Positions 1 through 52,958 of a stretch of DNA of 52,958 bases are shown here, piece by piece; positions within the stretch are counted from its first letter, which is position 1, and the number at the start of each line of letters is the position of its first letter. The DNA lies in IMG/VR virus record IMGVR_UViG_3300041409_000458. One strand, 5' to 3'. Source of the stretch: a virus. Taxonomy: Duplodnaviria; Heunggongvirae; Uroviricota; Caudoviricetes. The notes beneath the pieces are model-generated. The model saw only the letters and a program-made list of their open reading frames with translations, had not been told where the DNA came from and searched no databases. The position numbers were made by a program, and so were the translations under genes.

Positions 1-332
1 ATATAAGTAAACTTCGTGATTTACCAGATGGTATATATGAGTTTATGCAATCATACAAACCTAATACTGCTACTTTACAGCATTATCTTCATTTAAGGAC
101 TACAGAACTGAGACATAAAATGTCTATTCAATGGGATAACTTGATGGGTGATAGTTGCAAGATTTCAAGAGAAGAGTTTCGTAATCAGAGGGAGAAATTA
201 AGAGAGATAGAAGAGTACATCATGGCTGCCAAATATAAGGTAGAGGAGTGTAATGAGAAAAGAGAGGGAAAGGAATTATATGAATGGGCTGTTAAATTAC
301 TAGAAAAATATAGCAATGAGTGTCAATGTTAA
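1..332 (+). CDS. Conserved crAss-like phage structural-module protein, C-terminal part (5' end outside window)
   Basis: Frame is open from base 3 (ISKLRDLPDGIYEF...) through the listed 95-aa ORF; the LPDGIY...HLR...AAKYKVEEC pattern resembles structural-module proteins of crAss-like phages (recalled, not searched). Confidence 0.7.
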   Translation, partial: ISKLRDLPDGIYEFMQSYKPNTATLQHYLHLRTTELRHKMSIQWDNLMGDSCKISREEFRNQREKLREIEEYIMAAKYKVEECNEKREGKELYEWAVKLLEKYSNECQC

Positions 333-558
333 GTATAAGTTTGCGTCTCTGAAGTATGAACAATTACTTTCAGATAAATACTTCATAGAAACTTGTTTTT
401 CTAAGAAGTATGAGTCATACACCTCAAGAGAGAAGTTGAAGGATATGTATATGAGTATTAAGATGCATTTTCCAAAGGTTCTTGCTTGTGCAATATCAAC
501 AACAACGACTACCACTGTATGTCCTACATCAACAACTACAACAACCACAGTAAATTAA
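316..558 (+). CDS. Small hypothetical protein with C-terminal poly-Thr tracts
   Basis: 80-aa ORF overlapping the previous stop and ending 4 nt before the next start; TTTTTTVCPTSTTTTTT tail. Confidence 0.6.
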   Translation: MSVNVKYKFASLKYEQLLSDKYFIETCFSKKYESYTSREKLKDMYMSIKMHFPKVLACAISTTTTTTVCPTSTTTTTTVN

Positions 559-562
559 GTAA

Positions 563-1783
563 ATGAAAAAAGTAAAATGTGAGGTTGATAATTGTATACC
601 TACGCCCTCATCATGTGTTGAGTGGAATGGTGGGGAACTTACCTATTTAGGAATATGTAATGGGGACTCTCTAAATAATCTGGTAATTGAAATAATTACC
701 AAATTACAGGAGATTGCAGGAGAAGACCTATCAGAATTTGATATCGACTCTTTACTTGATATTTGCCAGCAAAGAGCTCCACAGGAAATTACAGTACTTT
801 CCATACTGAATATTATAAAAAATAATCAAGTATGTTTAAAGGATTTTATTGATACTATTAAGGAAGGCTTAGATGCCTTATTCAAGGATACTGAGGTTAA
901 TGTAGATTTAAAATGTTATGCTCAGTTTGATAATCTTGGTAATCCATTCTCTCTTACAAGAGAACAGTTTGACCAATTAGTAATTGATACTTTATGCTCT
1001 CACGAGGGAAGACTGACAACTATAGAAGGTCGTTTAATCCTAATGCAAGCTGAAATTGATGCTCTAAATGTAGTTTCTACTGTTGATGAGCTTGAAATTG
1101 GTACCTGTATTAATGGAGTTTCTCTTCCTTCATCAGTTCAAATACAAAACACATCTACTGAAATCTGTAATCTGGAAGCAGCAACCGGATTTCCAGCAGA
1201 TATTTCTACTGCTCTTGCAGTAACACCGGGAGACCTAAATGCTGAATTTGGTTTGATTTTAGGATGGGTATTGGTACCTGCAAACTGGGCACAGAACTAC
1301 GGTAATTTGGTATTGGAAATAGAAAACATGCGTCAACGCATAAAAACAATAGAAACAACTTGTTGTTCTCTTGGTTGTGATGATATAGAATTAGGCTTCA
1401 CAGCAGCTTACAATGATGACAGAACAGAAATCATAATAAGATTTACATCAAGTGCAGGAACAAGCATACCAGTAGGATTTATAGATAGTGGTTCTACAAT
1501 TACCATCAAAGATATTGATGGAAATGAGGAAACATACATTACAGTAAATCCTGATTTAATAACAAATAATGCAACATTTAATGTGCCTATTCCATCTCTT
1601 AACATAACACAAGATTTATCTGTTAATGTAGAGGCTAATTTCACTTCTGGTGGATTAACATGTAGCAAGTGTCTTAGTAAGTTGGTTTACAGTCCAACTG
1701 GTGCAACATGTGATACATGTAAGATATGTGCTACAGGAACAGGAGATTCTTCAGTTGTCATTATATATGAATCAACACTTTAA
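563..1783 (+). CDS. Cys-rich putative virion structural protein (paralog A1)
   Basis: 406 aa; alignable along its length with 2290..3498 (CIPTPSSCVEWNGG vs CIPTPSGCVKWNGG; CCSLGCDDI vs CCAVTCDDV). Confidence 0.8.
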   Translation: MKKVKCEVDNCIPTPSSCVEWNGGELTYLGICNGDSLNNLVIEIITKLQEIAGEDLSEFDIDSLLDICQQRAPQEITVLSILNIIKNNQVCLKDFIDTIKEGLDALFKDTEVNVDLKCYAQFDNLGNPFSLTREQFDQLVIDTLCSHEGRLTTIEGRLILMQAEIDALNVVSTVDELEIGTCINGVSLPSSVQIQNTSTEICNLEAATGFPADISTALAVTPGDLNAEFGLILGWVLVPANWAQNYGNLVLEIENMRQRIKTIETTCCSLGCDDIELGFTAAYNDDRTEIIIRFTSSAGTSIPVGFIDSGSTITIKDIDGNEETYITVNPDLITNNATFNVPIPSLNITQDLSVNVEANFTSGGLTCSKCLSKLVYSPTGATCDTCKICATGTGDSSVVIIYESTL

Positions 1784-1785
1784 TT

Positions 1786-2280
1786 ATGGCATTAACAGAA
1801 CCAGTAACGACAAAGAGTTTAGTATTACTTCCGGGAGAATGTGTAGTTTTTCCTGCTGATGTAGTGATACAGGCAATCATACCAACTGGTAGTATTACTG
1901 TATCATCAACCTGTGATGACATTTTACCTGCTCCAAGTGGGTATAAATGCTGGCAGTTCAGATGGGAGTATGGAAGTGAAGGTAATTTTAGTGATGCCTT
2001 CATGGAATCTATTACAATCGGAGGAGTTGTTTATCCTCTATTAGATAGTGGTGTAGCAAATACATGGGATAATGATGGTAACTTTCTTGAAAGTTCTATC
2101 CCTATATCAGTACCTACAGGACTATGTAATATTGTATGTAATGCAGGTGGAACAGCTGTAAACCCAAAGAAGGTTGCAGTGGAAGTTCCTGAATATTTGG
2201 GTATGCCTTTAGTTCGTTACAGTAATCCCGGATTTGACATGGGATACTTAATACCATACGAAGATGAGTGTGGTTGTTAA
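1786..2280 (+). CDS. Putative structural protein (paralog B1)
   Basis: 164 aa; N-terminus (KSLVLLPGECVVFPADVVI...VSSTC) resembles 3498..4268 (KTIDLVAGEKFVLPPGAEV...VESSC). Confidence 0.75.
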   Translation: MALTEPVTTKSLVLLPGECVVFPADVVIQAIIPTGSITVSSTCDDILPAPSGYKCWQFRWEYGSEGNFSDAFMESITIGGVVYPLLDSGVANTWDNDGNFLESSIPISVPTGLCNIVCNAGGTAVNPKKVAVEVPEYLGMPLVRYSNPGFDMGYLIPYEDECGC

Positions 2281-2289
2281 ACTAATTAA

Positions 2290-3498
2290 ATGAAAAGAGT
2301 AGAGAAATGTATAAATGAAGATTGCATACCTACACCTTCCGGATGTGTTAAATGGAATGGTGGAGATATACCCTTTTTAGGCATATGTGAAGGGGATTGC
2401 TTAAATGCCCTTATGATTGAGCTTGTTGAAGAGTTAAAGAAGATTGCAGGGAAAGATTTGTCTACATTTGACATTAACTCCCTTCTTGCCATCTGTAAGA
2501 AGAAGGCACCTGAGGAAATTACAATAACTTCCATTCTTACACTCTTGAGAGATAATCAATTATGTCTTAAGGAATTTGCAGATGAACTTGAAGCTCAGCT
2601 TCAAAAGTTGTTTGAAAATAAGAATGTTCAGGTTAACTTACAGTGTTACAAGGGATTCAATGGAATAGGTCTTAGTATAACAAGAAGTCAATTGGACCAA
2701 CTTATTGTGGATGTTTTATGTAATCACAAAGCTGATTTAGATAGCATCGACTCAACTTTCCTTAGGTTACAGGAAGCAATTAATGAAGCAAGGAGAAGTC
2801 TTAGAATAGAAGAAGTACAGGTAGCAACATGTATTAATCTGGAATCTTTACCTTTATCAGTGCAGATTCAGAATACCTCTAAAGAGCTATGTGACTACCT
2901 GTTATCTATCGGAACTCCTGCAGATATAGTTGCTGCACTGGCAAATACTCCAACAGATTTAAACGCTGAATTTGGAGCAATTTCAGGATGGAACAGTTCT
3001 CCAACATATTGGTCAGAGTTTTATAGTAATACGTTATTAGAAGTTCAGAATTTACGTGAACGTCTTGGACAAATAGAAGATGTTTGTTGTGCTGTTACTT
3101 GTGATGATGTATTCATAGGCTTTACAGCTCTTATGAATGAGGATGGAACAGGAGTTATCCTAAGATTTACCAAAGGTGCAGGAATGGTAATGCCAAGTGG
3201 ATTCGAAGATTGTGGGTCAACTGGTACTATCACTGATTCCTCAGGAAATACGCAAGATTTCGATGTTGCTATTTCAGTAGGTGGAACAGCTGAAATTCCT
3301 CTTGAGGGATTACAACCAACTGGAGAATTAAACGTGAATATATCTGCCAAAATCTGTAATACAGATAAAGGTATTGAATGTCACAAATGTGTAAGCCAGA
3401 CAGTAACTCAAACAGAATGTGACTTCTGTGTACTGACAGCAAGCGGAAATGTAACTATAACCTACAGGATGTGTAGTGGAATATCAATATTAAACTAA
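2290..3498 (+). CDS. Cys-rich putative virion structural protein (paralog A2)
   Basis: 402 aa; paralog of 563..1783; stop/start overlap (TAATG) with the next gene. Confidence 0.8.
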   Translation: MKRVEKCINEDCIPTPSGCVKWNGGDIPFLGICEGDCLNALMIELVEELKKIAGKDLSTFDINSLLAICKKKAPEEITITSILTLLRDNQLCLKEFADELEAQLQKLFENKNVQVNLQCYKGFNGIGLSITRSQLDQLIVDVLCNHKADLDSIDSTFLRLQEAINEARRSLRIEEVQVATCINLESLPLSVQIQNTSKELCDYLLSIGTPADIVAALANTPTDLNAEFGAISGWNSSPTYWSEFYSNTLLEVQNLRERLGQIEDVCCAVTCDDVFIGFTALMNEDGTGVILRFTKGAGMVMPSGFEDCGSTGTITDSSGNTQDFDVAISVGGTAEIPLEGLQPTGELNVNISAKICNTDKGIECHKCVSQTVTQTECDFCVLTASGNVTITYRMCSGISILN

Positions 3499-4268
3499 TG
3501 CCAGAAAATTGCATATATAAAACGATAGATTTAGTGGCAGGAGAGAAGTTCGTCTTACCTCCGGGAGCTGAAGTATTATACGTATCAGATAGTGGGGCTG
3601 TTGAGTCCAGCTGTAATACTGAATTTGAAGAGAAGCCTTTACTTTGTTACTACATGCAATGGGCAATAAATGTAGATGTTGAAGGAATTAAGACTGTATG
3701 GAATCCATTTCTTCCACCTCCGGGCAATCTACCAATAGTTATCACTCTTCCTGAGATAAATAATGCTTGGGACCCGGATGATGATGAAACTGATGGAGCT
3801 ATTATTGTAACAAATATTGGTGCTGCAGGACAGGTAATACCAGCAGGTATGTCATGTCAGGATTTCCCTAGTATAGAATCAGCACTGGCATCCAGCTCAA
3901 TTAATGGATTGGTAACCAATAGAAGATTTAATAGTGAAACTCGTTATGATGATATAGAATCATCTGCAGATATAAGTTTCATGGGAAATTATGGTGATGC
4001 TGGTTATATTCTTTATGGTTTTTGGTTTAAAGCCATAGAGGAAATTGGAAATACTGTATATGTAGAGATACAGGGAAATTCAGGTAATACTGGAACTCCT
4101 ACTAGATATTACGCTCAGTTGATGGATTGTGCAGATTATCCAGTAACATCAGAGATACCAACAAGTGGAAGTGGAGGAACAAGTAGAGGTCCCGATGTAT
4201 CAACTACAACTACCACAACATTTGACTTAAGTCCTTTTGCAACCACGACAACAACAACTATACCTTAA
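3498..4268 (+). CDS. Putative structural protein (paralog B2) with C-terminal Thr-rich tail
   Basis: 256 aa; N-terminal similarity to 1786..2280; TTTTTFDLSPFATTTTTT tail. Confidence 0.75.
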   Translation: MPENCIYKTIDLVAGEKFVLPPGAEVLYVSDSGAVESSCNTEFEEKPLLCYYMQWAINVDVEGIKTVWNPFLPPPGNLPIVITLPEINNAWDPDDDETDGAIIVTNIGAAGQVIPAGMSCQDFPSIESALASSSINGLVTNRRFNSETRYDDIESSADISFMGNYGDAGYILYGFWFKAIEEIGNTVYVEIQGNSGNTGTPTRYYAQLMDCADYPVTSEIPTSGSGGTSRGPDVSTTTTTTFDLSPFATTTTTTIP

Positions 4269-4287
4269 TAATTAAAATTTAACAAAT

Positions 4288-5352
4288 ATGTCTTGTCCAG
4301 ATAACAACCCATGTAATCCTTGCACCGAACATCAGGATTGTGGATGCACAAATCCAAACACGTTCGGATGTACAACTTATTCAGGTACTCATCTAGAGTG
4401 CCTTGATGTAGATAATGCAGAGGATGGAGATTCTATCTTAGCCAAGATAGATGCCAAAGTATGCGATATTGGTAAAGTTCTTATTAGTGGTGATGACACA
4501 TGTCCAGAATATCTCATAGATAAACTGGAAGCTGGTACAAATATTACTCTGACAGAGGTAGGTACTGGATGTGACAGAACACTAAGAATTGATGCTGTAG
4601 AAGGTGGAGTTCCTATTGACATAAATGTAAGAGTTTCCGGAGCTGATACTACATCAGGATATCTTAACAATAAGTTAACAACAGGTGCTTATATAAGTAA
4701 AACTATTAATAACGCTGCTGGTAATGAAAATCTTGAGTTAGATGTAGTTCCAGTGAACTTACTATCAACTGACCCTGATAATCCTTTATATATTGGTACA
4801 GATGGTGGTCTTATGTCAACTTGTATAGCTCCAGATGGTTCCGAAACTAAGGTTATACAGGGAACAGGAGTAACAGTAACAGGTCAGGGTACTATAATTG
4901 ACCCTTACATAGTTTCCACTAATCCTTCCATCCAAGTAGCTCGTCCTTGTTTCGATGCTGTATGGAGAACAATCAATTTAGTCCCAACAGGAAATGCAAA
5001 TGTGATATTCTTAGCTGGTGCTCCAGAGTACCGTTACCGTTTTGATGGCACTCTCGAGTTCAGAGGTTCTATCTCTTTCACTGTAAATTTTGCAGCTAAT
5101 ACTTCAGCCAACAGGAAGTTTACAATTACCATGGGAAATATCCCAACAACTTGTTTGTCTCTTGTAGAACAAGCAGGTACAGCAGATTTAAAGTCAATAA
5201 CTTATATTGAGAGTGTAGGTCAGATGTATAATTACATCATCCGGAAATCAACCCAAAACCTACTTTTAGAGTTCCAGTCATCTTTCACTTCTGCAACCTC
5301 AAAGGTTATCGTAGTGAACCTCGATGGAGCAATCTCTCATCCAAATATTTAA
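4288..5352 (+). CDS. Putative tail/fibre-associated structural protein
   Basis: 354 aa; Cys-rich N-terminus sharing the C..YSG..L.CL...D...I..KID..VC pattern with paralogs A1/A2; repeated YL..KL.AG..I motifs; beta-rich C-terminus; followed by a terminator. Confidence 0.7.
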   Translation: MSCPDNNPCNPCTEHQDCGCTNPNTFGCTTYSGTHLECLDVDNAEDGDSILAKIDAKVCDIGKVLISGDDTCPEYLIDKLEAGTNITLTEVGTGCDRTLRIDAVEGGVPIDINVRVSGADTTSGYLNNKLTTGAYISKTINNAAGNENLELDVVPVNLLSTDPDNPLYIGTDGGLMSTCIAPDGSETKVIQGTGVTVTGQGTIIDPYIVSTNPSIQVARPCFDAVWRTINLVPTGNANVIFLAGAPEYRYRFDGTLEFRGSISFTVNFAANTSANRKFTITMGNIPTTCLSLVEQAGTADLKSITYIESVGQMYNYIIRKSTQNLLLEFQSSFTSATSKVIVVNLDGAISHPNI

Positions 5353-5384
5353 AACCTCGGTTGTTGGTTCTCCGAGTTATTTCT

Positions 5385-5409
5385 GGTCCTCGTTCTCGAG
5401 GACCTTTTT
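5385..5409 (+). terminator. Rho-independent terminator closing the structural operon
   Basis: GGTCCTCG-TTCT-CGAGGACC followed by TTTTT; a second hairpin (CTCGG...CCGAG) lies just upstream. Confidence 0.85.
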
Positions 5410-5410
5410 A

Positions 5411-5442
5411 TTTGGCAGTTTCAAAACTTTTTCGTATATTAT
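5411..5442 (+). promoter_or_regulatory. Bacteroidota-type promoter (degenerate -7 element)
   Basis: TTTG(5411)-N20-TATATTAT; ATG of the NUMOD4-HNH gene follows 3 nt later. Confidence 0.55.
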
Positions 5443-5445
5443 ACT

Positions 5446-5886
5446 ATGGAAATATGGAAAGATATAATAGATTTTGAAGGTCGTTATCAAGTGAGTAATC
5501 TAGGAAGACTAAAAAGTCTGCAGGGAAATTTTCCCTCTAAACGAAAAGAGAAAATATTAAAATTATCTTTAAAGAATGGATATCCTAAAACTTTGCTATG
5601 GAAAGATAGTAAAGCTACAACAGCTCGTGTACATAGAGTAGTTGCATTTGCATTCCTAGATAATCCTTATAATAAACCCAATATAAATCACAAAGATGGA
5701 AATAGAGCAAATAATGTCGTTGAAAATCTTGAATGGTGTACTCAAAAAGAAAATATTCATCATTCAAGAAATATAACAAAAAATGGGTCAGTAATATCAT
5801 TACAAAAATTAACAGTATTGTATGAAGAGAATATTGACTTAGAACTTTCAGATTTTATCAGAAAAATAATTCCTCATTTTAACTAA
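5446..5886 (+). CDS. NUMOD4-HNH homing endonuclease
   Basis: NUMOD4 signature EIWKDIIDFEGRYQVSNLGRLKSL plus HNH_3-type VHRVVAFAF...INHKDGNRANNVVENLEWCTQKEN. Confidence 0.92.
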   Translation: MEIWKDIIDFEGRYQVSNLGRLKSLQGNFPSKRKEKILKLSLKNGYPKTLLWKDSKATTARVHRVVAFAFLDNPYNKPNINHKDGNRANNVVENLEWCTQKENIHHSRNITKNGSVISLQKLTVLYEENIDLELSDFIRKIIPHFN

Positions 5887-5891
5887 AATAT

Positions 5892-5993
5892 ATGAAACAA
5901 TCAAAAACAGACATATTGAATAAACTCATAAAAGAGTTAATCAAAGAAAACAAAAGACTAACCGAATATATTTTACTCCAAAAGAAAAAATAA
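5892..5993 (+). CDS. Possible 33-aa coiled-coil peptide
   Basis: ATG-started ORF MKQSKTDILNKLIKELIKENKRLTEYILLQKKK fills the gap between the HNH gene and the next promoter. Confidence 0.4.
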   Translation: MKQSKTDILNKLIKELIKENKRLTEYILLQKKK

Positions 5994-5994
5994 A

Positions 5995-6026
5995 TTTGGT
6001 AAATACAAATAATTGTTGTATATTTG
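5995..6026 (+). promoter_or_regulatory. Bacteroidota sigma-A-type promoter for leader 1 and tRNA block 1
   Basis: TTTG(5995-5998)-N20-TATATTTG(6019-6026). Confidence 0.8.
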
Positions 6027-6030
6027 CTTT

Positions 6031-6171
6031 ATGATACTTGATACAAACATATATGGAGGATGTGGCTGTGGGAAACCAAAGCCTAAGAAAGGTTTACGCC
6101 AGTGGCATACGCCAACCTGTACACAATGTCCGTTTGGATGTAGTGGGGGTCTCTGTATACGTACTAGTTAA
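6031..6171 (+). CDS. Putative attenuator leader peptide 1 (46 aa, MILDTNIYGGCGCGKPKPKKGLRQWHTPTCTQCPFGCSGGLCIRTS)
   Basis: Translated by hand. Codons 6097-6135 (RQWHTPTCTQCPF) match all nine tRNAs of the downstream block; the 3' end overlaps the antiterminator strand. Confidence 0.75.
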   Translation: MILDTNIYGGCGCGKPKPKKGLRQWHTPTCTQCPFGCSGGLCIRTS

Positions 6172-6222
6172 AATTCGTACAGTTCTATACAAAAGACCCT
6201 CTAGGAAACTAGGGGGTTTTTA
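6145..6222 (+). terminator. Attenuator 1: alternative antiterminator and intrinsic terminator
   Basis: Terminator AGACCCTCTAG-GAAA-CTAGGGGGTTTTT (6195-6222). GGGGGTCTCTGTATA (6145-6159) can pair instead with TATACAAAAGACCCTC (6186-6201). Confidence 0.8.
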
Positions 6223-6226
6223 ATTT

Positions 6227-6299
6227 CGAGATGTTGGCTAATTGGTAAGCCACTTGCTTTGGGAGCAAGAAGATGCAGGTTCGACCCTTGTCATCTCGA
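6227..6299 (+). tRNA. trnP: tRNA-Pro(TGG)
   Basis: Cloverleaf: CGAGATG/CATCTCG acceptor, CTTGC-ttTGGga-GCAAG anticodon arm, TTCGA T-loop. Confidence 0.93.
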
Positions 6300-6305
6300 C
6301 ATAAT

Positions 6306-6379
6306 GCTTCTTATGCAGATATGGTGCTGCACCTCACTTGTAATGAGGATTAGAGAGTTTTCGAGTAACTCAAGAAGCT
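6306..6379 (+). tRNA. trnT: tRNA-Thr(TGT)
   Basis: GCTTCTT/AAGAAGC acceptor; CCTCA-ctTGTaa-TGAGG; T-arm GAGTT-ttcgagt-AACTC. Confidence 0.9.
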
Positions 6380-6407
6380 CTAAACATAAAAGCCGAAGGG
6401 TAAATAT

Positions 6408-6821
6408 ATGAATACAGATAAAAAATCTGGGCAGCTAGGTATGCCACATGGTACAGCAAATGCAAGATTGCGTAAAGCTATTATTTTCAAACTTCTAAAA
6501 GATGCAAAGTTAAACTTTTGTTTTCAATGCTCTGCAGAAATTGATAAGATTGAGACTTTATCTATTGAGCACAAAATTCCTTACTTAGACTCGCATGACC
6601 CTAAAAAATTGTTCTTTGATTTGGATAATATTGCATTTTCTCATTTAAAGTGTAATATAGATGCAAGAAGGATACCTGAGAAAATAGTGGATAAGGATGA
6701 TTTTAGAGTTAAACATGGTAGGTCTACTTATGAAAGAAGAGGATGCAGATGTGATATTTGTAAGGAAGACAAGAGAATACATAATAGTAAAAGATTTAAT
6801 AATGGTCGTATGGCTGAGTGA
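6408..6821 (+). CDS. HNH endonuclease with C-terminal Cys-rich (CRCDIC) zinc-binding element
   Basis: CFQC...SIEHKIP...DNIAFSHLKCN; stop codon lies inside the 5' end of tRNA-Cys. Confidence 0.85.
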   Translation: MNTDKKSGQLGMPHGTANARLRKAIIFKLLKDAKLNFCFQCSAEIDKIETLSIEHKIPYLDSHDPKKLFFDLDNIAFSHLKCNIDARRIPEKIVDKDDFRVKHGRSTYERRGCRCDICKEDKRIHNSKRFNNGRMAE

Positions 6822-6878
6822 ACAAAGGCACACGTCTGCAAAACGTTACAATCGTCAGTTTGAATCTGACTACGACCT
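6804..6878 (+). tRNA. trnC: tRNA-Cys(GCA)
   Basis: GGTCGTA/TACGACC acceptor; CACGT-ctGCAaa-ACGTT; T-arm GTCAG-tttgaat-CTGAC. Confidence 0.9.
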
Positions 6879-6886
6879 CAAGGTTT

Positions 6887-6946
6887 CCGGAATGAAGAAT
6901 GCCACTTGTTGAGAAGTGATGGTCAGTCCATCAGTGAAAAATCCGG
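6887..6946 (+). ncRNA. Candidate structured RNA (three-way junction), unclassified
   Basis: CCGGA/TCCGG closing stem enclosing the CACTT/AAGTG and ATGG/CCAT hairpins; sits between two tRNAs. Confidence 0.4.
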
Positions 6947-6952
6947 GTTTAT

Positions 6953-7024
6953 GGTGATGTAGCTCATCGGTAGAGCGAAGCCCTGAAGAGGCTTGCGTGG
7001 GGAGTTCGATTCTCCCTTTCACCA
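6953..7024 (+). tRNA. trnF: tRNA-Phe(GAA)
   Basis: AAGCC-ctGAAga-GGCTT; GGGAG-ttcgatt-CTCCC; acceptor has one T-T mismatch. Confidence 0.9.
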
Positions 7025-7030
7025 CATAAC

Positions 7031-7140
7031 AGCTCTTGGTCCGTGGGTGTTGAAAAACGTGATAACGGACCTCCAAAGTAGTAGTACAGCACTCAAAGAC
7101 GTACATTCACTGGATAGCCTCAGCCATAAATCGAGGCAAC
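7031..7140 (+). ncRNA. Candidate structured RNA (three hairpins, possible kissing loops), unclassified
   Basis: GGTCCGT/ACGGACC, TCCA..GTAC/GTAC..TGGA and GCCTC/GAGGC stems; loop GGGTGTT is complementary to loop AGCACTC. Confidence 0.5.
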
Positions 7141-7142
7141 AC

Positions 7143-7215
7143 ACGGGTGTAGCTCAGCTGGTAGAGCTTTGGTCTCCAAAACCAAGAGTCAGGGGTTCGA
7201 GTCCTCTCATCCGTG
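7143..7215 (+). tRNA. trnW: tRNA-Trp(CCA)
   Basis: ACGGGTG/CATCCGT; TTGGT-ctCCAaa-ACCAA; canonical D and T arms. Confidence 0.94.
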
Positions 7216-7220
7216 CATAT

Positions 7221-7291
7221 TGCTCCATGGTGTAATGGTAACATCAGACTCTTTGACAGTCAAGTTATAGGTTCGAGTCCTATTGGAGTAA
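7221..7291 (+). tRNA. trnQ: tRNA-Gln(TTG)
   Basis: TGCTCCA/TGGAGTA; AGACT-ctTTGac-AGTCA; ATAGG-ttcgagt-CCTAT. Confidence 0.92.
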
Positions 7292-7298
7292 CATATAT

Positions 7299-7369
7299 TG
7301 CGATATTGTGTAACGGTAGCACACGGGTCTCTGAAGCCCTTAGTTGGAGTTCGAATCTCTGTATCGCAA
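7299..7369 (+). tRNA. trnQ: tRNA-Gln(CTG)
   Basis: TGCGATA/TATCGCA; CGGGT-ctCTGaa-GCCCT; TGGAG-ttcgaat-CTCTG. Confidence 0.92.
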
Positions 7370-7371
7370 CT

Positions 7372-7447
7372 GTGGTATTAGCTTAGCTGGTTAAAGTATC
7401 TGATTGTGATTCAGAGGACACGGATTCGAATTCCGTATATCACCCCA
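7372..7447 (+). tRNA. trnH: tRNA-His(GTG), CCA encoded
   Basis: GTGGTAT/ATATCAC; TCTGA-ttGTGat-TCAGA; C73 discriminator followed by CCA. Confidence 0.93.
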
Positions 7448-7448
7448 T

Positions 7449-7522
7449 GCAGAATTAGTTTAATGGAAAAACACTTCGCTACGAACGAAGAGATATGTAG
7501 AGTTCGAATCTCACATTCTGCT
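7449..7522 (+). tRNA. trnR: tRNA-Arg(ACG)
   Basis: GCAGAAT/ATTCTGC; CTTCG-ctACGaa-CGAAG; T-stem has a bulged A. Confidence 0.88.
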
Positions 7523-7532
7523 CAAAAATAAA

Positions 7533-7564
7533 TTTGGTAGATAGGAATTAATTTCGTATATTTG
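7533..7564 (+). promoter_or_regulatory. Bacteroidota sigma-A-type promoter for leader 2 and tRNA block 2
   Basis: TTTG(7533)-N20-TATATTTG(7557-7564). Confidence 0.8.
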
Positions 7565-7582
7565 TATTCTAAAGCATAGAAC

Positions 7583-7705
7583 ATGATAACAGGATTAATA
7601 ATCGGTGGAATTGTGGGATTCGTAATTGGAGCACTTGTTTTCCGTAACAATGCTAAACAGGGAGAAAAAATTATAGATAAACTTAAAAAGACAGAAAGCA
7701 AATAA
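7583..7705 (+). CDS. 40-aa single-pass membrane peptide (MITGLIIGGIVGFVIGALVFRNNAKQGEKIIDKLKKTESK)
   Basis: Hydrophobic Gly-rich N-terminal helix and basic tail; TAATG overlap with leader 2. Confidence 0.7.
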   Translation: MITGLIIGGIVGFVIGALVFRNNAKQGEKIIDKLKKTESK

Positions 7706-7788
7706 TGTACAACTTAAATATGATAGTGGATAGAATGATTGGGGCGAACGAGAAATCGGCTCCGGGATTCCTATTGGCTGTCATGTAA
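7705..7788 (+). CDS. Putative attenuator leader peptide 2 (27 aa, MYNLNMIVDRMIGANEKSAPGFLLAVM)
   Basis: Starts in a TAATG overlap. Codons 7717-7755 (NMIVDRMIGANEK) cover all ten amino acids of tRNA block 2; the next codons form the antiterminator strand. Confidence 0.75.
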   Translation: MYNLNMIVDRMIGANEKSAPGFLLAVM

Positions 7789-7844
7789 TAAAAGATATTA
7801 CCACCAAAAAGAGTCCCGGAGCCCACAAAGCTTCGGGATTTTTT
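7758..7844 (+). terminator. Attenuator 2: alternative antiterminator and intrinsic terminator
   Basis: GGCTCCGGGATTC (7758-7770) pairs over 13 bp with GAGTCCCGGAGCC (7811-7823); this excludes the terminator TCCCGGAGC-ccacaaa-GCTTCGGGA-TTTTTT (7814-7844). Confidence 0.85.
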
Positions 7845-7851
7845 ATTAAAT

Positions 7852-7924
7852 ACCGTCGGAGCTTATGTGGACAAGCTGCACTCTTTTAAAGTGAGGACAA
7901 AGGGTTCGAATCCCTTGGGCGGTA
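7852..7924 (+). tRNA. trnK: tRNA-Lys(TTT)
   Basis: GCACT-ctTTTaa-AGTGA; AAGGG-ttcgaat-CCCTT; G-G mismatch at acceptor pair 7. Confidence 0.87.
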
Positions 7925-7927
7925 CAA

Positions 7928-8000
7928 GCTTCTATAGCTCAATAGGTAGAGTAATGAGCTCTTAACTCATGGGTTTTCGGTTCGAGTCCGAATGGAAGCA
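7928..8000 (+). tRNA. trnK: tRNA-Lys(CTT)
   Basis: GCTTCTA/TGGAAGC; ATGAG-ctCTTaa-CTCAT. Confidence 0.93.
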
Positions 8001-8016
8001 CAAAAGTTCTTAAAAA

Positions 8017-8048
8017 TTTGGTAGATTAAGAGTTTTTTCGTATATTTG
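8017..8048 (+). promoter_or_regulatory. Bacteroidota-type promoter upstream of HNH gene
   Basis: TTTG(8017)-N20-TATATTTG(8041-8048); ATG 4 nt later. Confidence 0.75.
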
Positions 8049-8052
8049 TTCT

Positions 8053-8400
8053 ATGAAGAATCCAACAAAAGAACAAACAAAGGAGTGGAATAGAACATAC
8101 TATCTTAAAAACAAAGAGAAAAGGAGAGCACAGTATAACAGAACCAGAAAAGAAATAGCTGAATGGTTCAGAGAATACAAGAAAACTCTCAGTTGTAAAA
8201 TCTGTGGTTTTGCTCATCCTACAGCCTTATCGTTCCATCATAGGAAAGGTGAGAAAAAATTAGGAGAGGTCTCTGTGATGGCATGGGATGGAGCAAGAAA
8301 GAAATTAGAGAATGAGATTGCAAAATGTGATGTATTATGTCATAATTGTCATGCCATACATCATTATGATGAGAGAAATAAAGATGCCTCTTTAGCTTAG
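8053..8400 (+). CDS. HNH endonuclease
   Basis: CKICG...ALSFHH...EIAKCDVLCHNCHAIHH; stop codon lies inside the 5' end of tRNA-Val. Confidence 0.9.
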   Translation: MKNPTKEQTKEWNRTYYLKNKEKRRAQYNRTRKEIAEWFREYKKTLSCKICGFAHPTALSFHHRKGEKKLGEVSVMAWDGARKKLENEIAKCDVLCHNCHAIHHYDERNKDASLA

Positions 8401-8460
8401 TTGGTTTAAAGCGTCTGCCTTACAAGCAGAAGACCATCCGTTCGAATCGGATAAGAGGTA
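8386..8460 (+). tRNA. trnV: tRNA-Val(TAC)
   Basis: GCCTCTT/AAGAGGT; TCTGC-ctTACaa-GCAGA. Confidence 0.93.
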
Positions 8461-8465
8461 CAGAT

Positions 8466-8539
8466 GGAGCCATCGTTTAATGGATTAGGACCTTTGTTTC
8501 CTAAACAAAGATGTGTCAGTTCGAGTCTGACTGGCTCTA
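8466..8539 (+). tRNA. trnR: tRNA-Arg(CCT)
   Basis: GGAGCCA/TGGCTCT; TTTGT-ttCCTaa-ACAAA. Confidence 0.93.
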
Positions 8540-8546
8540 CAAATAT

Positions 8547-8619
8547 GCACCCGTCGTTCAATGGATTAGGACAACTGCCTTCTAAGCAGTTTATAGCAGT
8601 TCGAATCTGCTCAGGTGTA
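8547..8619 (+). tRNA. trnR: tRNA-Arg(TCT)
   Basis: GCACCCG/CAGGTGT (one mismatch); ACTGC-ctTCTaa-GCAGT. Confidence 0.9.
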
Positions 8620-8662
8620 CAAGGTCAGTTAATGTTTCTGCGTGGAGTTAAAAAACATATTC

Positions 8663-8736
8663 GTCTGAGAAGCTTAAGTGGTATAAGCTACTGCCTGTTA
8701 AGCAGAAGATAGGAGGTTCGAGCCCTCTCTTGGACG
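8663..8736 (+). tRNA. trnN: tRNA-Asn(GTT)
   Basis: GTCTGAG/CTTGGAC, G discriminator; ACTGC-ctGTTaa-GCAGA. Confidence 0.88.
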
Positions 8737-8744
8737 CAATTATA

Positions 8745-8820
8745 CGCAGGGTAGGGAAGTGGTCATATCCTTCAAGGCTCATAACCTTCGAGAACGCTGG
8801 TTCGAATCCAGCCCCTGCAT
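8745..8820 (+). tRNA. trnfM: tRNA-Met(CAT), initiator-like
   Basis: C1-A72 mismatch (CGCAGGG/CCCTGCA) typical of fMet tRNA; ctCATaa loop; only two G-C pairs adjoin the anticodon loop. Confidence 0.82.
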
Positions 8821-8826
8821 CTAAAT

Positions 8827-8900
8827 TGGGTATTAGAATAGTGGTCTAATTCACTACTCTCATAAGGTAGCATTCACCAGTTCGAATCTGGTATACCCAA
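8827..8900 (+). tRNA. trnM: tRNA(CAT): elongator Met or lysidine-modified Ile2
   Basis: TGGGTAT/ATACCCA; CTACT-ctCATaa-GGTAG; Met versus Ile2 cannot be resolved by eye. Confidence 0.85.
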
Positions 8901-8918
8901 CAATTGTTCTAAAATATA

Positions 8919-8950
8919 TTTGGAATTGTGAGAAATATTTGGTATATTTG
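8919..8950 (+). promoter_or_regulatory. Bacteroidota-type promoter upstream of HTH-HNH and YkuK genes
   Basis: TTTG(8919)-N20-TATATTTG(8943-8950). Confidence 0.75.
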
Positions 8951-8967
8951 TATTAAATATTCGAACA

Positions 8968-9558
8968 ATGAAATTAGATAGGGATGAAGTATATAAACTT
9001 TTAGATGAAGGGAAGAAACCAGTAGAAGTTGCAAGAATCTTAGGTTGTGTAAGATCTGTTATATCTTACTATAAATCTCAAAGAAATTCACCTAAAAGAA
9101 AAGGAAACAATATACCTTTAACTATAAAACAAAAGGGAAAAATTAATGAACTTTATATTGAAGGAAAAGCTTTTAATGAGATAAGAGAAATAACAGGCTT
9201 TTCACTTCAAACAATTAGAAAATATCTTATAGTTCCAAAAAGATTAAAACAAAAGAAAAGAAGAACAATTTATTTTCTTAAATGGAGACTTCGTAAGAAA
9301 GCAATTCTTGTTGATTATAAAGGTGGAAAGTGTGAAGATTGTGGATATGATGAATGTATAGAAGCTCTACATTTTCATCATCTTAATCCTAAAGAAAAAG
9401 AGTTTAATGTTTGTGGAAAGTCAGTATCTATTGAAAAACTAAAAAAGGAAGCAGATAAATGTGTACTTTTGTGTGCTAATTGTCACATTAAGAGACATAA
9501 TTGTAAAACCTGTACAGAAGCCTTAGAAGAAGGTAAAAAATTTAGAGATAGAGAATGA
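8968..9558 (+). CDS. HNH endonuclease with two N-terminal HTH-like segments
   Basis: KPVEVARILGCVRSVISYY and AFNEIREITGFSLQTIRKY helices; CEDCGY...ALHFHH...KCVLLCANCHIKRH. Confidence 0.9.
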   Translation: MKLDRDEVYKLLDEGKKPVEVARILGCVRSVISYYKSQRNSPKRKGNNIPLTIKQKGKINELYIEGKAFNEIREITGFSLQTIRKYLIVPKRLKQKKRRTIYFLKWRLRKKAILVDYKGGKCEDCGYDECIEALHFHHLNPKEKEFNVCGKSVSIEKLKKEADKCVLLCANCHIKRHNCKTCTEALEEGKKFRDRE

Positions 9559-10031
9559 CAAAATATTTCAGAAAAAAGGATGGTGAGTTAGTCAACATAG
9601 TTGAACACACTTTAGAGCAGATTCAGCAGAATCCGAATGTCAAGATATACATTGGAACGGACAGTCAAGACGAAGGTCCATGCAGTGAATATGCAACTTG
9701 TATAGTATACAGATATGGCAGAAACGGAGCACACTTCATCTACTCAAGAGAGTCAGTTCCAAGGATTTGGGATATGTTCACTCGTCTGTACACAGAAGGT
9801 ACACGTACCATTGAAGTTGCAGAATTGATAAGAGCAGAAATTCTTTCTATAAATTTTGAAGCACTTGAGTTCGATTACGCTGATGTTAAGAAGACTCTTT
9901 CCACTCGTGTAGTGTCAGCTTTGAGAGGGTGGGTAAAAGGAATGGGTTTGAATGCTTCTTTCAAAGGTGGAGAGAAAATAGCAACAAAGTCTGCTGACCA
10001 CGTATGTAGACACAAAGAAATGTATAAATAA
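9555..10031 (+). CDS. RNase H-like YkuK (DUF458) family protein
   Basis: VKIYIGTDSQ...YATCIVYRYGRNGAH...RLYTE...EVAE...K...ATKSADH pattern matches the YkuK family as I recall it. Confidence 0.8.
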   Translation: MTKYFRKKDGELVNIVEHTLEQIQQNPNVKIYIGTDSQDEGPCSEYATCIVYRYGRNGAHFIYSRESVPRIWDMFTRLYTEGTRTIEVAELIRAEILSINFEALEFDYADVKKTLSTRVVSALRGWVKGMGLNASFKGGEKIATKSADHVCRHKEMYK

Positions 10032-10035
10032 ACAT

Positions 10036-10083
10036 GGCGAGTTGAAAGGGAATCCACAGTGGGGACACTGCCCCTCGCCTCCA
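10036..10083 (+). ncRNA. Candidate 48-nt structured RNA ending in T-CCA
   Basis: GGCGAG/CTCGCC, GGG/CCC and CAGTG-GGGA-CACTG stacked helices with two 6-nt 5' bulges. Confidence 0.45.
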
Positions 10084-10084
10084 C

Positions 10085-10157
10085 GCAGTAGTAGCTCATC
10101 TGGTAGAGCACTATCCTTCCAAGTTAGGGGCGGCAGGTTCGAGTCCTGTCTACTGCA
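10085..10157 (+). tRNA. trnG: tRNA-Gly(TCC)
   Basis: GCAGTAG/CTACTGC; ctTCCaa loop; T-T mismatch in the anticodon stem. Confidence 0.9.
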
Positions 10158-10162
10158 CAATT

Positions 10163-10234
10163 GCAGGTGTAGCACAACGGTTAGTGCATCGGCTTGCCAA
10201 GTCGAGGATAAGAGTTCGATTCTCTTTATCTGCT
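10163..10234 (+). tRNA. trnG: tRNA-Gly(GCC)
   Basis: GCAGGTG/TATCTGC; TCGGC-ttGCCaa-GTCGA; U discriminator. Confidence 0.93.
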
Positions 10235-10239
10235 CTTAA

Positions 10240-10313
10240 CATGCGTTCGACAAGTGGTCTAAGTCGTCATCCTTTCAAGGTGATATTCACGGGTTCAAAT
10301 CCCGTACGCATGA
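10240..10313 (+). tRNA. trnE: tRNA-Glu(TTC)
   Basis: CATGCGT/ACGCATG; TCATC-ctTTCaa-GGTGA. Confidence 0.92.
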
Positions 10314-10314
10314 C

Positions 10315-10430
10315 AATGTAGTAGCTAATGCTGATATAGTTATTCGAAGGTCAGAGGATTTTCCAGCATTTCCAATCTGACACTAGCCAGAGATGTGATG
10401 GGCACTTCGACAATGACTACTACATTACCA
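10315..10430 (+). ncRNA. Candidate ~116-nt structured RNA ending in A-CCA, unclassified
   Basis: 10-bp terminal stem AATGTAGTAG/CTACTACATT, internal TCGAAG/CTTCGA and GTCAGA/TCTGAC stems; flanked directly by tRNAs. Confidence 0.55.
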
Positions 10431-10503
10431 CGAGGTATGGTTGAATGGTTACAATGCCGGATTGTCAATCCGTGCGGTACGGGTTCGAATCCCGTTATCT
10501 CGG
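10431..10503 (+). tRNA. trnD: tRNA-Asp(GTC)
   Basis: CGAGGTA/TATCTCG, G discriminator; CCGGA-ttGTCaa-TCCGT. Confidence 0.92.
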
Positions 10504-10508
10504 CAAAT

Positions 10509-10582
10509 GCATCTATAGCTCAACTGGTCGGAGCAGGACGCTTATATCGTCAAGGTTTTCAGTTCGAATCTGAATAGATGTA
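10509..10582 (+). tRNA. trnI: tRNA-Ile(TAT)
   Basis: GCATCTA/TAGATGT; GGACG-ctTATat-CGTCA; UAU anticodon is rare in bacteria. Confidence 0.88.
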
Positions 10583-10583
10583 C

Positions 10584-10886
10584 ATGAAAAGCAAAGATTT
10601 TGCAAGAACAAGAACAAGAAATAGAAACTTTGTTAGGGACTATTTATCTAAGCATCCTTGCACTGATTGTGGGAACAATAACATTGTTGTATTGGACTTC
10701 GATCATGTGAAAGGAGAAAAGAAAGCAAATATCTCCAAGATGGTCTCTAATGGAACTTCTTTAGTTTCTCTCTTGAGGGAAATAGAGAAATGTGAAGTTA
10801 GATGTGCCAATTGTCACAGAATTGTTACACATCAGAGAAGATTGCAGGAAAGACCTAAAGAAGGAATTGATTATTTTGAATATTAA
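10584..10886 (+). CDS. HNH endonuclease between the two tRNA-Ile genes
   Basis: CTDCG...LDFDHV...EIEKCEVRCANCHRIVT; ATG at 10584 preferred because 10578 lies inside the tRNA. Confidence 0.88.
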   Translation: MKSKDFARTRTRNRNFVRDYLSKHPCTDCGNNNIVVLDFDHVKGEKKANISKMVSNGTSLVSLLREIEKCEVRCANCHRIVTHQRRLQERPKEGIDYFEY

Positions 10887-10887
10887 T

Positions 10888-10960
10888 GCAGGTATAGCTC
10901 AGTTGGTAGAGCAACGTCCTGATACGACGTAGGTCCAAGGCTCGAATCCTTGTATCTGCA
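10888..10960 (+). tRNA. trnI: tRNA-Ile(GAT)
   Basis: GCAGGTA/TATCTGC; ACGTC-ctGATac-GACGT; T-loop CTCGAAT (C instead of T54). Confidence 0.9.
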
Positions 10961-11022
10961 CAAGAAATAACCTCTGGTATAGAAGCACACCATTGCGTGA
11001 TTGGTTAAGTTATTTCGTCCAT

Positions 11023-11095
11023 GGGGGTGAAGCACAAGTGGACGTGCAACAGCTTTGCAAGCTGAAGGTTGAGGGTTCGAAGCCCTTCATCTCCA
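11023..11095 (+). tRNA. trnA: tRNA-Ala(TGC)
   Basis: GGGGGTG/CATCTCC with the G3-U70 Ala identity pair; ttTGCaa loop. Confidence 0.93.
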
Positions 11096-11146
11096 CAATT
11101 GTAGAAAAAATACCACATTATTGTAGAAGAAATACAACATTAAAAA

Positions 11147-11178
11147 TTTGGTTTTTTCTAAAATATTTTTTATATTGT
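11147..11178 (+). promoter_or_regulatory. Bacteroidota-type promoter (degenerate -7 element)
   Basis: TTTG(11147)-N20-TATATTGT. Confidence 0.6.
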
Positions 11179-11197
11179 ACTTATAAAACATTTAATT

Positions 11198-11383
11198 ATG
11201 TCAATACTTACAATTTTAGTCGTACTGGTAGTAGCAGGAGTTGCTTTATACTTAATCAACAGGTTCATACCTATGGATGGTAAAGTGAAGACAATTCTTA
11301 ATTGGGTTGTTATAGGTGCTTTAGTCCTTTGGTTACTTAAAGGGTTAGGTATCTTATCATTTCTAAGTAATGTACATGTGTAA
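11198..11383 (+). CDS. Small two-helix membrane protein (Thivi_2564-like)
   Basis: 61 aa; ILVVLVVAGVALYLINRFIPMDGKVKTILNWVV pattern. Confidence 0.75.
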   Translation: MSILTILVVLVVAGVALYLINRFIPMDGKVKTILNWVVIGALVLWLLKGLGILSFLSNVHV

Positions 11384-11394
11384 AATATAGTACA

Positions 11395-11715
11395 ATGGCA
11401 TTCATAAACAAGACAATTGTAAACATCTATGTATCTCCTGATATGAAGGTACTGGATATTATTAACTCTAAACTTGATAAAATCATGGCAGAACAGACAG
11501 AATTAGCAGCTCAGCTGGAAGCATTAAGCACTCAGCTTGACAAGGTTGCAGGTGAAATCATGGCTAAAGTAGATGCTCTTGAAGCAGCCTTTGATGCAGC
11601 CGATGACGTAACACCAGAAGTTCAAGCAGCCTTTGATGCTCTTAAAGCAAAAGTTCAGGTACTGGATGACCTAAATCCAGACACCCCTGAGACAACTGAA
11701 GCTCCTGAAGCTTAA
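11395..11715 (+). CDS. Acidic Ala-rich coiled-coil protein
   Basis: 106 aa with heptad-like ELAAQLEALSTQLDKVAGEI...; followed by a terminator. Confidence 0.75.
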   Translation: MAFINKTIVNIYVSPDMKVLDIINSKLDKIMAEQTELAAQLEALSTQLDKVAGEIMAKVDALEAAFDAADDVTPEVQAAFDALKAKVQVLDDLNPDTPETTEAPEA

Positions 11716-11720
11716 ATTTT

Positions 11721-11746
11721 AACCCCAGTTTTCACTGGGGTTTTTT
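11721..11746 (+). terminator. Rho-independent terminator
   Basis: AACCCCAG-ttttca-CTGGGGTT followed by TTTT. Confidence 0.85.
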
Positions 11747-11761
11747 CATTTTAAAAATTAA

Positions 11762-11793
11762 TTTGGTTTTCAGCAAAAAAGTCCGTACCTTTG
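11762..11793 (+). promoter_or_regulatory. Bacteroidota-type promoter
   Basis: TTTG(11762)-N20-TACCTTTG(11786-11793). Confidence 0.72.
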
Positions 11794-11883
11794 AGTTGTT
11801 ATTTTGTATTTGCATCCGGATTATGTCCGAGACCAGTATAATGCTGGGAAGATGTTGGTACTTAAAAGAAGTAACGCAAATAT

Positions 11884-12678
11884 ATGTTCACATCAACAGT
11901 AGCTCCCACCACGGGAGAGGCATTTATTGCCGTAAAGAAAAACAGGGTAAGGTCATATCCAACAAACCTAGCCAACATTAACAACAGTGTTTATCTCTCT
12001 GACAAACAAGAGTTTGAGATTGAGCTTAACAACCCTTCCACATCCACAAAACTTGCCAAAATCTCCATTAATGGTAAGCAAATTTCATCATCAGGTATAG
12101 TTTTAAAGCCGGGACAGAGGGCTTATATCGAGAGATATATTGATACTCCTCGAAAGTTCCAGTTTGAAACCTATGTAGTAGACAACAATCCATCAGTCAC
12201 AGCTGCAATTCAGCAAAATGGTCTGATAAAGGTATCTTTCTATGATGAACATGTTCCACCAGCACCCGTTTATTTTGACTGGAATTCTATGGTAGGTTCT
12301 TCTGCTCAGAATGTAAATTATCTGAATCAGAGGGACTCAAACATACGTTCCATGGATTTTATGCATGATGGTGCTGCAACCATGTCTATGTTCTCCTCAA
12401 GAGTAGGAGATAATGCAGCATTTGACCGTGTAAAGAAGTCAATCCCTACACAAAAGGAAACAGGTAGAATTGAACAAGGAGATGTCTCTAACCAGACATT
12501 CACTAACTATTCAGGAAGCTTCAATAGCTGGAGTACAAATACAGTGAAAATTAAGTTACTTCCTTTCTCTGAAAAACCTCTAGAGGTAAATGAGATATCT
12601 CAGTATTGTACAGAATGTGGGACTAAGAACAAAAGTGGTAAATACAAGTTCTGTCCAACCTGTGGAAACAAGTTCTAA
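11884..12678 (+). CDS. Hypothetical protein with beta-rich N-terminal domain and C-terminal zinc ribbon
   Basis: 264 aa; CTECG...KFCPTCG at the C-terminus. Confidence 0.8.
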   Translation: MFTSTVAPTTGEAFIAVKKNRVRSYPTNLANINNSVYLSDKQEFEIELNNPSTSTKLAKISINGKQISSSGIVLKPGQRAYIERYIDTPRKFQFETYVVDNNPSVTAAIQQNGLIKVSFYDEHVPPAPVYFDWNSMVGSSAQNVNYLNQRDSNIRSMDFMHDGAATMSMFSSRVGDNAAFDRVKKSIPTQKETGRIEQGDVSNQTFTNYSGSFNSWSTNTVKIKLLPFSEKPLEVNEISQYCTECGTKNKSGKYKFCPTCGNKF

Positions 12679-12684
12679 AATAAA

Positions 12685-12716
12685 TTTGGTTATTTCAAAA
12701 TACTTTCGTATATTTG
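12685..12716 (+). promoter_or_regulatory. Bacteroidota sigma-A-type promoter for leader 3 and tRNA block 3
   Basis: TTTG(12685)-N20-TATATTTG(12709-12716). Confidence 0.8.
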
Positions 12717-12758
12717 TATTCCAATCAGGGTTTGACCAAGTAGGCAACCTAAAAACTG

Positions 12759-13115
12759 ATGGATAAACATATGAAAAGTCAAATTAAAGTAGATTTCACC
12801 GATAGAGGTGAAGGAAAAGGTTTAGAGCCAGTTATTGCTATTAAGTTAATAGACAGTGATGATGTAAGAGATGGTCTTTTAAAGACATTTTTTCAATCTT
12901 TGGGAGGAGAGAGTTCTTGGTTATCAGTTTCCTTTGACCACCACATAATAAATGGTGAAAGTGACAAGACAACCTATATTAGAGTTTTTCCGATTCAATC
13001 ACACGAATTAGCTGAAACTGCAGAAAGAATAGATAGCAGGATATCAGGCAGAATAGGTTCTACAGGTCCTAATAACTGTAATCCAATAACAAATTCAACA
13101 GGTTACAAATTATAA
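12759..13115 (+). CDS. Hypothetical protein, translationally coupled to leader 3
   Basis: 118-aa ORF; TAATG overlap at 13113-13117. Confidence 0.7.
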   Translation: MDKHMKSQIKVDFTDRGEGKGLEPVIAIKLIDSDDVRDGLLKTFFQSLGGESSWLSVSFDHHIINGESDKTTYIRVFPIQSHELAETAERIDSRISGRIGSTGPNNCNPITNSTGYKL

Positions 13116-13186
13116 TGAAAACAATAACATCATATTATTCCAGTTTATCACTCTTGATTAAAAGTCGAGCTGGAAGAACTATGTAA
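13115..13186 (+). CDS. Putative attenuator leader peptide 3 (23 aa, MKTITSYYSSLSLLIKSRAGRTM)
   Basis: Codons 13130-13156 (SYYSSLSLL) match the downstream Leu/Ser/Ser/Tyr tRNAs; the 3' codons form the antiterminator strand. Confidence 0.75.
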   Translation: MKTITSYYSSLSLLIKSRAGRTM

Positions 13187-13238
13187 AGAAGAAATTTCTT
13201 TTTTCACCCTCCAGCAGCAATGTTCGGAGGGTTTTTTT
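13169..13238 (+). terminator. Attenuator 3: alternative antiterminator and intrinsic terminator
   Basis: Terminator ACCCTCC-AGCA-gcaa-TGTT-c-GGAGGGT-TTTTTT (13206-13238); GCTGGA(A)G (13169-13176) can pair instead with CTCCAGC (13209-13215). Confidence 0.75.
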
Positions 13239-13242
13239 ATTT

Positions 13243-13327
13243 GGCCCTTTGGTGGAATGGTAGACACGAGGGACTTAAAATCCCTTGCTCAGAAATGGGC
13301 GTGTGGGTTCGAATCCCACCTTGGTCA
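13243..13327 (+). tRNA. trnL: tRNA-Leu(TAA), acceptor stem imperfect
   Basis: AGGGA-ctTAAaa-TCCCT, long variable arm, GTGGG-ttcgaat-CCCAC; acceptor GGCCCTT/CTTGGTC has three inner mismatches. Confidence 0.78.
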
Positions 13328-13336
13328 CAATTATAA

Positions 13337-13422
13337 GGAAGGTCCCAAAGGAGAGGTACACTGTCTTGAAAACAGCTAGGTCGGTGATGAGCCACGTAAG
13401 AGTTCGAGTCTCTTACCTTCCG
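13337..13422 (+). tRNA. trnS: tRNA-Ser(TGA)
   Basis: GGAAGGT/ACCTTCC, G discriminator; ctTGAaa loop; long variable arm. Confidence 0.88.
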
Positions 13423-13427
13423 CACAA

Positions 13428-13512
13428 GGAGAGTTGCCAGAGTGGCTATTGGAGCAGTTTGCTAAACTGTGGTCGTTTATTCGGCCCATGAGTTCGAATC
13501 TCATACTCTCCG
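13428..13512 (+). tRNA. trnS: tRNA-Ser(GCT)
   Basis: GGAGAGT/ACTCTCC; GCAGT-ttGCTaa-ACTGT; long variable arm. Confidence 0.92.
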
Positions 13513-13518
13513 CTACCT

Positions 13519-13589
13519 GAGTCAGAGGTCAGGGCAACCAGCAATGACTGTAAATCATAGGCACGAGAGTTCGATTCTCTCCTAACCCA
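13519..13589 (+). tRNA. trnY: Atypical or degenerate tRNA-Tyr(GTA)
   Basis: ATGA-ctGTAaa-TCAT arm and GAGAG-ttcgatt-CTCTC T-arm are clear; short D region, no long variable arm, two acceptor mismatches; 5' end uncertain (13519 or 13526). Confidence 0.6.
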
Positions 13590-13941
13590 CTTTTTCTCTG
13601 TGATACTTCTGTCTGTAGTATCTTCTACCATTACCTTTAGAGGTACTATGTCCTTTCGTCAATGAATGACAGTTTGGACAAAGAAGAGTTAAATTATTTT
13701 CAGAATGATTCATTGAATTTCCGTCTATATGTTCTACCTCTAGAGGAATACTATTGGTAGTAGGATTTAGTTTAGACCATTCACATAGAGTACATTTACT
13801 CTCATACTTTTCAAATAGGTATTTTCTTACATGGTCAGAAACCTTTCCATGACCTTGTAAATCTCCTTTCCCACCTGTTACTTCTCCATCTTTCCACTTT
13901 TGGATATATTCCTCATATCCATATCTTTTTAGTTTTTTCAT
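13582..13941 (-). CDS. HNH endonuclease (only supported minus-strand gene)
   Basis: CTLCEW...PLEVEHIDGNSMNHSENNLTLLCPNCHSLT; its last codons and stop overlap the tRNA-Tyr 3' acceptor strand. Confidence 0.9.
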   Translation of the reverse strand: MKKLKRYGYEEYIQKWKDGEVTGGKGDLQGHGKVSDHVRKYLFEKYESKCTLCEWSKLNPTTNSIPLEVEHIDGNSMNHSENNLTLLCPNCHSLTKGHSTSKGNGRRYYRQKYHREKVG

Positions 13942-13945
13942 ACTA

Positions 13946-13977
13946 CTAATATACGAAGAATAATTAACAAATCCAAA
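13946..13977 (-). promoter_or_regulatory. Bacteroidota-type promoter for the minus-strand HNH gene
   Basis: Reverse complement reads TTTG-N20-TATATTAG, with ATG 4 nt downstream. Confidence 0.65.
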
Positions 13978-14089
13978 TAACGTTCACTGGACGTTAGATG
14001 TTTTGTTTGTTAACACTATCTTAACAATAAATAATAGGTTTTGCTTGCAATTAGCGGTAGATTTGTGTATCTTAATTAAAAACGATAAC

Positions 14090-14929
14090 ATGATAACTAG
14101 AGCACAAGTCAAAACATTCCTATTAACTAAACGGGGATACATTAAGAAATCTCCAGCCAATGTAGCTGGAGCTATCTGGTTAACACAACCTCACACAGGA
14201 GCAAAGAAGACGACATCTGAGATAACGAAAGAGTTAACCTTAATAAGAGATGTCCAGACTACATTACGTTCAGCATCATCCTATATTGCCTCTAAGGAGG
14301 AAACAGACATGATAGACATGTATGATAGGATTATGGAACAGAAGAATCGTCCTAAAACCAAGCTTTTCTTTGATATTGAAGTATCTCCGGATATAGTATT
14401 ATCATGGGGTATTGGAAGGAAAGTATCATTAAGTCATGATTCAATTATTCAGGAAAGAGCAATTATTTGTATATGCTGGAAGTGGGCCGGAGATGATAAA
14501 GTTTACTCTCTAAAGTGGAACAATGGGTGCGATAAAGAGATATTACAGAAATTCGCTAAGATAGTAGATTCAGCAGATGAGCTTATAGCTCAAAATGGAG
14601 ACAATTTTGACATTAAATGGGTTAGGACTAGGTGTATCTATCACAATATCCCTATAAGCCCTAAATTCAACTCTATTGATACCCTCAAGATGGCAAGGCA
14701 AGGGTTCCGTTTCAATGCTAATAGGCTTGATTACATGGGAAAATTCCTTGGATTTGGAGGTAAAATAGAAACTAATTATGATATGTGGAAGGATATTCTC
14801 CTTAGAAATGACAATAAAGCAATGAAATTAATGGTGGATTACTGTAAGGAAGACGTTGTTCTCCTTGAAAAAGTCTATAACAAACTACAGCAATATTGCC
14901 CAATAAAGAAGTTTCGATATAAACTCTAG
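14090..14929 (+). CDS. DnaQ/RNase H-like (DEDD, YprB-type) 3'-5' exonuclease
   Basis: LFFDIEVSPD (ExoI), AQNGDNFDIKW (ExoII), YCKEDVVLLEKVY (ExoIII); ATG at 14090 preferred to the TTG start at 14003. Confidence 0.87.
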   Translation: MITRAQVKTFLLTKRGYIKKSPANVAGAIWLTQPHTGAKKTTSEITKELTLIRDVQTTLRSASSYIASKEETDMIDMYDRIMEQKNRPKTKLFFDIEVSPDIVLSWGIGRKVSLSHDSIIQERAIICICWKWAGDDKVYSLKWNNGCDKEILQKFAKIVDSADELIAQNGDNFDIKWVRTRCIYHNIPISPKFNSIDTLKMARQGFRFNANRLDYMGKFLGFGGKIETNYDMWKDILLRNDNKAMKLMVDYCKEDVVLLEKVYNKLQQYCPIKKFRYKL

Positions 14930-14937
14930 TTTTCATT

Positions 14938-14965
14938 AACCCTCCGTCTCTACGGGGGGTTTTTT
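14938..14965 (+). terminator. Rho-independent terminator
   Basis: AACCCTCCGT-ctct-ACGGGGGGTT followed by TTTT. Confidence 0.85.
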
Positions 14966-14981
14966 AATGCCTAAGGTTAAT

Positions 14982-15012
14982 TTTGAAAAATGATTAAAAA
15001 AGGTTATCTTTA
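14982..15012 (+). promoter_or_regulatory. Possible Bacteroidota-type promoter for the tail operon
   Basis: TTTG(14982)-N19-TATCTTTA. Confidence 0.45.
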
Positions 15013-15039
15013 GCTTATATTAAATAATTTATTGCGTTA

Positions 15040-15564
15040 ATGGGTCGAATTTATAGTAATAATAGGACTGCTCCGAGAATGAGGAAAGCTGAATTCTCAA
15101 AGATTGTCGTGACGAAGGAGCTGTTCAAAAAGTTCCTTGAGGAGTTCCCTGAGCATAAGGATATGACTTGGGATATATTCTATAAAAGCTGGCTTGAGAT
15201 TGCTGAGAAGATAAGATATGAAGCTGTCAATAATCCCTTGGGAGTGAAATTAGGAAGTTACACAGGAGAACTTAAGGTTCAATATATACCTTACAAGATG
15301 GATATCATTGACCATGCAGCCTCAGAAGAACATGGTGAAGAAGTACATCACTTCAACTTCGACTCTAAAGGGAAACCAGCCCGTGTTAAGTGGGAAAGAA
15401 GATGGGCAGCAAGATTCAATAAAGTTCTCCAATTCTATGCATTTGATGAAACCCGTGAGTTAACAGAAGCTGCCGGAGAATACATTGTCAAAAATCCTAA
15501 TTCAATTAGAGTAGCCAGAGTAACAGTGGGAGGAAAACCCAATATCTGGACCAAAAAAAGATAA
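15040..15564 (+). CDS. crAss-type IHF/HU-like DNA-binding protein
   Basis: Basic 174-aa protein; helix-helix segment followed by NPLGVKLGSYTGELKVQY; position ahead of the ring genes fits crAss-like synteny. Confidence 0.65.
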   Translation: MGRIYSNNRTAPRMRKAEFSKIVVTKELFKKFLEEFPEHKDMTWDIFYKSWLEIAEKIRYEAVNNPLGVKLGSYTGELKVQYIPYKMDIIDHAASEEHGEEVHHFNFDSKGKPARVKWERRWAARFNKVLQFYAFDETRELTEAAGEYIVKNPNSIRVARVTVGGKPNIWTKKR

Positions 15565-15565
15565 A

Positions 15566-16249
15566 ATGAGTACAAAGAGAAAAAGTATAGAATCCTTACG
15601 TAAGAAACTAAATGAGCTGAATGCTGATAGCACTTACAGCAATCAGTTTCTTTATCAGACTCTTTTGGAACAGGGTAAATGGTTAATCAGGAGAGAAGCT
15701 TCTGCTGGAAGAGTTTGGGCAAGTAGTTCATTATTTCAACCTCTTACAATCCGAGTTATCGAGGTTCCACTGATTGACTCCTGCTTACCCATAAAAACTG
15801 GTTGTAGGATATTCAGAAGTGCAGAGCGATTACCAGATTTGTGGGAGGATGCTAATGGTCCTTTACTCAAAAGTGTATCTTCCGTAGATGGTTCAACAGA
15901 CTTCTTCTATACTACATCAACAGTTTGGATGCAAATAAGAAAAGACCCTTATAGAAGTAAAGGAACAACAAAATATGTATTCTTTGAAGATGGATATCTT
16001 TGGTTCCCTGAACACAATCCGAACTTTGCTACTGTATTCGGATTCTATACAGATGATATCTCAATGCATGAGCAGGATTGTTTGGATTGTGAGAAGAAGG
16101 ATTGTATCCGTTTCCTTGACACTCCATTCTGGATACCCGGATGGGTTGAAGCAGAAATGATGGCTAAAGCAGTAGAACTTCTTGCAGGAGTTACAAAAAG
16201 ATTACCAGATGATGAACAAATAAATAAAAATCCAAATACTAAAGCTTAA
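15566..16249 (+). CDS. crAss-like tail ring (tubular) protein
   Basis: 227 aa; LNADSTYSNQFLYQTL...LIRRE N-terminus and Cys-containing core resemble crAss ring proteins; synteny. Confidence 0.68.
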   Translation: MSTKRKSIESLRKKLNELNADSTYSNQFLYQTLLEQGKWLIRREASAGRVWASSSLFQPLTIRVIEVPLIDSCLPIKTGCRIFRSAERLPDLWEDANGPLLKSVSSVDGSTDFFYTTSTVWMQIRKDPYRSKGTTKYVFFEDGYLWFPEHNPNFATVFGFYTDDISMHEQDCLDCEKKDCIRFLDTPFWIPGWVEAEMMAKAVELLAGVTKRLPDDEQINKNPNTKA

Positions 16250-17124
16250 TGGAACACCACGATAAACATAAAATACACATTCCTGTTCCTAAGAAGCTAT
16301 TGGAACTTCGTCCTATGGATGAATTAATGGCAATTGTAAAGCGTGACCTAAGGAAACTGGATGCAGAGGGCTTGATTGATGATGGAGTCTGTATTAAGAC
16401 TGTAATGGCTTGTAATGAAAGATTGGGAATCTCAATCCGTGACATCAAGCAAATATGTATTCCAGTTCATGAGTACCAAGCAAAGCTTCCTCTGAATTTT
16501 GAGAAGCTATTTTTCGTTACAGCACTATCCGCAACTAATGGGATAACAGTTACAATGCGTAATCCTTTCTCAAACAACTTTGATAGGGATGCAATATACG
16601 AAGCTCATGTCGACAGAGACTCATTAGGTTGTCCGGATTGCTATGGAGTTACCATCAAAAGAACGGAGAATATCACTGTTCATGCTTCCACTACTTTCAT
16701 AGAGTTGGGTGTTTCTCCAGCCAGTCAGTCACATTGTCACACATCCTGCCCTAATACAAGAAGAAAAGGTAAATATATGGTAACTATAGAAGATGACCAT
16801 ATTAGTACTCCTTTTCGTTCTGGTGAGATTTATATTATGTATCTCGCCACAATGCAGGATGAAGATGGTCACTTACTCTTCCCCTTCCATCCTCTAATCA
16901 CTCCTTATTATGAGTGGTCAGTTAAAGAGAAGATTTGGCAGGACACTATCTTCAATTCAGATGGGAACTATGGTGAGCAATTTAAGCTCGCTCAGCAGGA
17001 AAGAGTAAAAGCTTGGTTGGATGCTTACAATGTAGCTTCTACAAAAGAATATGGGGAATATGTTGATATGCAAAGAAGAAAAGAAATGGGTTGGTATAAT
17101 CAATACTTTAAATATTTTCAATAA
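16249..17124 (+). CDS. crAss-like tail ring (tubular) protein 2
   Basis: 291 aa; AKLPLNF...ISTPFRSGEIYIMYLA...DEDG.LLFP pattern; coupled by TAATG on both sides. Confidence 0.65.
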   Translation: MEHHDKHKIHIPVPKKLLELRPMDELMAIVKRDLRKLDAEGLIDDGVCIKTVMACNERLGISIRDIKQICIPVHEYQAKLPLNFEKLFFVTALSATNGITVTMRNPFSNNFDRDAIYEAHVDRDSLGCPDCYGVTIKRTENITVHASTTFIELGVSPASQSHCHTSCPNTRRKGKYMVTIEDDHISTPFRSGEIYIMYLATMQDEDGHLLFPFHPLITPYYEWSVKEKIWQDTIFNSDGNYGEQFKLAQQERVKAWLDAYNVASTKEYGEYVDMQRRKEMGWYNQYFKYFQ

Positions 17125-17810
17125 TGCTTGAATATAAACTTGACCACAAGCTCAAAATCAAATCTGAGGATTTACTCTTCCATTTGCATGAATTTGATAT
17201 TGATTTGATTAGTAATCATATATATCTAATGGGAGTTGACAGAGGGTATGAAGTTACTTCGGATGCAAGTGAACCCGGAATTGATTATGTGATTGCAAAA
17301 AGGTTCATCAAAAATATTAACATGTGTATGAGGGTTAATCCAGATAAACCAATTCTGGTACACATGAAGACCTGTGGAGGAGATTGGAATGAAGGAATGG
17401 CAATTTATGATGCTATAAAATCATGCCCATCTCCTGTTATTATTCTGAATTATACACACGCCAGAAGTATGTCTTCAATCATCTTTCAGGCAGCAGATAA
17501 GAGAGTGATGATGCCAAATTCATATTTTATGATACATGATGGCACATATGGAATTGAAGGAACATACAAAGGAGTTATGTCAAATATGGAGTTCGATAAG
17601 CGTACAGAGAAGGTAATGTTTGATATCTACGCTGAAAAAATGGCAGAGAAAGGGAAATTCAAAGGACAAGATACCCTCAAAATAAAAAAGTGGCTACGTA
17701 GTCAAATGGATAAAAAAGAAGATGTGTTCTTCACTGCAGAAGAATCTATTGAATATGGATTCTCTGACCAGATATTTAACTACGATTGGAGCTCTCTAAC
17801 TAAAATATAA
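17124..17810 (+). CDS. ClpP-family serine protease
   Basis: TCGGDWNEGMAIYDAI, ARSMSSIIF (catalytic Ser), FMIHDG (His), EDVFFTAEESIEYGFSD (Asp). Confidence 0.88.
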   Translation: MLEYKLDHKLKIKSEDLLFHLHEFDIDLISNHIYLMGVDRGYEVTSDASEPGIDYVIAKRFIKNINMCMRVNPDKPILVHMKTCGGDWNEGMAIYDAIKSCPSPVIILNYTHARSMSSIIFQAADKRVMMPNSYFMIHDGTYGIEGTYKGVMSNMEFDKRTEKVMFDIYAEKMAEKGKFKGQDTLKIKKWLRSQMDKKEDVFFTAEESIEYGFSDQIFNYDWSSLTKI

Positions 17811-20800
17811 TGGCTGATAAATTACAGAATACATCTTCGACATCAACTAATGTTACAGGTAAAGCTGGATTAGTAACGGACTTGACTGATTCTCTCGTGA
17901 GTAACGAACAGTATACTCATGCCAGAAATGCTGTCCGTAACTCTAAGGATGGAGATTTAGGCTCTATTGGTAATGAACCTTCAAATACTCTTTGCTTTGA
18001 AGCTCCATATAAGATTATTGGAACTATAAATTTGGCAGATAATGATATTGTAATTTTCTCTACAAACAATATAAAGTCTGAAATTGGTATAGGAAACAGT
18101 GTAACTTGTACATATACCAAAGTTTTCAATGGTGATTGTCTTAATTTTAATGATGCATTTCCTGTAACAGGTGAAAGCAAAAAGGACTTTCAGAAGGGTA
18201 CAATTATCTACTTCACAGATAACAATAATCCTCCAAGAAGGATTGAACTTAAGAATATTGATAAAGTAAATGATTGTGATGATATTCGTACATTCAGAAA
18301 GGTAAAATACCCTTGTATCAAGGTTAAAAAGGGTCAAAGTGGAAACATTCCAAATGGTATGTATTCTGTAGCTCTGGCTTACACAGTTAATGGACAAGTT
18401 TTTACTGATTGGTATGGAATATCAAATAGGGTTCCTTTATTTTCCCTGACAAACAGTAACTCTCTTGAGGTGAAACTGGAGAATCTTGATAGTGAGTTTG
18501 ACCATTTTAGCTTAATTGTTGTTGGTAATTACATAGACCCTACAACAAAAGGTGTCACAAAGCTTGCAAAAGTAGTAGGAACCTATTCTACGAAAGTGAA
18601 AAGTGTTTCTATAACTGACTTCATAAATTCATCTTATCAAGAGGTCCTCCTTTCAAATTTGGTTATTCAGAAACCTACTTGGGTAAAGGCTGGTATTATT
18701 TCCTCAAATGCGAACTATCTATTCCTTGCTGATTTAGTATCTCGTCCAGAGGAAAACTATCAACTAAAGGCAATGAATATCGAGGCTGAGTACGTTGTAG
18801 AACAAGTCTTAGCTGATTACTATGAAACTGATGGTTCAGATGTTGGTTATTACAGAGATGAAAATTATGATTTTTATATTCAAGGTATTTATAATACTGG
18901 TGAATTAACTGATAAGTTTCACATGCCGGGGAGAATTGCAACAGGAATTGATAAAGCTCCTGTGTCTTCTGCTGATGTATTTGAGCTGGATACACAATTT
19001 TCAGACTGTGAAACCAAAGATGCTATTCCTCGTTGGAGAGTAGAAAATACTGCTGGAAAGCTTATCCCTGAGAACAACGAATTCAGTTGTGGAAGGAGAG
19101 TTCTTGGAACAGGAAGCTTTGGTTATGTCGAAAGTACAGAATTATATCCAGATAATCCAATATTTGGAAGGGATGCTAACAAGCCAATACGTTTCCACAA
19201 AATGCCAGATGAGTGTAAAGTACCTCGTTACAGCATCATTGAAGGTAAAACATATGTTAATATCCTTGGTGTTCGTTTTAAGAACATTGCTAAGTTCGAT
19301 AATCCAGATATTGTAGGATACAAAATTACACGTTCTGATAGAAAAGGTGGAAATGGGACAGTAGTTGCCAGAGGTCTTATGACAAATGTCCGTTCATATT
19401 ACGACAAGTCATTTGATGAAACAGTTTACTATTCAAACTATCCAGTAAATGACCTGTCACCAGACCAGTTTTTATCATCAACTCAAACTGTATTCAAGAA
19501 CCATAAGGAAACCAATTTTACTCCACTAACAGAGTATCACAAGGATAAATTCACGTTTCATTCTCCACATACATTATTCGAGCCAAAGTATTCACTTGGT
19601 CCTGAAATCAAGATTGAATCTGAAGAAGTAGCTGATGTAAGTGGTAAATTTGATATTGTATATAATCACCCACAGGCAAAGTTATTAAACCAATTTGCTT
19701 TTTGGGTTGCGTTAGCCATTGGTATAGTTGAAACTTACTTTGAAGCTGCAGGTTTAAAGAACCAAATAACAACGAATACACAGGGTTCTACTAAAGGAAG
19801 TGCTGGTTTTAGCTTTACTGGTTCACTGGCAGGTGTTGCAGGTGGAGCTATTACAACTACTCCGGGACCACAATCTGCTATTACATTCGGGTCTAATTTA
19901 GCTGACCCACTGGGTGTAAGAAATACTTCCTCATCCACTTCAACAGGTGGAGGTTCTGCATTGTCTGTAACTGGACAAGGTATTGTTGACAGTATTCAGT
20001 CCATCATTTCAGCTATTGGAAGTGGTAATTCACAGGGATTAGCTGCATATTTGAAAGTAATTAAGAGTGTTATAGCCCTGATAGTTAATATTGGTGTAAC
20101 AGCTGCTTTAACTGCAGTTTCAGTAATTAGATATGCAGATGAAGTATTGAACACAATTTACAACTTCATGGGATTTACTGACTACGTATATCAGTATAAC
20201 GCTGCTGCAGTATTCAACAAATCTATTTGCACTCCAGAGGGAAACAAGAGAAGAAGACTATTAAGAGCTCCTCTCCAAATTCCTCCTACTATAGTAAGTA
20301 TTGAAGGTGATGTTTACAATAACCTATTAAGGGAACCTTCTGTATATTTCCAGTTGAATAAGGAAATATCTGACCCTACAACAAAGGATACTTCAAGAAA
20401 CACAGCCACAGGATTTAAGGTGTGTAATGACATTACAAAGAAGACAAAATCAGTTGGTTCTGCTTTCTATGTAACGAACAAGGAAATAAATCCTAATCAA
20501 TATGGACAATTAGGTTCAGCTTCATCTGTATCTATGCATGGTTGTGCTCTGGAATTCGATGAAGATATTACTGAAACTCCTATTTTATATGGTGGAGATT
20601 GTGTTATCACACGTTTCCAGTTCCAGAAGAGGATGCAGTTCTTTACTCAGAATCTGGCTAATACAAATTTTCAAGCAGGAACTGAATATGATTACAGAAA
20701 ATATCGTAATTTGGCATATCCTCGCTTTTGGATGGATACAACTAAGTTTGACTTTGGTGAATTGTTATCATCAAAAACAATTAATTATGCTAAATTTAAC

Positions 20801-22519
20801 AGAACTACTTCATCAAAATACAACTTGGATTGTATAGGTAATGACAAGAAGAATATAGCCCGTGTTGATGATGCATATATGTATTTATCTAGTAATGCAG
20901 GACTCGATTTCTTTGTAGAGGCTGATTACAATGTAGACTACAGAGAGAAGCAAACTAATGAATTTCCATATTTCTCTAAGAATAACAGGAATGTTCAGGA
21001 CATATTTCGTTCTGACAGACTTGACACTCCTGAAGAATTCGTGATTTCTCGTGCATTTTCAGATTTATATACGACAGAGATTTATGCTCCTGTTCAGAGA
21101 AGTGATTTTGACCCTGCAGACCCAATTCCTACTGACCAAAGCAATAGTGTAATTTATAGTATGCCAGCATTTAACCTGCAAACTACAGATAACTGGCAGC
21201 ACTTTCTACCAGCTAATTATTTTGCTTTTAGGGAAAGTGATTTTGGAAACCTTACAGGTATCCATAAAATGGACCAAGATAGAGTTATATTCCTGTTCTC
21301 AAAGGCATCTCCATTTGTTTCTATGGGAAGAGATTTCCTTGAATTAGAGCAGTCAGGTAGGAAAGTAACTATTGGAGATGGTGGATTATTTGCTCAGGAC
21401 CCTCGTGAGAGTATGCCAACAGATAATAATTATGGTGCATGTAACAGCAAATATGCCTTCAGTAACACTCATCTTGGAAAATATTATCCATCTGAGAGAC
21501 AAGGTAGAATATTTGACTTTACTAATGTGCCGGAAGATATCAGCAGACAAGGAGTTTCTTACTGGTGTAAGAACTACATGCCAATAGCTCTATATAAGTA
21601 TTTTCCAGAATATCCTCAGGTTGAAAATCCTGTTGCTGGTGTAGGATACTTAACTGTATTTGATAGCTTTAATGAGACTGTCTATATTACTAAGAGAGAT
21701 TTCTCTCCTAAGTTCGAGGACATTATCTGGGACAAAATGTCCTCGACGTTCAAATACAGAGGAAATGTAGTCACACTCAGAGACAATAGATATTTTAATG
21801 ATATATCATGGACGTTATCTTACAGCCCTCTTGAGAAAGGATTTATAAGCTGGCATGACTGGCATCCTGATTGGGTTATTCAGAGAGATGACCACTTTAT
21901 GACTGTAAAGGACAACGGAGTTTGGAAACACAATGAAAGTTTTGATAGCTTCTGTAAATTCTATGGAAATGATTTTCCTTTTGAGATAGAATTTATAAGT
22001 AACTCCGGACAGCAGATTGACATCCCACGTTCATTGGAATACATGCTTGAAGTTTATCATTACAAGAACTTTGGAAGAGACCGTTTCCATGTACACCACG
22101 AAAACTTCTCTCATCTTGTAGTTCACAATACTGAACAGATATCACCATTGTTAGCTTTGAGTTATCGTTCTAACAATCCAGAGGTAGACTTAGCTTATCC
22201 AAAGAGGAATCTGGATAATCCAGTGACTTATGATATTCTTTTCTCAAAAGAGGAGAATAAATACAGGGTTAATCAATTCTGGGACTCTGTTAAAGACAGA
22301 GGTGAGTTCAGTCTTGCTGAAAACCATTTATTCCCTACGGATGAAAGTGGTTACAAGCAAGTAGTAAATCCACAGGCAATTGATATAAACAAGCCTGAGG
22401 AACAAAGAAAGAAATTCCGTCACTATTGGAACAAGTTCCGTCTGATTAAGAATATTTCAGGAAAGAACAAGTTTATAACAAAACTTTACAATATTAAGAA
22501 ACTTTTAAGTGTAAGATAA
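17810..22519 (+). CDS. Tail stabilization/muzzle protein (P22 gp10-like, crAss-type)
   Basis: 1569 aa; N-terminal GLVTDL...YTHARNAV...GDLGSIGNEPSN and C-terminal WTLSYSP..KGFISWHDWHPDW motifs; synteny after the ring genes. Confidence 0.8.
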   Translation: MADKLQNTSSTSTNVTGKAGLVTDLTDSLVSNEQYTHARNAVRNSKDGDLGSIGNEPSNTLCFEAPYKIIGTINLADNDIVIFSTNNIKSEIGIGNSVTCTYTKVFNGDCLNFNDAFPVTGESKKDFQKGTIIYFTDNNNPPRRIELKNIDKVNDCDDIRTFRKVKYPCIKVKKGQSGNIPNGMYSVALAYTVNGQVFTDWYGISNRVPLFSLTNSNSLEVKLENLDSEFDHFSLIVVGNYIDPTTKGVTKLAKVVGTYSTKVKSVSITDFINSSYQEVLLSNLVIQKPTWVKAGIISSNANYLFLADLVSRPEENYQLKAMNIEAEYVVEQVLADYYETDGSDVGYYRDENYDFYIQGIYNTGELTDKFHMPGRIATGIDKAPVSSADVFELDTQFSDCETKDAIPRWRVENTAGKLIPENNEFSCGRRVLGTGSFGYVESTELYPDNPIFGRDANKPIRFHKMPDECKVPRYSIIEGKTYVNILGVRFKNIAKFDNPDIVGYKITRSDRKGGNGTVVARGLMTNVRSYYDKSFDETVYYSNYPVNDLSPDQFLSSTQTVFKNHKETNFTPLTEYHKDKFTFHSPHTLFEPKYSLGPEIKIESEEVADVSGKFDIVYNHPQAKLLNQFAFWVALAIGIVETYFEAAGLKNQITTNTQGSTKGSAGFSFTGSLAGVAGGAITTTPGPQSAITFGSNLADPLGVRNTSSSTSTGGGSALSVTGQGIVDSIQSIISAIGSGNSQGLAAYLKVIKSVIALIVNIGVTAALTAVSVIRYADEVLNTIYNFMGFTDYVYQYNAAAVFNKSICTPEGNKRRRLLRAPLQIPPTIVSIEGDVYNNLLREPSVYFQLNKEISDPTTKDTSRNTATGFKVCNDITKKTKSVGSAFYVTNKEINPNQYGQLGSASSVSMHGCALEFDEDITETPILYGGDCVITRFQFQKRMQFFTQNLANTNFQAGTEYDYRKYRNLAYPRFWMDTTKFDFGELLSSKTINYAKFNRTTSSKYNLDCIGNDKKNIARVDDAYMYLSSNAGLDFFVEADYNVDYREKQTNEFPYFSKNNRNVQDIFRSDRLDTPEEFVISRAFSDLYTTEIYAPVQRSDFDPADPIPTDQSNSVIYSMPAFNLQTTDNWQHFLPANYFAFRESDFGNLTGIHKMDQDRVIFLFSKASPFVSMGRDFLELEQSGRKVTIGDGGLFAQDPRESMPTDNNYGACNSKYAFSNTHLGKYYPSERQGRIFDFTNVPEDISRQGVSYWCKNYMPIALYKYFPEYPQVENPVAGVGYLTVFDSFNETVYITKRDFSPKFEDIIWDKMSSTFKYRGNVVTLRDNRYFNDISWTLSYSPLEKGFISWHDWHPDWVIQRDDHFMTVKDNGVWKHNESFDSFCKFYGNDFPFEIEFISNSGQQIDIPRSLEYMLEVYHYKNFGRDRFHVHHENFSHLVVHNTEQISPLLALSYRSNNPEVDLAYPKRNLDNPVTYDILFSKEENKYRVNQFWDSVKDRGEFSLAENHLFPTDESGYKQVVNPQAIDINKPEEQRKKFRHYWNKFRLIKNISGKNKFITKLYNIKKLLSVR

Positions 22520-24795
22520 TGCCATTCAAATCTAAAAAGCAGAGTAAAGCGTGTTTCGCAACCCATGGTTTTGGGAACAAAGTCAATTGTAAGGAGTGGG
22601 CAAATGCCACAAACTATAAAAATTTAAAGATGAATTACAGAGGTAAAAAACAAACTGGTGGCCAATTTCTACTTGATGGAAGCTGGAGTCCGGGGTATTT
22701 AGATAAGAAAACAGGTGTTTGGGTTTCAACTGGGGATATAGTACCTCCAAAGAAAGCTGGAGATATGGGACAGATTCCTGTAACGAATCCAAATCCTGCT
22801 TGGGAAAATACTCCCTCAATTACACCCTCAGTTACACCATCACAGCCCTACAATCCTTTTGGAACATCTCCTTGGTTAGCTAGAGGTCAAGCAAATCCAC
22901 TTGTCCCAACGAACCCAACAGGAACTCAAATTCCTATGAGTCCTGATTATAAGCCACCAATGTGGCATAATACTCCAGAAGATGTGATTGATGGACAGAC
23001 TTTTGACCAGCGTTTACCTGATGACCATCCATATAAAGACACAACTGGACAATCAGTTGGGACATATGATGAAAGAGCACATTCAACAGATGAAACTACT
23101 ACTTCAAATCAACCAGCTCACAATTGGAATACTGATATATTCTTAGGATTAAGAGGAGCTCAGATGGCAGCGAGCTATCTTGTACAGAAGAAGAGAAACA
23201 ACAGATTGAATGATTATGCTTACAAGCAAGATACTGCTCTTGGTCAAATGAATCCAATACCAGTTTCTCAATTTCAGTATAGCAACATTGATTACACAAC
23301 GCCAAATAGGTTATACGCTCAAGAGGGAGGAATGATAAATCCTTATTCCCAGCATGCAAAATATGGAGGGAACCTTAAGCGTATTATCAAAGATTATGAA
23401 AAATGGACAAATGATGCTCCTCCAATGGATATGGGAGAAGGAGCTATTGATGATAAAGGTAAGATGAAGAAAGGTGGATTTGCTCTTGATGAAATGATAG
23501 TTAACGACTTCATTCGTAAACTAATGCAGTTTGGTTCAGGTCCTCACCCTTACAAAGGTTTAAAAAGAGCTCAGAAAGGTGGTCGTCAGCCAATTACTGT
23601 AACCAATCCTAATGACCCTCGTTTAAAAGCTTATAATGATAGTTTGAATTTATTTAAAGCTTATGAATTTCAAAAGAAAAATGCAAATTATAAACCATTA
23701 TTAGAGGAATATTCTAAATCTTTAGCCACTACAAGAGCACCAATGACTCCGGAGCAACTTGGAAAAATACGTGAGAAAAATATGGGTAAAGTAGGAGCTA
23801 CTCAAAAATTGGTAAGAGCTTACGATTATAACTCTTTTAAGAAAAATCCATCTCAAAATTTTGATCCAATGAAAACAAAGTTGGGGGATAATAAGATTTA
23901 TGATTATTATAGATCTTTGTCATTTAATGAACCAGTAGCTATTGGTAAATATTCATCTCCAGATATCGTCCACAAAAATATAAGACCAGTTGGAGAATAT
24001 TTTGATGGTATAGCTACAAGTCCTGTATACAAAAAACCTGTACAACCAATTGTATATAATAAGGATGGCACACCAGTAGTATATCAGAAACCACAACCAA
24101 ATAAATCTACTATACAGAAAGCTGAGATTAAAAAATATTTTGATAAAGATTTAGAAACTTTAAATTTAAAAGAAGAAGTGATTGACAAACCTGCTGTTAC
24201 TGCAAGTATGTATGTAGATGCTTATGGCTCAAAAGTTTCACACTATGCACCATTGCCAAGAAATTTTTCACAATCAAAATATAAAAATGATAATGGTCTT
24301 GTACCTATTGGTTTACACAAAACAGGAAGCGGAGAACAAATATTTGTTTATCCAAGTAATAAATCAGTAGAAGTTCCTGAAAAAATATTTCCAGCTCCAG
24401 TAGCAGGACAAAGTAGACCAGCTAAAATCACTGTTCCAACTCAATCACAGATGCCAGAACAACAAGGTGACCCTGTGTATGGACCAGCTAATTCTGTTAT
24501 TGGATACTATAACAACGGACAATTTACTCCATATCAAGGTGAAGTTGGAGTAGGAAAAGATGGTAGTCAGAGAGGATATGTGAATAGTCCAGATACTGAA
24601 TTAATGAAAAATCCAGAAGAATTGAAAAAATTCTTAAGAGGAAAGGGTTTACAGTTTAAAAAGGGTGGATTCATGGGTATAAATCCTGCACATAAGGGAT
24701 GGTGTACACCTCTTAGTAATCCACATTGTACTGGGGCACGTAAACGTCTTGCATTAACTCTAAAGGAGCATCATGGATTCCATAAAAAGAAATAA
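22519..24795 (+). CDS. Putative virion cargo/structural protein with repeated xxxGG motifs
   Basis: 758 aa, Pro/Gln-rich and low complexity; six (A/F/M/K)xxGG motifs; ends NPAHKGWCTP...RKRLALTLK. Confidence 0.7.
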   Translation: MPFKSKKQSKACFATHGFGNKVNCKEWANATNYKNLKMNYRGKKQTGGQFLLDGSWSPGYLDKKTGVWVSTGDIVPPKKAGDMGQIPVTNPNPAWENTPSITPSVTPSQPYNPFGTSPWLARGQANPLVPTNPTGTQIPMSPDYKPPMWHNTPEDVIDGQTFDQRLPDDHPYKDTTGQSVGTYDERAHSTDETTTSNQPAHNWNTDIFLGLRGAQMAASYLVQKKRNNRLNDYAYKQDTALGQMNPIPVSQFQYSNIDYTTPNRLYAQEGGMINPYSQHAKYGGNLKRIIKDYEKWTNDAPPMDMGEGAIDDKGKMKKGGFALDEMIVNDFIRKLMQFGSGPHPYKGLKRAQKGGRQPITVTNPNDPRLKAYNDSLNLFKAYEFQKKNANYKPLLEEYSKSLATTRAPMTPEQLGKIREKNMGKVGATQKLVRAYDYNSFKKNPSQNFDPMKTKLGDNKIYDYYRSLSFNEPVAIGKYSSPDIVHKNIRPVGEYFDGIATSPVYKKPVQPIVYNKDGTPVVYQKPQPNKSTIQKAEIKKYFDKDLETLNLKEEVIDKPAVTASMYVDAYGSKVSHYAPLPRNFSQSKYKNDNGLVPIGLHKTGSGEQIFVYPSNKSVEVPEKIFPAPVAGQSRPAKITVPTQSQMPEQQGDPVYGPANSVIGYYNNGQFTPYQGEVGVGKDGSQRGYVNSPDTELMKNPEELKKFLRGKGLQFKKGGFMGINPAHKGWCTPLSNPHCTGARKRLALTLKEHHGFHKKK

Positions 24796-24796
24796 T

Positions 24797-25177
24797 ATGA
24801 ATGCAATAAATATGAAATGTGTTGTTTGTGATAAGGATATGAATAAATACAGAAGAGATATTGAAAGAAACAAGAATAGCTACTGTAGTAGAGAATGTTA
24901 TAATAACAGAAGAAAAGAGAACTTAAAGAGATTAAAAAGGCAGACTAAGTTTTATGATGAGTTATTAGAAAGTTCAACTTGTGAATGTGGAATTACTGAG
25001 AAATATTTATTACAAATTCACCATAAAGATGGAAATCATAATAATAACATTCCAGAGAATCTAGAAATTGTTTGTGCCAACTGTCACATAAGAAGACATT
25101 TAAAAATTAACTCAAAGGGAGACCTTGTTCATCATCCAAGGTCCTTAACTAAAAACATGAAATTAGTTTATGAATGA
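24797..25177 (+). CDS. HNH endonuclease with N-terminal Zn-finger
   Basis: CVVCDK...YCSRECY; CECG...LQIHHKDGNHNNNIPENLEIVCANCH; ATG just after the upstream stop chosen. Confidence 0.9.
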   Translation: MNAINMKCVVCDKDMNKYRRDIERNKNSYCSRECYNNRRKENLKRLKRQTKFYDELLESSTCECGITEKYLLQIHHKDGNHNNNIPENLEIVCANCHIRRHLKINSKGDLVHHPRSLTKNMKLVYE

Positions 25178-25913
25178 TTTGAAATCAATACTAGGTTATT
25201 CTAAAGGTTCTCCTTATGCAGGGAATCCTTATCTGGATATTATTACTCCAGAGGGACTTATTGACATGAGCAATACTGAAATGGATCTAATAGGTATTGA
25301 CAATCTTGGTAACAGGAAGAAAATGAAAGCCGGAACCACGAATCCTTACAAGTTCGAAGGAACTGTGGTAAGAGAAATACCAATGCAACGAGGTGGAATA
25401 TCAAGGGAAAAACTTTTAAATTTTCTTTATGACCCTGAAGAAGATAGGGAAGAACCTACCACAGCACCTGTACAAGAAGAAATGGCTGAGGCACCTCAGG
25501 AGGAAAAAGTAGTTGAGTCACCTGATGATGACTATGAATTAGCTCTTTCCATTGCTAATCAGCAAGGAAATCCCTACGAAGTTCCTGCTCACATGCAAAC
25601 ATCTGGAAATCCCTACAAGTCCGAATATGTTAATGATTTATCAACATACGGAACAGCTTATAAGGACATAGACAAGAACGTGGCTTCAGCTACAGAGGAA
25701 TTATTAGCTAAATTCCCTAACTTACGTTTAACTTCAGGTAGAAGAAGTTGGGGAGATAAGGATGCTCATCCACAGGGAAGAGCTGTCGATTTATCTTATG
25801 ACCCTGAAGCTTATAATTATTACCAGAATGTTCTGGTACCAAAATACGGATTTAACAAAGCCCTAGACCCTAATCACGGAACAGGCAAACATATACATTT
25901 AGGATATTATTAA
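25170..25913 (+). CDS. Virion-associated protein with C-terminal peptidase M15 (Zn, peptidoglycan-hydrolase-type) domain
   Basis: RLTSGRRS...HPQGRAVD (H-x6-D) ... HIHLG (HxH). Confidence 0.8.
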   Translation: MNDLKSILGYSKGSPYAGNPYLDIITPEGLIDMSNTEMDLIGIDNLGNRKKMKAGTTNPYKFEGTVVREIPMQRGGISREKLLNFLYDPEEDREEPTTAPVQEEMAEAPQEEKVVESPDDDYELALSIANQQGNPYEVPAHMQTSGNPYKSEYVNDLSTYGTAYKDIDKNVASATEELLAKFPNLRLTSGRRSWGDKDAHPQGRAVDLSYDPEAYNYYQNVLVPKYGFNKALDPNHGTGKHIHLGYY

Positions 25914-25922
25914 TATACAACT

Positions 25923-27899
25923 ATGGGAGTAGCAGATAACAGAAGTTACAAAAACGAGTATTTATTTAATGACAAGAACAACAGTATCTTTAGAGACCCT
26001 GAAAGTACAGCTAAAGACAACCCTTCTATTAACGTGGACCCAAAGGTCAATTCAACTATTAAGGAGAATCCTTATCGTTCGAATGTTGAGATTGAAGGAA
26101 AAGAGGTTGTTCTGCAGCCAGATTTAAGTGCCTTATTCAACGCAGTTGGTAAGAGACACTCTAAGGGAGGTATGGACGTACTTCTTAAACCTGACTCTTT
26201 CATTTTCTCAGACTATGATAAGTTAAAACTTACCAAGAAAGATTTTGAATTATTTGAACTGAAGGAAGGAGGCAAAAAGTCAACAGATACACCTGCAGAT
26301 GTTCTCAAAAGGAACATAGACCTTAAACATTATAATGGTCTGGTTACAATACTCGGAGACCCTGATAAAGATGACCTAGCTAAAAAGTCAGCTGCTCGTA
26401 TGCTTGATAAATATATTAAAACTCTTGGCAATATAGCTTATATTCAAGAAGAAAAGAAAGAATTTCCACAGGGAATTCCTGATTTTGCTATGGATACAGC
26501 ACCAGTATACGATACTGAACTAAAAGATAAACTCATGGAAAACAAACAATATGCCAAAGCTGGTGGAACTATAAATAATCCATATGCTCAATTGGGGGGT
26601 TTTGCCCGTGCTATCCAGTACATGAAACAAAAGGAAGAAGCAGCAAAAGATGCTCCTGCAACTGCACCAGCAGTCCCAAGTGTAGGTAATAACTGGGGAG
26701 CATGGCAAGGAGACAAATTACCTATTTTTCCTAACAGATATGGTGTATCAAATGCTGCTGACAAAATAACAGACGTAGCTGCTGTAGCTGCACAATTAGG
26801 TTACGCTGGTCCAAAGGATAATAAATCCTTCCAGCAATGGTTATATAATAGCTCTCCAGAGAATAAAGCTGTTATAGACAAATGGCATAATAAATATAAT
26901 GTAGGGCCGAATGATGGTATGTTCGATGGTAAAATTGGTATTAGATGGGCTAATGCTCTAAAAGAGATTACAACAAAGCAGCCTCCAGCCACTACACCAG
27001 CACCAGTTACCCCACCACAAAGGGATACAGCTAGAATTACTGCTCCTCCTCAAGAACAGTGGCCTTCACCTCCTGAACCTCCATTAATTCCCGGAGAAGT
27101 TACAGGTGAACCACAAGGTGTAAAACAAGCCAATTGGAAGTTTACTCCATGGCAAAGGGCTTCTCATGCCTATGATTGGTTAAATGCTCTGAATGTTACT
27201 AAATATACTCCAGACCGTGCTCACTACAATGCAACATACACAAATCCTGCACTGGTTAATCCGGAACAAGCTGTTGGTGATGCTAAAGGCGTGTTTAATC
27301 AGCAACTTAGTGCTGCAAATGTACTAAACCCTATCCTTCGTAACGCTCAGGGAGCACAAGCTTATGGACAGGCTTTGAATACTATTCCCAGCATCCGTAG
27401 TCAGTATGACAATCAAAATGTGGGTATTGTAAACCAGTTCAGACAATATAACAACCAGATTAAAAATAATGAGAGTCTGGTAAATATGCAGAATGATAAG
27501 GATTACAGTAGAGATTCAACTACCGCTGAGGTGAATTATGACAATATGAAGACTTTTTTAAGAAACACAGCTATGAGTAATACAATGGCTGACGCTTCTA
27601 CAAATCAGAAATTAGCATATTCTTTATTGCAGCAGAACAATCCTGCCTATGGATTTGACTGGGATAGTGGAAACTTTACCCGTACAAACAAGAGCGTTAT
27701 GGACGTGCAGAGTGGTCAAACAAAGGATGTATATGATGATATCTTCAAAGGTATACAGAAATTACCTGATAGTGACCCTAAGAAATGGGAAATATACGAA
27801 AAATTACTAAGACAAAAGAATATTCTTCCATATCTTCAGCAACCATCAACCCCTTATAAGAAAGGTGGGAAGATAAAAAGTAAGAATCCATACAATTGA
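25923..27899 (+). CDS. Putative virion cargo protein
   Basis: 658 aa; ANVEIEG.EVVL..D...GKRHSKGG-like N-terminal domain, xxxGG motifs, N/Q-rich coiled region. Confidence 0.7.
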   Translation: MGVADNRSYKNEYLFNDKNNSIFRDPESTAKDNPSINVDPKVNSTIKENPYRSNVEIEGKEVVLQPDLSALFNAVGKRHSKGGMDVLLKPDSFIFSDYDKLKLTKKDFELFELKEGGKKSTDTPADVLKRNIDLKHYNGLVTILGDPDKDDLAKKSAARMLDKYIKTLGNIAYIQEEKKEFPQGIPDFAMDTAPVYDTELKDKLMENKQYAKAGGTINNPYAQLGGFARAIQYMKQKEEAAKDAPATAPAVPSVGNNWGAWQGDKLPIFPNRYGVSNAADKITDVAAVAAQLGYAGPKDNKSFQQWLYNSSPENKAVIDKWHNKYNVGPNDGMFDGKIGIRWANALKEITTKQPPATTPAPVTPPQRDTARITAPPQEQWPSPPEPPLIPGEVTGEPQGVKQANWKFTPWQRASHAYDWLNALNVTKYTPDRAHYNATYTNPALVNPEQAVGDAKGVFNQQLSAANVLNPILRNAQGAQAYGQALNTIPSIRSQYDNQNVGIVNQFRQYNNQIKNNESLVNMQNDKDYSRDSTTAEVNYDNMKTFLRNTAMSNTMADASTNQKLAYSLLQQNNPAYGFDWDSGNFTRTNKSVMDVQSGQTKDVYDDIFKGIQKLPDSDPKKWEIYEKLLRQKNILPYLQQPSTPYKKGGKIKSKNPYN

Positions 27900-27918
27900 A
27901 AAATAACTTAAAATATTA

Positions 27919-27950
27919 TTTGGTTTCCTGAGAATGATATCGTATCTTTG
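27919..27950 (+). promoter_or_regulatory. Bacteroidota-type promoter of the LAGLIDADG gene
   Basis: TTTG(27919)-N20-TATCTTTG(27943-27950); ATG at 27956. Confidence 0.72.
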
Positions 27951-27955
27951 TGATT

Positions 27956-28786
27956 ATGAAGAGGATGTCTAAATTAGAAATAGAAAAAATGATTGAAATG
28001 TACGAAACAGGAAAGTATAACTTCAAGGATTTGGATACATATTTTAATAAAGGGTTAGGAACTTGTAGAGGGTTACTTGAAAGAAGAGGATACAAAGCAA
28101 AGTCTATTTCAGAAATCAATAGAAAGTATTCTTTAAAAGAAGATTTTTTTGATAAAATAGATAGTGAAGAAAAAGCTTATATGTTAGGATTTATTTATGC
28201 TGATGGTTGTAATTTTCCAGAAGGAACAAGAGTAGTAATAGGATTACAAGAAAAAGATAAAACTCTTTTAGAAACTTTTAAAACTTTGTTAAATTATGAT
28301 AGACCATTATATTACAGAAAAGCTTCTACATCTTCGTATAGAAATAGCTCAGCTCAATATATTTTAACCATATCAAGCAAAAGAATAAGTGATAAACTAA
28401 CAAAATTAGGAGCTGTAAAAGCTAAATCTTTAATTTTAACATTTCCTTCTGAAGACCAAGTTCCTGAAAGTCTTCACAACCACTTTATCAGAGGATATTT
28501 TGATGGTGATGGTTGTATAACAGGAGTAAAACCACATTTTTCCAGAAACAGTAAACTTTTGGAATTTGATTGGTCAGTAGTGGGAACTTTTGATTTTGTA
28601 AGTTCAATTCAAAAAATAATGGTAAAAGAATTAAATTTAACTATGACCAAAATTAAAAAACATAGAAATGTCTTTTATCTTGAATATAGTGGAAATAAAC
28701 AATGTAAGAAAATAGCTGAATGGATGTATAAAGATTCATCTATATTTCTTGAAAGAAAATATGAAAAATTCAAAAGTATAAAATAA
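27956..28786 (+). CDS. Free-standing LAGLIDADG homing endonuclease (two motifs)
   Basis: YMLGFIYADGC and FIRGYFDGDGC; N-terminal HTH-like segment; no intron ends seen. Confidence 0.92.
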   Translation: MKRMSKLEIEKMIEMYETGKYNFKDLDTYFNKGLGTCRGLLERRGYKAKSISEINRKYSLKEDFFDKIDSEEKAYMLGFIYADGCNFPEGTRVVIGLQEKDKTLLETFKTLLNYDRPLYYRKASTSSYRNSSAQYILTISSKRISDKLTKLGAVKAKSLILTFPSEDQVPESLHNHFIRGYFDGDGCITGVKPHFSRNSKLLEFDWSVVGTFDFVSSIQKIMVKELNLTMTKIKKHRNVFYLEYSGNKQCKKIAEWMYKDSSIFLERKYEKFKSIK

Positions 28787-31329
28787 TGAGTGCTACTTCT
28801 CCATATCAAAATAATGATTACCAAGCTGTTGGTAACTTTCGCCCGTTTTCTCTCCCAATCAATGATATATATAAAGGTATATCCGCACAAAATGCTTTTT
28901 GGGACCAAGGAGCAGCGAGGGTAAAAAATATTTATGAGAATGCTCTTAATTTAGACTTAACTCTTGATGCAAACCAAGAATTAAGAAAAGATTACATGAG
29001 TAAAGCTGAGAAACAGATGATGAAGCTTTCCAGTATGGACCTATCTGACCCATCAGTCCAAAGGCAAGGATTTGGAATATTCCGACCTTTATTACAAGAC
29101 AAAGGTATAATGTATGATGATTATTTAACTAAGAAATATAAAGATGTATTATCTGAGGCCGACCAGTGGAAAAATGATGAAAAAACTAAAGGTGAGGGTT
29201 TCCACATGGACAATTTAGCATATGCTTTGCGTTCTTTCAAAGGATTTTCAAAATCCACATCGAGAGAACAACTAGAGAGTATCTTTAAAACTGCAAAAGA
29301 TGCTCAGTATACACCATATCATGATGTCTCTAAAGAAAGGTCTGCTATATTAGACAAATGTAAACCAAATGTTATTAGTAAAACAACTACTCAGGGAATG
29401 TATTTAGAGACCGAAAAGGCAAATTCTCTTTCAGCCCAAAAGTTGTGGGGCTGTCTCGAGGCAGGGTTATCTGATAAAGCGAGGCAGCAGATGAGAATCT
29501 CAGGTGTAGTTAGATACGGAGATGATTATAATGCTCTTAGAATGGATTATATTCCAGCGACAGAGGAAAAAGTGAAAAGTTATAATGAGGAAATTAAAAA
29601 TCTTTCAGCTCAAAAGGTAGCACTCGCCGGACAAATAGGCTCTGAAGAGACAGTTAAAGAAATAGGGTCTCGAATAGACCAATATAACAATCAAATTACT
29701 AATCTTCAAGGAACCATAGTTAAACTACATGATGATGATTATATTAAGAATAATTACGAAGATTTAGCTTCAATGGCATATATGAAAAGAGCAAATGGTA
29801 TTTTTGCTGAAGCATTCGCTAGGAAAGACGTAGAGGAAAGCAAAAAAGCAGACCCTGTAGGTATAATGTATTATACTCAACAAAAATTAGATAACAGACA
29901 AGTAGCTGGTTTCGCTCATGATTACAAAATAGAAGATTACAAGTTAAAGCAAAAACTCCTATTGGGAGATAGTAATGCTGATATACCAACTCGTGTTCGT
30001 ATGCTCAGAGGAATGGGTGTTTCTGATGCTGAAATTCAGAGAGTTTTAGGGCAAGCAGAAAAAGAAGAAGGTACTAGTTATAATGAATTACAAACAGCTA
30101 TCAATTCAGCTGATAATTCTGTTAAATCAAAAATGACAGAAATTGTACAGGCTTTACAAAGCAATCCTGATATAGCTAAAATTCTTGAAGGAGTAGAAGA
30201 TGAAGAGTCTTTCACAAAAGAATTGGGGAAAATTGAAGATGTAATCAAAAAGAGATTGACTGCTAATTCTAATGATGTACAAATGATAGAGTGGAAGGAT
30301 GCACTAAATGCTTATACAAGTTTAGTAAATAAAAGAACTTCAATGAAGAGTATTTTAGATGATGCTGAGAAAACAGTTACTGATAAGAATCCAGATATCG
30401 CCAGAACTTATAAACAAGGAGTTGAAAAAGTAATACAATCAATACCTCAAGCTTATACAACTAGGGGAGGAATAATACTATCTAAAGCAGATATGACTGC
30501 TATTATTAATGATACTCATCCTTCTTTTTACATTGACCAGCTAAGTAGTGGAGGCGAAAGTGGAGGCGAAATAGGATATGTTTTACGCTCTAAAGCTACC
30601 AATGAAATATTGACAGAATTTGGTTCTCCAATAGACAGAATGTATGAAAAGATAAAAGGGTTACAATCACAGAAAGAAGGAAGTTATAAAACAAAAGTAA
30701 ATAACTTTTTAGAAAGTACAACTGCTGTACAAAAGATTAGACTTGCTTCAGGGAATCTTTTAGGTAAAGGTAAAATATCACAGGAAATGACTGCTACAAT
30801 GAGCTTTATATCAGATATTTTTGGTTCTTCATTAGGTGAAGATGCAACATTCAACACAATCGGTGGTTTTGACCCTGTTGATGGTTGGGTCGACATACAA
30901 GCAGTCGACTCTAAAGGGAAATCAATTTCATCAGGTGATTTGAGAAAAGCAGCAGCATCATCAACAGCAGGTGCTTCAATAATTGAAGAAGGTAAACATC
31001 CAAATTCAATACGTATTAAAGTTGATTATTTATCAGGAGTTGTACCTAAGCCAGAATTCAATGAAGAAATAAAAAATCTTATGACATATGCTGCCAAAAG
31101 AGTAACTACGGAAAATATACCTACAGGTCTTATAATTAAAGCAGGTATTACTCCAAGAGGCAATGTTATCCAATTAAAAACAAAAAGAAGTTTAGCAACA
31201 GGAGAACCTAGATACACTATTTTAGTAAATGGTACCGAGATACCTGCCAAGATAGGAGATAATGAAACAGCTGCTTTAAATTACATCAATAATCTACTCA
31301 CCGGACAAGAAGATGTGAAAATAAAATAA
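28786..31329 (+). CDS. crAss-like ejected cargo protein
   Basis: 847 aa, helical; N-terminus (FRPFSLPINDIYKGISAQ...YENALNLDLT...N) and position directly before the virion RNAP gene fit crAss cargo genes. Confidence 0.7.
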   Translation: MSATSPYQNNDYQAVGNFRPFSLPINDIYKGISAQNAFWDQGAARVKNIYENALNLDLTLDANQELRKDYMSKAEKQMMKLSSMDLSDPSVQRQGFGIFRPLLQDKGIMYDDYLTKKYKDVLSEADQWKNDEKTKGEGFHMDNLAYALRSFKGFSKSTSREQLESIFKTAKDAQYTPYHDVSKERSAILDKCKPNVISKTTTQGMYLETEKANSLSAQKLWGCLEAGLSDKARQQMRISGVVRYGDDYNALRMDYIPATEEKVKSYNEEIKNLSAQKVALAGQIGSEETVKEIGSRIDQYNNQITNLQGTIVKLHDDDYIKNNYEDLASMAYMKRANGIFAEAFARKDVEESKKADPVGIMYYTQQKLDNRQVAGFAHDYKIEDYKLKQKLLLGDSNADIPTRVRMLRGMGVSDAEIQRVLGQAEKEEGTSYNELQTAINSADNSVKSKMTEIVQALQSNPDIAKILEGVEDEESFTKELGKIEDVIKKRLTANSNDVQMIEWKDALNAYTSLVNKRTSMKSILDDAEKTVTDKNPDIARTYKQGVEKVIQSIPQAYTTRGGIILSKADMTAIINDTHPSFYIDQLSSGGESGGEIGYVLRSKATNEILTEFGSPIDRMYEKIKGLQSQKEGSYKTKVNNFLESTTAVQKIRLASGNLLGKGKISQEMTATMSFISDIFGSSLGEDATFNTIGGFDPVDGWVDIQAVDSKGKSISSGDLRKAAASSTAGASIIEEGKHPNSIRIKVDYLSGVVPKPEFNEEIKNLMTYAAKRVTTENIPTGLIIKAGITPRGNVIQLKTKRSLATGEPRYTILVNGTEIPAKIGDNETAALNYINNLLTGQEDVKIK

Positions 31330-31333
31330 TATT

Positions 31334-34300
31334 ATGCCAGACCCAACATTACAAGGAGATATAAGAACAGGATTTGATAGTAATAGCATGTTTGAATTGA
31401 AGTTAGATACCTTCAAGACAATGAGTGATGTACTTAATAAACCTGACAATCCTTACTTACCACCAACTCCACAAGGTTCTGGAGCATTAGCTCCTACACT
31501 GGACTTACCACAAGGTATGACATATGAAGACGCATTACAATCTAATGACCCTAAAATCAGGGACTTAGGTGTTAAGCATCTGGAACAGGAAACAGCTTCT
31601 GACCCCTATTACAAGTTAGGCTTAGGTGAAGAAATAAGAACTCCTTATGATAAGGCTCAGAAATATATTGATAAGAAGTTCGGCTTCGATGCCACAGTTC
31701 CTGATATTGAGGATTACTACTACAGAAATGACTACATGCAGGATGGAGTTATAAAAAGAACTGGCCTGAACGTCCTACGTTTCTTAGGTAGAACTGTAGT
31801 CCCTGCAGTTATGAAATTAGGTGAAGGATTTGGATATGTTGGTGCAATGGTAACTTCTATTGGAAGTACAAACTATTGGGCTGATGTAGCTGATAATGCT
31901 ATGTCAAAATGGCTAGAAACACAGGAGCAGTCATTCAAGGATAAGATTGTCCCTATATATCATGCTGCAGGTTTTGATGAAAAAGGGTTCTTCTCTCAGA
32001 TGACAAATTATGCCTTCTGGAATGAAGATGTGGCTGATGGTGTTGCGTTTATGGCTTCTGCAGCTATACCTGCAATGGCTTTAGGTAAGCTTGGTATGCT
32101 AAGTAAAGTTGCCCGTGCAACTGCAGGTATAGCTGAAGGAGAACAAGCTTTCAATGCTTTTGGTAAAGCCTTCTCTACAACAAGTAGAATAGGTAAAGTA
32201 GCATCCAGTGTAGGATTAGGTTCACCTGCTGAATTAGCAGCATGGACATTTAATACTGCCATGGAATCAGCTATGGAAGGAAGTCAGGTCTTCAAAGATG
32301 GTCTGGCAAAAATGAAAGAACTTCGTGATAGAGGTGTTGGTGAATATGCCAATATGTCAGATGAAGATATGAGAACAGTTGCTGGTAAATTAGCGGCTAA
32401 TACTGTTGGGTCTAACTTTATGATACTTGGTTTATCAAATGCTTGGGAGAATACTTTATTCTTTAAGCCATTTAAAGCCAGTTCTCCTACTCTTAAACTT
32501 GGAACTGATTGGGTTGCTGGAGGTTCAAAAACTGGTTTATCAAGAGGTGTTTTCTATGGTAAAAAGGCTGCAGAAGGTTTCCTTGCTGAAGGTTTATGGG
32601 AAGAAAATGCCCAGTTAGCTGTTCAGAGAATGAATTCCTTGGATGACCAAGGTAATCCTCTTGTAGAAGGTTCCGGAATGGGTGCATTCTTTAAGCAATT
32701 AAAGAAGCAAACAGTTGGAGCATTTACTGGAGATGATAAGGAAGCTGCAAAAAATATTGGACTTGGTGGTTTAATTGGTATTGTAGCTGGTGGAGGTTTC
32801 TCTAAACTCTCTGGAGAGAGAAAGGAGCTACTTGCTCAGTATGACCGAATAGTTGATGAAAGTAAGATACTTAAAAATAACCTATTTTCTGTAAATGATG
32901 TATATGAAAGAGATGCTGATAACAATATAAAAATTGTAGACGGAACTCCTGTGATTTCACCTGCCAAGTTGCAATCTAAAAAAGATGGACTTGAAAAAAT
33001 ATTTGGAAAGGTACAACTTTCCACTCTAGAGGAATTTCAAAATAGTGCAGCTGTAGATGCTGTTACTAAAGCAGCATTGAGTCAATATATATCTTCAATG
33101 CACAAGCTGGGAATTGAAGATGTAAGTGCAAGATTCTCTCAACTGACTTCAGAACAAGCAGCTATATTTGGTATAAATCAAGCTGTTCCTACAGATAAAG
33201 CTGGGGAATATGGAATTTTTGCTAAGAAAGCTGAGGATACAGTAGTTAGAACAGAAAAAGAAGAATTACCAAATTCCGGACTTTCCGCTAAGGATTATGA
33301 TACTAAATCTAAAGCTGCTAAGTCAGATTTATACACAGCTCGTATTCAGAATATTATATTCTCTGACTATATTGATAAGGAGAATAGTAAAATGTTATCT
33401 ACATTAAATAACATTAGAACCTTATCTAATGCTTCTTTATCTGCATTCCCTGCCGAACAAATTAACTTCCTTAAGTACCAGCTATATTACACACAAAAAG
33501 CAATTAGCGACCCTTCTTTTACTAAGGGTCTATCTGAACTGGAGCAAAAATATCATCTTGATAAGGAAAAAGAACTTATTAAGAAAATAGAAGATTACAA
33601 AACAGAAAATGCCTCAATGCTTGAAGAAACAAGAGTTGATGCATCTGGATATTATATTGCTCAGCACAAAGATGCAAATGGTAATCTGGTAGATTCTCTA
33701 TCTGATGCTGCAGTACAGAACTCAAATCAAAGACGTGCAAATTATACAAATATAATTGAACAAGGTCAGTGGAGAGAGTCTAATCTATTATCTAAAGATT
33801 GGTTAAAATTTTATGAAGGGTTAAAAGAAATTCCTATAATTAAGGAAATCAAGGCTCAGATAAAGGCTGAGGAATCTAACTTTAAGAGTTCTATATTCTC
33901 AAAGCACACAGAAACAACTCCCGGAGATTTCAGAAGGGTTGTAAGACTTGTTGGTTCTATAATTTCAGGTAAGACAGAATTCTCTCCAGAGGAAACCCAG
34001 TTACGTCAGAATTATGGTCCATTGGTAGAAGAATTAATCCCTTTATACGAAAAGTCTCTTACTCAGGAGACCAAAAATATATTCACATCTAAGTTAAATG
34101 CAGTAACTAAAACAAGAGACGCACTACTCTCTGCAATATTTGAAAAGAAATATAAAATTGGAGATTTATCAGTATCTACTCAGACACTGACTGACACTCT
34201 ATTGAATAGACTGAAAGATAACAAAGTAGGAGTTCAGGAAATTCAAACTCTCATATATTCAACTCAAAAGGCAATTGATGACTTAGATGAGTCCCTAAAA

Positions 34301-37300
34301 GCAGATGAAAAAGAACTTGCCAATCTGGATAGAAAGATTGCTGCTCTTGAAGAAGAAGCTCAAGCTGGTGATTTTCAAGGTATTAGAAATGTGACAACTG
34401 AATTAAAGAAGGAAAAAGATTGGATTACCAATGAAATAGCTGACAAAAAATCTCTATTAGACAGATTAATTAAAATAATTAAGGAAGTTACAAACCTTGC
34501 TTATAAACAATTTGCTGATTTCAAGGGTAATTTCTTTGTTTCCAGAAAGAATTTCAATGAGCATTTAGAAAAAGGTAGCTTTGGAGCAGTAGAAGGATTC
34601 AGGGAAATAGCTGTTAAAGAGTCTGAAAAGAGAGCACTTGAAAAAGAACTTGAAGATTTACAAAAAATATTTAAGTATACAGAAGGTAAAATCACGTATT
34701 ATCAGGATATTATTAATGCAACTGAACAAGCTGTATTAAATGGTTTTGATGAACAGTTGAAATTCCTTACAAATAAGCCTCAGGTTATTCAGTCTTCAAC
34801 AGAAGAACAACAAACAACAGATTCTTTCATTCCAGAATTTGGAGCACCTCCAGTTAGTAACATGTCTACAAACGTAGCAGATGATTGGGATGGTCCTGAT
34901 TATTTACGTCCACTTGCCACTAAGTTCATTACTTCAACTTTCAGTGACAGAAGAGTTTATGATGCTGCAGGTACAATTATAGGTTCTGATTATGAAAGTC
35001 TTTCTCAGCCAGAGAAGGACCACTTTCATTTGATGGAATATCTGTCTTCCGGAAAGAACACAGCTGAAATCAACCAAAAGCTTGGAAGAGGAAAATTGAA
35101 AGTTCTTGCTGTAACAGAACACAACATAGATTCATTAGGTTTAAGGGACCTTTTATATACCAAAATTGAAAAGAATGACCAAGTCAAGTTTTGGGAAGAA
35201 ACAGACCCTGCTATCAAGCGTATTGATTTCCTACATGTTATACAAGATAAGGGTAAATTATACTTTGTTGATAAGGAATTAAACAAGCTTGGGGAAATCT
35301 CTGAAATAAAGGATGCAGATAAGCCAAAGATAGCTCGTTCAATATTACGCTCTAGCAGATTCTCCTCTAAAGAGGAATCACAGTATGATGAACAACAAGC
35401 CAACAATAAAACTTGGGAACAGGATAAAGCAAAGGCTCTGGAGTATGGTACAAATCAAAGAAAGAAGTTCATAGATAATTCTAAAAACTTTACTCTTGCA
35501 ACACCAACAGGTGTATTCTCATTTGATATCACAAGAGGTATTCCAGTAAGAACAGAATCTGTAACTGAAAATAAGGTTCATAACCCTGTAACGGATGTTC
35601 TATTATCAGAGGCACAAATTAATGCTCAGACTGTAGTTGTAACTACTACAGGTAAATATACCTTAAATGAGACTAATATAACACTACCAGTTGGTAGAGC
35701 TTATATTAAGACTGGTGGTCTATTTGAAAAGCTGCACTATGCTGATAATAACATACTTGATGAAAATACAGTTAACACTATATTAACAGTTTTTGATAAA
35801 TTATCTGCTATTTATGTTCAGAAGGTTGAGGAAGTTATGAAGAAGCAGCTAGGTGATAAGAAATTATCAGACCTTTCATATAGTGATAGAATGAAGGTTA
35901 TTCTTGCATTCAACAAGAGTACCAAAGGTTCTTTTAACAAGAGCTACATGAGATACCTTAACTCAGTTATCCACTTTGGTTTATTAAGTAAGAATGAAAA
36001 GGTACATCCAAACAAGATTTACCTGAAAGGTAGCTTTATACACTTTGGTGATACCAGAATTGATATCTCTACAGGAGGATTTTCTACTAATCCTGAGGCA
36101 AAACAATATTTATCCAAATTATATCACAATGTTCTGTATTATGCCAATGCTAAAAAAGCATCAGAGGAATATATAGAATATTATCTGGATAATGGAGAAC
36201 TAAAAGATAGGAAATGGAAGACATATAACCATTACCTGTTATCAAAGAACTTCCCGAATGGTTCTGTGCGTACATATATTCCAATTACAACTCAAATTCA
36301 TACTCCTGAGCAAGCAGCTCAAGAGGCAAATAATCCTCCGGGAACATATACGTCTCAGTCTATTATTCTTGGTGTCCCTTATGGTGAAACTATTAAGAAG
36401 AAGAATATCATTGAGCAGGAAGATGAACCTACTGAGCAAACTCTTAATGATAATGGTGAGTATGACTTTGGTGAATTAACAAGTGTTAGTGACTTGTTAT
36501 CTGGTAAGAAGCCAAAAGTTTCTACTCCTAAGCCAACCTCTGACCTTATGAGCAAGCTAAGGGAGAGAAGTGGAGTTAGTAAAGCTGCCGCTACGAAAGC
36601 TGCTGCAGAAGAGAAAGCATCTGGTAAAGTAACATCTCCTATGCTGAGAAAACTATTGGAAGCAAGAGAAAAGAAGGAGGCTGAGGAAAAAGCGGGTGAA
36701 ACAACTAACAGAACTGAACCTCTTGAGGATGAAGATTTAAAATGGAATGATGATACTTCTGCATTCCGTGTAGCAAAAGCAGGTTTCTTCAAAACTGAAG
36801 AGGACCTAGAGTCTGTCATTGCCTATGCTCAACGTGTACTACCTCAATTTCCTGTGGAAAGATTAAAGAAAATCATCCAGAAATCTGAAAATTTACAAGT
36901 TTGGGGTGAGTTTACTGGTCAAGCTATCAGACTTTGGGAGGGTGCTGAAGAAGGAACATTATATCATGAAATATTTGAGGGTGTTGTTAATAAAATACTA
37001 ACAGATTATGAATGGAACTCCATTGCTAAAGAATTCAAATCAAGAAAAGGAACCTTTACAGACAGAGAAACAGGGGAGACAGTTGCCTACTCAAAAGCTA
37101 CTCCACATCAAATTAAGGAAGAGATTGCTGAGGAATTTCGTACGTTCAAGATGACGGGTAAAGTCTTTGATGGACAAAAGAACACACGTACATTCTTCCA
37201 AGTTATTCTGGATTTCATTAAGAAATTCTTCGGTTTCCAGAATACAATCAAAGGTATATTTGATAGTATTGATGAAGGCAAGTTCATAAATCGTGGTGTT

Positions 37301-40300
37301 CGTGGAACTAATCGTTTTGATACAAATTACAGAACAAAGGAATATCCTATTCCATATAGAAAATATAATGAATTTTTACAAGGATTTACAGCTGTGATGT
37401 TCAGAGATATTTTTGAAACTACAGATTCTATAGTAAAACTTGATGAAGTTGGTGAAGTTGACTCTACTTTATACGATAGAATTCGTGATAAGATAGATGA
37501 TATGTATATTACTATGCTGGAAGAATTTGATGCAGGAGCATTCCCAACCAATACTCCAAATCAGGAATTGAATGAAATCAACAGGAAGAAAGAGAAAGCT
37601 CTGGAAGATATTGTAAATAACTGGGATAAAATTAAGAATAAGTGGGCTGATTTTGTACAAAACCACAAATTTGAATTACGTAAGTTCCGTATTAAATTTG
37701 ATGAAGAATATCAGTTAGCTTCTGATGATGAGAACATGTCAAACAGAAATGAGTATTCAGGTAACCCTTTTGAGGTATCAAATAAGAACTCTGCTTCATT
37801 ATCTGTGAGATTTATGATTGGTACACTCCTAAAAGCTGTTGTTAAGAAAGGAAGAGATGGTAAATTCACAACTGGATTAGATAGAATATTCCCTAATCTT
37901 GTATTGGATAACTCATCTTCACGTCTTCCACAGCTGGAAAATTATGATAGAATGATGTCTATGGTAGCAAGTGAGTTTGCTAATCTGAATGATATGACCC
38001 TAATTGAACAGAAGTTAAAACAACTTTCTGGAATATCACGTCTGGAGAACGCTTCAGCAGTAGATGAACAACAAGAGATTGCTCAGTCAATTACTTCTGA
38101 TGAAGCTGCTTTTACTATTCTATACACACGTCTATTCTCTCCAAACAGGGTAATCTCACAAGGGGCGATGTGGAATTTGCGTACGAAGTTCCTTTCCTAC
38201 ACTTCCAAGCAATTTCCTGTGCCTTACATCCTGATGATGAATGATAATAGTGGTGTTTCTCTCATACAGTCTACAAATAGAATTTCCAATGAGAAATTCT
38301 ATAAGAGATTACGTGCTGCCATGACCAAGAATGTAGGTATATTCTTTACAAAGAAAGTAGAGAAAGGAATAAAGACTTATGTTCCTAAGAAGCAAACAGT
38401 AGAACTAGGTGCCAATTTCTTCATTGCACCAGAGAAGACAAAAGAGAAAATATACTTTGGTCAGTTCCTTCAATTCCTTGGGTTATATAACCAGAAAGAT
38501 GGCAAGGGTGTTCTGACTCCACAATTTCTTATTGCTCTAAAGGAAAGTGATATAGACAAATATAGAGAGTTAGTAAGAGTTCTTCATAATATTGGTGGAA
38601 GACTACAAACTGTAGAAGCATTCGCTGGTACAATTACAGTTGCTAATCTGGACATATTCGGATACACAAATGAAATTTTAGCTATATTGGATGAAATTGC
38701 AGCTTCTCAGTCAGAGAAATTACTTACTCACTTAGATGGTAATAATAACGCTACACAGGACTATATTTCTCCTTCATTTACATCAAGAGTACTGGCAGAA
38801 ATGTCAAATGTCAACAATCTTGGTGAGCTCTTAGAGGCATTTCCTCACTTACATCAGCATGTTAGATTACAGGATGGTATTTACATCACTGACTCTATCA
38901 TGATAAATAAAATGTTCAATCCGGATGGTTCAAGAAAGAGCAAAATTCTATCTTCTCTAAGTTATATCGAAGGTATCAAATCTGCTGAGGAAGGTGGAAA
39001 AGAAACCTTTAAAAAGACAGCTCGGCTGGAATATCACCAGAGAATTGGTCTACAGTTCACATTAGGATTATCAGGTATGTATAATGCTCTTACAGCTGAC
39101 TCTGAAACTGAGTGGGCTTTTAATATGGGTGAATTTGTACCTTTTGAGAACTATATAGAAAGTAATGAACAAGGTAAGAATAACTTGGGTGAGGTAGTAA
39201 GTGATTTCTATATTCCAAAGCTTGAAGCTGAAATAAGATTGGCTCTGGAATTCAATAGTACTCATCAGCAGATGAATACTATACATCCGGAAACTGGCTA
39301 TAAGATTGGTAAATCCCTACGTTTCTTCAAAGATATTCTTCAGTACACGGATAAAGGACAGACCTCTAGAGAATTAGTGGATAAAATCCATGAAGATATT
39401 CAGAATGGTAAGCAACCTTCTGTAATCATTTCTGAAAACAGAACAGCAATAAGGAATGCAATAAAGAATTATATTCAGTTCAGTACACTGGATACTTTTA
39501 ACAATTTAATTGAAAACAGGGTAATTAACGAAACTGAAACAAGTGAAGGTGGTATCGTTTACTCTATTAATGATTTAACAACTATATTAGAAAAGAAATT
39601 TGGCAATTCTCATTCCCTTACAGGAATTAGGGATGTTGTTATGTATGCAGTTGTTAATACACAACTTGCTAATTTTGAGCAGTTTAAGTTAATATATGGT
39701 GACGTTGCTCAATATAAGGATTGGGAAAAGAGAGCAAAATCCCTATTTGGTCCTATTGAACAAGCCTATTATGACAGAACTGGAGAATTTAATACGTGGT
39801 TAAATGAAAATAAGAATAATGCAGAGTTCGAAGATGAAGTTGTCGCTATTCCTAATACGGATATATTCAGCACTAGCTTCAGAAATTCCATCACTGGTAG
39901 CACTATTGATGATATAATGACAGTAAATCCTGAGTTATTAAACACACTTCGGGAAATGGGTGCAAAATTTGATGCTTATGAAGATGTAAATGAAGCTGAT
40001 GGTCAGTCTATTTCCACTTTACAGGCATTCAGACAAGTAATGATTAAGGCTGGTTGGAGATGGACTCAAAAGTTTGAGGATTTTTTCCAATATGATACAG
40101 CGTTAGCAAGACAGGAATTAGCAGAGATTGGAGCATATACTTATTCCTCTGAAGAGCTGAGAGCTCTCGATGAAAAAATTGTAGATAAATATAAAGATAA
40201 CCCTCCAACTGAAGGACCTTCTCCTTTGAAAACTTTAATTCCTTCTGTTCGTCCAGATGGAACTCAGGATTTGATGAAGCACTCAGTATATCCTAATAGC

Positions 40301-43300
40301 TGGCAGATAGCCAGAGAACATCATGAGTTGAAAAGATTGTATGTGACAATGCTCAACGAACGTACCGATATCAGGAACTTTAAAAGTGCTCACAAGGTTG
40401 GTGCCGATTTAGATAATGAAGGAAGAGTTAGTTCTCATTATAAGAGAATCGGTAGCTCTGTGTCCCCTTTTGAACTAACTGATTTACAAACAGTTGGAAA
40501 TGTACAGTATGAACTGTCTTTCAGAACACTGGGTATTCAGGTTGAAACTCAAGGTGGAGGTAAAACACGTCTTGGTAGCCAGTTAACGAAAGATATCAAC
40601 TTAAATCTGATGCCAAATGGTGTTCCTTCAGATTTCAGAAAGGATAACAATTCCTTAACAGAAGAACAATTAATCAACTCTTGGTTAGCTTTACCTCAAG
40701 AGGATAAAAATAAGTCCAAGGATTACAAATTAGTTCAGAATACCATTAAAACTCTTGAGAATCTGAAAGATAAGAGTGTAATGGATACTTTTGATACAAT
40801 TGGTATTGGCTATACATATGAAAATGGTGAATTCAAGTACTCTTCCGTAGACTTAGTAAAGTTACAGCAGCATATTATGAATGAACTTACTCGTTTGGAT
40901 ATTGATGATAATATCATTGATGGACTGGAGTTAAATGAAGACCTTGATGCGTTCCTTCATCCTTCTGAATCACTTCCTTCTTACAATGTTGTATCAAATG
41001 TAATTTGGGCTTTGGCAGATAAATCTATTTCTGCTCTAAAGGTGAATGGTGTACCTTATATTCAGGTATCTTCTGCCTTCTTTAATGACTCCCAGAGAGG
41101 AGCTGCATACAGAGATGGTGACAGATGGATAAGAGTTGATAATCAGGAAGATTTCAATCGTCTGCAAGCAGAGGGTAAGAAATTGGTACTAACTGCATCT
41201 GACCTAGAATTCTACACCCTTGAAAAAGATGGTAAAGAAATTCAAGGTATGGAAATAAAGCTTCCTCACATATATAGAAAAAAAGTAAATGACAAAAGAA
41301 GAGTATTAGGTTTACCTATTGTTTCAGATGAGAAATTAATGGAGTGGTTAAACCAGCCCGAAAATTCTAAATTATTACAGGGTATTGGTTTTCGTATTCC
41401 AACTCAGGCTTCATCCTCAATTGAATTCTTTACAATCAAAGGGTTCTTACCAGAATCTTTTGGTAAGGCTGTGGTTGTACCTTCTGACATTACTGCAAAG
41501 GCTGGTTCTGACTTTGACGTGGATAAGTTACAGACTTATTTAAACAACTGGAAGTTGAACAGTGAAGGTATGCCTGTATTTGAACAGTTGGATGCTTCAG
41601 AAGATACTTCTGACAGATTTATCACATATGTAAATCAGCACGTAGAAAGGAATGATAGAGATATCTTCAAAGCTATGAGAGAGAGCAAGGAATTCATTGA
41701 AAAGAAGGGAAGAATTGATGATGTATATTCCAAGATTGCTGATGAATCTGAAGACATTGATGAGGCTAAGAAAGAGGTAAAAGATGAATATACTGCTGGA
41801 TATTACATATTCAAGGAATTACCGTTATCTATCAAACAACAATATTGGGAAAAAGAAGACGAGCTTACAAATGAAAACTTTGTAACTAAACTTGCAAGTT
41901 ATTATAACTACACTACTGAATTCATCAAAACATTTGAAGAAAACAAAGCTGTTACATTAAATGTTGAAAGAATAGACAAAAAGACAAAGAAAAAATATAT
42001 TGAGCAGGAAGTGGTAACAGCTGAGGAAGTAGTACCAAGATTTAACCAGATGTTGGATAATTACAGAAGTGTGATTAAGCTTATTAAATTAAAAGATGAA
42101 GCTTTTGAAAAACTAACCGCAGCTATAGCAAGAGCTAGAAGTGTGAAAAATATGGAAAATAGAGCTTTCCAGCTTGAAATGTCAAATGTTATTGCTGAAG
42201 GACTAAGCCTTTTAAATCACGAGGGTTTCTCTAAACTACCTGTTCATCTACAGAACTCTAGAGGTGCTGTAGAAAATGAGTACTTTGATAGTATCAGACA
42301 AATCTTAAAGCAATCAGAGCGTTTCCTACAGTTACTATCTCCAAATGATATGAGTAATATCAAGGAGAATAGAGATACTGTACAAACAGCTATGGACCCT
42401 GAGTACAAATCTGATGAAAAGAAAGAGTTGAAATACTCTAACTTCTTGGATATTAACTACTTATCTGATAAGAGACACTCATTCATTAGAGGTAAGTATG
42501 ACATTGCCATCTTTGCTGTCAGTATGACGAACTATGCTAACTCTCAGATTACTGGTTTAGGTATTACTCAAGGTCAGGTTCGTCCTGAGGATGAAGCAAT
42601 TATGCAGGCTGTTGGATATGATATTTCTTTACCTTTTGAAGAGGCTCCTCTGTTGAATATCAATGGATGGGATTTCATCCCTTTGGGTTATGAAAAATCA
42701 GCAGATGGAAGATATATCATGGATAAAATTTCTGGATATATTAACGGTGCTGTGGACGTTGCTAAAGACCCTGTAATTATTGAAATGGGTATGCACTCCG
42801 ATATGGCAAATGTTTACATGCTTCTCGAAAGAGCTGGAATCAAAGGTAAGAATATAGCCTTGTTCCTAATGCAGCCATCAATTAGAGATTATCTGAGAGA
42901 AAATATATATAGGAAAAATCCTGAATTTGGTTACTCTAAATTCCTGTGGAAGAAAGAAATCAATGAATATATACTTGGTAAATATAGCACAGGTCCAGAT
43001 ATGAAATATGAAAAAGTAGAATTCACTGAGAATGTATTAGCAGATATGGTAAGAAAAGGTGAAAAGATTAAGAGAGAACAGAAGGAATCTGATACAAGAG
43101 CCAGAAATGGTAAACCAAGAACAAAAGTTTCTGAATGGACAGATAGTGAAAAGAAATTACAATGGTTAGCTTTTGTTAACTTCCTTAAAATGGAAGCCAT
43201 GGCTAATAATCTGAATGATGTTCGTACTTCAAGTAATCACGACACTTCTGGTATTCGTTCTTCTCACTCGCTAACAAGAAAGGATTTAATCAGAAACAGA

Positions 43301-45451
43301 ACTTATGAAGGTAACTTGATTATGGCTCCAACTGCAGAAGGAGGATTTGAAAATGGAGCTGATGCCATTCGTAAAGGAACTTTCATCCAGAAAACTATTG
43401 ACCTGTTAAATACATTCAGTGGAGTCTTCTCTACTACAAATCTGTTTGCACTACAGAAAAACAATCCTAAAGAAGTGTTAAATAAGGTTGCAAGAAGAAT
43501 ATATAAGAGAAATCCTTACCAACGTGAAGATGACTTCAATGCTGTAATGAAGGAATATGACGCAGCTATTGTCGACACGCTATTGAATAACTATGCAAAA
43601 ATTGGTAATGTTCCTATCGCTGCATTGAAGAATCAGTTATTCTTACCTTCAGAGGTGACCTCTAGAGGAACACTACATGCCAATAATCTATATGAAACTT
43701 TTGACTCTATCAGAACTGATGATAGATATAAAAGAGTTATGCTTAATAACTTCTTCATGGCAAATCTTGCTATAGAATTTGATGATAAATTAGGTGTTTA
43801 CACAATTGACCTAAGCAGAACTCTGGCAAGAGAAGATACACTATCAAGAAACCTAATCATTAATGGCTGGAGAGATATCATAGAAAGTTCTGATGAAAAG
43901 CTTTCCCAGTTTGGTAGAGCATTATTATATGGAACTATCATTCAATATGGTGTTAAGCCCCAAAGAAATAGCATGACTCCACTTATTCCTCTTGAGTATT
44001 ACTCTCAGGTTTCAGCACCTGTAATTGATAACATTCAACTTGCGGATTTCAGTAATTTTGATGAAGAAGTTGTAAGAGAGAATGCTTATAAGAAGAATTT
44101 TGTTCAGCAGTCTGAACCAATGGCAATGGACTATCTTGATGCTGGTGGTAATATTGTTACAATCTGGGGAAATAGAAATGCAGAACAGAGGAAACTGAAA
44201 AAGAGACCAACTCTTACTCAAAGAGTATTTGTAAGAAATATGGGAACTGGAGAACTGAGAAAATACTTTGGTGAAGAAGCTATTGTTCAAAAGTATGCTC
44301 AAGTATATGGAAAATCCTCTGATACTATTAATCATGAAGAATTCCGTAATCTTTTCAAAGAAGAAATAGCTGATGCAAATGCCAAGATGGTAAGTCGTCC
44401 AGTGTTCATGTGGCAGAAATATATGGATGAAACTGATGATAATGAAACAATCTTAGGAAATGCTCCAGAATTTGTAGCTGTGAAGATGCCAAGACCAGAA
44501 TATGTAGTCATGGTAGAATCAATTGGTGAAGATGGAACCCCAACTGTAAAGAGAGCTGTTAGCAGGAAAGTAAACGAAATGATTGATAAAAAAGATTTCT
44601 CTTGGGCATTTATTCAGGTGTATAAACTTGTTGGTCTGGATGGAACTAAGCCTTCAGTACTTCGTTTTAAAGAAGGAAAGGGTAAGAATAAAGGTCAAGT
44701 TTCCGTATCTTTGTTATACAAACCTATCAATTCTGCAGGTGATTTTGGTTTCAATGAGGTAGCAAATCTATCAGAAGATGATAACGGAAATGTGACAGGA
44801 ACACCATCAATCCTGAGAAGTAACATTGCAATTCAAGAACAAACTGATGAACAAATCGTTGAAACAGTTAAATTAAAGCCCGGAATGGCAGTTAAATTTG
44901 TGAACAGGACTATGGAAGAAGTAAGAACAGAACAAGAAACACCAATTACTCCAGAAGAAAGAGTTAAGAAAAATCTTAATGTTACTTTTGGTAAAGCTAC
45001 TCCGAAGAACTATGCATGGGCTAAAAGGTCTCCTAATTCATATGAGGTTTCCTCTAAAGGAGATAAAAGATTCTCTGCATTCTTTGCTATGATTAAGAAA
45101 GGAACTTTACTAGATTTACCAGACAAACCAGAATATGTTCTTGAGAGGGATTCATCTATAGAAGAAATCTACCAGATTGGAGTAAAAGGATATTCTTCTG
45201 TTAATGCTGGTAAAGGTAAAGCTCCATTAAGAGCTATGACTCAGGAAGAGTCTTGGATGAGATATAAAGGACTTTGGGAAGTATTTGCTGAGCAAAACCC
45301 AGCTCTGATAGATGAGTTAGCTGAAAAAACTAAAGGTAAAGTATTGACTGATATGTTTGCTAAAACAGATATTAATCAGGCTCATGCTCTATCTGACATA
45401 CTAAATGAGAGAAATCCTTCTGATGAAGAACAAATTACTCCTACATGTTAA
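31334..45451 (+). CDS. Giant virion RNA polymerase polyprotein (phi14:2 gp66/crAss-type two-barrel RNAP) with accessory domains
   Basis: 4705 aa; GIGFRIPTQ (41381-41407) followed by AGSDFDVDKL (catalytic DxDxD at 41510-41524); zincin-like segment near 36965; N-terminal hydrophobic GG-rich region; NADAR-like C-terminus. Confidence 0.9.
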   Translation: MPDPTLQGDIRTGFDSNSMFELKLDTFKTMSDVLNKPDNPYLPPTPQGSGALAPTLDLPQGMTYEDALQSNDPKIRDLGVKHLEQETASDPYYKLGLGEEIRTPYDKAQKYIDKKFGFDATVPDIEDYYYRNDYMQDGVIKRTGLNVLRFLGRTVVPAVMKLGEGFGYVGAMVTSIGSTNYWADVADNAMSKWLETQEQSFKDKIVPIYHAAGFDEKGFFSQMTNYAFWNEDVADGVAFMASAAIPAMALGKLGMLSKVARATAGIAEGEQAFNAFGKAFSTTSRIGKVASSVGLGSPAELAAWTFNTAMESAMEGSQVFKDGLAKMKELRDRGVGEYANMSDEDMRTVAGKLAANTVGSNFMILGLSNAWENTLFFKPFKASSPTLKLGTDWVAGGSKTGLSRGVFYGKKAAEGFLAEGLWEENAQLAVQRMNSLDDQGNPLVEGSGMGAFFKQLKKQTVGAFTGDDKEAAKNIGLGGLIGIVAGGGFSKLSGERKELLAQYDRIVDESKILKNNLFSVNDVYERDADNNIKIVDGTPVISPAKLQSKKDGLEKIFGKVQLSTLEEFQNSAAVDAVTKAALSQYISSMHKLGIEDVSARFSQLTSEQAAIFGINQAVPTDKAGEYGIFAKKAEDTVVRTEKEELPNSGLSAKDYDTKSKAAKSDLYTARIQNIIFSDYIDKENSKMLSTLNNIRTLSNASLSAFPAEQINFLKYQLYYTQKAISDPSFTKGLSELEQKYHLDKEKELIKKIEDYKTENASMLEETRVDASGYYIAQHKDANGNLVDSLSDAAVQNSNQRRANYTNIIEQGQWRESNLLSKDWLKFYEGLKEIPIIKEIKAQIKAEESNFKSSIFSKHTETTPGDFRRVVRLVGSIISGKTEFSPEETQLRQNYGPLVEELIPLYEKSLTQETKNIFTSKLNAVTKTRDALLSAIFEKKYKIGDLSVSTQTLTDTLLNRLKDNKVGVQEIQTLIYSTQKAIDDLDESLKADEKELANLDRKIAALEEEAQAGDFQGIRNVTTELKKEKDWITNEIADKKSLLDRLIKIIKEVTNLAYKQFADFKGNFFVSRKNFNEHLEKGSFGAVEGFREIAVKESEKRALEKELEDLQKIFKYTEGKITYYQDIINATEQAVLNGFDEQLKFLTNKPQVIQSSTEEQQTTDSFIPEFGAPPVSNMSTNVADDWDGPDYLRPLATKFITSTFSDRRVYDAAGTIIGSDYESLSQPEKDHFHLMEYLSSGKNTAEINQKLGRGKLKVLAVTEHNIDSLGLRDLLYTKIEKNDQVKFWEETDPAIKRIDFLHVIQDKGKLYFVDKELNKLGEISEIKDADKPKIARSILRSSRFSSKEESQYDEQQANNKTWEQDKAKALEYGTNQRKKFIDNSKNFTLATPTGVFSFDITRGIPVRTESVTENKVHNPVTDVLLSEAQINAQTVVVTTTGKYTLNETNITLPVGRAYIKTGGLFEKLHYADNNILDENTVNTILTVFDKLSAIYVQKVEEVMKKQLGDKKLSDLSYSDRMKVILAFNKSTKGSFNKSYMRYLNSVIHFGLLSKNEKVHPNKIYLKGSFIHFGDTRIDISTGGFSTNPEAKQYLSKLYHNVLYYANAKKASEEYIEYYLDNGELKDRKWKTYNHYLLSKNFPNGSVRTYIPITTQIHTPEQAAQEANNPPGTYTSQSIILGVPYGETIKKKNIIEQEDEPTEQTLNDNGEYDFGELTSVSDLLSGKKPKVSTPKPTSDLMSKLRERSGVSKAAATKAAAEEKASGKVTSPMLRKLLEAREKKEAEEKAGETTNRTEPLEDEDLKWNDDTSAFRVAKAGFFKTEEDLESVIAYAQRVLPQFPVERLKKIIQKSENLQVWGEFTGQAIRLWEGAEEGTLYHEIFEGVVNKILTDYEWNSIAKEFKSRKGTFTDRETGETVAYSKATPHQIKEEIAEEFRTFKMTGKVFDGQKNTRTFFQVILDFIKKFFGFQNTIKGIFDSIDEGKFINRGVRGTNRFDTNYRTKEYPIPYRKYNEFLQGFTAVMFRDIFETTDSIVKLDEVGEVDSTLYDRIRDKIDDMYITMLEEFDAGAFPTNTPNQELNEINRKKEKALEDIVNNWDKIKNKWADFVQNHKFELRKFRIKFDEEYQLASDDENMSNRNEYSGNPFEVSNKNSASLSVRFMIGTLLKAVVKKGRDGKFTTGLDRIFPNLVLDNSSSRLPQLENYDRMMSMVASEFANLNDMTLIEQKLKQLSGISRLENASAVDEQQEIAQSITSDEAAFTILYTRLFSPNRVISQGAMWNLRTKFLSYTSKQFPVPYILMMNDNSGVSLIQSTNRISNEKFYKRLRAAMTKNVGIFFTKKVEKGIKTYVPKKQTVELGANFFIAPEKTKEKIYFGQFLQFLGLYNQKDGKGVLTPQFLIALKESDIDKYRELVRVLHNIGGRLQTVEAFAGTITVANLDIFGYTNEILAILDEIAASQSEKLLTHLDGNNNATQDYISPSFTSRVLAEMSNVNNLGELLEAFPHLHQHVRLQDGIYITDSIMINKMFNPDGSRKSKILSSLSYIEGIKSAEEGGKETFKKTARLEYHQRIGLQFTLGLSGMYNALTADSETEWAFNMGEFVPFENYIESNEQGKNNLGEVVSDFYIPKLEAEIRLALEFNSTHQQMNTIHPETGYKIGKSLRFFKDILQYTDKGQTSRELVDKIHEDIQNGKQPSVIISENRTAIRNAIKNYIQFSTLDTFNNLIENRVINETETSEGGIVYSINDLTTILEKKFGNSHSLTGIRDVVMYAVVNTQLANFEQFKLIYGDVAQYKDWEKRAKSLFGPIEQAYYDRTGEFNTWLNENKNNAEFEDEVVAIPNTDIFSTSFRNSITGSTIDDIMTVNPELLNTLREMGAKFDAYEDVNEADGQSISTLQAFRQVMIKAGWRWTQKFEDFFQYDTALARQELAEIGAYTYSSEELRALDEKIVDKYKDNPPTEGPSPLKTLIPSVRPDGTQDLMKHSVYPNSWQIAREHHELKRLYVTMLNERTDIRNFKSAHKVGADLDNEGRVSSHYKRIGSSVSPFELTDLQTVGNVQYELSFRTLGIQVETQGGGKTRLGSQLTKDINLNLMPNGVPSDFRKDNNSLTEEQLINSWLALPQEDKNKSKDYKLVQNTIKTLENLKDKSVMDTFDTIGIGYTYENGEFKYSSVDLVKLQQHIMNELTRLDIDDNIIDGLELNEDLDAFLHPSESLPSYNVVSNVIWALADKSISALKVNGVPYIQVSSAFFNDSQRGAAYRDGDRWIRVDNQEDFNRLQAEGKKLVLTASDLEFYTLEKDGKEIQGMEIKLPHIYRKKVNDKRRVLGLPIVSDEKLMEWLNQPENSKLLQGIGFRIPTQASSSIEFFTIKGFLPESFGKAVVVPSDITAKAGSDFDVDKLQTYLNNWKLNSEGMPVFEQLDASEDTSDRFITYVNQHVERNDRDIFKAMRESKEFIEKKGRIDDVYSKIADESEDIDEAKKEVKDEYTAGYYIFKELPLSIKQQYWEKEDELTNENFVTKLASYYNYTTEFIKTFEENKAVTLNVERIDKKTKKKYIEQEVVTAEEVVPRFNQMLDNYRSVIKLIKLKDEAFEKLTAAIARARSVKNMENRAFQLEMSNVIAEGLSLLNHEGFSKLPVHLQNSRGAVENEYFDSIRQILKQSERFLQLLSPNDMSNIKENRDTVQTAMDPEYKSDEKKELKYSNFLDINYLSDKRHSFIRGKYDIAIFAVSMTNYANSQITGLGITQGQVRPEDEAIMQAVGYDISLPFEEAPLLNINGWDFIPLGYEKSADGRYIMDKISGYINGAVDVAKDPVIIEMGMHSDMANVYMLLERAGIKGKNIALFLMQPSIRDYLRENIYRKNPEFGYSKFLWKKEINEYILGKYSTGPDMKYEKVEFTENVLADMVRKGEKIKREQKESDTRARNGKPRTKVSEWTDSEKKLQWLAFVNFLKMEAMANNLNDVRTSSNHDTSGIRSSHSLTRKDLIRNRTYEGNLIMAPTAEGGFENGADAIRKGTFIQKTIDLLNTFSGVFSTTNLFALQKNNPKEVLNKVARRIYKRNPYQREDDFNAVMKEYDAAIVDTLLNNYAKIGNVPIAALKNQLFLPSEVTSRGTLHANNLYETFDSIRTDDRYKRVMLNNFFMANLAIEFDDKLGVYTIDLSRTLAREDTLSRNLIINGWRDIIESSDEKLSQFGRALLYGTIIQYGVKPQRNSMTPLIPLEYYSQVSAPVIDNIQLADFSNFDEEVVRENAYKKNFVQQSEPMAMDYLDAGGNIVTIWGNRNAEQRKLKKRPTLTQRVFVRNMGTGELRKYFGEEAIVQKYAQVYGKSSDTINHEEFRNLFKEEIADANAKMVSRPVFMWQKYMDETDDNETILGNAPEFVAVKMPRPEYVVMVESIGEDGTPTVKRAVSRKVNEMIDKKDFSWAFIQVYKLVGLDGTKPSVLRFKEGKGKNKGQVSVSLLYKPINSAGDFGFNEVANLSEDDNGNVTGTPSILRSNIAIQEQTDEQIVETVKLKPGMAVKFVNRTMEEVRTEQETPITPEERVKKNLNVTFGKATPKNYAWAKRSPNSYEVSSKGDKRFSAFFAMIKKGTLLDLPDKPEYVLERDSSIEEIYQIGVKGYSSVNAGKGKAPLRAMTQEESWMRYKGLWEVFAEQNPALIDELAEKTKGKVLTDMFAKTDINQAHALSDILNERNPSDEEQITPTC

Positions 45452-45487
45452 TTTTAAATAACTGATTTTTAATACTATATTTGTATA

Positions 45488-48400
45488 ATGAAGAGTGAAT
45501 GTCCAATAAATTTTGATACTGTAAAGAAGGGTATAATAGTAAAAGCTCAAGAGCTTATTGTTAAAGGTGTGTCTCCAGATGAAATAAATCAGAGATTTGG
45601 TGAAGATTTTGTTAAAGCTCCAGATACTAAATTAAGCTCTATAGAGAACGAAGCTATTGCAGCAATCAAGGAGCGTGAGTATGAAGGAATTATGCTTGCA
45701 TGGACCAATGTTATTAAAAGTGACGATTCATCAGATATAGAAAAGAGGGAAGCACTCAAAGAGTTAGCTGACCAATTGGCTGACAAAAATTCAGAAGAAG
45801 CTACAAGTGTTGCGCTTGGAGCAAAAGTAGCAGATACTATCTATGCCTTAGTTGATAATCCTCAAGAGGTCTCAAATGAAATCGAACCATCAGATGAACT
45901 TGTAAATAAGTACTTAAATAATCTTTTAGCTGAAAAACCATTAAGTACAGAGATTAGAGATATTCCTGATAATCAGGACTCAATCTTCACATCTCAACCC
46001 GGAAAAACTCAAGTTACAGAAGCTGGAACTCTTACAAGAGAAAAGATATTGACTTTCCTAAAGAACATTGGATTTACCAATATACAAACCGTAAAACAAC
46101 TGGTTCACAATGGAGCACCTATTGAAGGTGACGCTTATATAGATTTTCTTAATAAAGTAATGCAGGTTGTAGAAGGTAAAGAGGACGTTACCCTTCCTGA
46201 AGAAGCAATGCACATACTTGTCGAGTTAATTGAGAACTCAGATAAGAATCTTTTCCGTAAAATGGAGAAGGAAGTAATTGATTATCAGTTATATTTAGAT
46301 GTGCTGAGAGACCCAGCTTATTCAAAAAATCCATTATATCAGAATTCTGATGGTTCAGTGAACTATCCCAAGATTAAAAAAGAAACCATAGCCAAGTTAT
46401 TGGCTGAATTCCTTGTGGGCAATACTGAACAAGATATTGAGAATCAGGCTAAAGTACAGAGAGTTAACTCTTGGTGGGTTGCTGTTAAGGACTGGATTAG
46501 GTCCAAGTTTGGTAAGTTCAAGAATCCTTTCCAAAAGGCACTCGCTCGCCTAGAGCAGGATAATTTAGCATTCGGTGAATATGACGATATATATTCAGAC
46601 CAAGTTTTCCTAGCAGCTAATAAACCTCAACTCTCTCTAGAGGAAAGAGATGACAAGTACAATAATACAAAGGAAACTTATGAACGTATTAGAGATAAGC
46701 CAACAAATCTTGGAATTACCAAGATTGATGACCAATACTATAAGGATGGAGTAAAATGGGAGGGGGAAAGAGTATCTGACCTTGTGGACAAATACTACAA
46801 GCAGATATTCAAGAATAGACCTTTGGATGAATCTAAGCGTGAATACTATGATAAACAAGCTGCCTCTGGTACTTACATTCACTCTCTATTTGAGGATGCT
46901 ATGAACGTCCTTATTGATGGAGAAACTGGGTTAATCAGAGATGTAATGGGAACCAGAAATTCTTCCCTTGTTACAAATAAAACAGAACAAGCAATATCAA
47001 ACAAGATATTCAATTACATGCAAAACTTCCTTAAAGGGTTCCCGGAAGGTACTCGTTTTCTGTCTGAAACCATTGTCTTTGATAAAGAGAATAACAGATT
47101 AGGAACAATTGACTTTTTAGCTATTGAGCCTTCCGATGAAAATAAAGAAGGTGTTGTATCAATTTTTGACTGGAAGAGTATGTTAATGAGAACTTTGGAA
47201 GGAGCTGCTGATTACAAAAAGAAAGGTGTTGATATTCAATTAAATGCATACAAGGAAATTCTAAGAGATAATTATGGTGTAGAAAAGTTTGATAAAATAC
47301 GTGCTGTTCCGGTTGGCAGGGTACAAAAGGATGATAAGGCTGGTGGATTCACACTGGTTGATATTGAATTGGGTTCTTTAAAGCTTGAAAAAATATCAGA
47401 GAGATATCTTCGTCCAATAATCTCAGATAGTGAATCAACAGGAAATGAAGAGAAGGACAATTTAATAATGTCCCTATCTGGAATTTACGATAAATTTGTT
47501 AACCTCTTGAGGCAGAATGACACAACTAATCGTGCAGTTCTAACTGAGATTAATGATGCTATATATGAGCTGAGAGTTTCTTCTTCTATTAAGAATCTAA
47601 CAATCTATTTGCAGGATTTACAAGGTAGAATGGATGACATTCTAGCTCTTGCTAAGAAAGAAACAATATTTGATATACCTACTTTAACAAGTTATCTAAG
47701 TGATATTTCCCTATATGAAACAATATATGGAGCTCTTGAAGATGCCTCTTTACTTGTAGAGGATACTTCTATTTCAGAGAAGGAAAGAATTGCGTTATCA
47801 AATGTTTTAAGTAGAATTGACAGAAGAATGAGTAACCTTGAGAAAATAAGGGAAGAATTCCTTGAAAAACTCGCTGAACAGGAGGGAATTTATAATCTTC
47901 TTAAACCCGAAATGGTCATTGGAAACATATCTAAATTATTTAGAACATTAGGTAATCAGGACCTTGCAACCAGCAGGTTGATGTTCGAGTTAACAAAGAG
48001 AGCTTATAATCAGACTGAAATAGAGTATGAAAAAGACCTTACAGAACTGGAAAATATTAAGTTCAAATTTAGTGAATTCATAAAATCGAAAGGGTTATCC
48101 AAAGAGGAAGCTATTGGAAAGTTAGTTAACTACAAGAATGGTACTCTTCACTCTAAGATATCCAAAGAATTCTATGAGACCAGACAGAAGATATACGATT
48201 CCAGAGATAAGAAAGCTATCCTTCAGTTCGTAAGGGATAATTATGACATAGAGGCTTATGAGGAATGGTATAAGAAAACATTAGCTGAACAGGAAGCCTT
48301 CTGGAAAACTCAGACTTATTCTGCAGACAAGGCAGAAGATTCTCAAATCAAGAAAAGAAAGAAATATATATTTGCAGAAAATTATAATATCACAAAGCAT

Positions 48401-50716
48401 CCTTTAACTGCTTTTGGTAAACATAACCCTTTTGTCTGGAGTAGAGGTATTAAAGAAACAGCTTGGTTAAGTGAATCCTACAAGGAACTTCAAAAGTCAG
48501 AGAATACTCCTTTAATGGAGATGTATGATTTCTTTGTATCAAAGAATAGAGAGCTTGTTAACGCCGGAGCTATTAGAGAGTGGGAACAATATACATTTAT
48601 TCCTAATGTAAGAAAAGGTTTCGCAGATGTATTGACTTTTGATGATACAAATTGGTTAACAAAAATCAAAGATATAGGATTAAATTCCTATAACAATTGG
48701 AAGAAATCTCTAATGGTTCAGGATTATGAGTTGAATTATGAAGGTAAGAGGGATGAAATTACAGGTGAAAAGATTGGTAAGAGATATATTCCATATGTTG
48801 GTTATGTAAAACCTGAAGAAAAATCATACGATATTTTTACTATATACGGTCTAATGACCAAGCAGATTGCTAAGGAAAATCAGTTATCTAAGAATGATGA
48901 GATATTAAGAGGTCTTTTAGCAGTTGAAGCTAACAAGCAATCATTCCAAAGTAACAAATTTGGAGTTATATCTAAAAGAGGGGATAAATTGCAACTCTCT
49001 AAAGAGAAGGGTCAAAATCTTGACCTTCTTAAAAAATACTATAAAGCAATTGTTGAGGGTGAATTATTACAGGTTGATGCAGATAATACCATTTCTTTCG
49101 GTCTTAGAGAAAAATGGAATAATTCTGTAGCAGGAAAACTGTGGAAATTTGATATTGACCCTGAAACTTACTCACCTACAAAAATATCTGCATCTAAAAC
49201 TCTAATGTGGTTGAACAATCTTAACCAGAAAAGGATACTTGGATTGAATATATCATCTGGTTTATCAAACTTATTTGGTTCCTCTTTTGCAGCTAGTAAA
49301 ATATACAAGAAATATTTTAGTGAAAATGATTTACGTTTGGCTCACACAAAAATGGTATCTGGAGCATTCTATGCTACAGAAGACATGAAAAAAAGAGCTG
49401 CACTTGTGGACTACTTTCTTCCACTTCTAGATAACAGAGCTCATTTCAAATCTACCCAGTTATCAGTAAGTACAGCATCTACTATTCTTTCTCAAGAGTG
49501 GTTAATGGCACCACAAAGAAAAACTGATGAAATTGTTCAACTTAACATTTTCTTAGCATATCTGGAAAACACAGGAATTATCGACGGTAAATTAGTTAAC
49601 CTTAGAGAAATGGCTGCAAATGAAACTGGATATAAAGGTCGTTTTGCAGATGGTGATAATGTTACTACTCTAGCTCAACAAAAAGAAATAACAAAAAAGT
49701 TCGAAGACCGTCTTAAAGAACTGAAAGATAATTATTTATTAACAAATAAAGTAATATTTAAAGAAGTAGAGAGGAATGGTAAGAAAGAAACAATCGTAGA
49801 GATTCCGGGTATTGATAGAAATTCTAAAGATGTTGAACAATTGCGTACCACAATTCACACCATTTCCAAGGATGCCACTGGTAACATGGACGACTTTGAT
49901 ATAGCTCCTTATCGCTATAACATCTATTGGAGGTTATTCATGACCTTTAAGAATTGGATTCCTCGTCAGGTAGACGTTCGTTTTGGTGAATTTCACAAAT
50001 CCCAAGCTCACAACGCTTATGAATATGGACGTTTCAGAATGTTCTATAGAGCCATGGGAGCTAACTGGTTAGCTTCTGCAGCCAAGTTAATACCAGTTCC
50101 AATCCTTATAGGAGCTTCTACTAAGAATTTAGCCAGAACAGATTACATTAAGAAAGCAATAGAAGTTTATAAAGAGAAGAAAAAGCAGTTTCAGGACCTT
50201 GGTTTGTACAATGAGAAGGATTTTATCACTCAAGAGGAGTTCATAGACATGTATATGCAAGGTATAAATTCTGCCTTTGTAGAATTCAGAACCATGACAT
50301 TCATGATGTTATTACTTACTTTTGGTATAATGAAAGGTGATGACGATGATGATGATGAACAAAAAAATATCAAAAAGCTTGTTAGAAGACAAATTGACAA
50401 GATGACAGATGAAATCTCATTCTTCTATTCTCCTAAATCATTGGCAGATGTTGCTGGTCAAGGCCCTCCAATTCTAGGATTGTTTAAAGATAGCTATAAT
50501 ATGTTCTCAAATATTAGTAAACAGTGGTTTGGGGTAGCCTTAGAAGCTGCAGGTGCAGAAGAAATAGGAGAAGAATGGCAGAAAAAAGCCAAACCAATGA
50601 AATATACTTTCAAAGTTTTACCCGTATTAAAAGAAATTTTAACATATATCCCAACATTTGACAGTGAAATGGCTAAAGATTGGGGAATTACATTAACCAA
50701 TAAATCAGGACAATAA
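45488..50716 (+). CDS. Large ejected cargo protein with PD-(D/E)XK nuclease-like domain
   Basis: 1742 aa; SGTYIHSLFE...LSETIVF...GTIDFL...IFDWKS...IQLNAYKEIL (about 46860-47260); long helical C-terminal region. Confidence 0.78.
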   Translation: MKSECPINFDTVKKGIIVKAQELIVKGVSPDEINQRFGEDFVKAPDTKLSSIENEAIAAIKEREYEGIMLAWTNVIKSDDSSDIEKREALKELADQLADKNSEEATSVALGAKVADTIYALVDNPQEVSNEIEPSDELVNKYLNNLLAEKPLSTEIRDIPDNQDSIFTSQPGKTQVTEAGTLTREKILTFLKNIGFTNIQTVKQLVHNGAPIEGDAYIDFLNKVMQVVEGKEDVTLPEEAMHILVELIENSDKNLFRKMEKEVIDYQLYLDVLRDPAYSKNPLYQNSDGSVNYPKIKKETIAKLLAEFLVGNTEQDIENQAKVQRVNSWWVAVKDWIRSKFGKFKNPFQKALARLEQDNLAFGEYDDIYSDQVFLAANKPQLSLEERDDKYNNTKETYERIRDKPTNLGITKIDDQYYKDGVKWEGERVSDLVDKYYKQIFKNRPLDESKREYYDKQAASGTYIHSLFEDAMNVLIDGETGLIRDVMGTRNSSLVTNKTEQAISNKIFNYMQNFLKGFPEGTRFLSETIVFDKENNRLGTIDFLAIEPSDENKEGVVSIFDWKSMLMRTLEGAADYKKKGVDIQLNAYKEILRDNYGVEKFDKIRAVPVGRVQKDDKAGGFTLVDIELGSLKLEKISERYLRPIISDSESTGNEEKDNLIMSLSGIYDKFVNLLRQNDTTNRAVLTEINDAIYELRVSSSIKNLTIYLQDLQGRMDDILALAKKETIFDIPTLTSYLSDISLYETIYGALEDASLLVEDTSISEKERIALSNVLSRIDRRMSNLEKIREEFLEKLAEQEGIYNLLKPEMVIGNISKLFRTLGNQDLATSRLMFELTKRAYNQTEIEYEKDLTELENIKFKFSEFIKSKGLSKEEAIGKLVNYKNGTLHSKISKEFYETRQKIYDSRDKKAILQFVRDNYDIEAYEEWYKKTLAEQEAFWKTQTYSADKAEDSQIKKRKKYIFAENYNITKHPLTAFGKHNPFVWSRGIKETAWLSESYKELQKSENTPLMEMYDFFVSKNRELVNAGAIREWEQYTFIPNVRKGFADVLTFDDTNWLTKIKDIGLNSYNNWKKSLMVQDYELNYEGKRDEITGEKIGKRYIPYVGYVKPEEKSYDIFTIYGLMTKQIAKENQLSKNDEILRGLLAVEANKQSFQSNKFGVISKRGDKLQLSKEKGQNLDLLKKYYKAIVEGELLQVDADNTISFGLREKWNNSVAGKLWKFDIDPETYSPTKISASKTLMWLNNLNQKRILGLNISSGLSNLFGSSFAASKIYKKYFSENDLRLAHTKMVSGAFYATEDMKKRAALVDYFLPLLDNRAHFKSTQLSVSTASTILSQEWLMAPQRKTDEIVQLNIFLAYLENTGIIDGKLVNLREMAANETGYKGRFADGDNVTTLAQQKEITKKFEDRLKELKDNYLLTNKVIFKEVERNGKKETIVEIPGIDRNSKDVEQLRTTIHTISKDATGNMDDFDIAPYRYNIYWRLFMTFKNWIPRQVDVRFGEFHKSQAHNAYEYGRFRMFYRAMGANWLASAAKLIPVPILIGASTKNLARTDYIKKAIEVYKEKKKQFQDLGLYNEKDFITQEEFIDMYMQGINSAFVEFRTMTFMMLLLTFGIMKGDDDDDDEQKNIKKLVRRQIDKMTDEISFFYSPKSLADVAGQGPPILGLFKDSYNMFSNISKQWFGVALEAAGAEEIGEEWQKKAKPMKYTFKVLPVLKEILTYIPTFDSEMAKDWGITLTNKSGQ

Positions 50717-51194
50717 TGCCAAATAGGTACCTACATAATGAATCATTCTTTGATACTATAGATAGTGCTGAGAAGGCTTATGTTCTAGGACTGTTTTATG
50801 CAGATGGTAATAATTTTGCAGGAACGAGATATAGAGTATCCATAACACTCAAAAAGGATGATTCATATTTGCTGGAAGAGGTAAATAGGTTACTAGGCTC
50901 ACACACTTCATCAGAGGATATTTTGATGGTGATGGCTGCGTTCACCAGAAGAAAGGTCGTAATGACTTATATGTAAATCTTCTCGGCACATCAGATTTTC
51001 TCACTCCTCTTTCAAACTATCTTGAAACAAAAGGTATTTCTGTCAGAATAACCAAAGGACCATCAAAAATTTACCGTCTAGATATTTATCGTAAAACATC
51101 TGTAGAGAATTTTAGTAATCTTGTATATAAAGATTCTACAATATCTATGTGTAGAAAATATGAAAAGTTTCATAACTTATTAAAAATCAATTAA
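50716..51194 (+). pseudogene. Frameshifted, internally deleted LAGLIDADG endonuclease
   Basis: First motif YVLGLFYADG in the 50716 frame; HFIRGYFDGDGC...RKYEKF in a different frame from 50904 to TAA at 51192-51194; linker present in the 27956 paralog is missing. Confidence 0.82.
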
Positions 51195-51196
51195 TT

Positions 51197-51433
51197 ATGC
51201 CTAATATTAGTTTACCAACAGGAAAGGTCATATATCTCTCCACCTATGAGTGGCTCTTCAAACTAGAAGAAAAGGATGTTGACGAATTTTATCAGAATTC
51301 TATAGCTGACGATTTAGGGGTTTTCATAGAAAATCCGTTTTCAGCAACTTGTCCGCAAGGTAAGATAGAAGTTGAAGATATACCTGATATCATTCTCTCC
51401 GAAGAGACAGCAGTAGCAACGGACTGGAACTAA
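51197..51433 (+). CDS. Small acidic conserved phage protein
   Basis: 78 aa, MPNISLPTGKVIYLSTYEWLF...ENPFS. Confidence 0.7.
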   Translation: MPNISLPTGKVIYLSTYEWLFKLEEKDVDEFYQNSIADDLGVFIENPFSATCPQGKIEVEDIPDIILSEETAVATDWN

Positions 51434-51439
51434 AGTTTT

Positions 51440-51471
51440 TTTGGTAAAGACAAATAAATGTCTTATATTGT
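51440..51471 (+). promoter_or_regulatory. Bacteroidota-type promoter (degenerate -7 element) for the tail-fibre gene
   Basis: TTTG(51440)-N20-TATATTGT. Confidence 0.55.
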
Positions 51472-51522
51472 CTTTAAGATACTGATATCACTCTAATATA
51501 TCAGAAATAAGATATATAAACT

Positions 51523-52958
51523 ATGCAAGATTTAACTCCAATTGGCTTACAAAGACAGATTAATCGTCTATCTAAGCTAAAATACAAACAAATTCTTTAT
51601 AGTGACGGACCCTTATCCGGTCCGTCAAGCTGTTGTCATGTCTTAGGAATAGATAATTCCTCAGGCGACATCTACTATAAAGATGAAAGTGGTAATTGGG
51701 CATTAATAGCTTCTGGTGGTGGTGATGCTTGGTTATTAGGGGGTAATGTAGGAATAGATCCAGATGTTAATTTTATTGGCACAACGGATGATGTACCTTT
51801 TACAATTAGAGTAAATAATGAAAAAGCTGGTTATATATCCTCTGATCAAGGAATTATTGCTCCAAATACCTCTTTTGGCTATAGAGCTTTAGAGGCAATT
51901 ACTGATGGTGATGACAACGTTGCTTTTGGTAGATTAGCTTTATGTTCTCTAACTACAGGAAATGATAATGTAGCAATAGGTGAATTTGCTGGTGGTATAG
52001 CAAATTTAGGAATTACTGATGGTAGTTTTAATACTTTAATTGGAGATGAGTGTGGTAGTAATATAAATGGAGATAATAATACCTTTATAGGAGCATTATC
52101 TGGATTCGGAGATACTCATTTCTCAACAGCTCTTATTAATAATAATATAGGAATAGGTTCTTTTGCTGGAAGATATAATAACACAGAATCAGACAGAGTA
52201 TTTATAAACTCTTTAGATAGAATTGATTATAATGGAGACCAAACTGAGTCACCAATATATATACAACAAAATTCAGCAATTACTAATCAACTAATAAGGA
52301 TAAATGGTTCACTAGGTGTAAATATTTATCCTACTTCAATATTACAAACTAATGGCTCATTTGGCGCTAATGTAACGTATGTAGGTGAAGATACTACGCT
52401 GGATGCATCCCACTATGCTGTATTGGTAGATGCGTCTGCAGGAGATGTTGTTATATCTCTACCCACCGTAACTACCAGTTTTGGCCGTATTTACAATATA
52501 AAAAAGATTGATGATAGCGCCAATATAGTTACCATTGATGGATCGGGAACACAGAGGATAGATGGATCATTTACAAAAACACTATCAACTCGGTGGGCCA
52601 GCATACAGATACAAAATGACGGGACATTTGCGTGGTACAGCTCAGCCACGGTAGGTACTATACCCTCTCTTACAAGTACTTATGTAGGGTATGGAGATGG
52701 AAGTAATTTGTTGACAGGGAGTGACCAGTTTACATACGATGGAACTAATCTTGCATTAGGACAAGATGGAGTTAATTTAACGTTTTTTGCAAGAGGTGAT
52801 AATCATAATGTATACATAGGCGATTTGGATGCTGAAACAAACGGGAATCAAATCAGACTTACCAACACCGCTAATTTAGCCTACTACGACAACACAGCAC
52901 ACACAGGTAAGTTTGGGATAAATACTAATGCGCCTGATGTCGCATTAACTGTTTTTGG
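51523..52958 (+). CDS. Tail fibre/adhesin-like protein, partial (runs off the window; absent from the ORF track)
   Basis: Open frame of 478 codons translated by hand; WLLGGN...NFIGTTDD..F.IRVNN motif, N.A.G..AL beta-helix repeats, SLP...GRIYNIKKID..AN.VTIDG module. Confidence 0.82.
   Translation, partial: MQDLTPIGLQRQINRLSKLKYKQILYSDGPLSGPSSCCHVLGIDNSSGDIYYKDESGNWALIASGGGDAWLLGGNVGIDPDVNFIGTTDDVPFTIRVNNEKAGYISSDQGIIAPNTSFGYRALEAITDGDDNVAFGRLALCSLTTGNDNVAIGEFAGGIANLGITDGSFNTLIGDECGSNINGDNNTFIGALSGFGDTHFSTALINNNIGIGSFAGRYNNTESDRVFINSLDRIDYNGDQTESPIYIQQNSAITNQLIRINGSLGVNIYPTSILQTNGSFGANVTYVGEDTTLDASHYAVLVDASAGDVVISLPTVTTSFGRIYNIKKIDDSANIVTIDGSGTQRIDGSFTKTLSTRWASIQIQNDGTFAWYSSATVGTIPSLTSTYVGYGDGSNLLTGSDQFTYDGTNLALGQDGVNLTFFARGDNHNVYIGDLDAETNGNQIRLTNTANLAYYDNTAHTGKFGINTNAPDVALTVF

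Follow-up and report, generated by a model that had tools for sequence, protein, structure and literature searches.

The tRNA genes in this phage DNA, analyzed as one window of 52,958 nucleotides, are arranged in blocks that each follow a short leader ORF ending 21 to 26 nt upstream of a strong intrinsic terminator. The locus raises the question of whether these leaders couple transcription of each block to the decoding of its own codons. The sequence-only reading had proposed ribosome-mediated attenuation, and all of its sequence-level predictions that were checked held, in support of that interpretation. tRNA genes were called with ARAGORN or Rfam at default settings, with lowered ARAGORN thresholds for weak genes (Table 1). 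The division into three blocks was recovered, but only 26 of the 28 tRNAs originally counted exceeded the ARAGORN or Rfam defaults. The Ser(UGA) and Tyr(GUA) genes were sub-threshold (24 and 21.5 bits, respectively) and, like some orthologues in related contigs, were seen only with lowered ARAGORN thresholds; the Tyr(GUA)-like gene has a shortened D-arm. The block 3 tRNAs passing the defaults were Leu and Ser(gct), within 13242-13513. Block 2 is interrupted by HNH-type ORFs and one RNaseH-like ORF.

Table 1. Features of the tRNA region, in window coordinates.
Feature	Position	Strand	Details
Promoter P1, Bacteroidota type	5995-6026	+	pattern scan
Leader ORF 1, 46 aa	6031-6171	+	sensor run RQWHTPTCTQCPF at 6097-6135
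Leader 1 hairpin 1:2 (anti-antiterminator)	6115-6150	+	later sensor codons with ORF tail; MFE fold, z -3.3
Leader 1 antiterminator 2:3	6144-6202	+	region 2, 6144-6157 (ORF tail), with region 3, 6189-6202
Intrinsic terminator 1	6192-6221	+	core stem 6197-6216, then TTTTT; tRNA-Pro from 6227
tRNA block 1, 9 tRNAs	6227-7523	+	Pro, Thr, Cys, Phe, Trp, Gln(UUG), Gln(CUG), His, Arg(ACG)
HNH gene inside block 1	6408-6821		
Promoter P2	7533-7564	+	pattern scan
Hydrophobic micro-ORF, 40 aa	7583-7705	+	stop overlaps leader 2 start (TAATG)
Leader ORF 2, 27 aa	7705-7788	+	sensor run NMIVDRMIGANEK at 7717-7755
Leader 2 hairpin 1:2	7718-7786	+	sensor codons with ORF tail; MFE fold, z -5.3
Leader 2 antiterminator	7759-7822	+	7759-7770 with 7811-7822, 12 bp
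Intrinsic terminator 2	7814-7844	+	stem 7814-7838, then TTTTTT; tRNA-Lys from 7852
tRNA block 2, 15 tRNAs	7852-11096	+	Lys x2, Val, Arg(CCU), Arg(UCU), Asn, Met x2, Gly x2, Glu, Asp, Ile(UAU), Ile(GAU), Ala
Internal promoter match	8017-8048	+	pattern scan; upstream of ORF 8053-8400
Internal promoter match	8919-8950	+	pattern scan; upstream of ORFs 8968-9558 and 9555-10031
Terminator closing block 2 transcription unit	11721-11742	+	
Promoter P3	12685-12716	+	pattern scan, one mismatch to search pattern
ORF, 118 aa	12759-13115	+	stop overlaps leader 3 start (TAATG)
Leader ORF 3, 23 aa	13115-13186	+	sensor run SYYSSLSLL at 13130-13156
Leader 3 hairpin 1:2	13138-13175	+	13138-13146 with 13167-13175; MFE fold, z -4.3
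Leader 3 antiterminator core	13169-13215	+	13169-13174 with 13210-13215
Intrinsic terminator 3	13207-13238	+	stem 13207-13231, then TTTTTTT; tRNA-Leu from 13242
tRNA block 3	13242-13590	+	Leu(UAA), Ser(UGA)-like 13337-13423, Ser(GCU), Tyr(GUA)-like 13519-13590

Leader codons match the downstream tRNA blocks

The three ORFs and their runs of 13, 13, and 9 codons were exactly as first described; each run contains only, and all, the amino acids of its own block, and the three leaders jointly cover all 20. The analytic probability of such a residue-set match per position is 7.8e-10, 9.4e-6, and 2.5e-7 for leaders 1, 2, and 3, respectively. When all six frames of the window were searched, 105,912 codon positions in total, a single 13-codon stretch equaled the block 1 set and a single one the block 2 set; these are leaders 1 and 2, respectively. 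Three 9-codon stretches equaled the block 3 set.

All three leaders recur across nine related contigs, drawn from IMG/VR, Logan, JGI, and NCBI, in which a neighboring protein is 60 to 79% identical to that of the window. Residue order and terminator sequence drift among these relatives and set membership of the runs is retained, as illustrated by leader 1 runs QRHTWPTFTQCTT, QRTHTQWFTCPQCPCT, and HTWFTPFTQCQHC and leader 2 runs MIADNGDVRGIEKNG, MIVDNGARGIEKDG, and NISMNKKVEGRDAI. For a block-independent measure, the core run was defined as the 12 codons immediately upstream of the base at which pairing in region 2 begins. Across 23 leaders from 10 loci, the own-set fractions of this core were 0.89, 0.93, and 0.79 and the other-set values did not exceed 0.14; the match between leader codons and tRNA sets is thus kept in homologous loci. 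In some relatives it is imperfect: Arg is absent from the leader 1 runs of three contigs (L140, L145, and L148), two of which, L140 and L145, nonetheless carry tRNA-Arg(ACG); Ile or Ala codons intrude in L137 and L145; and leader 2 of L148 lacks Ala despite a downstream tRNA-Ala.

The further claim that codon choice tracks isoacceptors stood for the split of the Arg box and failed for CTC and, in the relatives, for CAA/CAG. Arg is encoded by CGY in five of the five Arg-containing leader 1 sequences and by AGA in all eight leader 2 sequences; CGN usage in the window ORFs is 26%. ATA and ATT occur together in every leader 2, and every leader 3 has TCN and AGT, TTR and CTN, and TAT. Leader 3 of the window uses CTC, yet no Leu(UAG) tRNA is encoded in the window; CAA/CAG in the leaders of relatives did not track the Gln tRNAs.

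Leaders matched to tRNA blocks are likewise present, with a different amino-acid partition, in LR745206.1, a 635-kb phage unrelated to the window. Here a leader containing YESYYEE and a terminator precede Tyr-Glu-Glu-Glu-Tyr-Glu-Tyr tRNAs, and a leader containing ISIAVIGNGAGAI (Ile/Gly/Ala) and a terminator precede Ile-Gly-Met-Gly-Ala tRNAs.

Alternative RNA pairings are conserved and covary

The proposed mutually exclusive hairpins were borne out, in that the alternative 1:2, 2:3, and 3:4 pairings all exist. The runs end 8, 2, and 11 nt before the antiterminator 5' strand in leaders 1, 2, and 3, respectively, within the 2 to 12 nt claimed, and the stop codons (6169-6171, 7786-7788, and 13184-13186), said to be near the antiterminator apex, lie inside the antiterminator loop in all three; that of leader 3 also holds a small A/U hairpin. 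In leader 1, region 3 is the terminator 5' arm plus flank, and the antiterminator (RNAduplex, -14.8 kcal/mol, z -3.2) also forms when the 3' arm is left out of the fold. The antiterminators of leaders 2 and 3 in the window gave -23.9 kcal/mol (z -6.4) and -11.2 kcal/mol (z -1.9), respectively. In each block the first tRNA begins 11 to 14 nt beyond the terminator, a gap that contains no promoter and has no room for one, and the tRNAs behind the terminators therefore need read-through.

In the leader 2 alignment, 87.5% of antiterminator cells are paired and 6 of the 12 pairs carry changes on both sides, a covariation matched by none of 500 shuffles; the corresponding terminator figures are 89.6% of cells and 5 of 9 pairs. 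The terminator 5' arm of this leader covaries with both the 3' arm and region 2 of the ORF tail. For the leader 3 antiterminator (nine homologues), 94.4% of cells pair and both partners have changed in 2 of the 6 pairs. For hairpin 1:2 of leader 2 (eight homologues) the paired fraction was 68.8% versus 39 to 51% in slid controls, and the 1:2 helix appears only moderately conserved. Across the leaders, region 2 always starts within the ORF tail, -5 to +11 nt from the run end, and the 2:3 duplex energies are -9 to -28 kcal/mol (z down to -6.8); the leader 1 antiterminator is weak in L001 (z -0.9) and L145 (z -1.7).

Ribosome position was modeled by forbidding helices that enclose the ribosome and stopping the transcript short of the 3' arm. 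With the ribosome stalled in the run, the predicted probability that the terminator 5' arm is sequestered averaged 0.77 (0.83 when the last three run codons were left out); it was about 0.20 once the ribosome had reached the tail or the stop codon. This pattern was obtained for 22 of the 23 leaders, and in each window leader the modeled drop coincides exactly with the run end.

Promoters, transcription units, and start sites

A scan of the window for the Bacteroidota pattern (TTTG, spacer, TAnnTTTG) gave seven matches versus 0.96 expected, six of them inside the tRNA region. The statement that a promoter precedes each leader holds directly for leader 1; leaders 2 and 3 instead each lie behind another ORF (40 and 118 aa, respectively), both connected by a TAATG overlap. 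The 40-aa ORF is kept upstream of leader 2 in L145 and L146. The 118-aa ORF has no Pfam match; its homologue lies before leader 3 in L137 and, in L145, in the promoter-to-leader-2 stretch upstream of a 36-aa ORF. The N-terminal part of leader 1 corresponds to a conserved micro-peptide, YG(G)CGCG..K/P-rich, which in relatives has a separate upstream ORF of its own. From the two internal matches (8017 and 8919), 13 of the 15 block 2 tRNAs could be transcribed without passing attenuator 2; ORF 9555-10031 is RNaseH-like (PF04308), and relatives keep the arrangement of the 8919 match with the RNaseH-like gene.

Leader 1 starts with an ATG 4 nt past the P1 -7 box, and its mRNA is therefore predicted to be leaderless; the spacing is kept in the window and in L001, L004, L137, L145, and L148. 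In F. johnsoniae the -7 box extends from -12 to -5 (PMC6847099). The first ATG is 4 nt past the -7 box for leader 1 or its upstream micro-ORF and for leader 2 in L148, and 7 nt past it for leader 3 in relatives; the other leader ATGs are -1 to +19 nt from the stop of the preceding ORF. Such placement is consistent with initiation that is leaderless or coupled, in a host group that lacks Shine-Dalgarno sites.

Proposed attenuation and its alternatives

We consider it likely that the three leaders are ribosome-mediated, trp-type transcription attenuators acting in cis, one per tRNA sub-operon of this crAss-like phage, with the host RNA polymerase transcribing from promoters of the Bacteroidota type. 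A ribosome would translate the short leader and, if the whole run were decoded fast, reach the ORF tail and stop codon, where it would cover region 2 or sit within the loop of the would-be antiterminator; terminator 3:4 would then fold 11 to 14 nt ahead of the first tRNA and transcription would stop. Were a matching aminoacyl-tRNA scarce, the ribosome would stall at any codon of the run and hold region 1, region 2 would pair with the terminator 5' arm (2:3), and the polymerase would enter the tRNA block. Each block would thus probably be transcribed only when its codons decode slowly. Because the run consists of codons that the downstream tRNAs read, the circuit would act as an OR-gate with negative feedback, taking 3 to 10 amino acids as inputs, by which the phage would top up one tRNA set while decoding of that set lags. 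We infer translation of the leaders, termination and read-through of this kind, and a signal that is tRNA rather than amino-acid supply; amino-acid starvation would trip the same switch too.

The same hardware might be a timing or host-physiology sensor whose input is amino-acid starvation or the general translation state of the host, with the tRNA blocks merely one read-through output beside the HNH and other embedded ORFs. A stalled ribosome is blind to the difference between a missing and an uncharged tRNA, the joint coverage of all 20 amino acids is expected of a global sensor, and protein-coding ORFs are also on the read-through transcripts. We nevertheless regard this reading as unlikely, since a global sensor needs neither a leader partition that mirrors each tRNA block exactly, nor a block-wise Arg split into CGY and AGA, nor a different partition mirrored in an unrelated phage, and extra tRNA is no cure for amino-acid starvation. 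It is quite improbable that the hairpins are nothing more than leaky terminators or insulators providing a fixed low tRNA dose and that the ORFs are micro-peptides or translation-coupling devices, the Cys-rich leader 1 peptide being an example, with a composition conserved for non-sensing reasons. Consistent with that account, the peptides of leader 1 have in common a core of partly fixed order (HTW..FTQCPT) and tails rich in Cys and Gly, the upstream YGCGCG and 40-aa hydrophobic micro-ORFs are conserved as peptides, and the terminator is always favored in equilibrium folds of leaders 1 and 3. The leader tails, however, are rich in Cys, Gly, and Glu because they encode the G-rich region 2, and the account leaves unexplained the agreement of residue set with tRNA set in three separate leaders, the non-conservative exchanges within sets (P, F, C, T, Q, and W), the covariation of region 2 with the terminator arm, and a run end at the exact point where a modeled stall stops being productive. 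Chance coincidence, or an artefact of run boundaries drawn post hoc, has almost no probability left. The boundaries were originally set by block membership, but in the six-frame search no 13-codon stretches other than the leaders equal the sets of blocks 1 and 2, and the structure-defined core agrees in the 23 leaders, which refutes such an origin within sequence statistics.

To return to attenuation, we found no published account of leader-peptide attenuation controlling tRNA genes. Classical leaders mostly carry tandem codon repeats, whereas the present runs have only one to three codons per amino acid, and the sensitivity of the switch is uncertain for this reason. In equilibrium folding, terminators 1 and 3 of the window had probabilities of at least 0.96 with the ribosome parked in the run; because equilibrium favors these terminators, the switch in leaders 1 and 3 would need to be kinetic, as it is in trp.

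tRNA array in the window and in related contigs

The window is a section of a 146.7-kb IMG/VR virus record, which we attribute to a crAss-like phage because the neighbouring genes are of crAss-family ring, capsid, and giant polymerase type. ARAGORN detected 26 tRNA genes, which span 6227 to 13513 and are all encoded on the plus strand; 25 of these were above the Rfam gathering score. The sequence-only reading had counted 28; the other two, Ser(UGA) and Tyr(GUA), scored 24 and 21.5 bits and are sub-threshold. We take both as real but unusual, since they were detected once the ARAGORN thresholds were lowered and the same was required for the Tyr, Ser, and Ala orthologues from several relatives. 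The Tyr(GUA) tRNA has a shortened D-arm in part of the clade, and in several members its orthologues score too low for ARAGORN and Rfam at default settings; from its conservation, this atypical tRNA is probably functional. Three further tRNAs, including a CTA-anticodon (amber-reading) suppressor, are located outside the window at the other end of the record, and the leader/terminator cassette is absent at all three; the suppressor is a hint that TAG is read through or recoded at some place in this phage. One relative encodes an Rfam-passing tRNA (45.8 bits) with an eight-base anticodon loop, read by ARAGORN as the four-base anticodon ttca, which is possibly frameshift-suppressor-like or aberrant. 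Two long non-tRNA spacers within the arrays gave no Rfam match.

No close relative was found in INPHARED, where whole-region blastn gave only scattered tRNA and HNH matches. The conserved exonuclease-like gene downstream of the array was used as an anchor to retrieve loci from IMG/VR and, by way of protein homologues, from Logan, JGI, and NCBI assemblies. The same array was present in nine contigs (L001, L003, L004, L137, L138, L140, L143, L145/L146, and L148), whose anchor proteins are 60 to 79% identical to that of the window and whose block order is identical throughout (Pro..Arg(ACG); Lys..Ala; Leu..Tyr). A leader ORF precedes every retrievable block in these relatives, and a terminator is positioned 11 to 16 nt ahead of the first tRNA of each block, save where a homing-endonuclease gene has been inserted. 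At three sites a 5' fragment of the first tRNA comes just after the terminator, and a promoter with an HNH gene separates this fragment from the intact tRNA; judging from this arrangement, the insertions appear to have duplicated part of the target tRNA and to bring their own promoters. Four additional contigs (L136, L139, L142, and L144) end at the tRNA array, and no leaders were obtainable there. More distant relatives (L147, L149, L150, and most of L005-L075) have no tRNA array at the homologous position. Exact-pattern scans of IMG/VR with one conserved leader segment yielded 59 matches, among which only two contigs were known relatives and the rest are probably chance, and a scan with another conserved segment returned only those two contigs.

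The three leader ORFs and their runs of sensor codons were found in the window exactly as the earlier reading described them. The ORFs encode 46, 27, and 23 residues (leaders 1 to 3), and the orthologous ORFs of the nine contigs encode 19 to 30. In each leader the end of the ORF is 21 to 26 nt from a hairpin that is followed by 5 to 7 T, with core hairpin energies of -12.6 to -14.2 kcal/mol, and this intrinsic terminator separates the leader ORF from the first of the regulated genes, a layout shared by the relatives. The Bacteroidota-type promoter (TTTG, spacer, TAnnTTTG) gave seven matches versus 0.96 expected, six of them in the tRNA region. P1 is immediately ahead of leader 1, whereas P2 and P3 are followed by ORFs of 40 and 118 residues, the stop codons of which overlap the starts of leaders 2 and 3 as TAATG; the position of each short ORF between a promoter and the regulated genes is supported by promoter spacing or by coupling to an upstream ORF. 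Two extra promoter matches are within block 2.

Features of the tRNA array (window coordinates unless a contig is named) with sensor-codon runs
Feature	Coordinates	Window run or identity	Runs or coordinates in relatives
Promoter P1	5995-6026		
P1 micro-ORF	6031-6096		L001 7036-7107; L137 2242-2319; L145 4707-4784
Leader 1 ORF	6031-6171		
Leader 1 run	6097-6135	RQWHTPTCTQCPF	QRHTWPTFTQCTT, QRTHTQWFTCPQCPCT, RHTWQPFIQCPT, HTWFTPFTQCQHC, HTWFTCTQCPT, HAWPIFTQCPT
Block 1 tRNAs	6227-7523		
Non-tRNA spacers	7031-7140; 10315-10430		
Promoter P2	7533-7564		
Hydrophobic micro-protein	7583-7705		L145 6311-6421
Leader 2 ORF	7705-7788		
Leader 2 run	7717-7755	NMIVDRMIGANEK	MIADNGDVRGIEKNG, MIVDNGARGIEKDG, MIVRNILGADEK, NISMNKKVEGRDAI, MIVDNIVGREK
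Block 2 tRNAs	7852-11096		
Extra promoter matches	8017; 8919		
RNaseH-like gene	8919-10031 (with promoter)		L137 5166-5678; L004 from 6192; L143 1763-2273
Promoter P3	12685-12716		
101-118-aa ORF	12759-13115		L137 7982-8338; L145 5988-6293
Leader 3 ORF	13115-13186		
Leader 3 run	13130-13156	SYYSSLSLL	S, Y, L permuted, 10-12 residues
Block 3 tRNAs	13242-13590		
Ser(UGA) tRNA	13337-13423		
Tyr(GUA) tRNA (shortened D-arm)	13519-13590		L001 9617; L138 2563; L143 4239; L148 9529
Exonuclease-like anchor gene	14087-14926		
HNH insertion at first tRNA			L003 4000-4075; L004 3226-3300; L001 8600-8650
Eight-base-loop tRNA			L140 2626-2700
tRNAs at other end of record (G000:C1)	244-318; 5956-6028; 6306-6381	Arg(CCG); CTA-anticodon suppressor; Cys(GCA)	

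The -7 box of Flavobacterium johnsoniae promoters spans -12 to -5 (PMC6847099). In six leader 1 loci the first ATG, that of leader 1 or of a conserved upstream micro-ORF, is 4 nt past the -7 box, and from this spacing and the F. johnsoniae position the RNA is predicted to start at the first base of that ATG. For leader 3, four relatives have the ATG 7 nt past the box, and where an ORF intervenes the leader ATG is within -1 to +19 nt of its stop. Leaderless or coupled initiation of this kind would load a ribosome as the RNA emerges, which is the condition that attenuation needs.

Several small genes accompany the cassettes. The micro-ORF 4 nt past the P1 -7 box encodes 23 to 25 residues, with the motif Y/F-G-(G)-C-G-C-G-(G)-K and then a Pro/Lys/Val-rich tail; it is distinct from leader 1 in the relatives and fused in frame with it in the window. 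Synonymous differences suggest that its peptide sequence is itself conserved, and we can only guess at a role in Pro-rich slowing or in ribosome loading for the leader. Just 5' of leader 2 is a hydrophobic micro-protein of 36 to 40 residues (MI.GLII.G.VGF.VGALVFRNNAK..), TAATG-coupled to the leader in the window and missing in L003, L004, L137, and L143. Leader 3 is preceded, in the window as in L137, by an ORF of 101 to 118 residues that matches nothing in Pfam; its L145 homologue sits 5' of the 36-residue ORF, in the interval that separates leader 2 from the promoter. This ORF appears to travel with the cassettes. A conserved RNaseH-like gene (PF04308) is situated between the Met and Gly tRNAs of block 2; it may be linked to tRNA processing, and transcription from its own promoter would reach the second half of the block without passing the attenuator.

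Codon content of the leaders

The runs contain only codons for the amino acids of their own block, so that the cognate codons are concentrated in the leader. A six-frame scan of the window, comprising 105,912 codon positions, gave a single 13-codon stretch with a residue set equal to the eight amino acids of block 1, which is leader 1, and a single one equal to the ten amino acids of block 2, which is leader 2; three 9-codon stretches matched the Leu/Ser/Tyr set. The per-position probabilities, computed with the window's own protein composition, were 7.8e-10, 9.4e-6, and 2.5e-7 for blocks 1, 2, and 3, respectively. Run boundaries chosen by eye were avoided by defining a structural core as the 12 codons immediately 5' to the base at which pairing of the ORF-tail segment begins (RNAduplex), with Arg counted by codon box. 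The own-set fractions of this core were 0.89, 0.93, and 0.79 for leaders 1, 2, and 3, and all off-diagonal values were 0.14 or less. Between relatives the run residues are reordered yet kept within the set of the block, and chemically non-conservative exchanges (P, F, C, T, Q, and W) all remain inside it.

Three other explanations of the cassettes were considered and rejected. A chance match between leader and block is rejected by the six-frame scan together with the structure-defined core. Conservation of leader 1 might be attributed solely to its Cys-rich peptide, which would leave leaders 2 and 3 and the covariation unexplained; moreover, exchanges confined to the set are the pattern expected from selection on codon identity and not from selection on a folded peptide. 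The hairpins might serve only as terminators of the upstream genes. The terminators of the window end 11 to 14 nt before the first tRNA of each block, a gap too small for a promoter, so the first tRNAs require read-through for their transcription and would be promoterless under that explanation, which we therefore ruled out.

The correspondence extends in part to isoacceptors. The five leader 1 sequences that have Arg all encode it by CGC or CGT, and eight of eight leader 2 sequences use AGA, fitting the Arg(ACG) tRNA of block 1 and the Arg(UCU/CCU) tRNAs of block 2; CGN accounts for only 26% of Arg in the long ORFs of the window. Every leader 2 contains both ATA and ATT, for two Ile isoacceptors, and every leader 3 contains both Ser boxes, both Leu boxes, and TAT. 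The earlier claim that codon choice tracks isoacceptors thus stands for these cases but not for CAA/CAG and GGA/GGC/GGG, which are not tied throughout the relatives to the presence of a second Gln or Gly tRNA. Three leader 1 runs have no Arg, a few leaders have one or two foreign codons, and CTC is kept in leader 3 of the window though the Leu(UAG) tRNA is missing there. The runs are also rich in codons that are rare in the phage's long ORFs (CGC, 7/532 Arg; ACG, 38/866 Thr; CCG, 26/538 Pro; GGG, 51/833 Gly; CTC, 45/1039 Leu), which could sharpen sensitivity or could be a mere consequence of the G+C needed for the helices.

Alternative structures and ribosome position

We divided each leader into four regions, namely the sensor codons (1), the ORF tail (2), and the terminator 5' and 3' arms (3 and 4), such that 1:2 is the candidate anti-antiterminator, 2:3 the antiterminator, and 3:4 the terminator. 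The minimum free energy folds of leaders 1, 2, and 3 in the window (z scores of -3.3, -5.3, and -4.3) consist of a 1:2 hairpin including the sensor codons plus the terminator, and a 1:2 helix overlapping the sensor codons was also seen in most homologues. When the terminator 3' arm was removed, the 5' arm paired with the ORF-tail segment. Across 19 leaders, region 2 starts -5 to +11 nt relative to the end of the run and the 2:3 duplex energies are -9 to -28 kcal/mol, with z scores as low as -6.8; the duplex is weak in leader 1 of L001 and L145. Regions 2 and 3 change together across lineages, for example GGCTCCGGG/CCCGGAGCC versus GCAGGGTTT/AAACCCTC in leader 2 and GCTGGA/TCCAGC versus AGTCAGGG/CCCTGACT in leader 3. 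The duplexes, along with the covariation in leaders 2 and 3, point to an antiterminator that takes up the terminator 5' arm and so cannot coexist with the terminator. In leader 2 the same 5'-arm columns covary with two alternative partners, and a single arm that does so is, on this comparison of sequences, the signature of a switch.

Pairing and covariation of the candidate helices across related leaders
Helix	Sequences	Cells paired	Slid controls	Pairs changed on both sides	Shuffles reaching
Leader 2 antiterminator 2:3	8	87.5%	16-55%	6/12	0/500
Leader 2 terminator 3:4, same 5'-arm columns		89.6%	23-64%	5/9	2/500
Leader 3 antiterminator 2:3	9	94.4%	24-57%	2/6	25/500
Leader 2 anti-antiterminator 1:2		68.8%	39-51%	no excess, not significant	

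Ribosome position was modelled in two ways. In the first model only the ribosome footprint was set unpaired, and enclosing helices were still allowed. When the complete terminator was included at equilibrium, leader 2 was the only window leader to switch: its terminator probability fell from 0.99 to 0.00 when the ribosome stalled at any of codons 4 to 13 (L4 to A13) and was 0.01 at N14 and 0.60 at N3, and leaders 1 and 3 remained terminated. The same holds for the trp system, where the greater stability of 3:4 over 2:3 leaves the outcome to timing. Removal of the 3' arm from this model gave a muddy contrast because helices enclosing the ribosome were permitted, and hence we turned to a downstream-only model in which the transcript ends in the terminator loop and such helices are forbidden. 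Under these conditions the mean probability of sequestration of the 5' arm was 0.77 with the ribosome stalled in the run (0.83 without the last three run codons) and approximately 0.20 with the ribosome in the tail or at the stop; the contrast was present in 22 of 23 leaders, and in the window the drop coincides with the last codons of each run. The stop codons of the window are 9 to 15 nt past region 2, inside the 2:3 loop, and their placement is predicted by this modelling, rather than by experiment, to let a finishing ribosome block the antiterminator.

Generality, significance, and comparison with known systems

Two further cassettes were found in one region of an unrelated 635-kb phage (LR745206.1). 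The first has a promoter, a leader containing ..YESYYEE.., and a terminator with a 5' arm that pairs with the ORF tail, followed by Tyr, Glu, Glu, Glu, Tyr, Glu, and Tyr tRNAs; the second has a leader containing ..ISIAVIGNGAGAI.. and a terminator, followed by Ile, Gly, Met, Gly, and Ala tRNAs. A different partition with matching leaders bears out the expectation that leader codons covary with tRNA content across lineages. By the criteria used here, the 12 tRNAs of Bacteroides phage DAC17 (L152) include no terminator-gated block, and the 31 tRNAs of locus L061 have no upstream leader, so the design is not universal.

The codon match, the covariation, the relatives, and LR745206.1 together support trp-type ribosome-mediated attenuators, as far as sequence and comparison reach, as had been proposed from the window alone. 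The sequences support assignment to the attenuator family by their short ORF, regulatory codons, terminator, exclusive antiterminator, and stop placement. Genes regulated by members of that family encode biosynthesis enzymes or aminoacyl-tRNA synthetases, and the first regulated genes here are tRNAs; what is new is this gene class, tRNA genes placed under a predicted leader-peptide attenuator. We consider evenly balanced the case for a broader view, according to which Bacteroidota phages carry a codon-resolved feedback controller of their own tRNA supply. A few leaders would list all 20 amino acids, each wired to the block that serves it, and by measuring decoding speed would activate precisely the set of tRNAs in which the host pool falls short, a device recurring in unrelated lineages. 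Its triggers could be anticodon-nuclease attack, host tRNA decay, or the codon demand of late genes.

For fifty years phage tRNA genes have been debated as a means of codon compensation or of replacing tRNAs destroyed by host defences, and to our knowledge the regulation of phage tRNA arrays is essentially unknown. A sensor written in the codons that the array serves would show tRNA supply to be demand-driven in these phages and would make the question directly testable. Leader-peptide attenuation would then reach beyond amino-acid and synthetase genes to include those for tRNAs, would sense as many as ten amino acids instead of one to three, and would extend to Bacteroidota-type hosts, in which initiation does without Shine-Dalgarno sites. 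If true, recurrence with different partitions in crAss-like phages and in the 635-kb phage would imply a general, undescribed regulatory class for tRNA genes, and the compact promoter-leader-terminator cassettes could be natural reporters of decoding capacity in gut Bacteroidota.

A cmscan search of 5500-14200 (E up to 0.1) gave no match to the Rfam families Trp_leader, His_leader, Thr_leader, Leu_leader, and Phe_leader, to the T-box (RF00230), or to any other cis-regulatory family, with only tRNAs and weak unrelated matches returned. Our full-text literature search, of incomplete coverage, found no description of a decoding-speed sensor or of attenuation-type control of tRNA transcription in phages or crAss-like phages. 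Large phage tRNA sets can replace host tRNAs that are cleaved or depleted in infection and have been treated as a counter to defences that target tRNAs (eLife 2023, PMC10264068; Nat Commun 2024, PMC11555353); these two papers appear to address what phage tRNAs do and not the regulation of their transcription.

The closest counterpart in architecture is the Escherichia coli trp attenuator (trpL; RF00513), which likewise has a promoter-proximal short ORF with regulatory codons in region 1, exclusive 1:2, 2:3, and 3:4 helices (1:2 being a candidate in the phage leaders), an intrinsic terminator directly before the first regulated gene, and a terminator thermodynamically stronger than the antiterminator, so that the phage switch, like that of trp, would be kinetic. 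It differs in regulating biosynthetic enzymes rather than preceding tRNA genes, in sensing a tandem pair of one amino acid rather than 3 to 10 amino acids with 1 to 3 codons each, and in having no sequence or covariance-model similarity to the phage leaders, which have a phage setting, a Bacteroidota-type promoter, and a start that probably either is leaderless or depends on upstream translation. In Gram-positive bacteria, the T-box leaders found at aminoacyl-tRNA synthetase and amino-acid genes are similar as terminator/antiterminator switches that report the state of a specific tRNA, but a T-box recognizes uncharged tRNA by direct binding, with a specifier codon and the T-box sequence as contacts and no ribosome involved, whereas the phage elements have an ORF. 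The enterobacterial ilvGMEDA (Leu/Val/Ile) and thr (Thr/Ile) leaders share the multi-amino-acid design in which a stall at any of the codons gives read-through (OR logic); those leaders respond to two or three related amino acids, each of them repeated many times, in contrast to up to ten unrelated amino acids, almost once each, in a phage leader that lists the downstream tRNA identities. The pheST leader attenuator is alike in controlling a component of the decoding apparatus, not a pathway, by stalling on cognate codons with charged-tRNA feedback. It senses one amino acid and its product is a protein; the product of the phage cassettes would be the tRNA itself, and the feedback loop would be direct.

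Follow-up and report, generated by a model that had tools for sequence, protein, structure and literature searches.

A putative leader-peptide transcription attenuator in front of a tRNA gene block of a crAss-like phage

Introduction

Why would a phage place a short open reading frame and a terminator between a promoter and its own tRNA genes? The question is raised by a locus in IMG/VR record IMGVR_UViG_3300041409_000458, a virus of the Caudoviricetes. The whole stretch of 52,958 nucleotides that was analysed is called the window below; it belongs to a single contig of 146.7 kb. The source phage is crAss-like and its promoter signals are of the Bacteroidota type; ring proteins of the crAss type are encoded by its relatives. 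Why phages carry tRNA genes and when they use them is debated; the explanations usually offered are compensation for codon usage, substitution for host tRNAs that have been degraded, and evasion of anticodon nucleases.

Positions 5995-6221 are interpreted here as a ribosome-mediated (leader-peptide) transcription attenuator preceding a phage tRNA block. This reading is likely, but it has been inferred from sequence alone and no experimental data support it.

Organization of the locus

The short ORF (leader 1), its codon match to the following tRNA genes and three alternative helices, with their conservation and covariation, are properties of the sequences themselves and are described as such in the following sections. 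The features are, in order:

5995-6026, + strand: Bacteroidota-type promoter, with a -33 element TTTG at 5995-5998 and a -7 box TATATTTG at 6019-6026
6031-6171, + strand: leader ORF of 46 codons plus TAA (6169-6171), with homologous ORFs in 12 relatives
6031-6096, + strand: N-terminal 22 codons, containing Gly-Cys-Gly-Cys-Gly and rich in Lys and Pro; a separate mini-ORF in most relatives
6097-6135, + strand: putative regulatory run of 13 codons (codons 23-35), covering eight amino-acid classes and the nine tRNAs of block 1
6115-6131, + strand: region 1, the 3' half of the run, pairing with 6136-6150
6136-6159, + strand: region 2, pairing with region 1 via 6136-6150 or with region 3 via 6145-6159
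6186-6204, + strand: region 3, in which TATACA (6186-6191) and AGACCCTC (6194-6201) pair with region 2
6192-6221, + strand: predicted intrinsic terminator 3:4, with a 13-bp stem, a GAAA loop (6205-6208) and a U-run
6227-7523, + strand: tRNA block 1 (ARAGORN), nine tRNAs and an HNH endonuclease ORF at 6408-6821

The codon run and tRNA block 1

The run is in frame with the ATG at 6031 and reads CGC CAG TGG CAT ACG CCA ACC TGT ACA CAA TGT CCG TTT, translated as Arg Gln Trp His Thr Pro Thr Cys Thr Gln Cys Pro Phe. According to ARAGORN, the genes of block 1 follow the order Pro(UGG), Thr(UGU), HNH ORF, Cys(GCA), Phe(GAA), Trp(CCA), Gln(UUG), Gln(CUG), His(GUG) and Arg(ACG). Rfam recovered eight of these nine tRNAs, the tRNA-Thr at 6306-6380 not being listed. 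All nine tRNAs are represented in the run by one codon or more; Gln occurs as CAA and as CAG, and Arg as CGC. Twelve of the 13 codons are directly cognate to tRNAs of the block. The remaining one, ACC, would need four-way wobble by Thr-UGU. It is kept in all 13 runs known (window and relatives), though the UGU anticodon does not directly read it. The dosage amounts to one to three run codons per tRNA.

The eight classes, counting Arg as CGN only, make up 0.236 of the codons in 120 long ORFs of the genome. At this frequency, the probability that 13 consecutive codons fall into the set is 7e-9, and 2.4e-10 if all eight classes must also be represented. After correction for every position of the ORF in three frames, the value is 2.4e-8. 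A scan of the 146.7-kb genome in six frames showed the run to be the longest of its class, jointly with one other 13-codon run, a Thr homopolymer-like stretch. Markov random genomes (n=30) reached mostly 9-10 codons at best, and one of the 30 reached 13. A preliminary description of the locus had reported a run of 13 codons covering every tRNA of block 1, which held. Its probability estimate, near 1e-8 at an assumed class frequency of 25%, was close to the 7e-9 obtained with the measured one.

Block 1 is interrupted by the HNH gene. The next promoter follows the block directly, and further promoters lie inside block 2. These internal promoters show that the tRNA array is not merely a series of simple operons.

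Leaders 2 and 3 of the same genome

Codon runs matched to tRNA genes also occur in two more short ORFs of the genome. The run of leader 2 (7717-7755; P = 5.8e-6) comprises Asn, Met, Ile, Val, Asp, Arg(AGA), Gly, Ala, Glu and Lys. The tRNAs at 7852-11096 belong to these same ten classes. The run of leader 3 (13130-13156) is confined to Ser, Tyr and Leu and precedes a Leu/Ser block (P = 2.5e-7). Both leaders had already been pointed out in the preliminary description, and the match of each to its own block was confirmed. The three leaders have no sequence relation to one another and jointly partition the 20 amino acids. Arginine is split between two of them: CGY codons occur in leader 1 with tRNA-Arg(ACG) in block 1, and AGA occurs in leader 2 with tRNA-Arg(UCU) in block 2. 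In relative L034, which is without block 2, no ORF resembling leader 2 was found.

Promoter and start of translation

The Bacteroidota promoter consensus consists of TTTG near -33 and TAnnTTTG near -7 (PMC7366714). The pattern TTTG-N17-21-TAnnTTTG-N3-8-ATG has three matches in the window against 0.22 expected. The TTGGTA-N17-TATATT unit of the leader 1 promoter is found again at 7534 and 8018. As stated in the preliminary description, the ATG at 6031 lies 4 nt past the -7 box TATATTTG, and it is the sole in-frame start downstream of the promoter. A promoter followed by an ATG after 4 nt occurs at the leader in nine of 13 genomes, and also at the HNH gene at 8053 of the window. A promoter-like site near 5412-5440 could yield a longer mRNA over the leader.

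Leaderless translation of the ORF, likewise suggested at the outset, is a possibility inferred from this spacing and remains unproven. Very short mRNA leaders are uncommon in Bacteroides, about 3.7% (PMC7366714). Their existence makes a leaderless start of leader 1 plausible without proving it.

Alternative RNA helices

The free transcript 6031-6225 is predicted to fold well below its shuffles (z = -4.0). Three helices are available to it. In the 1:2 hairpin (6115-6150, -12.1 kcal/mol), the 3' half of the codon run pairs with region 2. In the antiterminator 2:3 (6144-6202, -18.8 kcal/mol; 0/200 shuffles as good), GGGGGTCT at 6145-6152 pairs with AGACCCTC at 6194-6201, and TGTATA at 6154-6159 pairs with TATACA at 6186-6191. 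The terminator 3:4 reaches -18.0 kcal/mol (0/200 shuffles as good), and its U-run ends 5 nt before tRNA-Pro. Nucleotides 6192-6204 of region 3 double as the 5' arm of the terminator. Helices 2:3 and 3:4 are mutually exclusive because region 3 serves in both. A simple terminator scan of the window did not list the 6192-6221 hairpin.

The preliminary description had proposed an antiterminator that sequesters the 5' arm of the terminator. This held at the level of predicted folds, the pairs that it named being present in the fold of 6144-6202; regulated termination is inferred. The conserved 1:2 helix, in which region 2 pairs with the 3' half of the run, was added in the present analysis and completes a trp-type logic. 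An Rfam cmscan of 5900-7600 at E up to 1 revealed no leader family and no T-box, only tRNAs and weak chance matches.

Region 2 begins only about 9 nt past the run. A stall at one of the last two or three codons (Cys, Pro, Phe) would leave part of it beneath the ribosome and possibly would not lead to antitermination.

Relatives of the source phage

No relative was found among cultured phage records, either by DNA or by the 354-aa protein encoded at 4288-5352. Uncultured relatives were retrieved from viral and metagenome collections via a conserved tRNA-Lys word and homologs of this protein. Twelve of them, genomes or fragments, carry the array; with the window, 13 genomes were compared. The tRNA-Lys pattern yielded two relatives in viral contigs and three in metagenome contigs. 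Twelve further metagenome matches to it were left out, as they had no tRNA genes. A search of viral contigs with the DNA pattern CARTGTCCGTTTGGAT gave only one true relative, the rest being chance matches. The flanking 354-aa protein of the relatives is 55-85% identical to that of the window, and L002 shows 48% identity in a 158-aa protein encoded within the array. Since the relatives are homologous, agreement among them indicates conservation and not independent origin.

Conservation of the codon run

In all 12 relatives a promoter is followed by a short ORF whose run measures 13-15 codons, by a hairpin with a U-run and then by the same tRNA block. All 12 runs are drawn only from the eight classes of leader 1. 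Examples are RQHTWFTFTQCPF (L004), QRTHTWFTCPQCPF (L018) and QRHTWPTFTQCTT (L034). The order of the run and several of its residues vary, with replacements always within the set. The N- and C-terminal flanks of the peptide vary freely. Only 40% of the nonsynonymous neighbours of run codons would remain in the set. Arginine codons in the runs are CGC or CGT in 12 of 12, AGR being three times commoner genome-wide. The run of L035 has no Arg CGN codon. The window and its closest relative, L038, differ in four run codons, all synonymously. Over the 11 codons past the run, the same pair shows no synonymous and three nonsynonymous changes. The peptides of L034 and L039 keep the run with a single Cys and have unrelated C-termini. 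These features point to selection on codon class, an inference from comparison of the genomes only.

L042, found via the 354-aa protein, has no tRNA genes within the 21 kb examined and no such run. Among the relatives, the Gln codon of the run (CAA or CAG) shows no correspondence with the presence of one or two Gln tRNAs. No natural swap of a tRNA between blocks was observed among them, block content being the same throughout.

The leader ORF and its N-terminal part

The leader ORFs of the relatives comprise 24-31 codons. Stand-alone mini-ORFs resembling the N-terminal part were identified at L018:3370-3429(-) and L025:8616-8669(-), each with its own promoter. The mini-ORF of L034 and L039 is immediately upstream of the leader, and that of the window and L038 is joined to the leader in frame. 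The leader of the window is considered a fusion because its first 22 codons match a separate mini-gene in relatives. A similar mini-ORF is located beside an M15 peptidase gene of L001, at a locus without tRNA genes. A 52-aa version of the leader with a TTG start, used as query for related loci, retrieved only this mini-ORF resembling the N-terminal part. A comparison of the leader alignment with 5.8 billion proteins matched no protein family. This blank result is uninformative on rarity because such ORFs are evidently not called as genes.

The reading frame of the leader is open in 13/13 genomes. Another ORF in a different frame (6038-6223) was dropped, as only the frame of the run stays open in all relatives.

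Conservation of the switch

A hairpin with a U-run equivalent to the terminator is present in all 12 relatives. The duplex between regions 2 and 3 begins 4-12 nt past the run in 13/13 genomes, and in nine of these it is matched by at most 6 of 300 shuffles. When the nascent RNA was folded up to region 2, region 2 paired with nucleotides within the run in every one of the 13 genomes. In 13/13 genomes the ORF crosses region 2 and its stop codon is about 10-20 nt past it, leaving 25-35 nt to the terminator stem. Such a placement is compatible with the proposed model but departs from the geometry of trpL.

In an anchored pair table, canonical pairs occur in 9-13 of 13 genomes at about eleven positions of helix 2:3 and at eleven of helix 3:4. 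Most positions of both helices show three or more canonical pair types. At two positions of region 3, both partners change together, from U-A-U in the window to C-G-C in L018 and from G-C-G in L004 to A-U-A in L018. By this table, regions 2, 3 and 4 covary three ways, as the alternative pairing of one strand predicts. The table is ungapped and its register was chosen separately for each sequence, which biases it toward pairing. MAFFT with RNAalifold produced no consensus for the 2:3 helix over the stretch from region 2 to region 3; this failure is attributed to indels that misalign region 3.

With a ribosome mask at mid-run, the MFE moves to the antiterminator in five of 13 genomes. In the window and seven other genomes, the full-length MFE structure retains the terminator even when the run is masked. 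Because the masked MFE keeps the terminator in most genomes, the switch would have to be kinetic. Kinetic rather than thermodynamic switching is accepted for trpL.

Proposed mechanism

The following steps are a model. It is inferred that the ORF is translated, that ribosomes stall on it, that termination is regulated and that the signal is tRNA rather than amino-acid supply. Transcription would begin at or next to the ATG at 6031, and a ribosome would translate the 46-codon leader. If 6097-6135 is decoded quickly, the ribosome is predicted to cross region 2 as far as the stop at 6169. The GAAA-loop terminator 3:4 would then form, and RNA polymerase would halt 5 nt before tRNA-Pro. Slow decoding of any codon of the run would hold the ribosome on region 1, leaving region 2 free to capture region 3. 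With the antiterminator 2:3 formed, the polymerase would continue into the nine tRNA genes. Without translation, helices 1:2 and 3:4 are expected to form and transcription would terminate.

A shortage of tRNA would in this way cause stalling and lead to more of exactly those tRNAs. The putative circuit is a negative feedback on decoding capacity, because the codons of the run are read by tRNAs of the same block. The sensitivity of leader 1 could be low because each tRNA has only one to three codons.

Alternative explanations

The best surviving alternative retains the attenuator and changes the signal, which would be amino-acid supply or the general translation rate, as in starvation or host shut-off. 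A stalled codon reports charged tRNA, and a missing tRNA cannot be distinguished from a missing amino acid by stalling alone. Classical attenuator leaders respond to charging. Furthermore, one to three codons per class over eight classes would react to any broad slow-down. However, extra tRNA gives no relief from amino-acid starvation, and the block-wise codon match would then have no clear benefit. The match also follows the anticodon family and not the amino acid alone, as in the CGY/AGA split of arginine, and therefore points to tRNA species. This alternative is considered unlikely.

A second alternative regards the ORF as encoding a conserved Cys-rich, perhaps metal-binding peptide. The hairpin would then terminate transcription in the ordinary way or mark a site of RNA processing, and the ORF would resemble the tRNA block only by coincidence. 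In favour of it, relatives conserve the peptide, its core resembling HTWFT..QCPFG, and four or five Cys with CxxC-like spacing occur in most versions. Its N-terminal part is a free-standing mini-gene elsewhere, including the copy beside the M15 peptidase gene of L001, where tRNA genes are absent. Against it, L034 and L039 keep the run with one Cys and unrelated C-termini, which weakens the idea of a Cys-rich micropeptide. The Cys spacing is not conserved, and the search of 5.8 billion proteins provided no family for the leader alignment. The peptide hypothesis also leaves unexplained the three unrelated short ORFs that each match their own block, the strong terminator between promoter and tRNAs, and the covariation of regions 2, 3 and 4. 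It is very unlikely.

Equally little credit is given to a translation-free switch, in which a protein or tRNAs bind the leader RNA in a T-box-like or TRAP-like manner and the ORF is incidental. The alternative helices alone could serve any antitermination mechanism, and translation of the ORF is only inferred. Against this stand the lack of any Rfam match (E up to 1) to a T-box or another known leader, and a frame that is open in 13/13 genomes and starts right behind the promoter. Differences between runs are synonymous or within the set, a codon-level constraint that an RNA-binding model does not predict.

A chance match of an unremarkable short ORF, for which the second 13-codon run of the same classes in the genome and the one random genome in 30 reaching 13 somewhere in six frames can be cited, is all but excluded by the position-specific P of 2.4e-8, the two further matched leaders and the conservation in 12 relatives, which are not near-identical copies (flanking protein 55-85% identical).

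A possible tRNA homeostat

The leader-peptide attenuator responding to tRNA supply remains the preferred reading of leader 1. A bolder one extends it to the genome: the three codon-matched attenuators would together constitute a phage-borne tRNA homeostat. This extension is offered tentatively and is held to be less likely than not. In such a homeostat, the array would be mostly silent while host tRNAs suffice, and a block would be switched on only by a shortage of the tRNAs that read its codons. Such a shortage could arise from phage-driven host shut-off, from a codon demand beyond the host pool, or from tRNA-cleaving host defence.

If the homeostat exists, ribosome-mediated attenuation would regulate RNA genes of the translation apparatus itself. 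A cis-acting sensor of decoding speed at the codons served by the downstream tRNAs would already mean that the phage measures tRNA sufficiency and supplies tRNAs on demand, a proposal testable with a 230-nt template. It would carry leader-peptide attenuation beyond amino-acid metabolism, into RNA genes and Bacteroidota-type expression signals, possibly on a leaderless mRNA, and would give synthetic biology a natural multi-input sensor of tRNA pools.

Comparison with known systems

Leader-peptide control of tRNA genes was not found described in the open-access literature searched; most subscription journals were outside that scope. No support was found in the literature searched for short ORFs in the tRNA region of phage T5. 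Several attenuator criteria are met by leader 1: a short ORF, a concentration of cognate codons, an intrinsic terminator, an antiterminator sharing a strand with it, and a 1:2 helix over the regulatory codons. The criterion of downstream genes for amino-acid biosynthesis, transport or charging is not met, as nine tRNAs and an HNH ORF follow.

The layout resembles the trpL, hisL, pheL and leuL leaders in its promoter, its short ORF with regulatory codons and its helices 1:2, 2:3 and 3:4 with a U-run. Region 1 lies on the regulatory codons as in trpL-type leaders, and the predicted logic for a stalled, a free-running and an absent ribosome is the same. Differences concern the target, the codons and the geometry. 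Enterobacterial leaders control biosynthetic enzymes, whereas leader 1 precedes tRNA genes. Tandem codons for one amino acid in trpL-type leaders are replaced by a census of eight amino-acid classes, so that the tandem repeats of classical leaders contrast with one to three codons per tRNA. The ORF of leader 1 crosses region 2 and its stop lies in the 2-3 loop. Its mRNA may be leaderless, it belongs to a phage of Bacteroidota-type hosts, and it has no Rfam leader match.

Components of the translation apparatus are controlled by the state of their cognate tRNAs in the pheST attenuator (pheM leader) and by T-boxes. A T-box makes direct contact with a single uncharged tRNA and needs no translation. 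In the pheM case, a synthetase is regulated and a single amino acid is sensed; leader 1 covers eight classes and precedes tRNA genes. Several amino acids are sensed by the multivalent leaders of ilvGMEDA (Ile, Leu and Val codons) and thr (Thr and Ile). By analogy, leader 1 is most like these multivalent leader-peptide attenuators. Their codons represent two or three related amino acids made by the operon, whereas the eight classes of leader 1 are set only by the downstream tRNAs.

Leaders 2 and 3

Two further short open reading frames with codon runs precede tRNA genes of the array, and both are kept in relatives. Each run fits its own tRNA block.

Window 7705-7788: leader 2, ahead of block 2, with a run covering ten classes
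Window 13115-13186: leader 3, ahead of the Leu/Ser block 3, with a run of Ser, Tyr and Leu

Where leader 3 has CTC or CTA codons, they accompany a Leu-UAG tRNA present in relatives; no such tRNA was called in the window by ARAGORN.

Content of the tRNA array

The related phage locus L034 carries blocks 1 and 3 and lacks block 2, and a search for a leader-2-like ORF in this locus found none. In L042, a relative through the flanking 354-aa protein, neither tRNA genes nor leaders were seen, despite the flanking genes in common.

Within the window, ARAGORN reports a tRNA-Thr(UGU) at 6306-6380 with an apparently atypical T-arm, which the Rfam tRNA model did not list even at E up to 1. By eye, 13330-13425 resembles a Ser(UGA)-type and 13514-13590 a Tyr(GUA)-type tRNA. 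Neither segment was called as a tRNA by ARAGORN, nor by Rfam at the gathering score; Ser(UGA)- and Tyr(GUA)-type tRNA genes occupy the matching place in relatives. Long non-tRNA spacers lie within the array at 7026-7142 and 10315-10430, and the preliminary description, made without database searches, had suggested them as possible structured RNAs.

In the related locus L025, the array carries insertions of HNH endonuclease genes that have promoters of their own (about 4590-5010 and 7700-8150, reverse-complement orientation). One insertion interrupts an apparent tRNA-Pro, 3' of its anticodon region. Another HNH gene is located between the leader-2 terminator and a repeat copy of the 3' part of this terminator.

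Mini-ORF and promoters

A mini-ORF encodes a Lys/Pro-rich peptide of about 18-23 residues with the motif Gly-Cys-Gly-Cys-Gly.

Window 6031-6096: mini-ORF copy
L018 (related phage) 3370-3429, minus strand: mini-ORF copy
L025 8616-8669, minus strand: mini-ORF copy
L001 (found by peptide search) 5002-5073: mini-ORF copy

Most relatives have it as a separate ORF lying upstream of leader 1; in the window and in the related locus L038 it is joined to that leader. The L001 locus has no tRNA genes, and there the mini-ORF adjoins an M15 peptidase gene.

The promoter-ATG arrangement of leader 1 (-33 TTTG, -7 TAnnTTTG, ATG within 4-5 nt) recurs in the window.

Window 8017-8055: ahead of an HNH gene
Window 27919-27958: ahead of one further gene

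This recurrence suggests that leaderless or near-leaderless mRNAs are used repeatedly by the phage.

CUA-anticodon tRNA

ARAGORN detected no tRNA with the anticodon CUA in the window. Four relatives carry one between blocks 2 and 3.

L036 14938-15009: tRNA(CUA)
L037 19701-19773: tRNA(CUA)
L041 16426-16497: tRNA(CUA)
L043 7817-7889: tRNA(CUA)

This tRNA would read TAG, and its presence suggests a reassignment of TAG in these four phages.

Follow-up and report, generated by a model that had tools for sequence, protein, structure and literature searches.

The window, a stretch of 52,958 nucleotides, belongs to the genome of an uncultured crAss-like phage whose host is likely to be a member of the Bacteroidota, bacteria that do without Shine-Dalgarno initiation. 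Its tRNA genes fall into three blocks, among which the 20 amino acids are divided, and each block is accompanied by a matched leader. Block 2, at the center of this analysis, comprises 15 tRNAs (Lys twice, Val, Arg-CCU, Arg-UCU, Asn, Met twice, Gly twice, Glu, Asp, Ile-UAU, Ile-GAU, and Ala) that together supply ten amino acids. The features on which the argument draws are the following.

6031 to 6222, plus strand: sister unit of leader 1, with the leader run RQWHTPTCTQCPF at 6097-6135 and a terminator at 6192-6221.
7534 to 7564, plus strand: promoter of the Bacteroidota sigma-A type (TTGGTA N17 TATATTTG; exact motif match) for the leader 2 unit.
7583 to 7705, plus strand: 40-amino-acid ORF between promoter and leader, coding for a glycine-zipper-like peptide with a single transmembrane segment (from the ORF list).
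7705 to 7788, plus strand: leader 2 ORF of 27 codons, with its ATG within TAATG and the stop codon TAA (from the ORF list).
7717 to 7755, plus strand: regulatory codon run NMIVDRMIGANEK, 13 codons.
7718 to 7751, plus strand: segment 1, the left arm of the 1:2 (anti-antiterminator) hairpin, inside the regulatory codons (minimum-energy fold).
7756 to 7786, plus strand: segment 2, the right arm of the 1:2 hairpin, of which 7758-7770 form the 5' arm of the antiterminator (folds).
7808 to 7823, plus strand: segment 3, the 5' arm of the terminator (7808-7822) and the 3' arm of the antiterminator (7811-7823) (folds).
7830 to 7844, plus strand: segment 4, the 3' arm of the intrinsic terminator, including a U6 tract (folds).
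7852 to 11096, plus strand: tRNA block 2, 15 tRNAs interleaved with HNH and RNase H-like ORFs (ARAGORN).
8018 to 8048, plus strand: internal promoter preceding the HNH ORF at 8053-8400 (exact match to the local consensus).
8920 to 8950, plus strand: internal promoter preceding the HTH/HNH ORF at 8968-9558 (exact match to the local consensus).
11721 to 11742, plus strand: next strong intrinsic terminator downstream (terminator scan).
13115 to 13239, plus strand: sister unit of leader 3, with the leader run SYYSSLSLL at 13130-13156 and a terminator at 13206-13232 followed by a U tract.

The leader 2 ORF, the translation of which is MYNLNMIVDRMIGANEKSAPGFLLAVM, lies between the promoter and the terminator, as the leader ORF of an attenuator does. 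The promoter motif recurs at positions 5996, 8018, 8920, and 12686, and the promoter itself is homologous to those preceding leader 2 in three related phage contigs (L015, L016, and L096). Its -7 box conforms to TAnnTTTG, the consensus for sigma-A in Flavobacteria/Bacteroidetes (PMC9723704). Within the leader, the original prediction had singled out 13 consecutive codons as containing exactly the amino acid set of the block 2 tRNAs, and the ARAGORN calls, taken with the ORF translation, confirm that all ten amino acids and no others are present. Every one of the 13 codons can be read by a block 2 anticodon, and the run samples 11 of the 14 tRNA species in the block, the unsampled ones being those with the anticodons CUU (Lys), CCU (Arg), and GCC (Gly). 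The match extends to isoacceptors: in every genome examined, the Arg codon of leader 2 is AGA, which corresponds to the tRNA-UCU of block 2, and that of leader 1 is CGY, which corresponds to the tRNA-ACG of block 1. Some codons in the run are rare, with GTG, GGG, and GCG accounting for 0.09, 0.06, and 0.02 of synonymous use, respectively, and it may be that the requirements of the stem, rather than sensing, explain these G-ending choices. A control region made up entirely of regulatory and partly rare codons agrees with the sensitivity rules given by Elf and Ehrenberg in the design analysis of leader-peptide attenuators in amino acid operons (PMC1183508). Because each amino acid is represented only once or twice, the sensitivity of leader 2 to any single tRNA should be lower than that of his- or leu-type leaders.

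The RNA of this unit can be folded into two structures that are mutually exclusive because both use segment 3. One is the terminator hairpin (7808-7844; -19.9 kcal/mol, with a z-score of -6.0 for the region), which ends 8 nucleotides upstream of the first tRNA gene (Lys); a simple terminator scan did not list it, though the folds show it clearly. Its core consists of nine G+C pairs (TCCCGGAGC/GCTTCGGGA), and the helix has the U6 tract at its end. The other is the antiterminator, in which 7758-7770 pair with 7811-7823 over 13 base pairs (duplex, -28.3 kcal/mol; hairpin 7758-7823, -32.2 kcal/mol). Shuffled upstream sequence gave duplexes of -14.4 +/- 2.8 kcal/mol, and none of 1,000 shuffles reached the observed value. 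The competition between a 13-bp antiterminator and a 9-bp terminator, as first proposed, is thus borne out by the folds and the shuffles, with the refinement that A/U pairs lengthen the terminator to 15 bp. A third hairpin, the anti-antiterminator formed by segments 1 and 2 (7718-7786; -28.4 kcal/mol in the minimum-energy fold), overlaps the regulatory codons. A similar 1:2 hairpin is predicted in L015, L016, and L096, with only 75% of the relevant cells paired on the alignment. The antiterminator helix is 100% paired in all four sequences, with compensating changes of which one is double and two are single; this covariation comes from four sequences of only two types and is not significant by itself (128 of 500 shuffles reach it).

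The dependence of the fold on ribosome position was computed by scanning an in silico ribosome footprint along the leader. With the A site at codons 5 to 15, the antiterminator is the minimum-energy fold of the full transcript, and positions 17 to 25, at which segment 2, itself inside the leader ORF, is masked, bring the terminator back. The stall-sensitive window thereby falls on the codon run. At the end of the run, two or three codons (AAC GAG AAA) are marginal, since segment 2 is so close that a ribosome stalled there would partly mask the antiterminator. In L016, the sensitive window spans codons 6 to 16 and the run spans codons 6 to 20. The end of the leader ORF falls just past segment 2 in both types of leader 2.

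The units of leaders 1 and 3 have the same layout as that of leader 2, and each matches its own tRNA block. Block 1 holds tRNAs for Pro, Thr, Cys, Phe, Trp, Gln (two), and His together with Arg-ACG, and the leader 1 run is the only one in the genome with all eight block 1 residues. Block 3 holds tRNAs for Leu, Ser-UGA-like, Ser-GCU, and Tyr-GUA-like. The joint positional chance of such matched leaders, as estimated from empirical counts, is about 1e-9. Of the three units, that of leader 2 has the switch that is best formed thermodynamically. In equilibrium ribosome-mask scans of leaders 1 and 3 of the window and of leader 1 of the related genome L013, the terminator was not flipped at any stall position; because the equilibrium folds of these two units keep the terminator, a switch there would have to be kinetic. 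A kinetic-stage scan of leader 3 gave the classical pattern; only the stage before the transcription of segment 4 was informative.

Comparison with relatives indicates what has been retained in these units. In five related phage contigs (L015, L016, L096, L100, and L104), the leader 2 run is MIADNGDVRGIEKNG, which contains all ten residues in a different order, so that the composition of the run is kept and its order is not. The leader 2 DNA is homologous to the 28-codon leader of L015, L016, and L096, and the ATGTAC start is shared; past the run, the relatives read the leader in another frame and the RNA helices are retained. In L016, all 15 codons of the leader 2 run fall within the ten-residue set and are readable by block 2 anticodons. 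The runs of the other two leaders vary as well, with QRHTWPTFTQCTT, QRTHTQWFTCPQCPCT, and HTQWFTFCPQCPCT in leader 1 and YLSYSSLSLLS and LSYYSSLLSLLS in leader 3. Moreover, a leader and its matching block occur or are missing as a pair: L013, a genome of 129.9 kb that is about 90% complete, carries blocks 1 and 3 along with leaders 1 and 3 and is devoid of both block 2 and leader 2, and in L015 block 3 and leader 3 are both missing. At a finer level, block 2 of L015 lacks the Val, Arg, and Asn tRNAs, yet its leader retains the corresponding codons. The relatives thus provide natural deletions, which, with the division of all 20 amino acids over three blocks that have matched leaders and with the well-formed switch of leader 2, make the window a particularly clean case.

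The original prediction also coupled the leader to the 40-amino-acid membrane peptide through a TAATG overlap, which could serve to load ribosomes. The overlap itself is present, with the stop codon of the ORF overlapping the start of leader 2 at 7703-7707, but conservation of the device does not extend to the peptide. No homologue of the ORF, nor any ORF in that position, was found at the loci of the relatives, and in L015, L016, L096, L100, and L104 the homologous leader begins 25 nucleotides past the -7 promoter box with no ORF upstream. Searches of the peptide against Pfam and PHROG returned only subthreshold matches of the Gly-zipper and ZapG-like kinds. We regard this ORF as a lineage-specific insert between promoter and leader, as indicated by the comparison of these loci.

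A further caution had been that promoter-like motifs associated with HNH genes might transcribe the distal tRNAs independently. For this genome, the caution is justified: the motifs at 8018 and 8920 are identical to the local consensus, and promoters at these sites could bypass the attenuator and render 13 of the 15 tRNAs independent of the switch. No counterparts were found in block 2 of L015 or L016, and these internal promoters therefore look like secondary insertions that came with the HNH genes. In every genome, a strong terminator stands between the sole upstream promoter and the tRNAs, so that expression from that promoter requires read-through; the transcript that reads through block 2 would likely end at the terminator at 11721-11742.

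Taking these observations together, we propose, with a probability of roughly 0.7, that the region 7534-7844 functions as a transcription attenuator of the ribosome-mediated (leader-peptide) type and gates block 2 by sensing how fast the codons cognate to that block are decoded. Transcription would begin at the Bacteroidota-type promoter, and a ribosome would read the 27-codon leader. If it were to cross the 13 block-cognate codons quickly, it would occupy segment 2 (7756-7786) while segments 3 and 4 are being synthesized, whereupon the terminator (7808-7844) would fold and stop the polymerase 8 nucleotides short of the first tRNA. Slow decoding of any codon of the run would instead hold the ribosome within segment 1 and leave segment 2 free to pair with segment 3 in the 13-bp antiterminator, allowing the polymerase to enter the tRNA genes. 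With no ribosome on the leader, the 1:2 hairpin would sequester segment 2, and termination would prevail. Since the products of the operon would speed the reading of its leader, the circuit would place the supply of usable (charged) tRNA for these codons under direct negative feedback. The parts, their mutual exclusivity, the effect of stall position on the fold, and the conservation were computed from the sequence; the translation of the leader, the choice between termination and read-through, and the response to tRNA supply are what we infer. The core of the original prediction, namely, a leader-peptide attenuator, is well supported by the topology, the stall window, the sister units, the relatives, and the co-occurrence of leaders and blocks, with the regulation itself being the predicted part. 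The genes downstream are tRNAs and mobile HNH ORFs, not biosynthesis or synthetase genes, and so lie outside the scope of classical attenuators; we see the regulation of tRNA genes as the novelty of this system rather than as a failure of the mechanism. More broadly, we consider it fairly probable that phage tRNA arrays are homeostatically self-regulated, each block being headed by a sampler leader in which almost all the tRNA species encoded behind it are represented by a codon.

Other explanations of the locus have to be weighed against this proposal. One, which we consider unlikely, is that the unit is a translation-coupled attenuator without codon specificity, which reports general translational capacity or acts as a timer of the infection stage, the composition of the leader following incidentally from shared ancestry and from constraints on RNA structure. 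Such a view would accommodate the weak single-tRNA sensitivity to be expected from one or two codons per amino acid, the pairing constraint on a run that is partly the left arm of the 1:2 hairpin, and the location of the G-ending rare codons in G+C-rich stems. Yet structure alone leaves unexplained why the three leaders hold residues of their own blocks only, why the rewritten versions in relatives stay within the set, and why the family of Arg codons tracks the Arg isoacceptor of the block. Set-matched runs are equally unaccounted for if the terminators act as insulators or as constitutive, leaky stops, the ORFs sense nothing, and the extent of read-through depends on a factor supplied in trans by phage or host, such as an antiterminator protein or RNA, or on processing. 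Antitermination by protein or RNA is common in phages (e.g., N and Q of lambda and put of HK022), three of the nine examined leader instances are located behind other ORFs, and the translation of the leaders is itself a prediction. We nonetheless judge this alternative to be rather improbable, as it also fails to explain the conserved ATG-initiated frame through the run, the coincidence of the stall-sensitive window with that run, and the end of the leader ORF directly past segment 2 in both leader 2 types.

It is very improbable, in our estimation, that the product of the leader is a small peptide with a function of its own or that the RNA binds tRNA directly without a ribosome in the manner of a T-box. 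Trans-acting leader peptides do exist, peTrpL being one example (PMC7298713), but the order of residues in leader 2 is not conserved and its C-terminal part lies in different frames in the two types. As for direct tRNA binding, an Rfam search of positions 5500-14000 (E <= 1) yielded no T-box (RF00230) and no cis-regulatory family above chance, which argues against it. We give hardly any credence to chance, by which an ordinary terminator of the 40-amino-acid gene would happen to be followed by tRNA genes and the leader ORF would be coincidental. An independent-residue model does predict about three runs per genome of at least 13 residues drawn from the ten-residue set; however, given such a run, the probability that 13 within-set draws cover all ten residues is 0.0064. 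Across the six reading frames of the 146.7-kb genome, just two runs contain all ten, one inside the gene for a 573-amino-acid protein and the other that of leader 2, the sole instance in a short ORF. Chance is also at odds with the failure of all the shuffles to match the antiterminator and with the two further units in the window that match their own blocks; and since the unit is kept in relatives without the 40-amino-acid gene, the terminator is not that gene's.

A distant blastn search of positions 5800-11300 against GenBank phages turned up no relative, its matches being confined to fragments of tRNA and HNH sequence, and a search with the 264-amino-acid neighboring protein led to eight distant loci, all without tRNAs. 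Exact-pattern scans of IMG/VR for leader 2, leader 3, and the leader 1 terminator returned only contigs already found and chance matches. Of 30 matches in a metagenome scan, 3 were true (L096, L100, and L104) and 27 were chance occurrences in G+C-rich DNA, and a scan of prokaryote genomes gave chance matches only, in Streptomyces and similar genomes. Leaders of this kind are absent from L073, a different and G+C-richer phage with 31 tRNAs, and from Bacteroides phage DAC17, and hence the device is not general to crAss-like or tRNA-rich phages. In a full-text search of the literature, we found no published account of attenuation for tRNA genes or phage tRNA arrays.

Several roles have been proposed for phage tRNAs, including compensation for codon usage, substitution for host tRNAs that have been degraded, and evasion of defenses that cleave tRNAs. 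If the attenuator proposed here operates as described, tRNA supply would be a regulated quantity for the phage, which would gauge how much usable tRNA the infected cell contains and turn on only the tRNA set that is in shortage. Depletion through host shut-off or anticodon-nuclease defenses would then be sensed, and the leaders would provide a read-out of the tRNAs that become limiting during infection. It would also be the first attenuation system in which the regulated product is the very molecule read by the sensor, would broaden the range of classical attenuation to include RNA products and a leader for ten amino acids, and might furnish a compact, natural sensor part for tRNA availability.

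The closest functional parallels are with the attenuators of enterobacterial amino acid operons, such as trpL, hisL, leuL, and the multivalent ilvGMEDA (Ile/Leu/Val) and thr (Thr/Ile) systems. Like these attenuators, the leader 2 unit has a promoter, a short ORF of regulatory codons, alternative 1:2, 2:3, and 3:4 hairpins, and an intrinsic terminator directly ahead of the genes, and a stall in segment 1 would favor the antiterminator; as in the multivalent systems, more than one amino acid would be sensed. Unlike in the amino acid operons, leader 2 would gate tRNAs rather than enzymes, with a product that acts directly on the sensor, and it samples ten amino acids once or twice each, as opposed to runs of one to three. 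It further differs from the enterobacterial cases in being phage encoded and in probably functioning in a Bacteroidota host without Shine-Dalgarno initiation. Within the translation apparatus, pheST is controlled by the pheM leader-peptide attenuator. A leader-peptide attenuator is also found at hisS/hisZ of Bacillus (for hisS, see PMC2965389). These systems resemble leader 2 in the attenuation of a component of the translation apparatus by the cognate charged tRNA, but they control synthetase genes, respond to a single amino acid, and are cellular, and leader 2 differs on each count. T-box riboswitches share with leader 2 a terminator/antiterminator decision that reports the state of tRNA; they bind one uncharged tRNA directly, without a ribosome, via a specifier codon and the T-box sequence, and, to our knowledge, they do not control tRNA genes.

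Nearer to the likely host, leader-peptide attenuation has been inferred in Flavobacterium psychrophilum (PMC9723704) and would be compatible with the host machinery. The candidates in that organism have, like leader 2, TAnnTTTG promoters, no Shine-Dalgarno sequence, and short-ORF attenuators; they precede amino acid biosynthesis operons, whereas leader 2 precedes tRNAs. A phage parallel comes from Caulobacter phage phiCbK, in which a promoter-like site and an ORF (MSKTYRQFVRQIQVVRNIR...) precede an annotated terminator (51465-51502), behind which lie tRNAs for Phe, Val, Ile, Ile, Val, Gln, Gln, and Gly. The run in phiCbK, broken by Arg and Asn that are absent from its block, is a looser match than that of leader 2, and the two have the same architecture and admit the same reading in sequences that are unrelated.

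Leader unit 2 (L2), which precedes the 15 tRNA genes of block 2 (7852-11096), is best explained as a ribosome-mediated attenuator, a reading to which we give a probability of about 0.7 from the sequences of five distinct genomes. The window comes from the minus strand of a 146.7-kb IMG/VR virus record with an estimated completeness of about 76%, and its source resembles a crAss-like phage, in which three giant ORFs (4705, 1742, and 1569 aa) and a DNA polymerase exonuclease subunit are encoded. ARAGORN recovered 26 tRNAs in three groups, two tRNA-like genes complete block 3 to Leu, Ser, Ser, and Tyr, and the three groups combined account for all 20 amino acids. Outside the window, the genome also has an amber-suppressor-type tRNA (anticodon CUA; G000:C1:5956-6028), which leaves the reading of the window's leader ORFs unaffected because these end in TAA. 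The features are as follows.

Block 1, tRNAs for P, T, C, F, W, Q, H, and R(ACG)
Block 2, tRNAs for K, V, R(UCU, CCU), N, M, G, E, D, I, and A
Block 3, tRNAs for L, S, and Y
6031-6222, leader unit 1 (L1), run RQWHTPTCTQCPF
7583-7705, 40-aa ORF, putative membrane peptide
7703-7707, TAATG overlap of the 40-aa ORF with leader 2
7705-7788, leader ORF of L2
7718-7786, long hairpin of segments 1 and 2, -28.4 kcal/mol, its left arm being the regulatory run
7808-7844, terminator, -19.9 kcal/mol, with a 9-bp G+C core, an A/U-pair extension, and a U6 end
13115-13239, leader unit 3 (L3), run SYYSSLSLL, before Leu, Ser, and Tyr genes
6408-6821, 8053-8400, 8968-9558, and 10578-10886 (plus strand) and 13582-13941 (minus strand), five HNH-type endonuclease ORFs among the tRNAs
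13337-13421, tRNA-like Ser-UGA, anticodon loop CTTGAAA, resembling Ser-UGA of the related contig L013; weak Rfam score of 24 bits, missed by ARAGORN
About 13526-13589, tRNA-like Tyr-GUA, loop CTGTAAA; weak Rfam score of 21.5 bits, missed by ARAGORN

The L2 run at 7717-7755, NMIVDRMIGANEK, uses block-2 residues exclusively and all ten of them, the exact correspondence claimed in the original prediction, whose named elements were all found where it had placed them. A six-frame scan of the whole genome returned only one other run with all ten residues, inside the gene for a 573-aa protein; given a 13-residue run within the set, the probability of covering all ten is 0.0064. Under strict wobble, block-2 anticodons can read each of the 13 codons, and the run samples 11 of the 14 distinct anticodons (the exceptions being CUU, CCU, and GCC). 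Among synonymous codons in the phage's own genes, GTG, GGG, and GCG have shares of 0.09, 0.06, and 0.02; the stems could be an alternative cause of their choice.

The RNA of 7700-7851 (-51.3 kcal/mol) folds far better than its shuffles (z = -6.0) and has the classical four-segment topology, with an anti-antiterminator (1:2), an antiterminator (2:3), and a terminator (3:4). When the terminator 3' arm is withheld, the best fold is a 13-bp helix of 7758-7770 with 7811-7823 (duplex -28.3 kcal/mol, hairpin -32.2 kcal/mol), and none of 1000 dinucleotide shuffles of the upstream region reached the antiterminator energy (mean -14.4, sd 2.8). This helix and the terminator with the 9-bp core, predicted to compete, are both present in the folds as alternative pairings of segment 3. 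We then masked a ribosome footprint codon by codon, refolding the transcript each time. Placing the A site at any of codons 5-15 (N M I V D R M I G A N) makes the antiterminator the minimum-energy fold even of the full-length transcript; a ribosome at codons 17-25 covers segment 2 and the terminator is back, and with no ribosome the 1:2 hairpin and terminator co-form. Hence, the stall-sensitive window coincides with the codon run, except for its last two or three codons, at which a ribosome would start covering the antiterminator arm. The same scan gave the same outcome for the homologous unit of L016, a related phage contig (sensitive window, codons 6-16; run, codons 6-20).

Comparable units precede the other two blocks. 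The L1 run is the only one in the genome holding all eight block-1 residues, and every one of the nine block-1 anticodons is represented in it, as are both Gln codons. In a stage-wise fold scan of L3 before segment 4 is made, the terminator arm is free without a ribosome or with one past codon 16 and is sequestered by a ribosome stalled at codons 3-15. The antiterminators of L1 and L3 are weaker, being equalled by 53 and 27 of 1000 shuffles, respectively, and L2 is the best built of the three switches. Leader 1 is accompanied by a conserved Gly/Cys-rich mini-peptide, ..YGGCGCG(G)K(K)P.., which is fused to it in frame in the window (6031-6096), forms a separate ORF in L013 (7037-7107; ending in TAATTATG), and is located upstream of the promoter in the related contig L096 (5895-5942).

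Relatives were sought with the neighbouring exonuclease gene; the array is common to only 3 of the 75 viral loci returned, L013 (79% identity) and L015 and L016 (69%), and a metagenome scan contributed L096 and two L016-like contigs. Leader 2 of L015, L016, and L096 is MYLFYMIADNGDVRGIEKNGSGFPMSVV, whose run, MIADNGDVRGIEKNG, again holds all ten residues, with 15 of 15 codons readable. The two L2 types are homologous at the DNA level, with the middle of the run rewritten, and the GGCTCCGGG stretch is conserved as RNA and not as peptide because it is read in different frames. The antiterminator is 100% paired across both, the covariation counts being small (one double compensating change and two single ones); the terminator register of L016 differs from that of L015 and L096, its 5' arm still being common to terminator and antiterminator. 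All variants of L1 (QRHTWPTFTQCTT, QRTHTQWFTCPQCPCT, and HTQWFTFCPQCPCT) and L3 (YLSYSSLSLLS and LSYYSSLLSLLS) keep the composition and change the order. Every L1 has CGY as its Arg codon and every L2 has AGA, in agreement with the Arg isoacceptor of the block. Blocks and leaders are also absent together: L013, a genome of 129.9 kb that is about 90% complete, has just 13 tRNAs, with blocks 1 and 3 and their leaders, and neither block 2 nor L2 was found in it, while L015 lacks both block 3 and L3. One mismatch is that L015 is without the block-2 Val, Arg, and Asn tRNAs, yet its leader retains their codons. The block-1 Trp tRNA of L015 and L016 is an odd tRNA-like gene (L016:4319-4402; L015:5563-5646; anticodon loop CTCCAAA, aberrant D and T arms) called by neither ARAGORN nor Rfam; a normal tRNA-Trp occupies this site in the window and in L096.

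Coupling to a membrane peptide had also been proposed. The TAATG overlap is present, but the 40-aa ORF has no homologue in the relatives' loci, where the L2 ATG follows the -7 box by 25 nt with no intervening ORF, and family searches gave only sub-threshold glycine-zipper matches. Just three of nine leader instances (window L2 and L3 and L013 L1) have an upstream ORF ending in TAATG or TAATTATG, and such ORFs are therefore optional; they may aid ribosome delivery but do not belong to the conserved device. A caveat concerns transcription from within the block. The motif TTGG.A-N17-TATATTTG has five near-perfect copies (5996, 7534, 8018, 8920, and 12686), all of them within the tRNA region, and these agree with the Bacteroidota sigma-A pattern, in which TTTG lies at -33 and a TAnnTTTG box at -7 (PMC9723704). 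Those at 8018 and 8920 match the L2 promoter in quality, each ahead of an HNH-type ORF (two of the five such ORFs), so that the suspicion of internal promoters is borne out in the window: 13 of the 15 block-2 tRNAs could be transcribed from them, bypassing the attenuator. In L015 and L016, no further such promoter occurs from the L2 promoter through block 2, and the eight tRNAs of L013 block 1 follow L1 without interruption; one operon per leader therefore looks like the ancestral state, and the promoter-carrying HNH genes look like later intrusions in the window genome. HNH ORF positions vary among relatives, as expected for mobile homing genes. In L016, a tRNA-Pro-like 5' fragment (3239-3275) directly follows the L1 terminator, succeeded by an HNH ORF (3330-3812) and a complete tRNA-Pro (3797), which looks like an endonuclease-insertion footprint; a similar truncated tRNA-Leu precedes an HNH gene in L013 (8604-8650). 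Block 2 also contains an RNase H-like ORF (9555-10031; PF04308, E = 2e-16; phrog_11311), which could be a tRNA-processing or repair factor; in L015 and L016, the corresponding position holds an ORF of about 154 aa. No terminator lies at 7524-7533, between the last block-1 tRNA (Arg, end 7523) and the L2 promoter, and block-1 read-through transcripts would therefore enter the L2 leader, which would be their second gate.

Under attenuation, the time a ribosome takes to read the block-cognate codons would race transcription of segments 3 and 4. Since the operon's products would speed leader reading, the loop would be direct negative feedback on tRNA supply. Such leaders, as classical genetics of the his attenuator established, respond to the level of charged tRNA and not to free amino acid. 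Elf and Ehrenberg analysed a race of this kind, and their rules favour both a control region wholly of regulatory codons and the choice of infrequent ones (PMC1183508); L2 has both, the latter in GTG, GGG, and GCG. Leader-peptide attenuators at amino-acid operons of Flavobacteria (PMC9723704) suggest that the likely host machinery is compatible. Candidate triggers of shortage are A+T-rich phage codon demand, host tRNA degradation, or tRNA-targeting defence.

The proposed mechanism is classical attenuation, already known, and is new in acting on tRNA genes, in its ten-residue "sampler" leader, and in being set in a phage. In full-text literature searches, no description of tRNA genes or phage tRNA arrays under attenuation control came up, and nothing similar was found in two other tRNA-bearing phages, DAC17 and L073. 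The Caulobacter phage phiCbK (JX100813) offers a likeness: an ORF at 51341-51439 (MSKTYRQFVRQIQVVRNIR...) is followed by an annotated terminator (51465-51502) and a tRNA block for Phe, Val, Ile, Ile, Val, Gln, Gln, and Gly. This ORF, rich in residues of its own block (F, V, I, and Q), is the third of the short ORFs that, with annotated rho-independent terminators, directly precede tRNA sub-blocks there (48081-48166, 49540-49769, and 51341-51502). The match is looser than that in the window because Arg and Asn interrupt the run, but phiCbK, a cultured phage, may be a tractable model of the same control logic.

Follow-up and report, generated by a model that had tools for sequence, protein, structure and literature searches.

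A putative leader-peptide attenuator in front of a Leu/Ser/Tyr tRNA block in a tailed phage

In a tailed phage with a 146.7-kb genome record, a block of Leu, Ser and Tyr tRNA genes is preceded by a short ORF with nine consecutive codons for the same three amino acids, an intrinsic terminator, and upstream helices that exclude one another. This element is likely to gate the tRNA block as a transcription attenuator of the ribosome-mediated, leader-peptide kind known from trp and his, a function that is inferred in the absence of expression, 3'-end or ribosome data. The phage probably makes its Leu, Ser and Tyr tRNAs mainly while cognate codons are being decoded slowly, again an inference made without expression data. 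A preliminary description of this DNA had read the element as an attenuator; the structural predictions of that reading are all met and are conserved in five related phages, leader translation and stall-dependent read-through being inferred. The element is called leader 3 here, since leaders 1 and 2, which share its architecture, stand before the other two tRNA blocks of the same phage.

Phage tRNA genes are commonly seen either as a fixed complement to codon usage or as replacements for host tRNAs lost to cleavage, and to our knowledge the control of their expression has hardly been addressed. A full-text literature search found no account of leader-peptide or attenuator control of tRNA genes or of phage tRNA clusters.

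Genomic setting

The window, i.e. the whole stretch of 52,958 nt that was analysed, is AT-rich phage DNA (36 % G+C) with 26 tRNA genes, all on the + strand between 6227 and 13513 (ARAGORN). Promoter motifs of the Bacteroidota type (TTTG, about 20 nt, TAnnTTTG) recur across the tRNA array. An extended form of this motif, AAATTTGG N17-20 TATATTKK, is found five times in the window, always on the + strand and only in the tRNA region, while shuffled sequences lead one to expect none. Its copies lie at 5992, 7530, 8014, 11144 and 12682, and several window genes begin 4-7 nt after it, so that their mRNAs would be nearly leaderless. One bona fide gene of this phage, the HNH gene at 8053, starts 4 nt after the -7 box, much as the leaders of the relatives do. 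The exonuclease gene near the array has its closest cultured homologues in Flavobacterium phages (51 % identity); from these homologues and the type of promoter motif, a Bacteroidota host is inferred.

The features upstream of and within the leader are as follows.

12685..12716, + strand: promoter of the Bacteroidota type, with -33 box TTTG at 12685-12688 and -7 box TATATTTG at 12709-12716
12759..13115, + strand: ORF of 118 aa, function unknown, whose stop overlaps the leader start (TAATG)
13115..13186, + strand: leader ORF of 23 codons plus stop, with ATG start, encoding MKTITSYYSSLSLLIKSRAGRTM and open in six phages
13130..13156, + strand: regulatory run of nine Ser/Tyr/Leu codons (boxes UCN, AGY, UAY, UUR, CUN)

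The promoter at 12685..12716 is the nearest one 5' of leader 3 in this phage. In the window, leader 3 lacks a dedicated promoter and relies on the upstream 118-aa ORF, the reality of which is unknown; this ORF belongs to no Pfam family and has no relative in viral contigs. The two reading frames are coupled as previously described, the TAA at 13113-13115 of the upstream ORF overlapping the leader ATG at 13115-13117. Compared with the related phage L100 (3439-3485), where the leader 3 promoter directly follows tRNA-Ala, the window contains about 2 kb of extra genes (11144-13115), which encode a 61-aa membrane peptide, a 106-aa coiled-coil protein, a 264-aa zinc-ribbon protein and the 118-aa ORF.

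The leader ORF and its codon run

A short translatable ORF upstream of the regulated genes is the first thing required of a leader-peptide attenuator, and here this criterion is met by an ORF with conserved start, frame and stop, the translation of which is inferred. A cluster of cognate regulatory codons is required as well and is present, with nine Leu/Ser/Tyr codons in the window and 11-12 in the relatives. In the window these read TCA TAT TAT TCC AGT TTA TCA CTC TTG from 13130 to 13156 within the ATG-started frame, as had been claimed. The earlier match between this run and a downstream Leu, Ser, Ser and Tyr block also holds in that all four anticodons are present, with the proviso that the Ser(UGA) and Tyr-like genes score below the Rfam cut-offs. 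The leader ends in ATG TAA (13181-13186), which is indeed how leader 2 ends at 7783-7788.

Two codons of the run, CTC and TCC, account for only 7 % and 9 % of their respective Leu and Ser codon families in this phage and are the rarest, or nearly the rarest, of them. It can be inferred that they act as sensitive sensors, being rare and requiring U:C wobble with the phage tRNAs.

Terminator and alternative RNA structures

An attenuator further needs an intrinsic terminator that separates the leader ORF from the genes it controls, an antiterminator that shares a strand with this terminator, and an anti-antiterminator that lies under the regulatory codons. The segments concerned are listed below.

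13131..13146, + strand: region 1, the 5' strand of the anti-antiterminator, inside the codon run (CAUA 13131-13134 and UUCCAGUUU 13138-13146, from minimum-energy folds)
13167..13183, + strand: region 2 (GAGCUGGAA 13167-13175 and UAUG 13180-13183), which pairs either with region 1 or, via GCUGGA 13169-13174, with region 3
13185..13204, + strand: spacer hairpin AAAGAAGA/UCUUUUUU, enclosed by the antiterminator
13206..13238, + strand: intrinsic terminator, made up of region 3 (13206-13216, with UCCAGC at 13210-13215), a GCAA loop, region 4 (13221-13232, with one bulged C) and a U tract (13232-13238)

The terminator is the strongest of these structures. Its hairpin (13206-13232) has 11 pairs and one bulge, is followed by seven U, and folds with -15.8 kcal/mol (z -5.8), an energy reached by none of 200 shuffles; the criterion of an intrinsic terminator between leader ORF and tRNA genes is met. 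Owing to the bulge it was missed by a simple terminator scan, and RNAfold with shuffles was used instead. The tRNA-Leu gene starts only 4-5 nt further on, and no promoter is predicted in this gap. With neither room nor motif for a promoter after the terminator, the tRNAs of the block can be made only by read-through of the terminator.

The antiterminator had been described as weaker, with a short core and an apical hairpin, and this is what is found: the helix GCUGGA:UCCAGC encloses the spacer hairpin with a z score of -2.1, eight of 200 shuffles folding as well. When the codon run is masked and the transcript is ended before the 3' arm of the terminator, GCUGGA (13169-13174) pairs with UCCAGC (13210-13215) to give -13.2 kcal/mol in total. 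The comparison of folding energies suggested in the preliminary description shows an alternative to the terminator, and the required antiterminator sharing a strand with the terminator is present, if weak in the window. The same description did not mention region 1, the location of which within the codon run completes the classical layout of exclusive 1:2, 2:3 and 3:4 helices. Neither the 1:2 nor the 2:3 helix of the window is more than modestly better than those of shuffled sequences (z about -2.1).

Without translation, the RNA is predicted to form the 1:2 helix, the spacer hairpin and the terminator. A ribosome at the stop codon covers region 2 and leaves the terminator as the only possible fold. 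With a ribosome stalled on the full transcript of the window, the terminator state (-19.9 kcal/mol) is still more stable than the antiterminator state (-13.2 kcal/mol), and the switch must therefore be a kinetic one. Kinetic trapping is likewise required in the trp attenuator. A control with shuffled spacers showed that pairing to the terminator arm alone is frequent by chance. Since the number of terminator-arm bases paired upstream does not discriminate the element from shuffles, reliance is placed on the conserved register and on compensatory changes among the relatives.

Homologous leaders in related phages

Relatives were found via synteny of the exonuclease gene and via DNA patterns. This gave five distinct homologous leaders, all from uncultured phages: L100, L012 (the same phage as L086 and L097-L099), L009 (= L094), L093 and L214 (= L215). 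Only three of the 75 exonuclease loci (L009, L011, L012) were syntenic, and scanning viral and metagenome contigs for further patterns yielded nothing beyond L093, L100 and L214. Close DNA relatives among cultured phages amounted to tRNA matches only, and the 264-aa ORF led to eight loci, none with tRNAs. No copy of the codon run was found in bacterial assemblies, which consequently offer no clue to the host. L069, a GC-rich phage with 31 tRNAs, was considered as a further case and set aside: it has no such leaders, and the gaps in its array hold HNH genes.

The start of the leader (ATG-AAR/AAT), its frame and its stop are kept in all six phages, and the aligned differences are whole-codon indels; the two other frames mostly contain stops. 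The relatives' peptides carry Leu/Ser/Tyr runs of 11-12 residues. Apart from whole-codon indels and one synonymous TTA-to-CTA change, the codon run is identical in the six phages. Identity elsewhere is 33-83 % in the leader flanks, 30-70 % in the spacer and terminator, and 56-89 % in the neighbouring Leu and Ser tRNA genes. Nowhere else in the locus is conservation as high as in the run, not even in the tRNA genes, and codon identity together with 1:2 pairing may not fully explain this degree of conservation.

All six sequences can adopt the same three folding states, and the terminator stands at the same place in every relative. The folding energy of the antiterminator lies between -11 and -24 kcal/mol; that of L214 is about as stable as the terminator state. 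Four versions of the 2:3 helix are found (GCUGGA:UCCAGC, GCUGGGG:CCCCAGC, GAGAUUGGGA:UCCCGAUCUC and GAGAAUGGG:CCCAUUCUC), in which double changes keep the pairs; these compensatory changes lend support, at the level of sequence comparison, to the predicted antiterminator helix. The 1:2 helix comprises 13 pairs according to RNAalifold, 11 of which hold in all five aligned sequences, while each of the other two is lost in one sequence through a whole-codon gap or a U-U mismatch. Masking the run frees region 2 in six out of six folds, by which the criterion of an anti-antiterminator under the regulatory codons is met. The parts of the element, the mutual exclusivity of its helices and their conservation can be taken as established.

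The immediate context of the leader varies. A promoter motif directly precedes it in L100, L012 and L009, where the -7 box and the ATG are 5-8 nt apart. L214 has a TAATG junction like that of the window and a different upstream ORF, and in L093 the leader follows a 5' untranslated region of about 190 nt. This L093 region (2480-2675) holds a stretch resembling a tRNA anticodon arm, GGTCTTAAAATTC, which may be left over from a tRNA. L012 and L009 each have an insertion between the terminator and the tRNAs, an HNH gene that brings its own promoter, and the gate is thereby bypassed in these two phages. Directly after the L009 terminator (7613-7660) lies the 5' half of a tRNA-Leu(UAA) gene up to the anticodon loop, cut by the inserted promoter and HNH gene; beyond this insertion, both Leu(UAG) and Leu(UAA) are present as complete genes. 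L011 has lost leader 3 and the tRNA block jointly.

The tRNA block

Downstream of the terminator, the window contains four tRNA genes or tRNA-like sequences, of which ARAGORN calls only Leu(taa) and Ser(gct).

13243..13327, + strand: tRNA-Leu(UAA), called by ARAGORN; 43.4 bits against the Rfam tRNA model, with three marked non-pairs
13337..13421, + strand: tRNA-Ser(UGA), its D region unusual; scores 24 bits with the tRNA-Sec model, below the Rfam cut-off
13428..13512, + strand: tRNA-Ser(GCU), called by ARAGORN; Rfam score 50.4 bits
13526..13589, + strand: tRNA-Tyr(GUA)-like sequence without D arm or long variable arm; Rfam score 21.5 bits, below the cut-off of 29

The tRNA-Leu(UAA) gene starts at about 13242/13243, right behind the U tract. 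The base of its acceptor stem has 2-3 non-pairs (GGCCCUU versus CUUGGUC), where the stems of L100 and L012 are fully paired. For Ser(UGA), an alignment of five phages shows compensatory changes at 13 of 19 pairs and an invariant anticodon loop, and this covariation supports the view that the predicted window gene is real. The Tyr-like gene retains five of seven acceptor pairs and shares the anticodon loop CUGUAAA with the canonical Tyr tRNAs of L012 and L093; its 3' end is overlapped by the stop of an HNH gene on the - strand (13582-13941). Both the Leu(UAA) gene and the Tyr-like gene of the window deviate from the canonical form, and they may be impaired.

In every relative the block contains Leu(UAG), Leu(UAA), Ser(UGA) and Ser(GCU), to which L214 adds Leu(CAA). 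A canonical type II Tyr(GUA) is present in L012, L093 and L214, a shortened Tyr-like gene in L009, and none was seen in L100. Across the six phages, block 3 consists of exactly the class II tRNAs, i.e. those with a long variable arm (Leu, Ser, Tyr). The CTC codon of the leader had been taken as a hint that an ancestral block carried another Leu isoacceptor, and the search of relatives for extra Leu tRNAs proposed at the time bears this out: tRNA-Leu(UAG) occurs in the block of all five, as the first gene in L100 and L093 and as the second, after Leu(CAA), in L214. The whole 146.7-kb genome of the window phage has no Leu(UAG) tRNA. With this tRNA in all relatives and missing here, the invariant CTC codon is a relic of a fuller block, and the stem defect of tRNA-Leu(UAA) may be the scar of the deletion that removed Leu(UAG). 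Five tRNAs are ascribed to the ancestral block (Leu-UAG, Leu-UAA, Ser-UGA, Ser-GCU and Tyr-GUA), and the five codon boxes of the run correspond to them.

Sister leaders and phage phiCbK

Homologues of leaders 1 and 2 in L012 and L011 have kept their amino-acid composition and not the order of the residues, which argues for sampling of codons and against a function of the peptide itself.

A comparable arrangement is found in the Caulobacter phage phiCbK (JX100813), where short ORFs rich in cognate residues are each followed by an annotated terminator and then by a tRNA block. One of them, gp083 (49540-49677), contains a run of 14 residues made up only of Pro, Lys, Leu, Ala and Ser; the terminator lies at 49745-49769, and the block behind it encodes Pro, Lys, Leu, Ala and Ser tRNAs (ARAGORN). 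A second, unannotated ORF (…RQFVRQIQVV…) precedes the terminator at 51465-51502 and Phe, Val, Ile and Gln tRNAs. The likeness to the window element lies in the same order of parts: ORF, terminator, tRNA block. However, phiCbK is an unrelated phage from a different host phylum, with other sequences and other tRNA groupings, and the alternative folds were not compared. The phiCbK genome paper makes no mention of attenuation (PMC3556154). In gaps of the phiCbK array (L212, 3545-3630 and 4110-4200) there are Ser(GCU)-like and Tyr(GUA)-like sequences that seem to be unannotated; the genome paper states that a Tyr tRNA is absent (PMC3556154).

Comparison with known systems

The enterobacterial attenuators (trpL, hisL, leuL, thrL, pheL, ilvGMEDA) share with the phage element a short leader ORF in which regulatory codons are clustered, four regions that form exclusive 1:2, 2:3 and 3:4 helices with region 1 under these codons, and an intrinsic terminator with U tract just before the regulated genes; in the multivalent ilvGMEDA leader, several amino acids are likewise sensed together (PMC1183508, PMC3082878). 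In contrast to these systems, the targets of the phage element are tRNA genes rather than biosynthetic enzymes, and its output would replenish what is being sensed, namely decoding capacity, instead of the amino acid. It is moreover phage-borne, its host is probably a member of the Bacteroidota, and in relatives the leader starts as little as 5-8 nt after the -7 box. The classical scope of leader-peptide attenuation, i.e. targets in amino-acid biosynthesis or aminoacyl-tRNA synthetases, is the one criterion not met, since the downstream genes are tRNAs: the mechanism fits the attenuator family, and the targets are outside its described scope.

The E. coli pheST operon with its pheM leader is a leader-peptide attenuator for a component of the translation apparatus that responds to cognate charged tRNA. 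Its likeness to the phage element is that a translation-apparatus target is controlled by the supply of cognate charged tRNA, but pheST encodes a synthetase and not tRNAs, senses a single amino acid, and is cellular instead of viral. T-box riboswitches (RF00230) also choose between terminator and antiterminator before translation-related genes in response to tRNA status. They differ in binding uncharged tRNA directly and needing no translation, whereas the phage element has a conserved ORF. An Rfam scan of positions 5500-14500 gave no match to the T-box or any other riboswitch family at E values up to 1.

Alternative explanations

That an AT-rich open frame with a Leu/Ser/Tyr run should have come to lie beside a terminator by mere chance is scarcely credible, even if these three amino acids are encoded by 14 of the 61 sense codons and account for 18.6 % of the codons in the long ORFs of this phage. 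With all six frames of the window counted (about 105,900 codon positions), there are three runs of at least nine such residues, the other two being in non-coding frames; for the 130 nt before the block, in three frames, this amounts to an expectation of about 0.004. Chance also fails to account for a run that is conserved in six phages. As an empirical null, 788 short ORFs were collected upstream of tRNA blocks at 110 other viral loci that share the Ser(GCU) anticodon arm and scored as (ORF length - run + 1) x f^run. The window leader reaches about 4e-6 and that of L012 about 2e-8, and none of the 788 control ORFs comes near the window's score, the best being at 4.9e-5. No convincing codon-matched leader was found in these 110 loci, which served as the negative control.

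Two further explanations were considered. It could be an RNA switch independent of translation, in which the conserved 27-30 nt bind a protein, a tRNA or another RNA and the ORF is incidental; this we regard as unlikely without being negligible. The run is more conserved than the tRNA genes, synonymous positions included, which goes beyond the obvious need of a codon sensor, and the alternative helices exist whatever masks region 1. An incidental ORF would, however, not be expected to retain its start, frame and stop in six phages whose leaders differ by whole-codon indels and whose other frames are mostly interrupted by stops, and the conserved stretch consists of exactly the codon boxes that are read by the downstream tRNAs. 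The lack of a T-box or other riboswitch match speaks against such a switch too, as do leaders 1 and 2, since a fixed binding site would not allow composition to be kept without order. It is also improbable that the terminator is simply a constitutively leaky one, with fixed read-through, at the end of an upstream operon in which the mini-gene encodes a functional small peptide unrelated to tRNAs. Small hydrophobic peptides are common in phages, the window ORF is coupled to the upstream gene like an ordinary operon member, and its antiterminator is weak, all of which would suit this explanation; yet the residues outside the run vary freely, compensatory changes maintain the 2:3 helix in every relative, and region 1 sits within the codon run. 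Nor would a leaky terminator lead one to expect the match between run and block to recur in all three leaders of this phage and in phiCbK.

Proposed mechanism

If the element is a ribosome-mediated attenuator, transcription would start from the promoter near 12685-12716 and a ribosome would translate the 23-codon leader. When Ser, Tyr and Leu codons are decoded fast, the ribosome would reach the neighbourhood of the stop codon and cover region 2, upon which the terminator at 13206-13238 would form and the transcript would end 4-5 nt before tRNA-Leu. When cognate charged tRNAs are scarce, the codons at 13130-13156 would be decoded slowly, and the stalled ribosome would cover region 1 and leave region 2 free. 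Before the polymerase has made the 3' arm of the terminator, region 2 could then pair with the 5' arm, and the polymerase would read into the tRNA genes. In the absence of translation, the 1:2 and 3:4 helices would form and lead to termination. The signal might be a shortage of host tRNAs, either during infection or after a tRNA-targeting defence, or else a shortage of amino acids. Translation of the leader, the kinetic coupling of ribosome and polymerase in the presumed Bacteroidota host, and the nature of this physiological signal are all inferences.

A wider proposal is that leaders 1-3 form a three-channel sensor, which splits all 20 amino acids among three tRNA operons, with the class II tRNAs in the channel described here. 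Such a sensor would detect which host tRNAs are limiting, e.g. after host shut-off or an anticodon-nuclease defence, and replace only those, as a demand-driven counter-defence loop that would have arisen independently in unrelated phages such as phiCbK. This remains tentative, and we consider it possible and by no means probable.

Implications

The hypothesis can be tested in a cultured system, because phiCbK of Caulobacter has the same layout. A short leader of this kind could serve as a natural and portable sensor for the availability of particular tRNAs. If the attenuator interpretation is true, leader-peptide attenuation, a textbook mechanism, extends to a new class of targets, and the speed of decoding itself feeds back on the supply of tRNA in these phages. 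This would also explain why the tRNA arrays are split into blocks with fixed membership.
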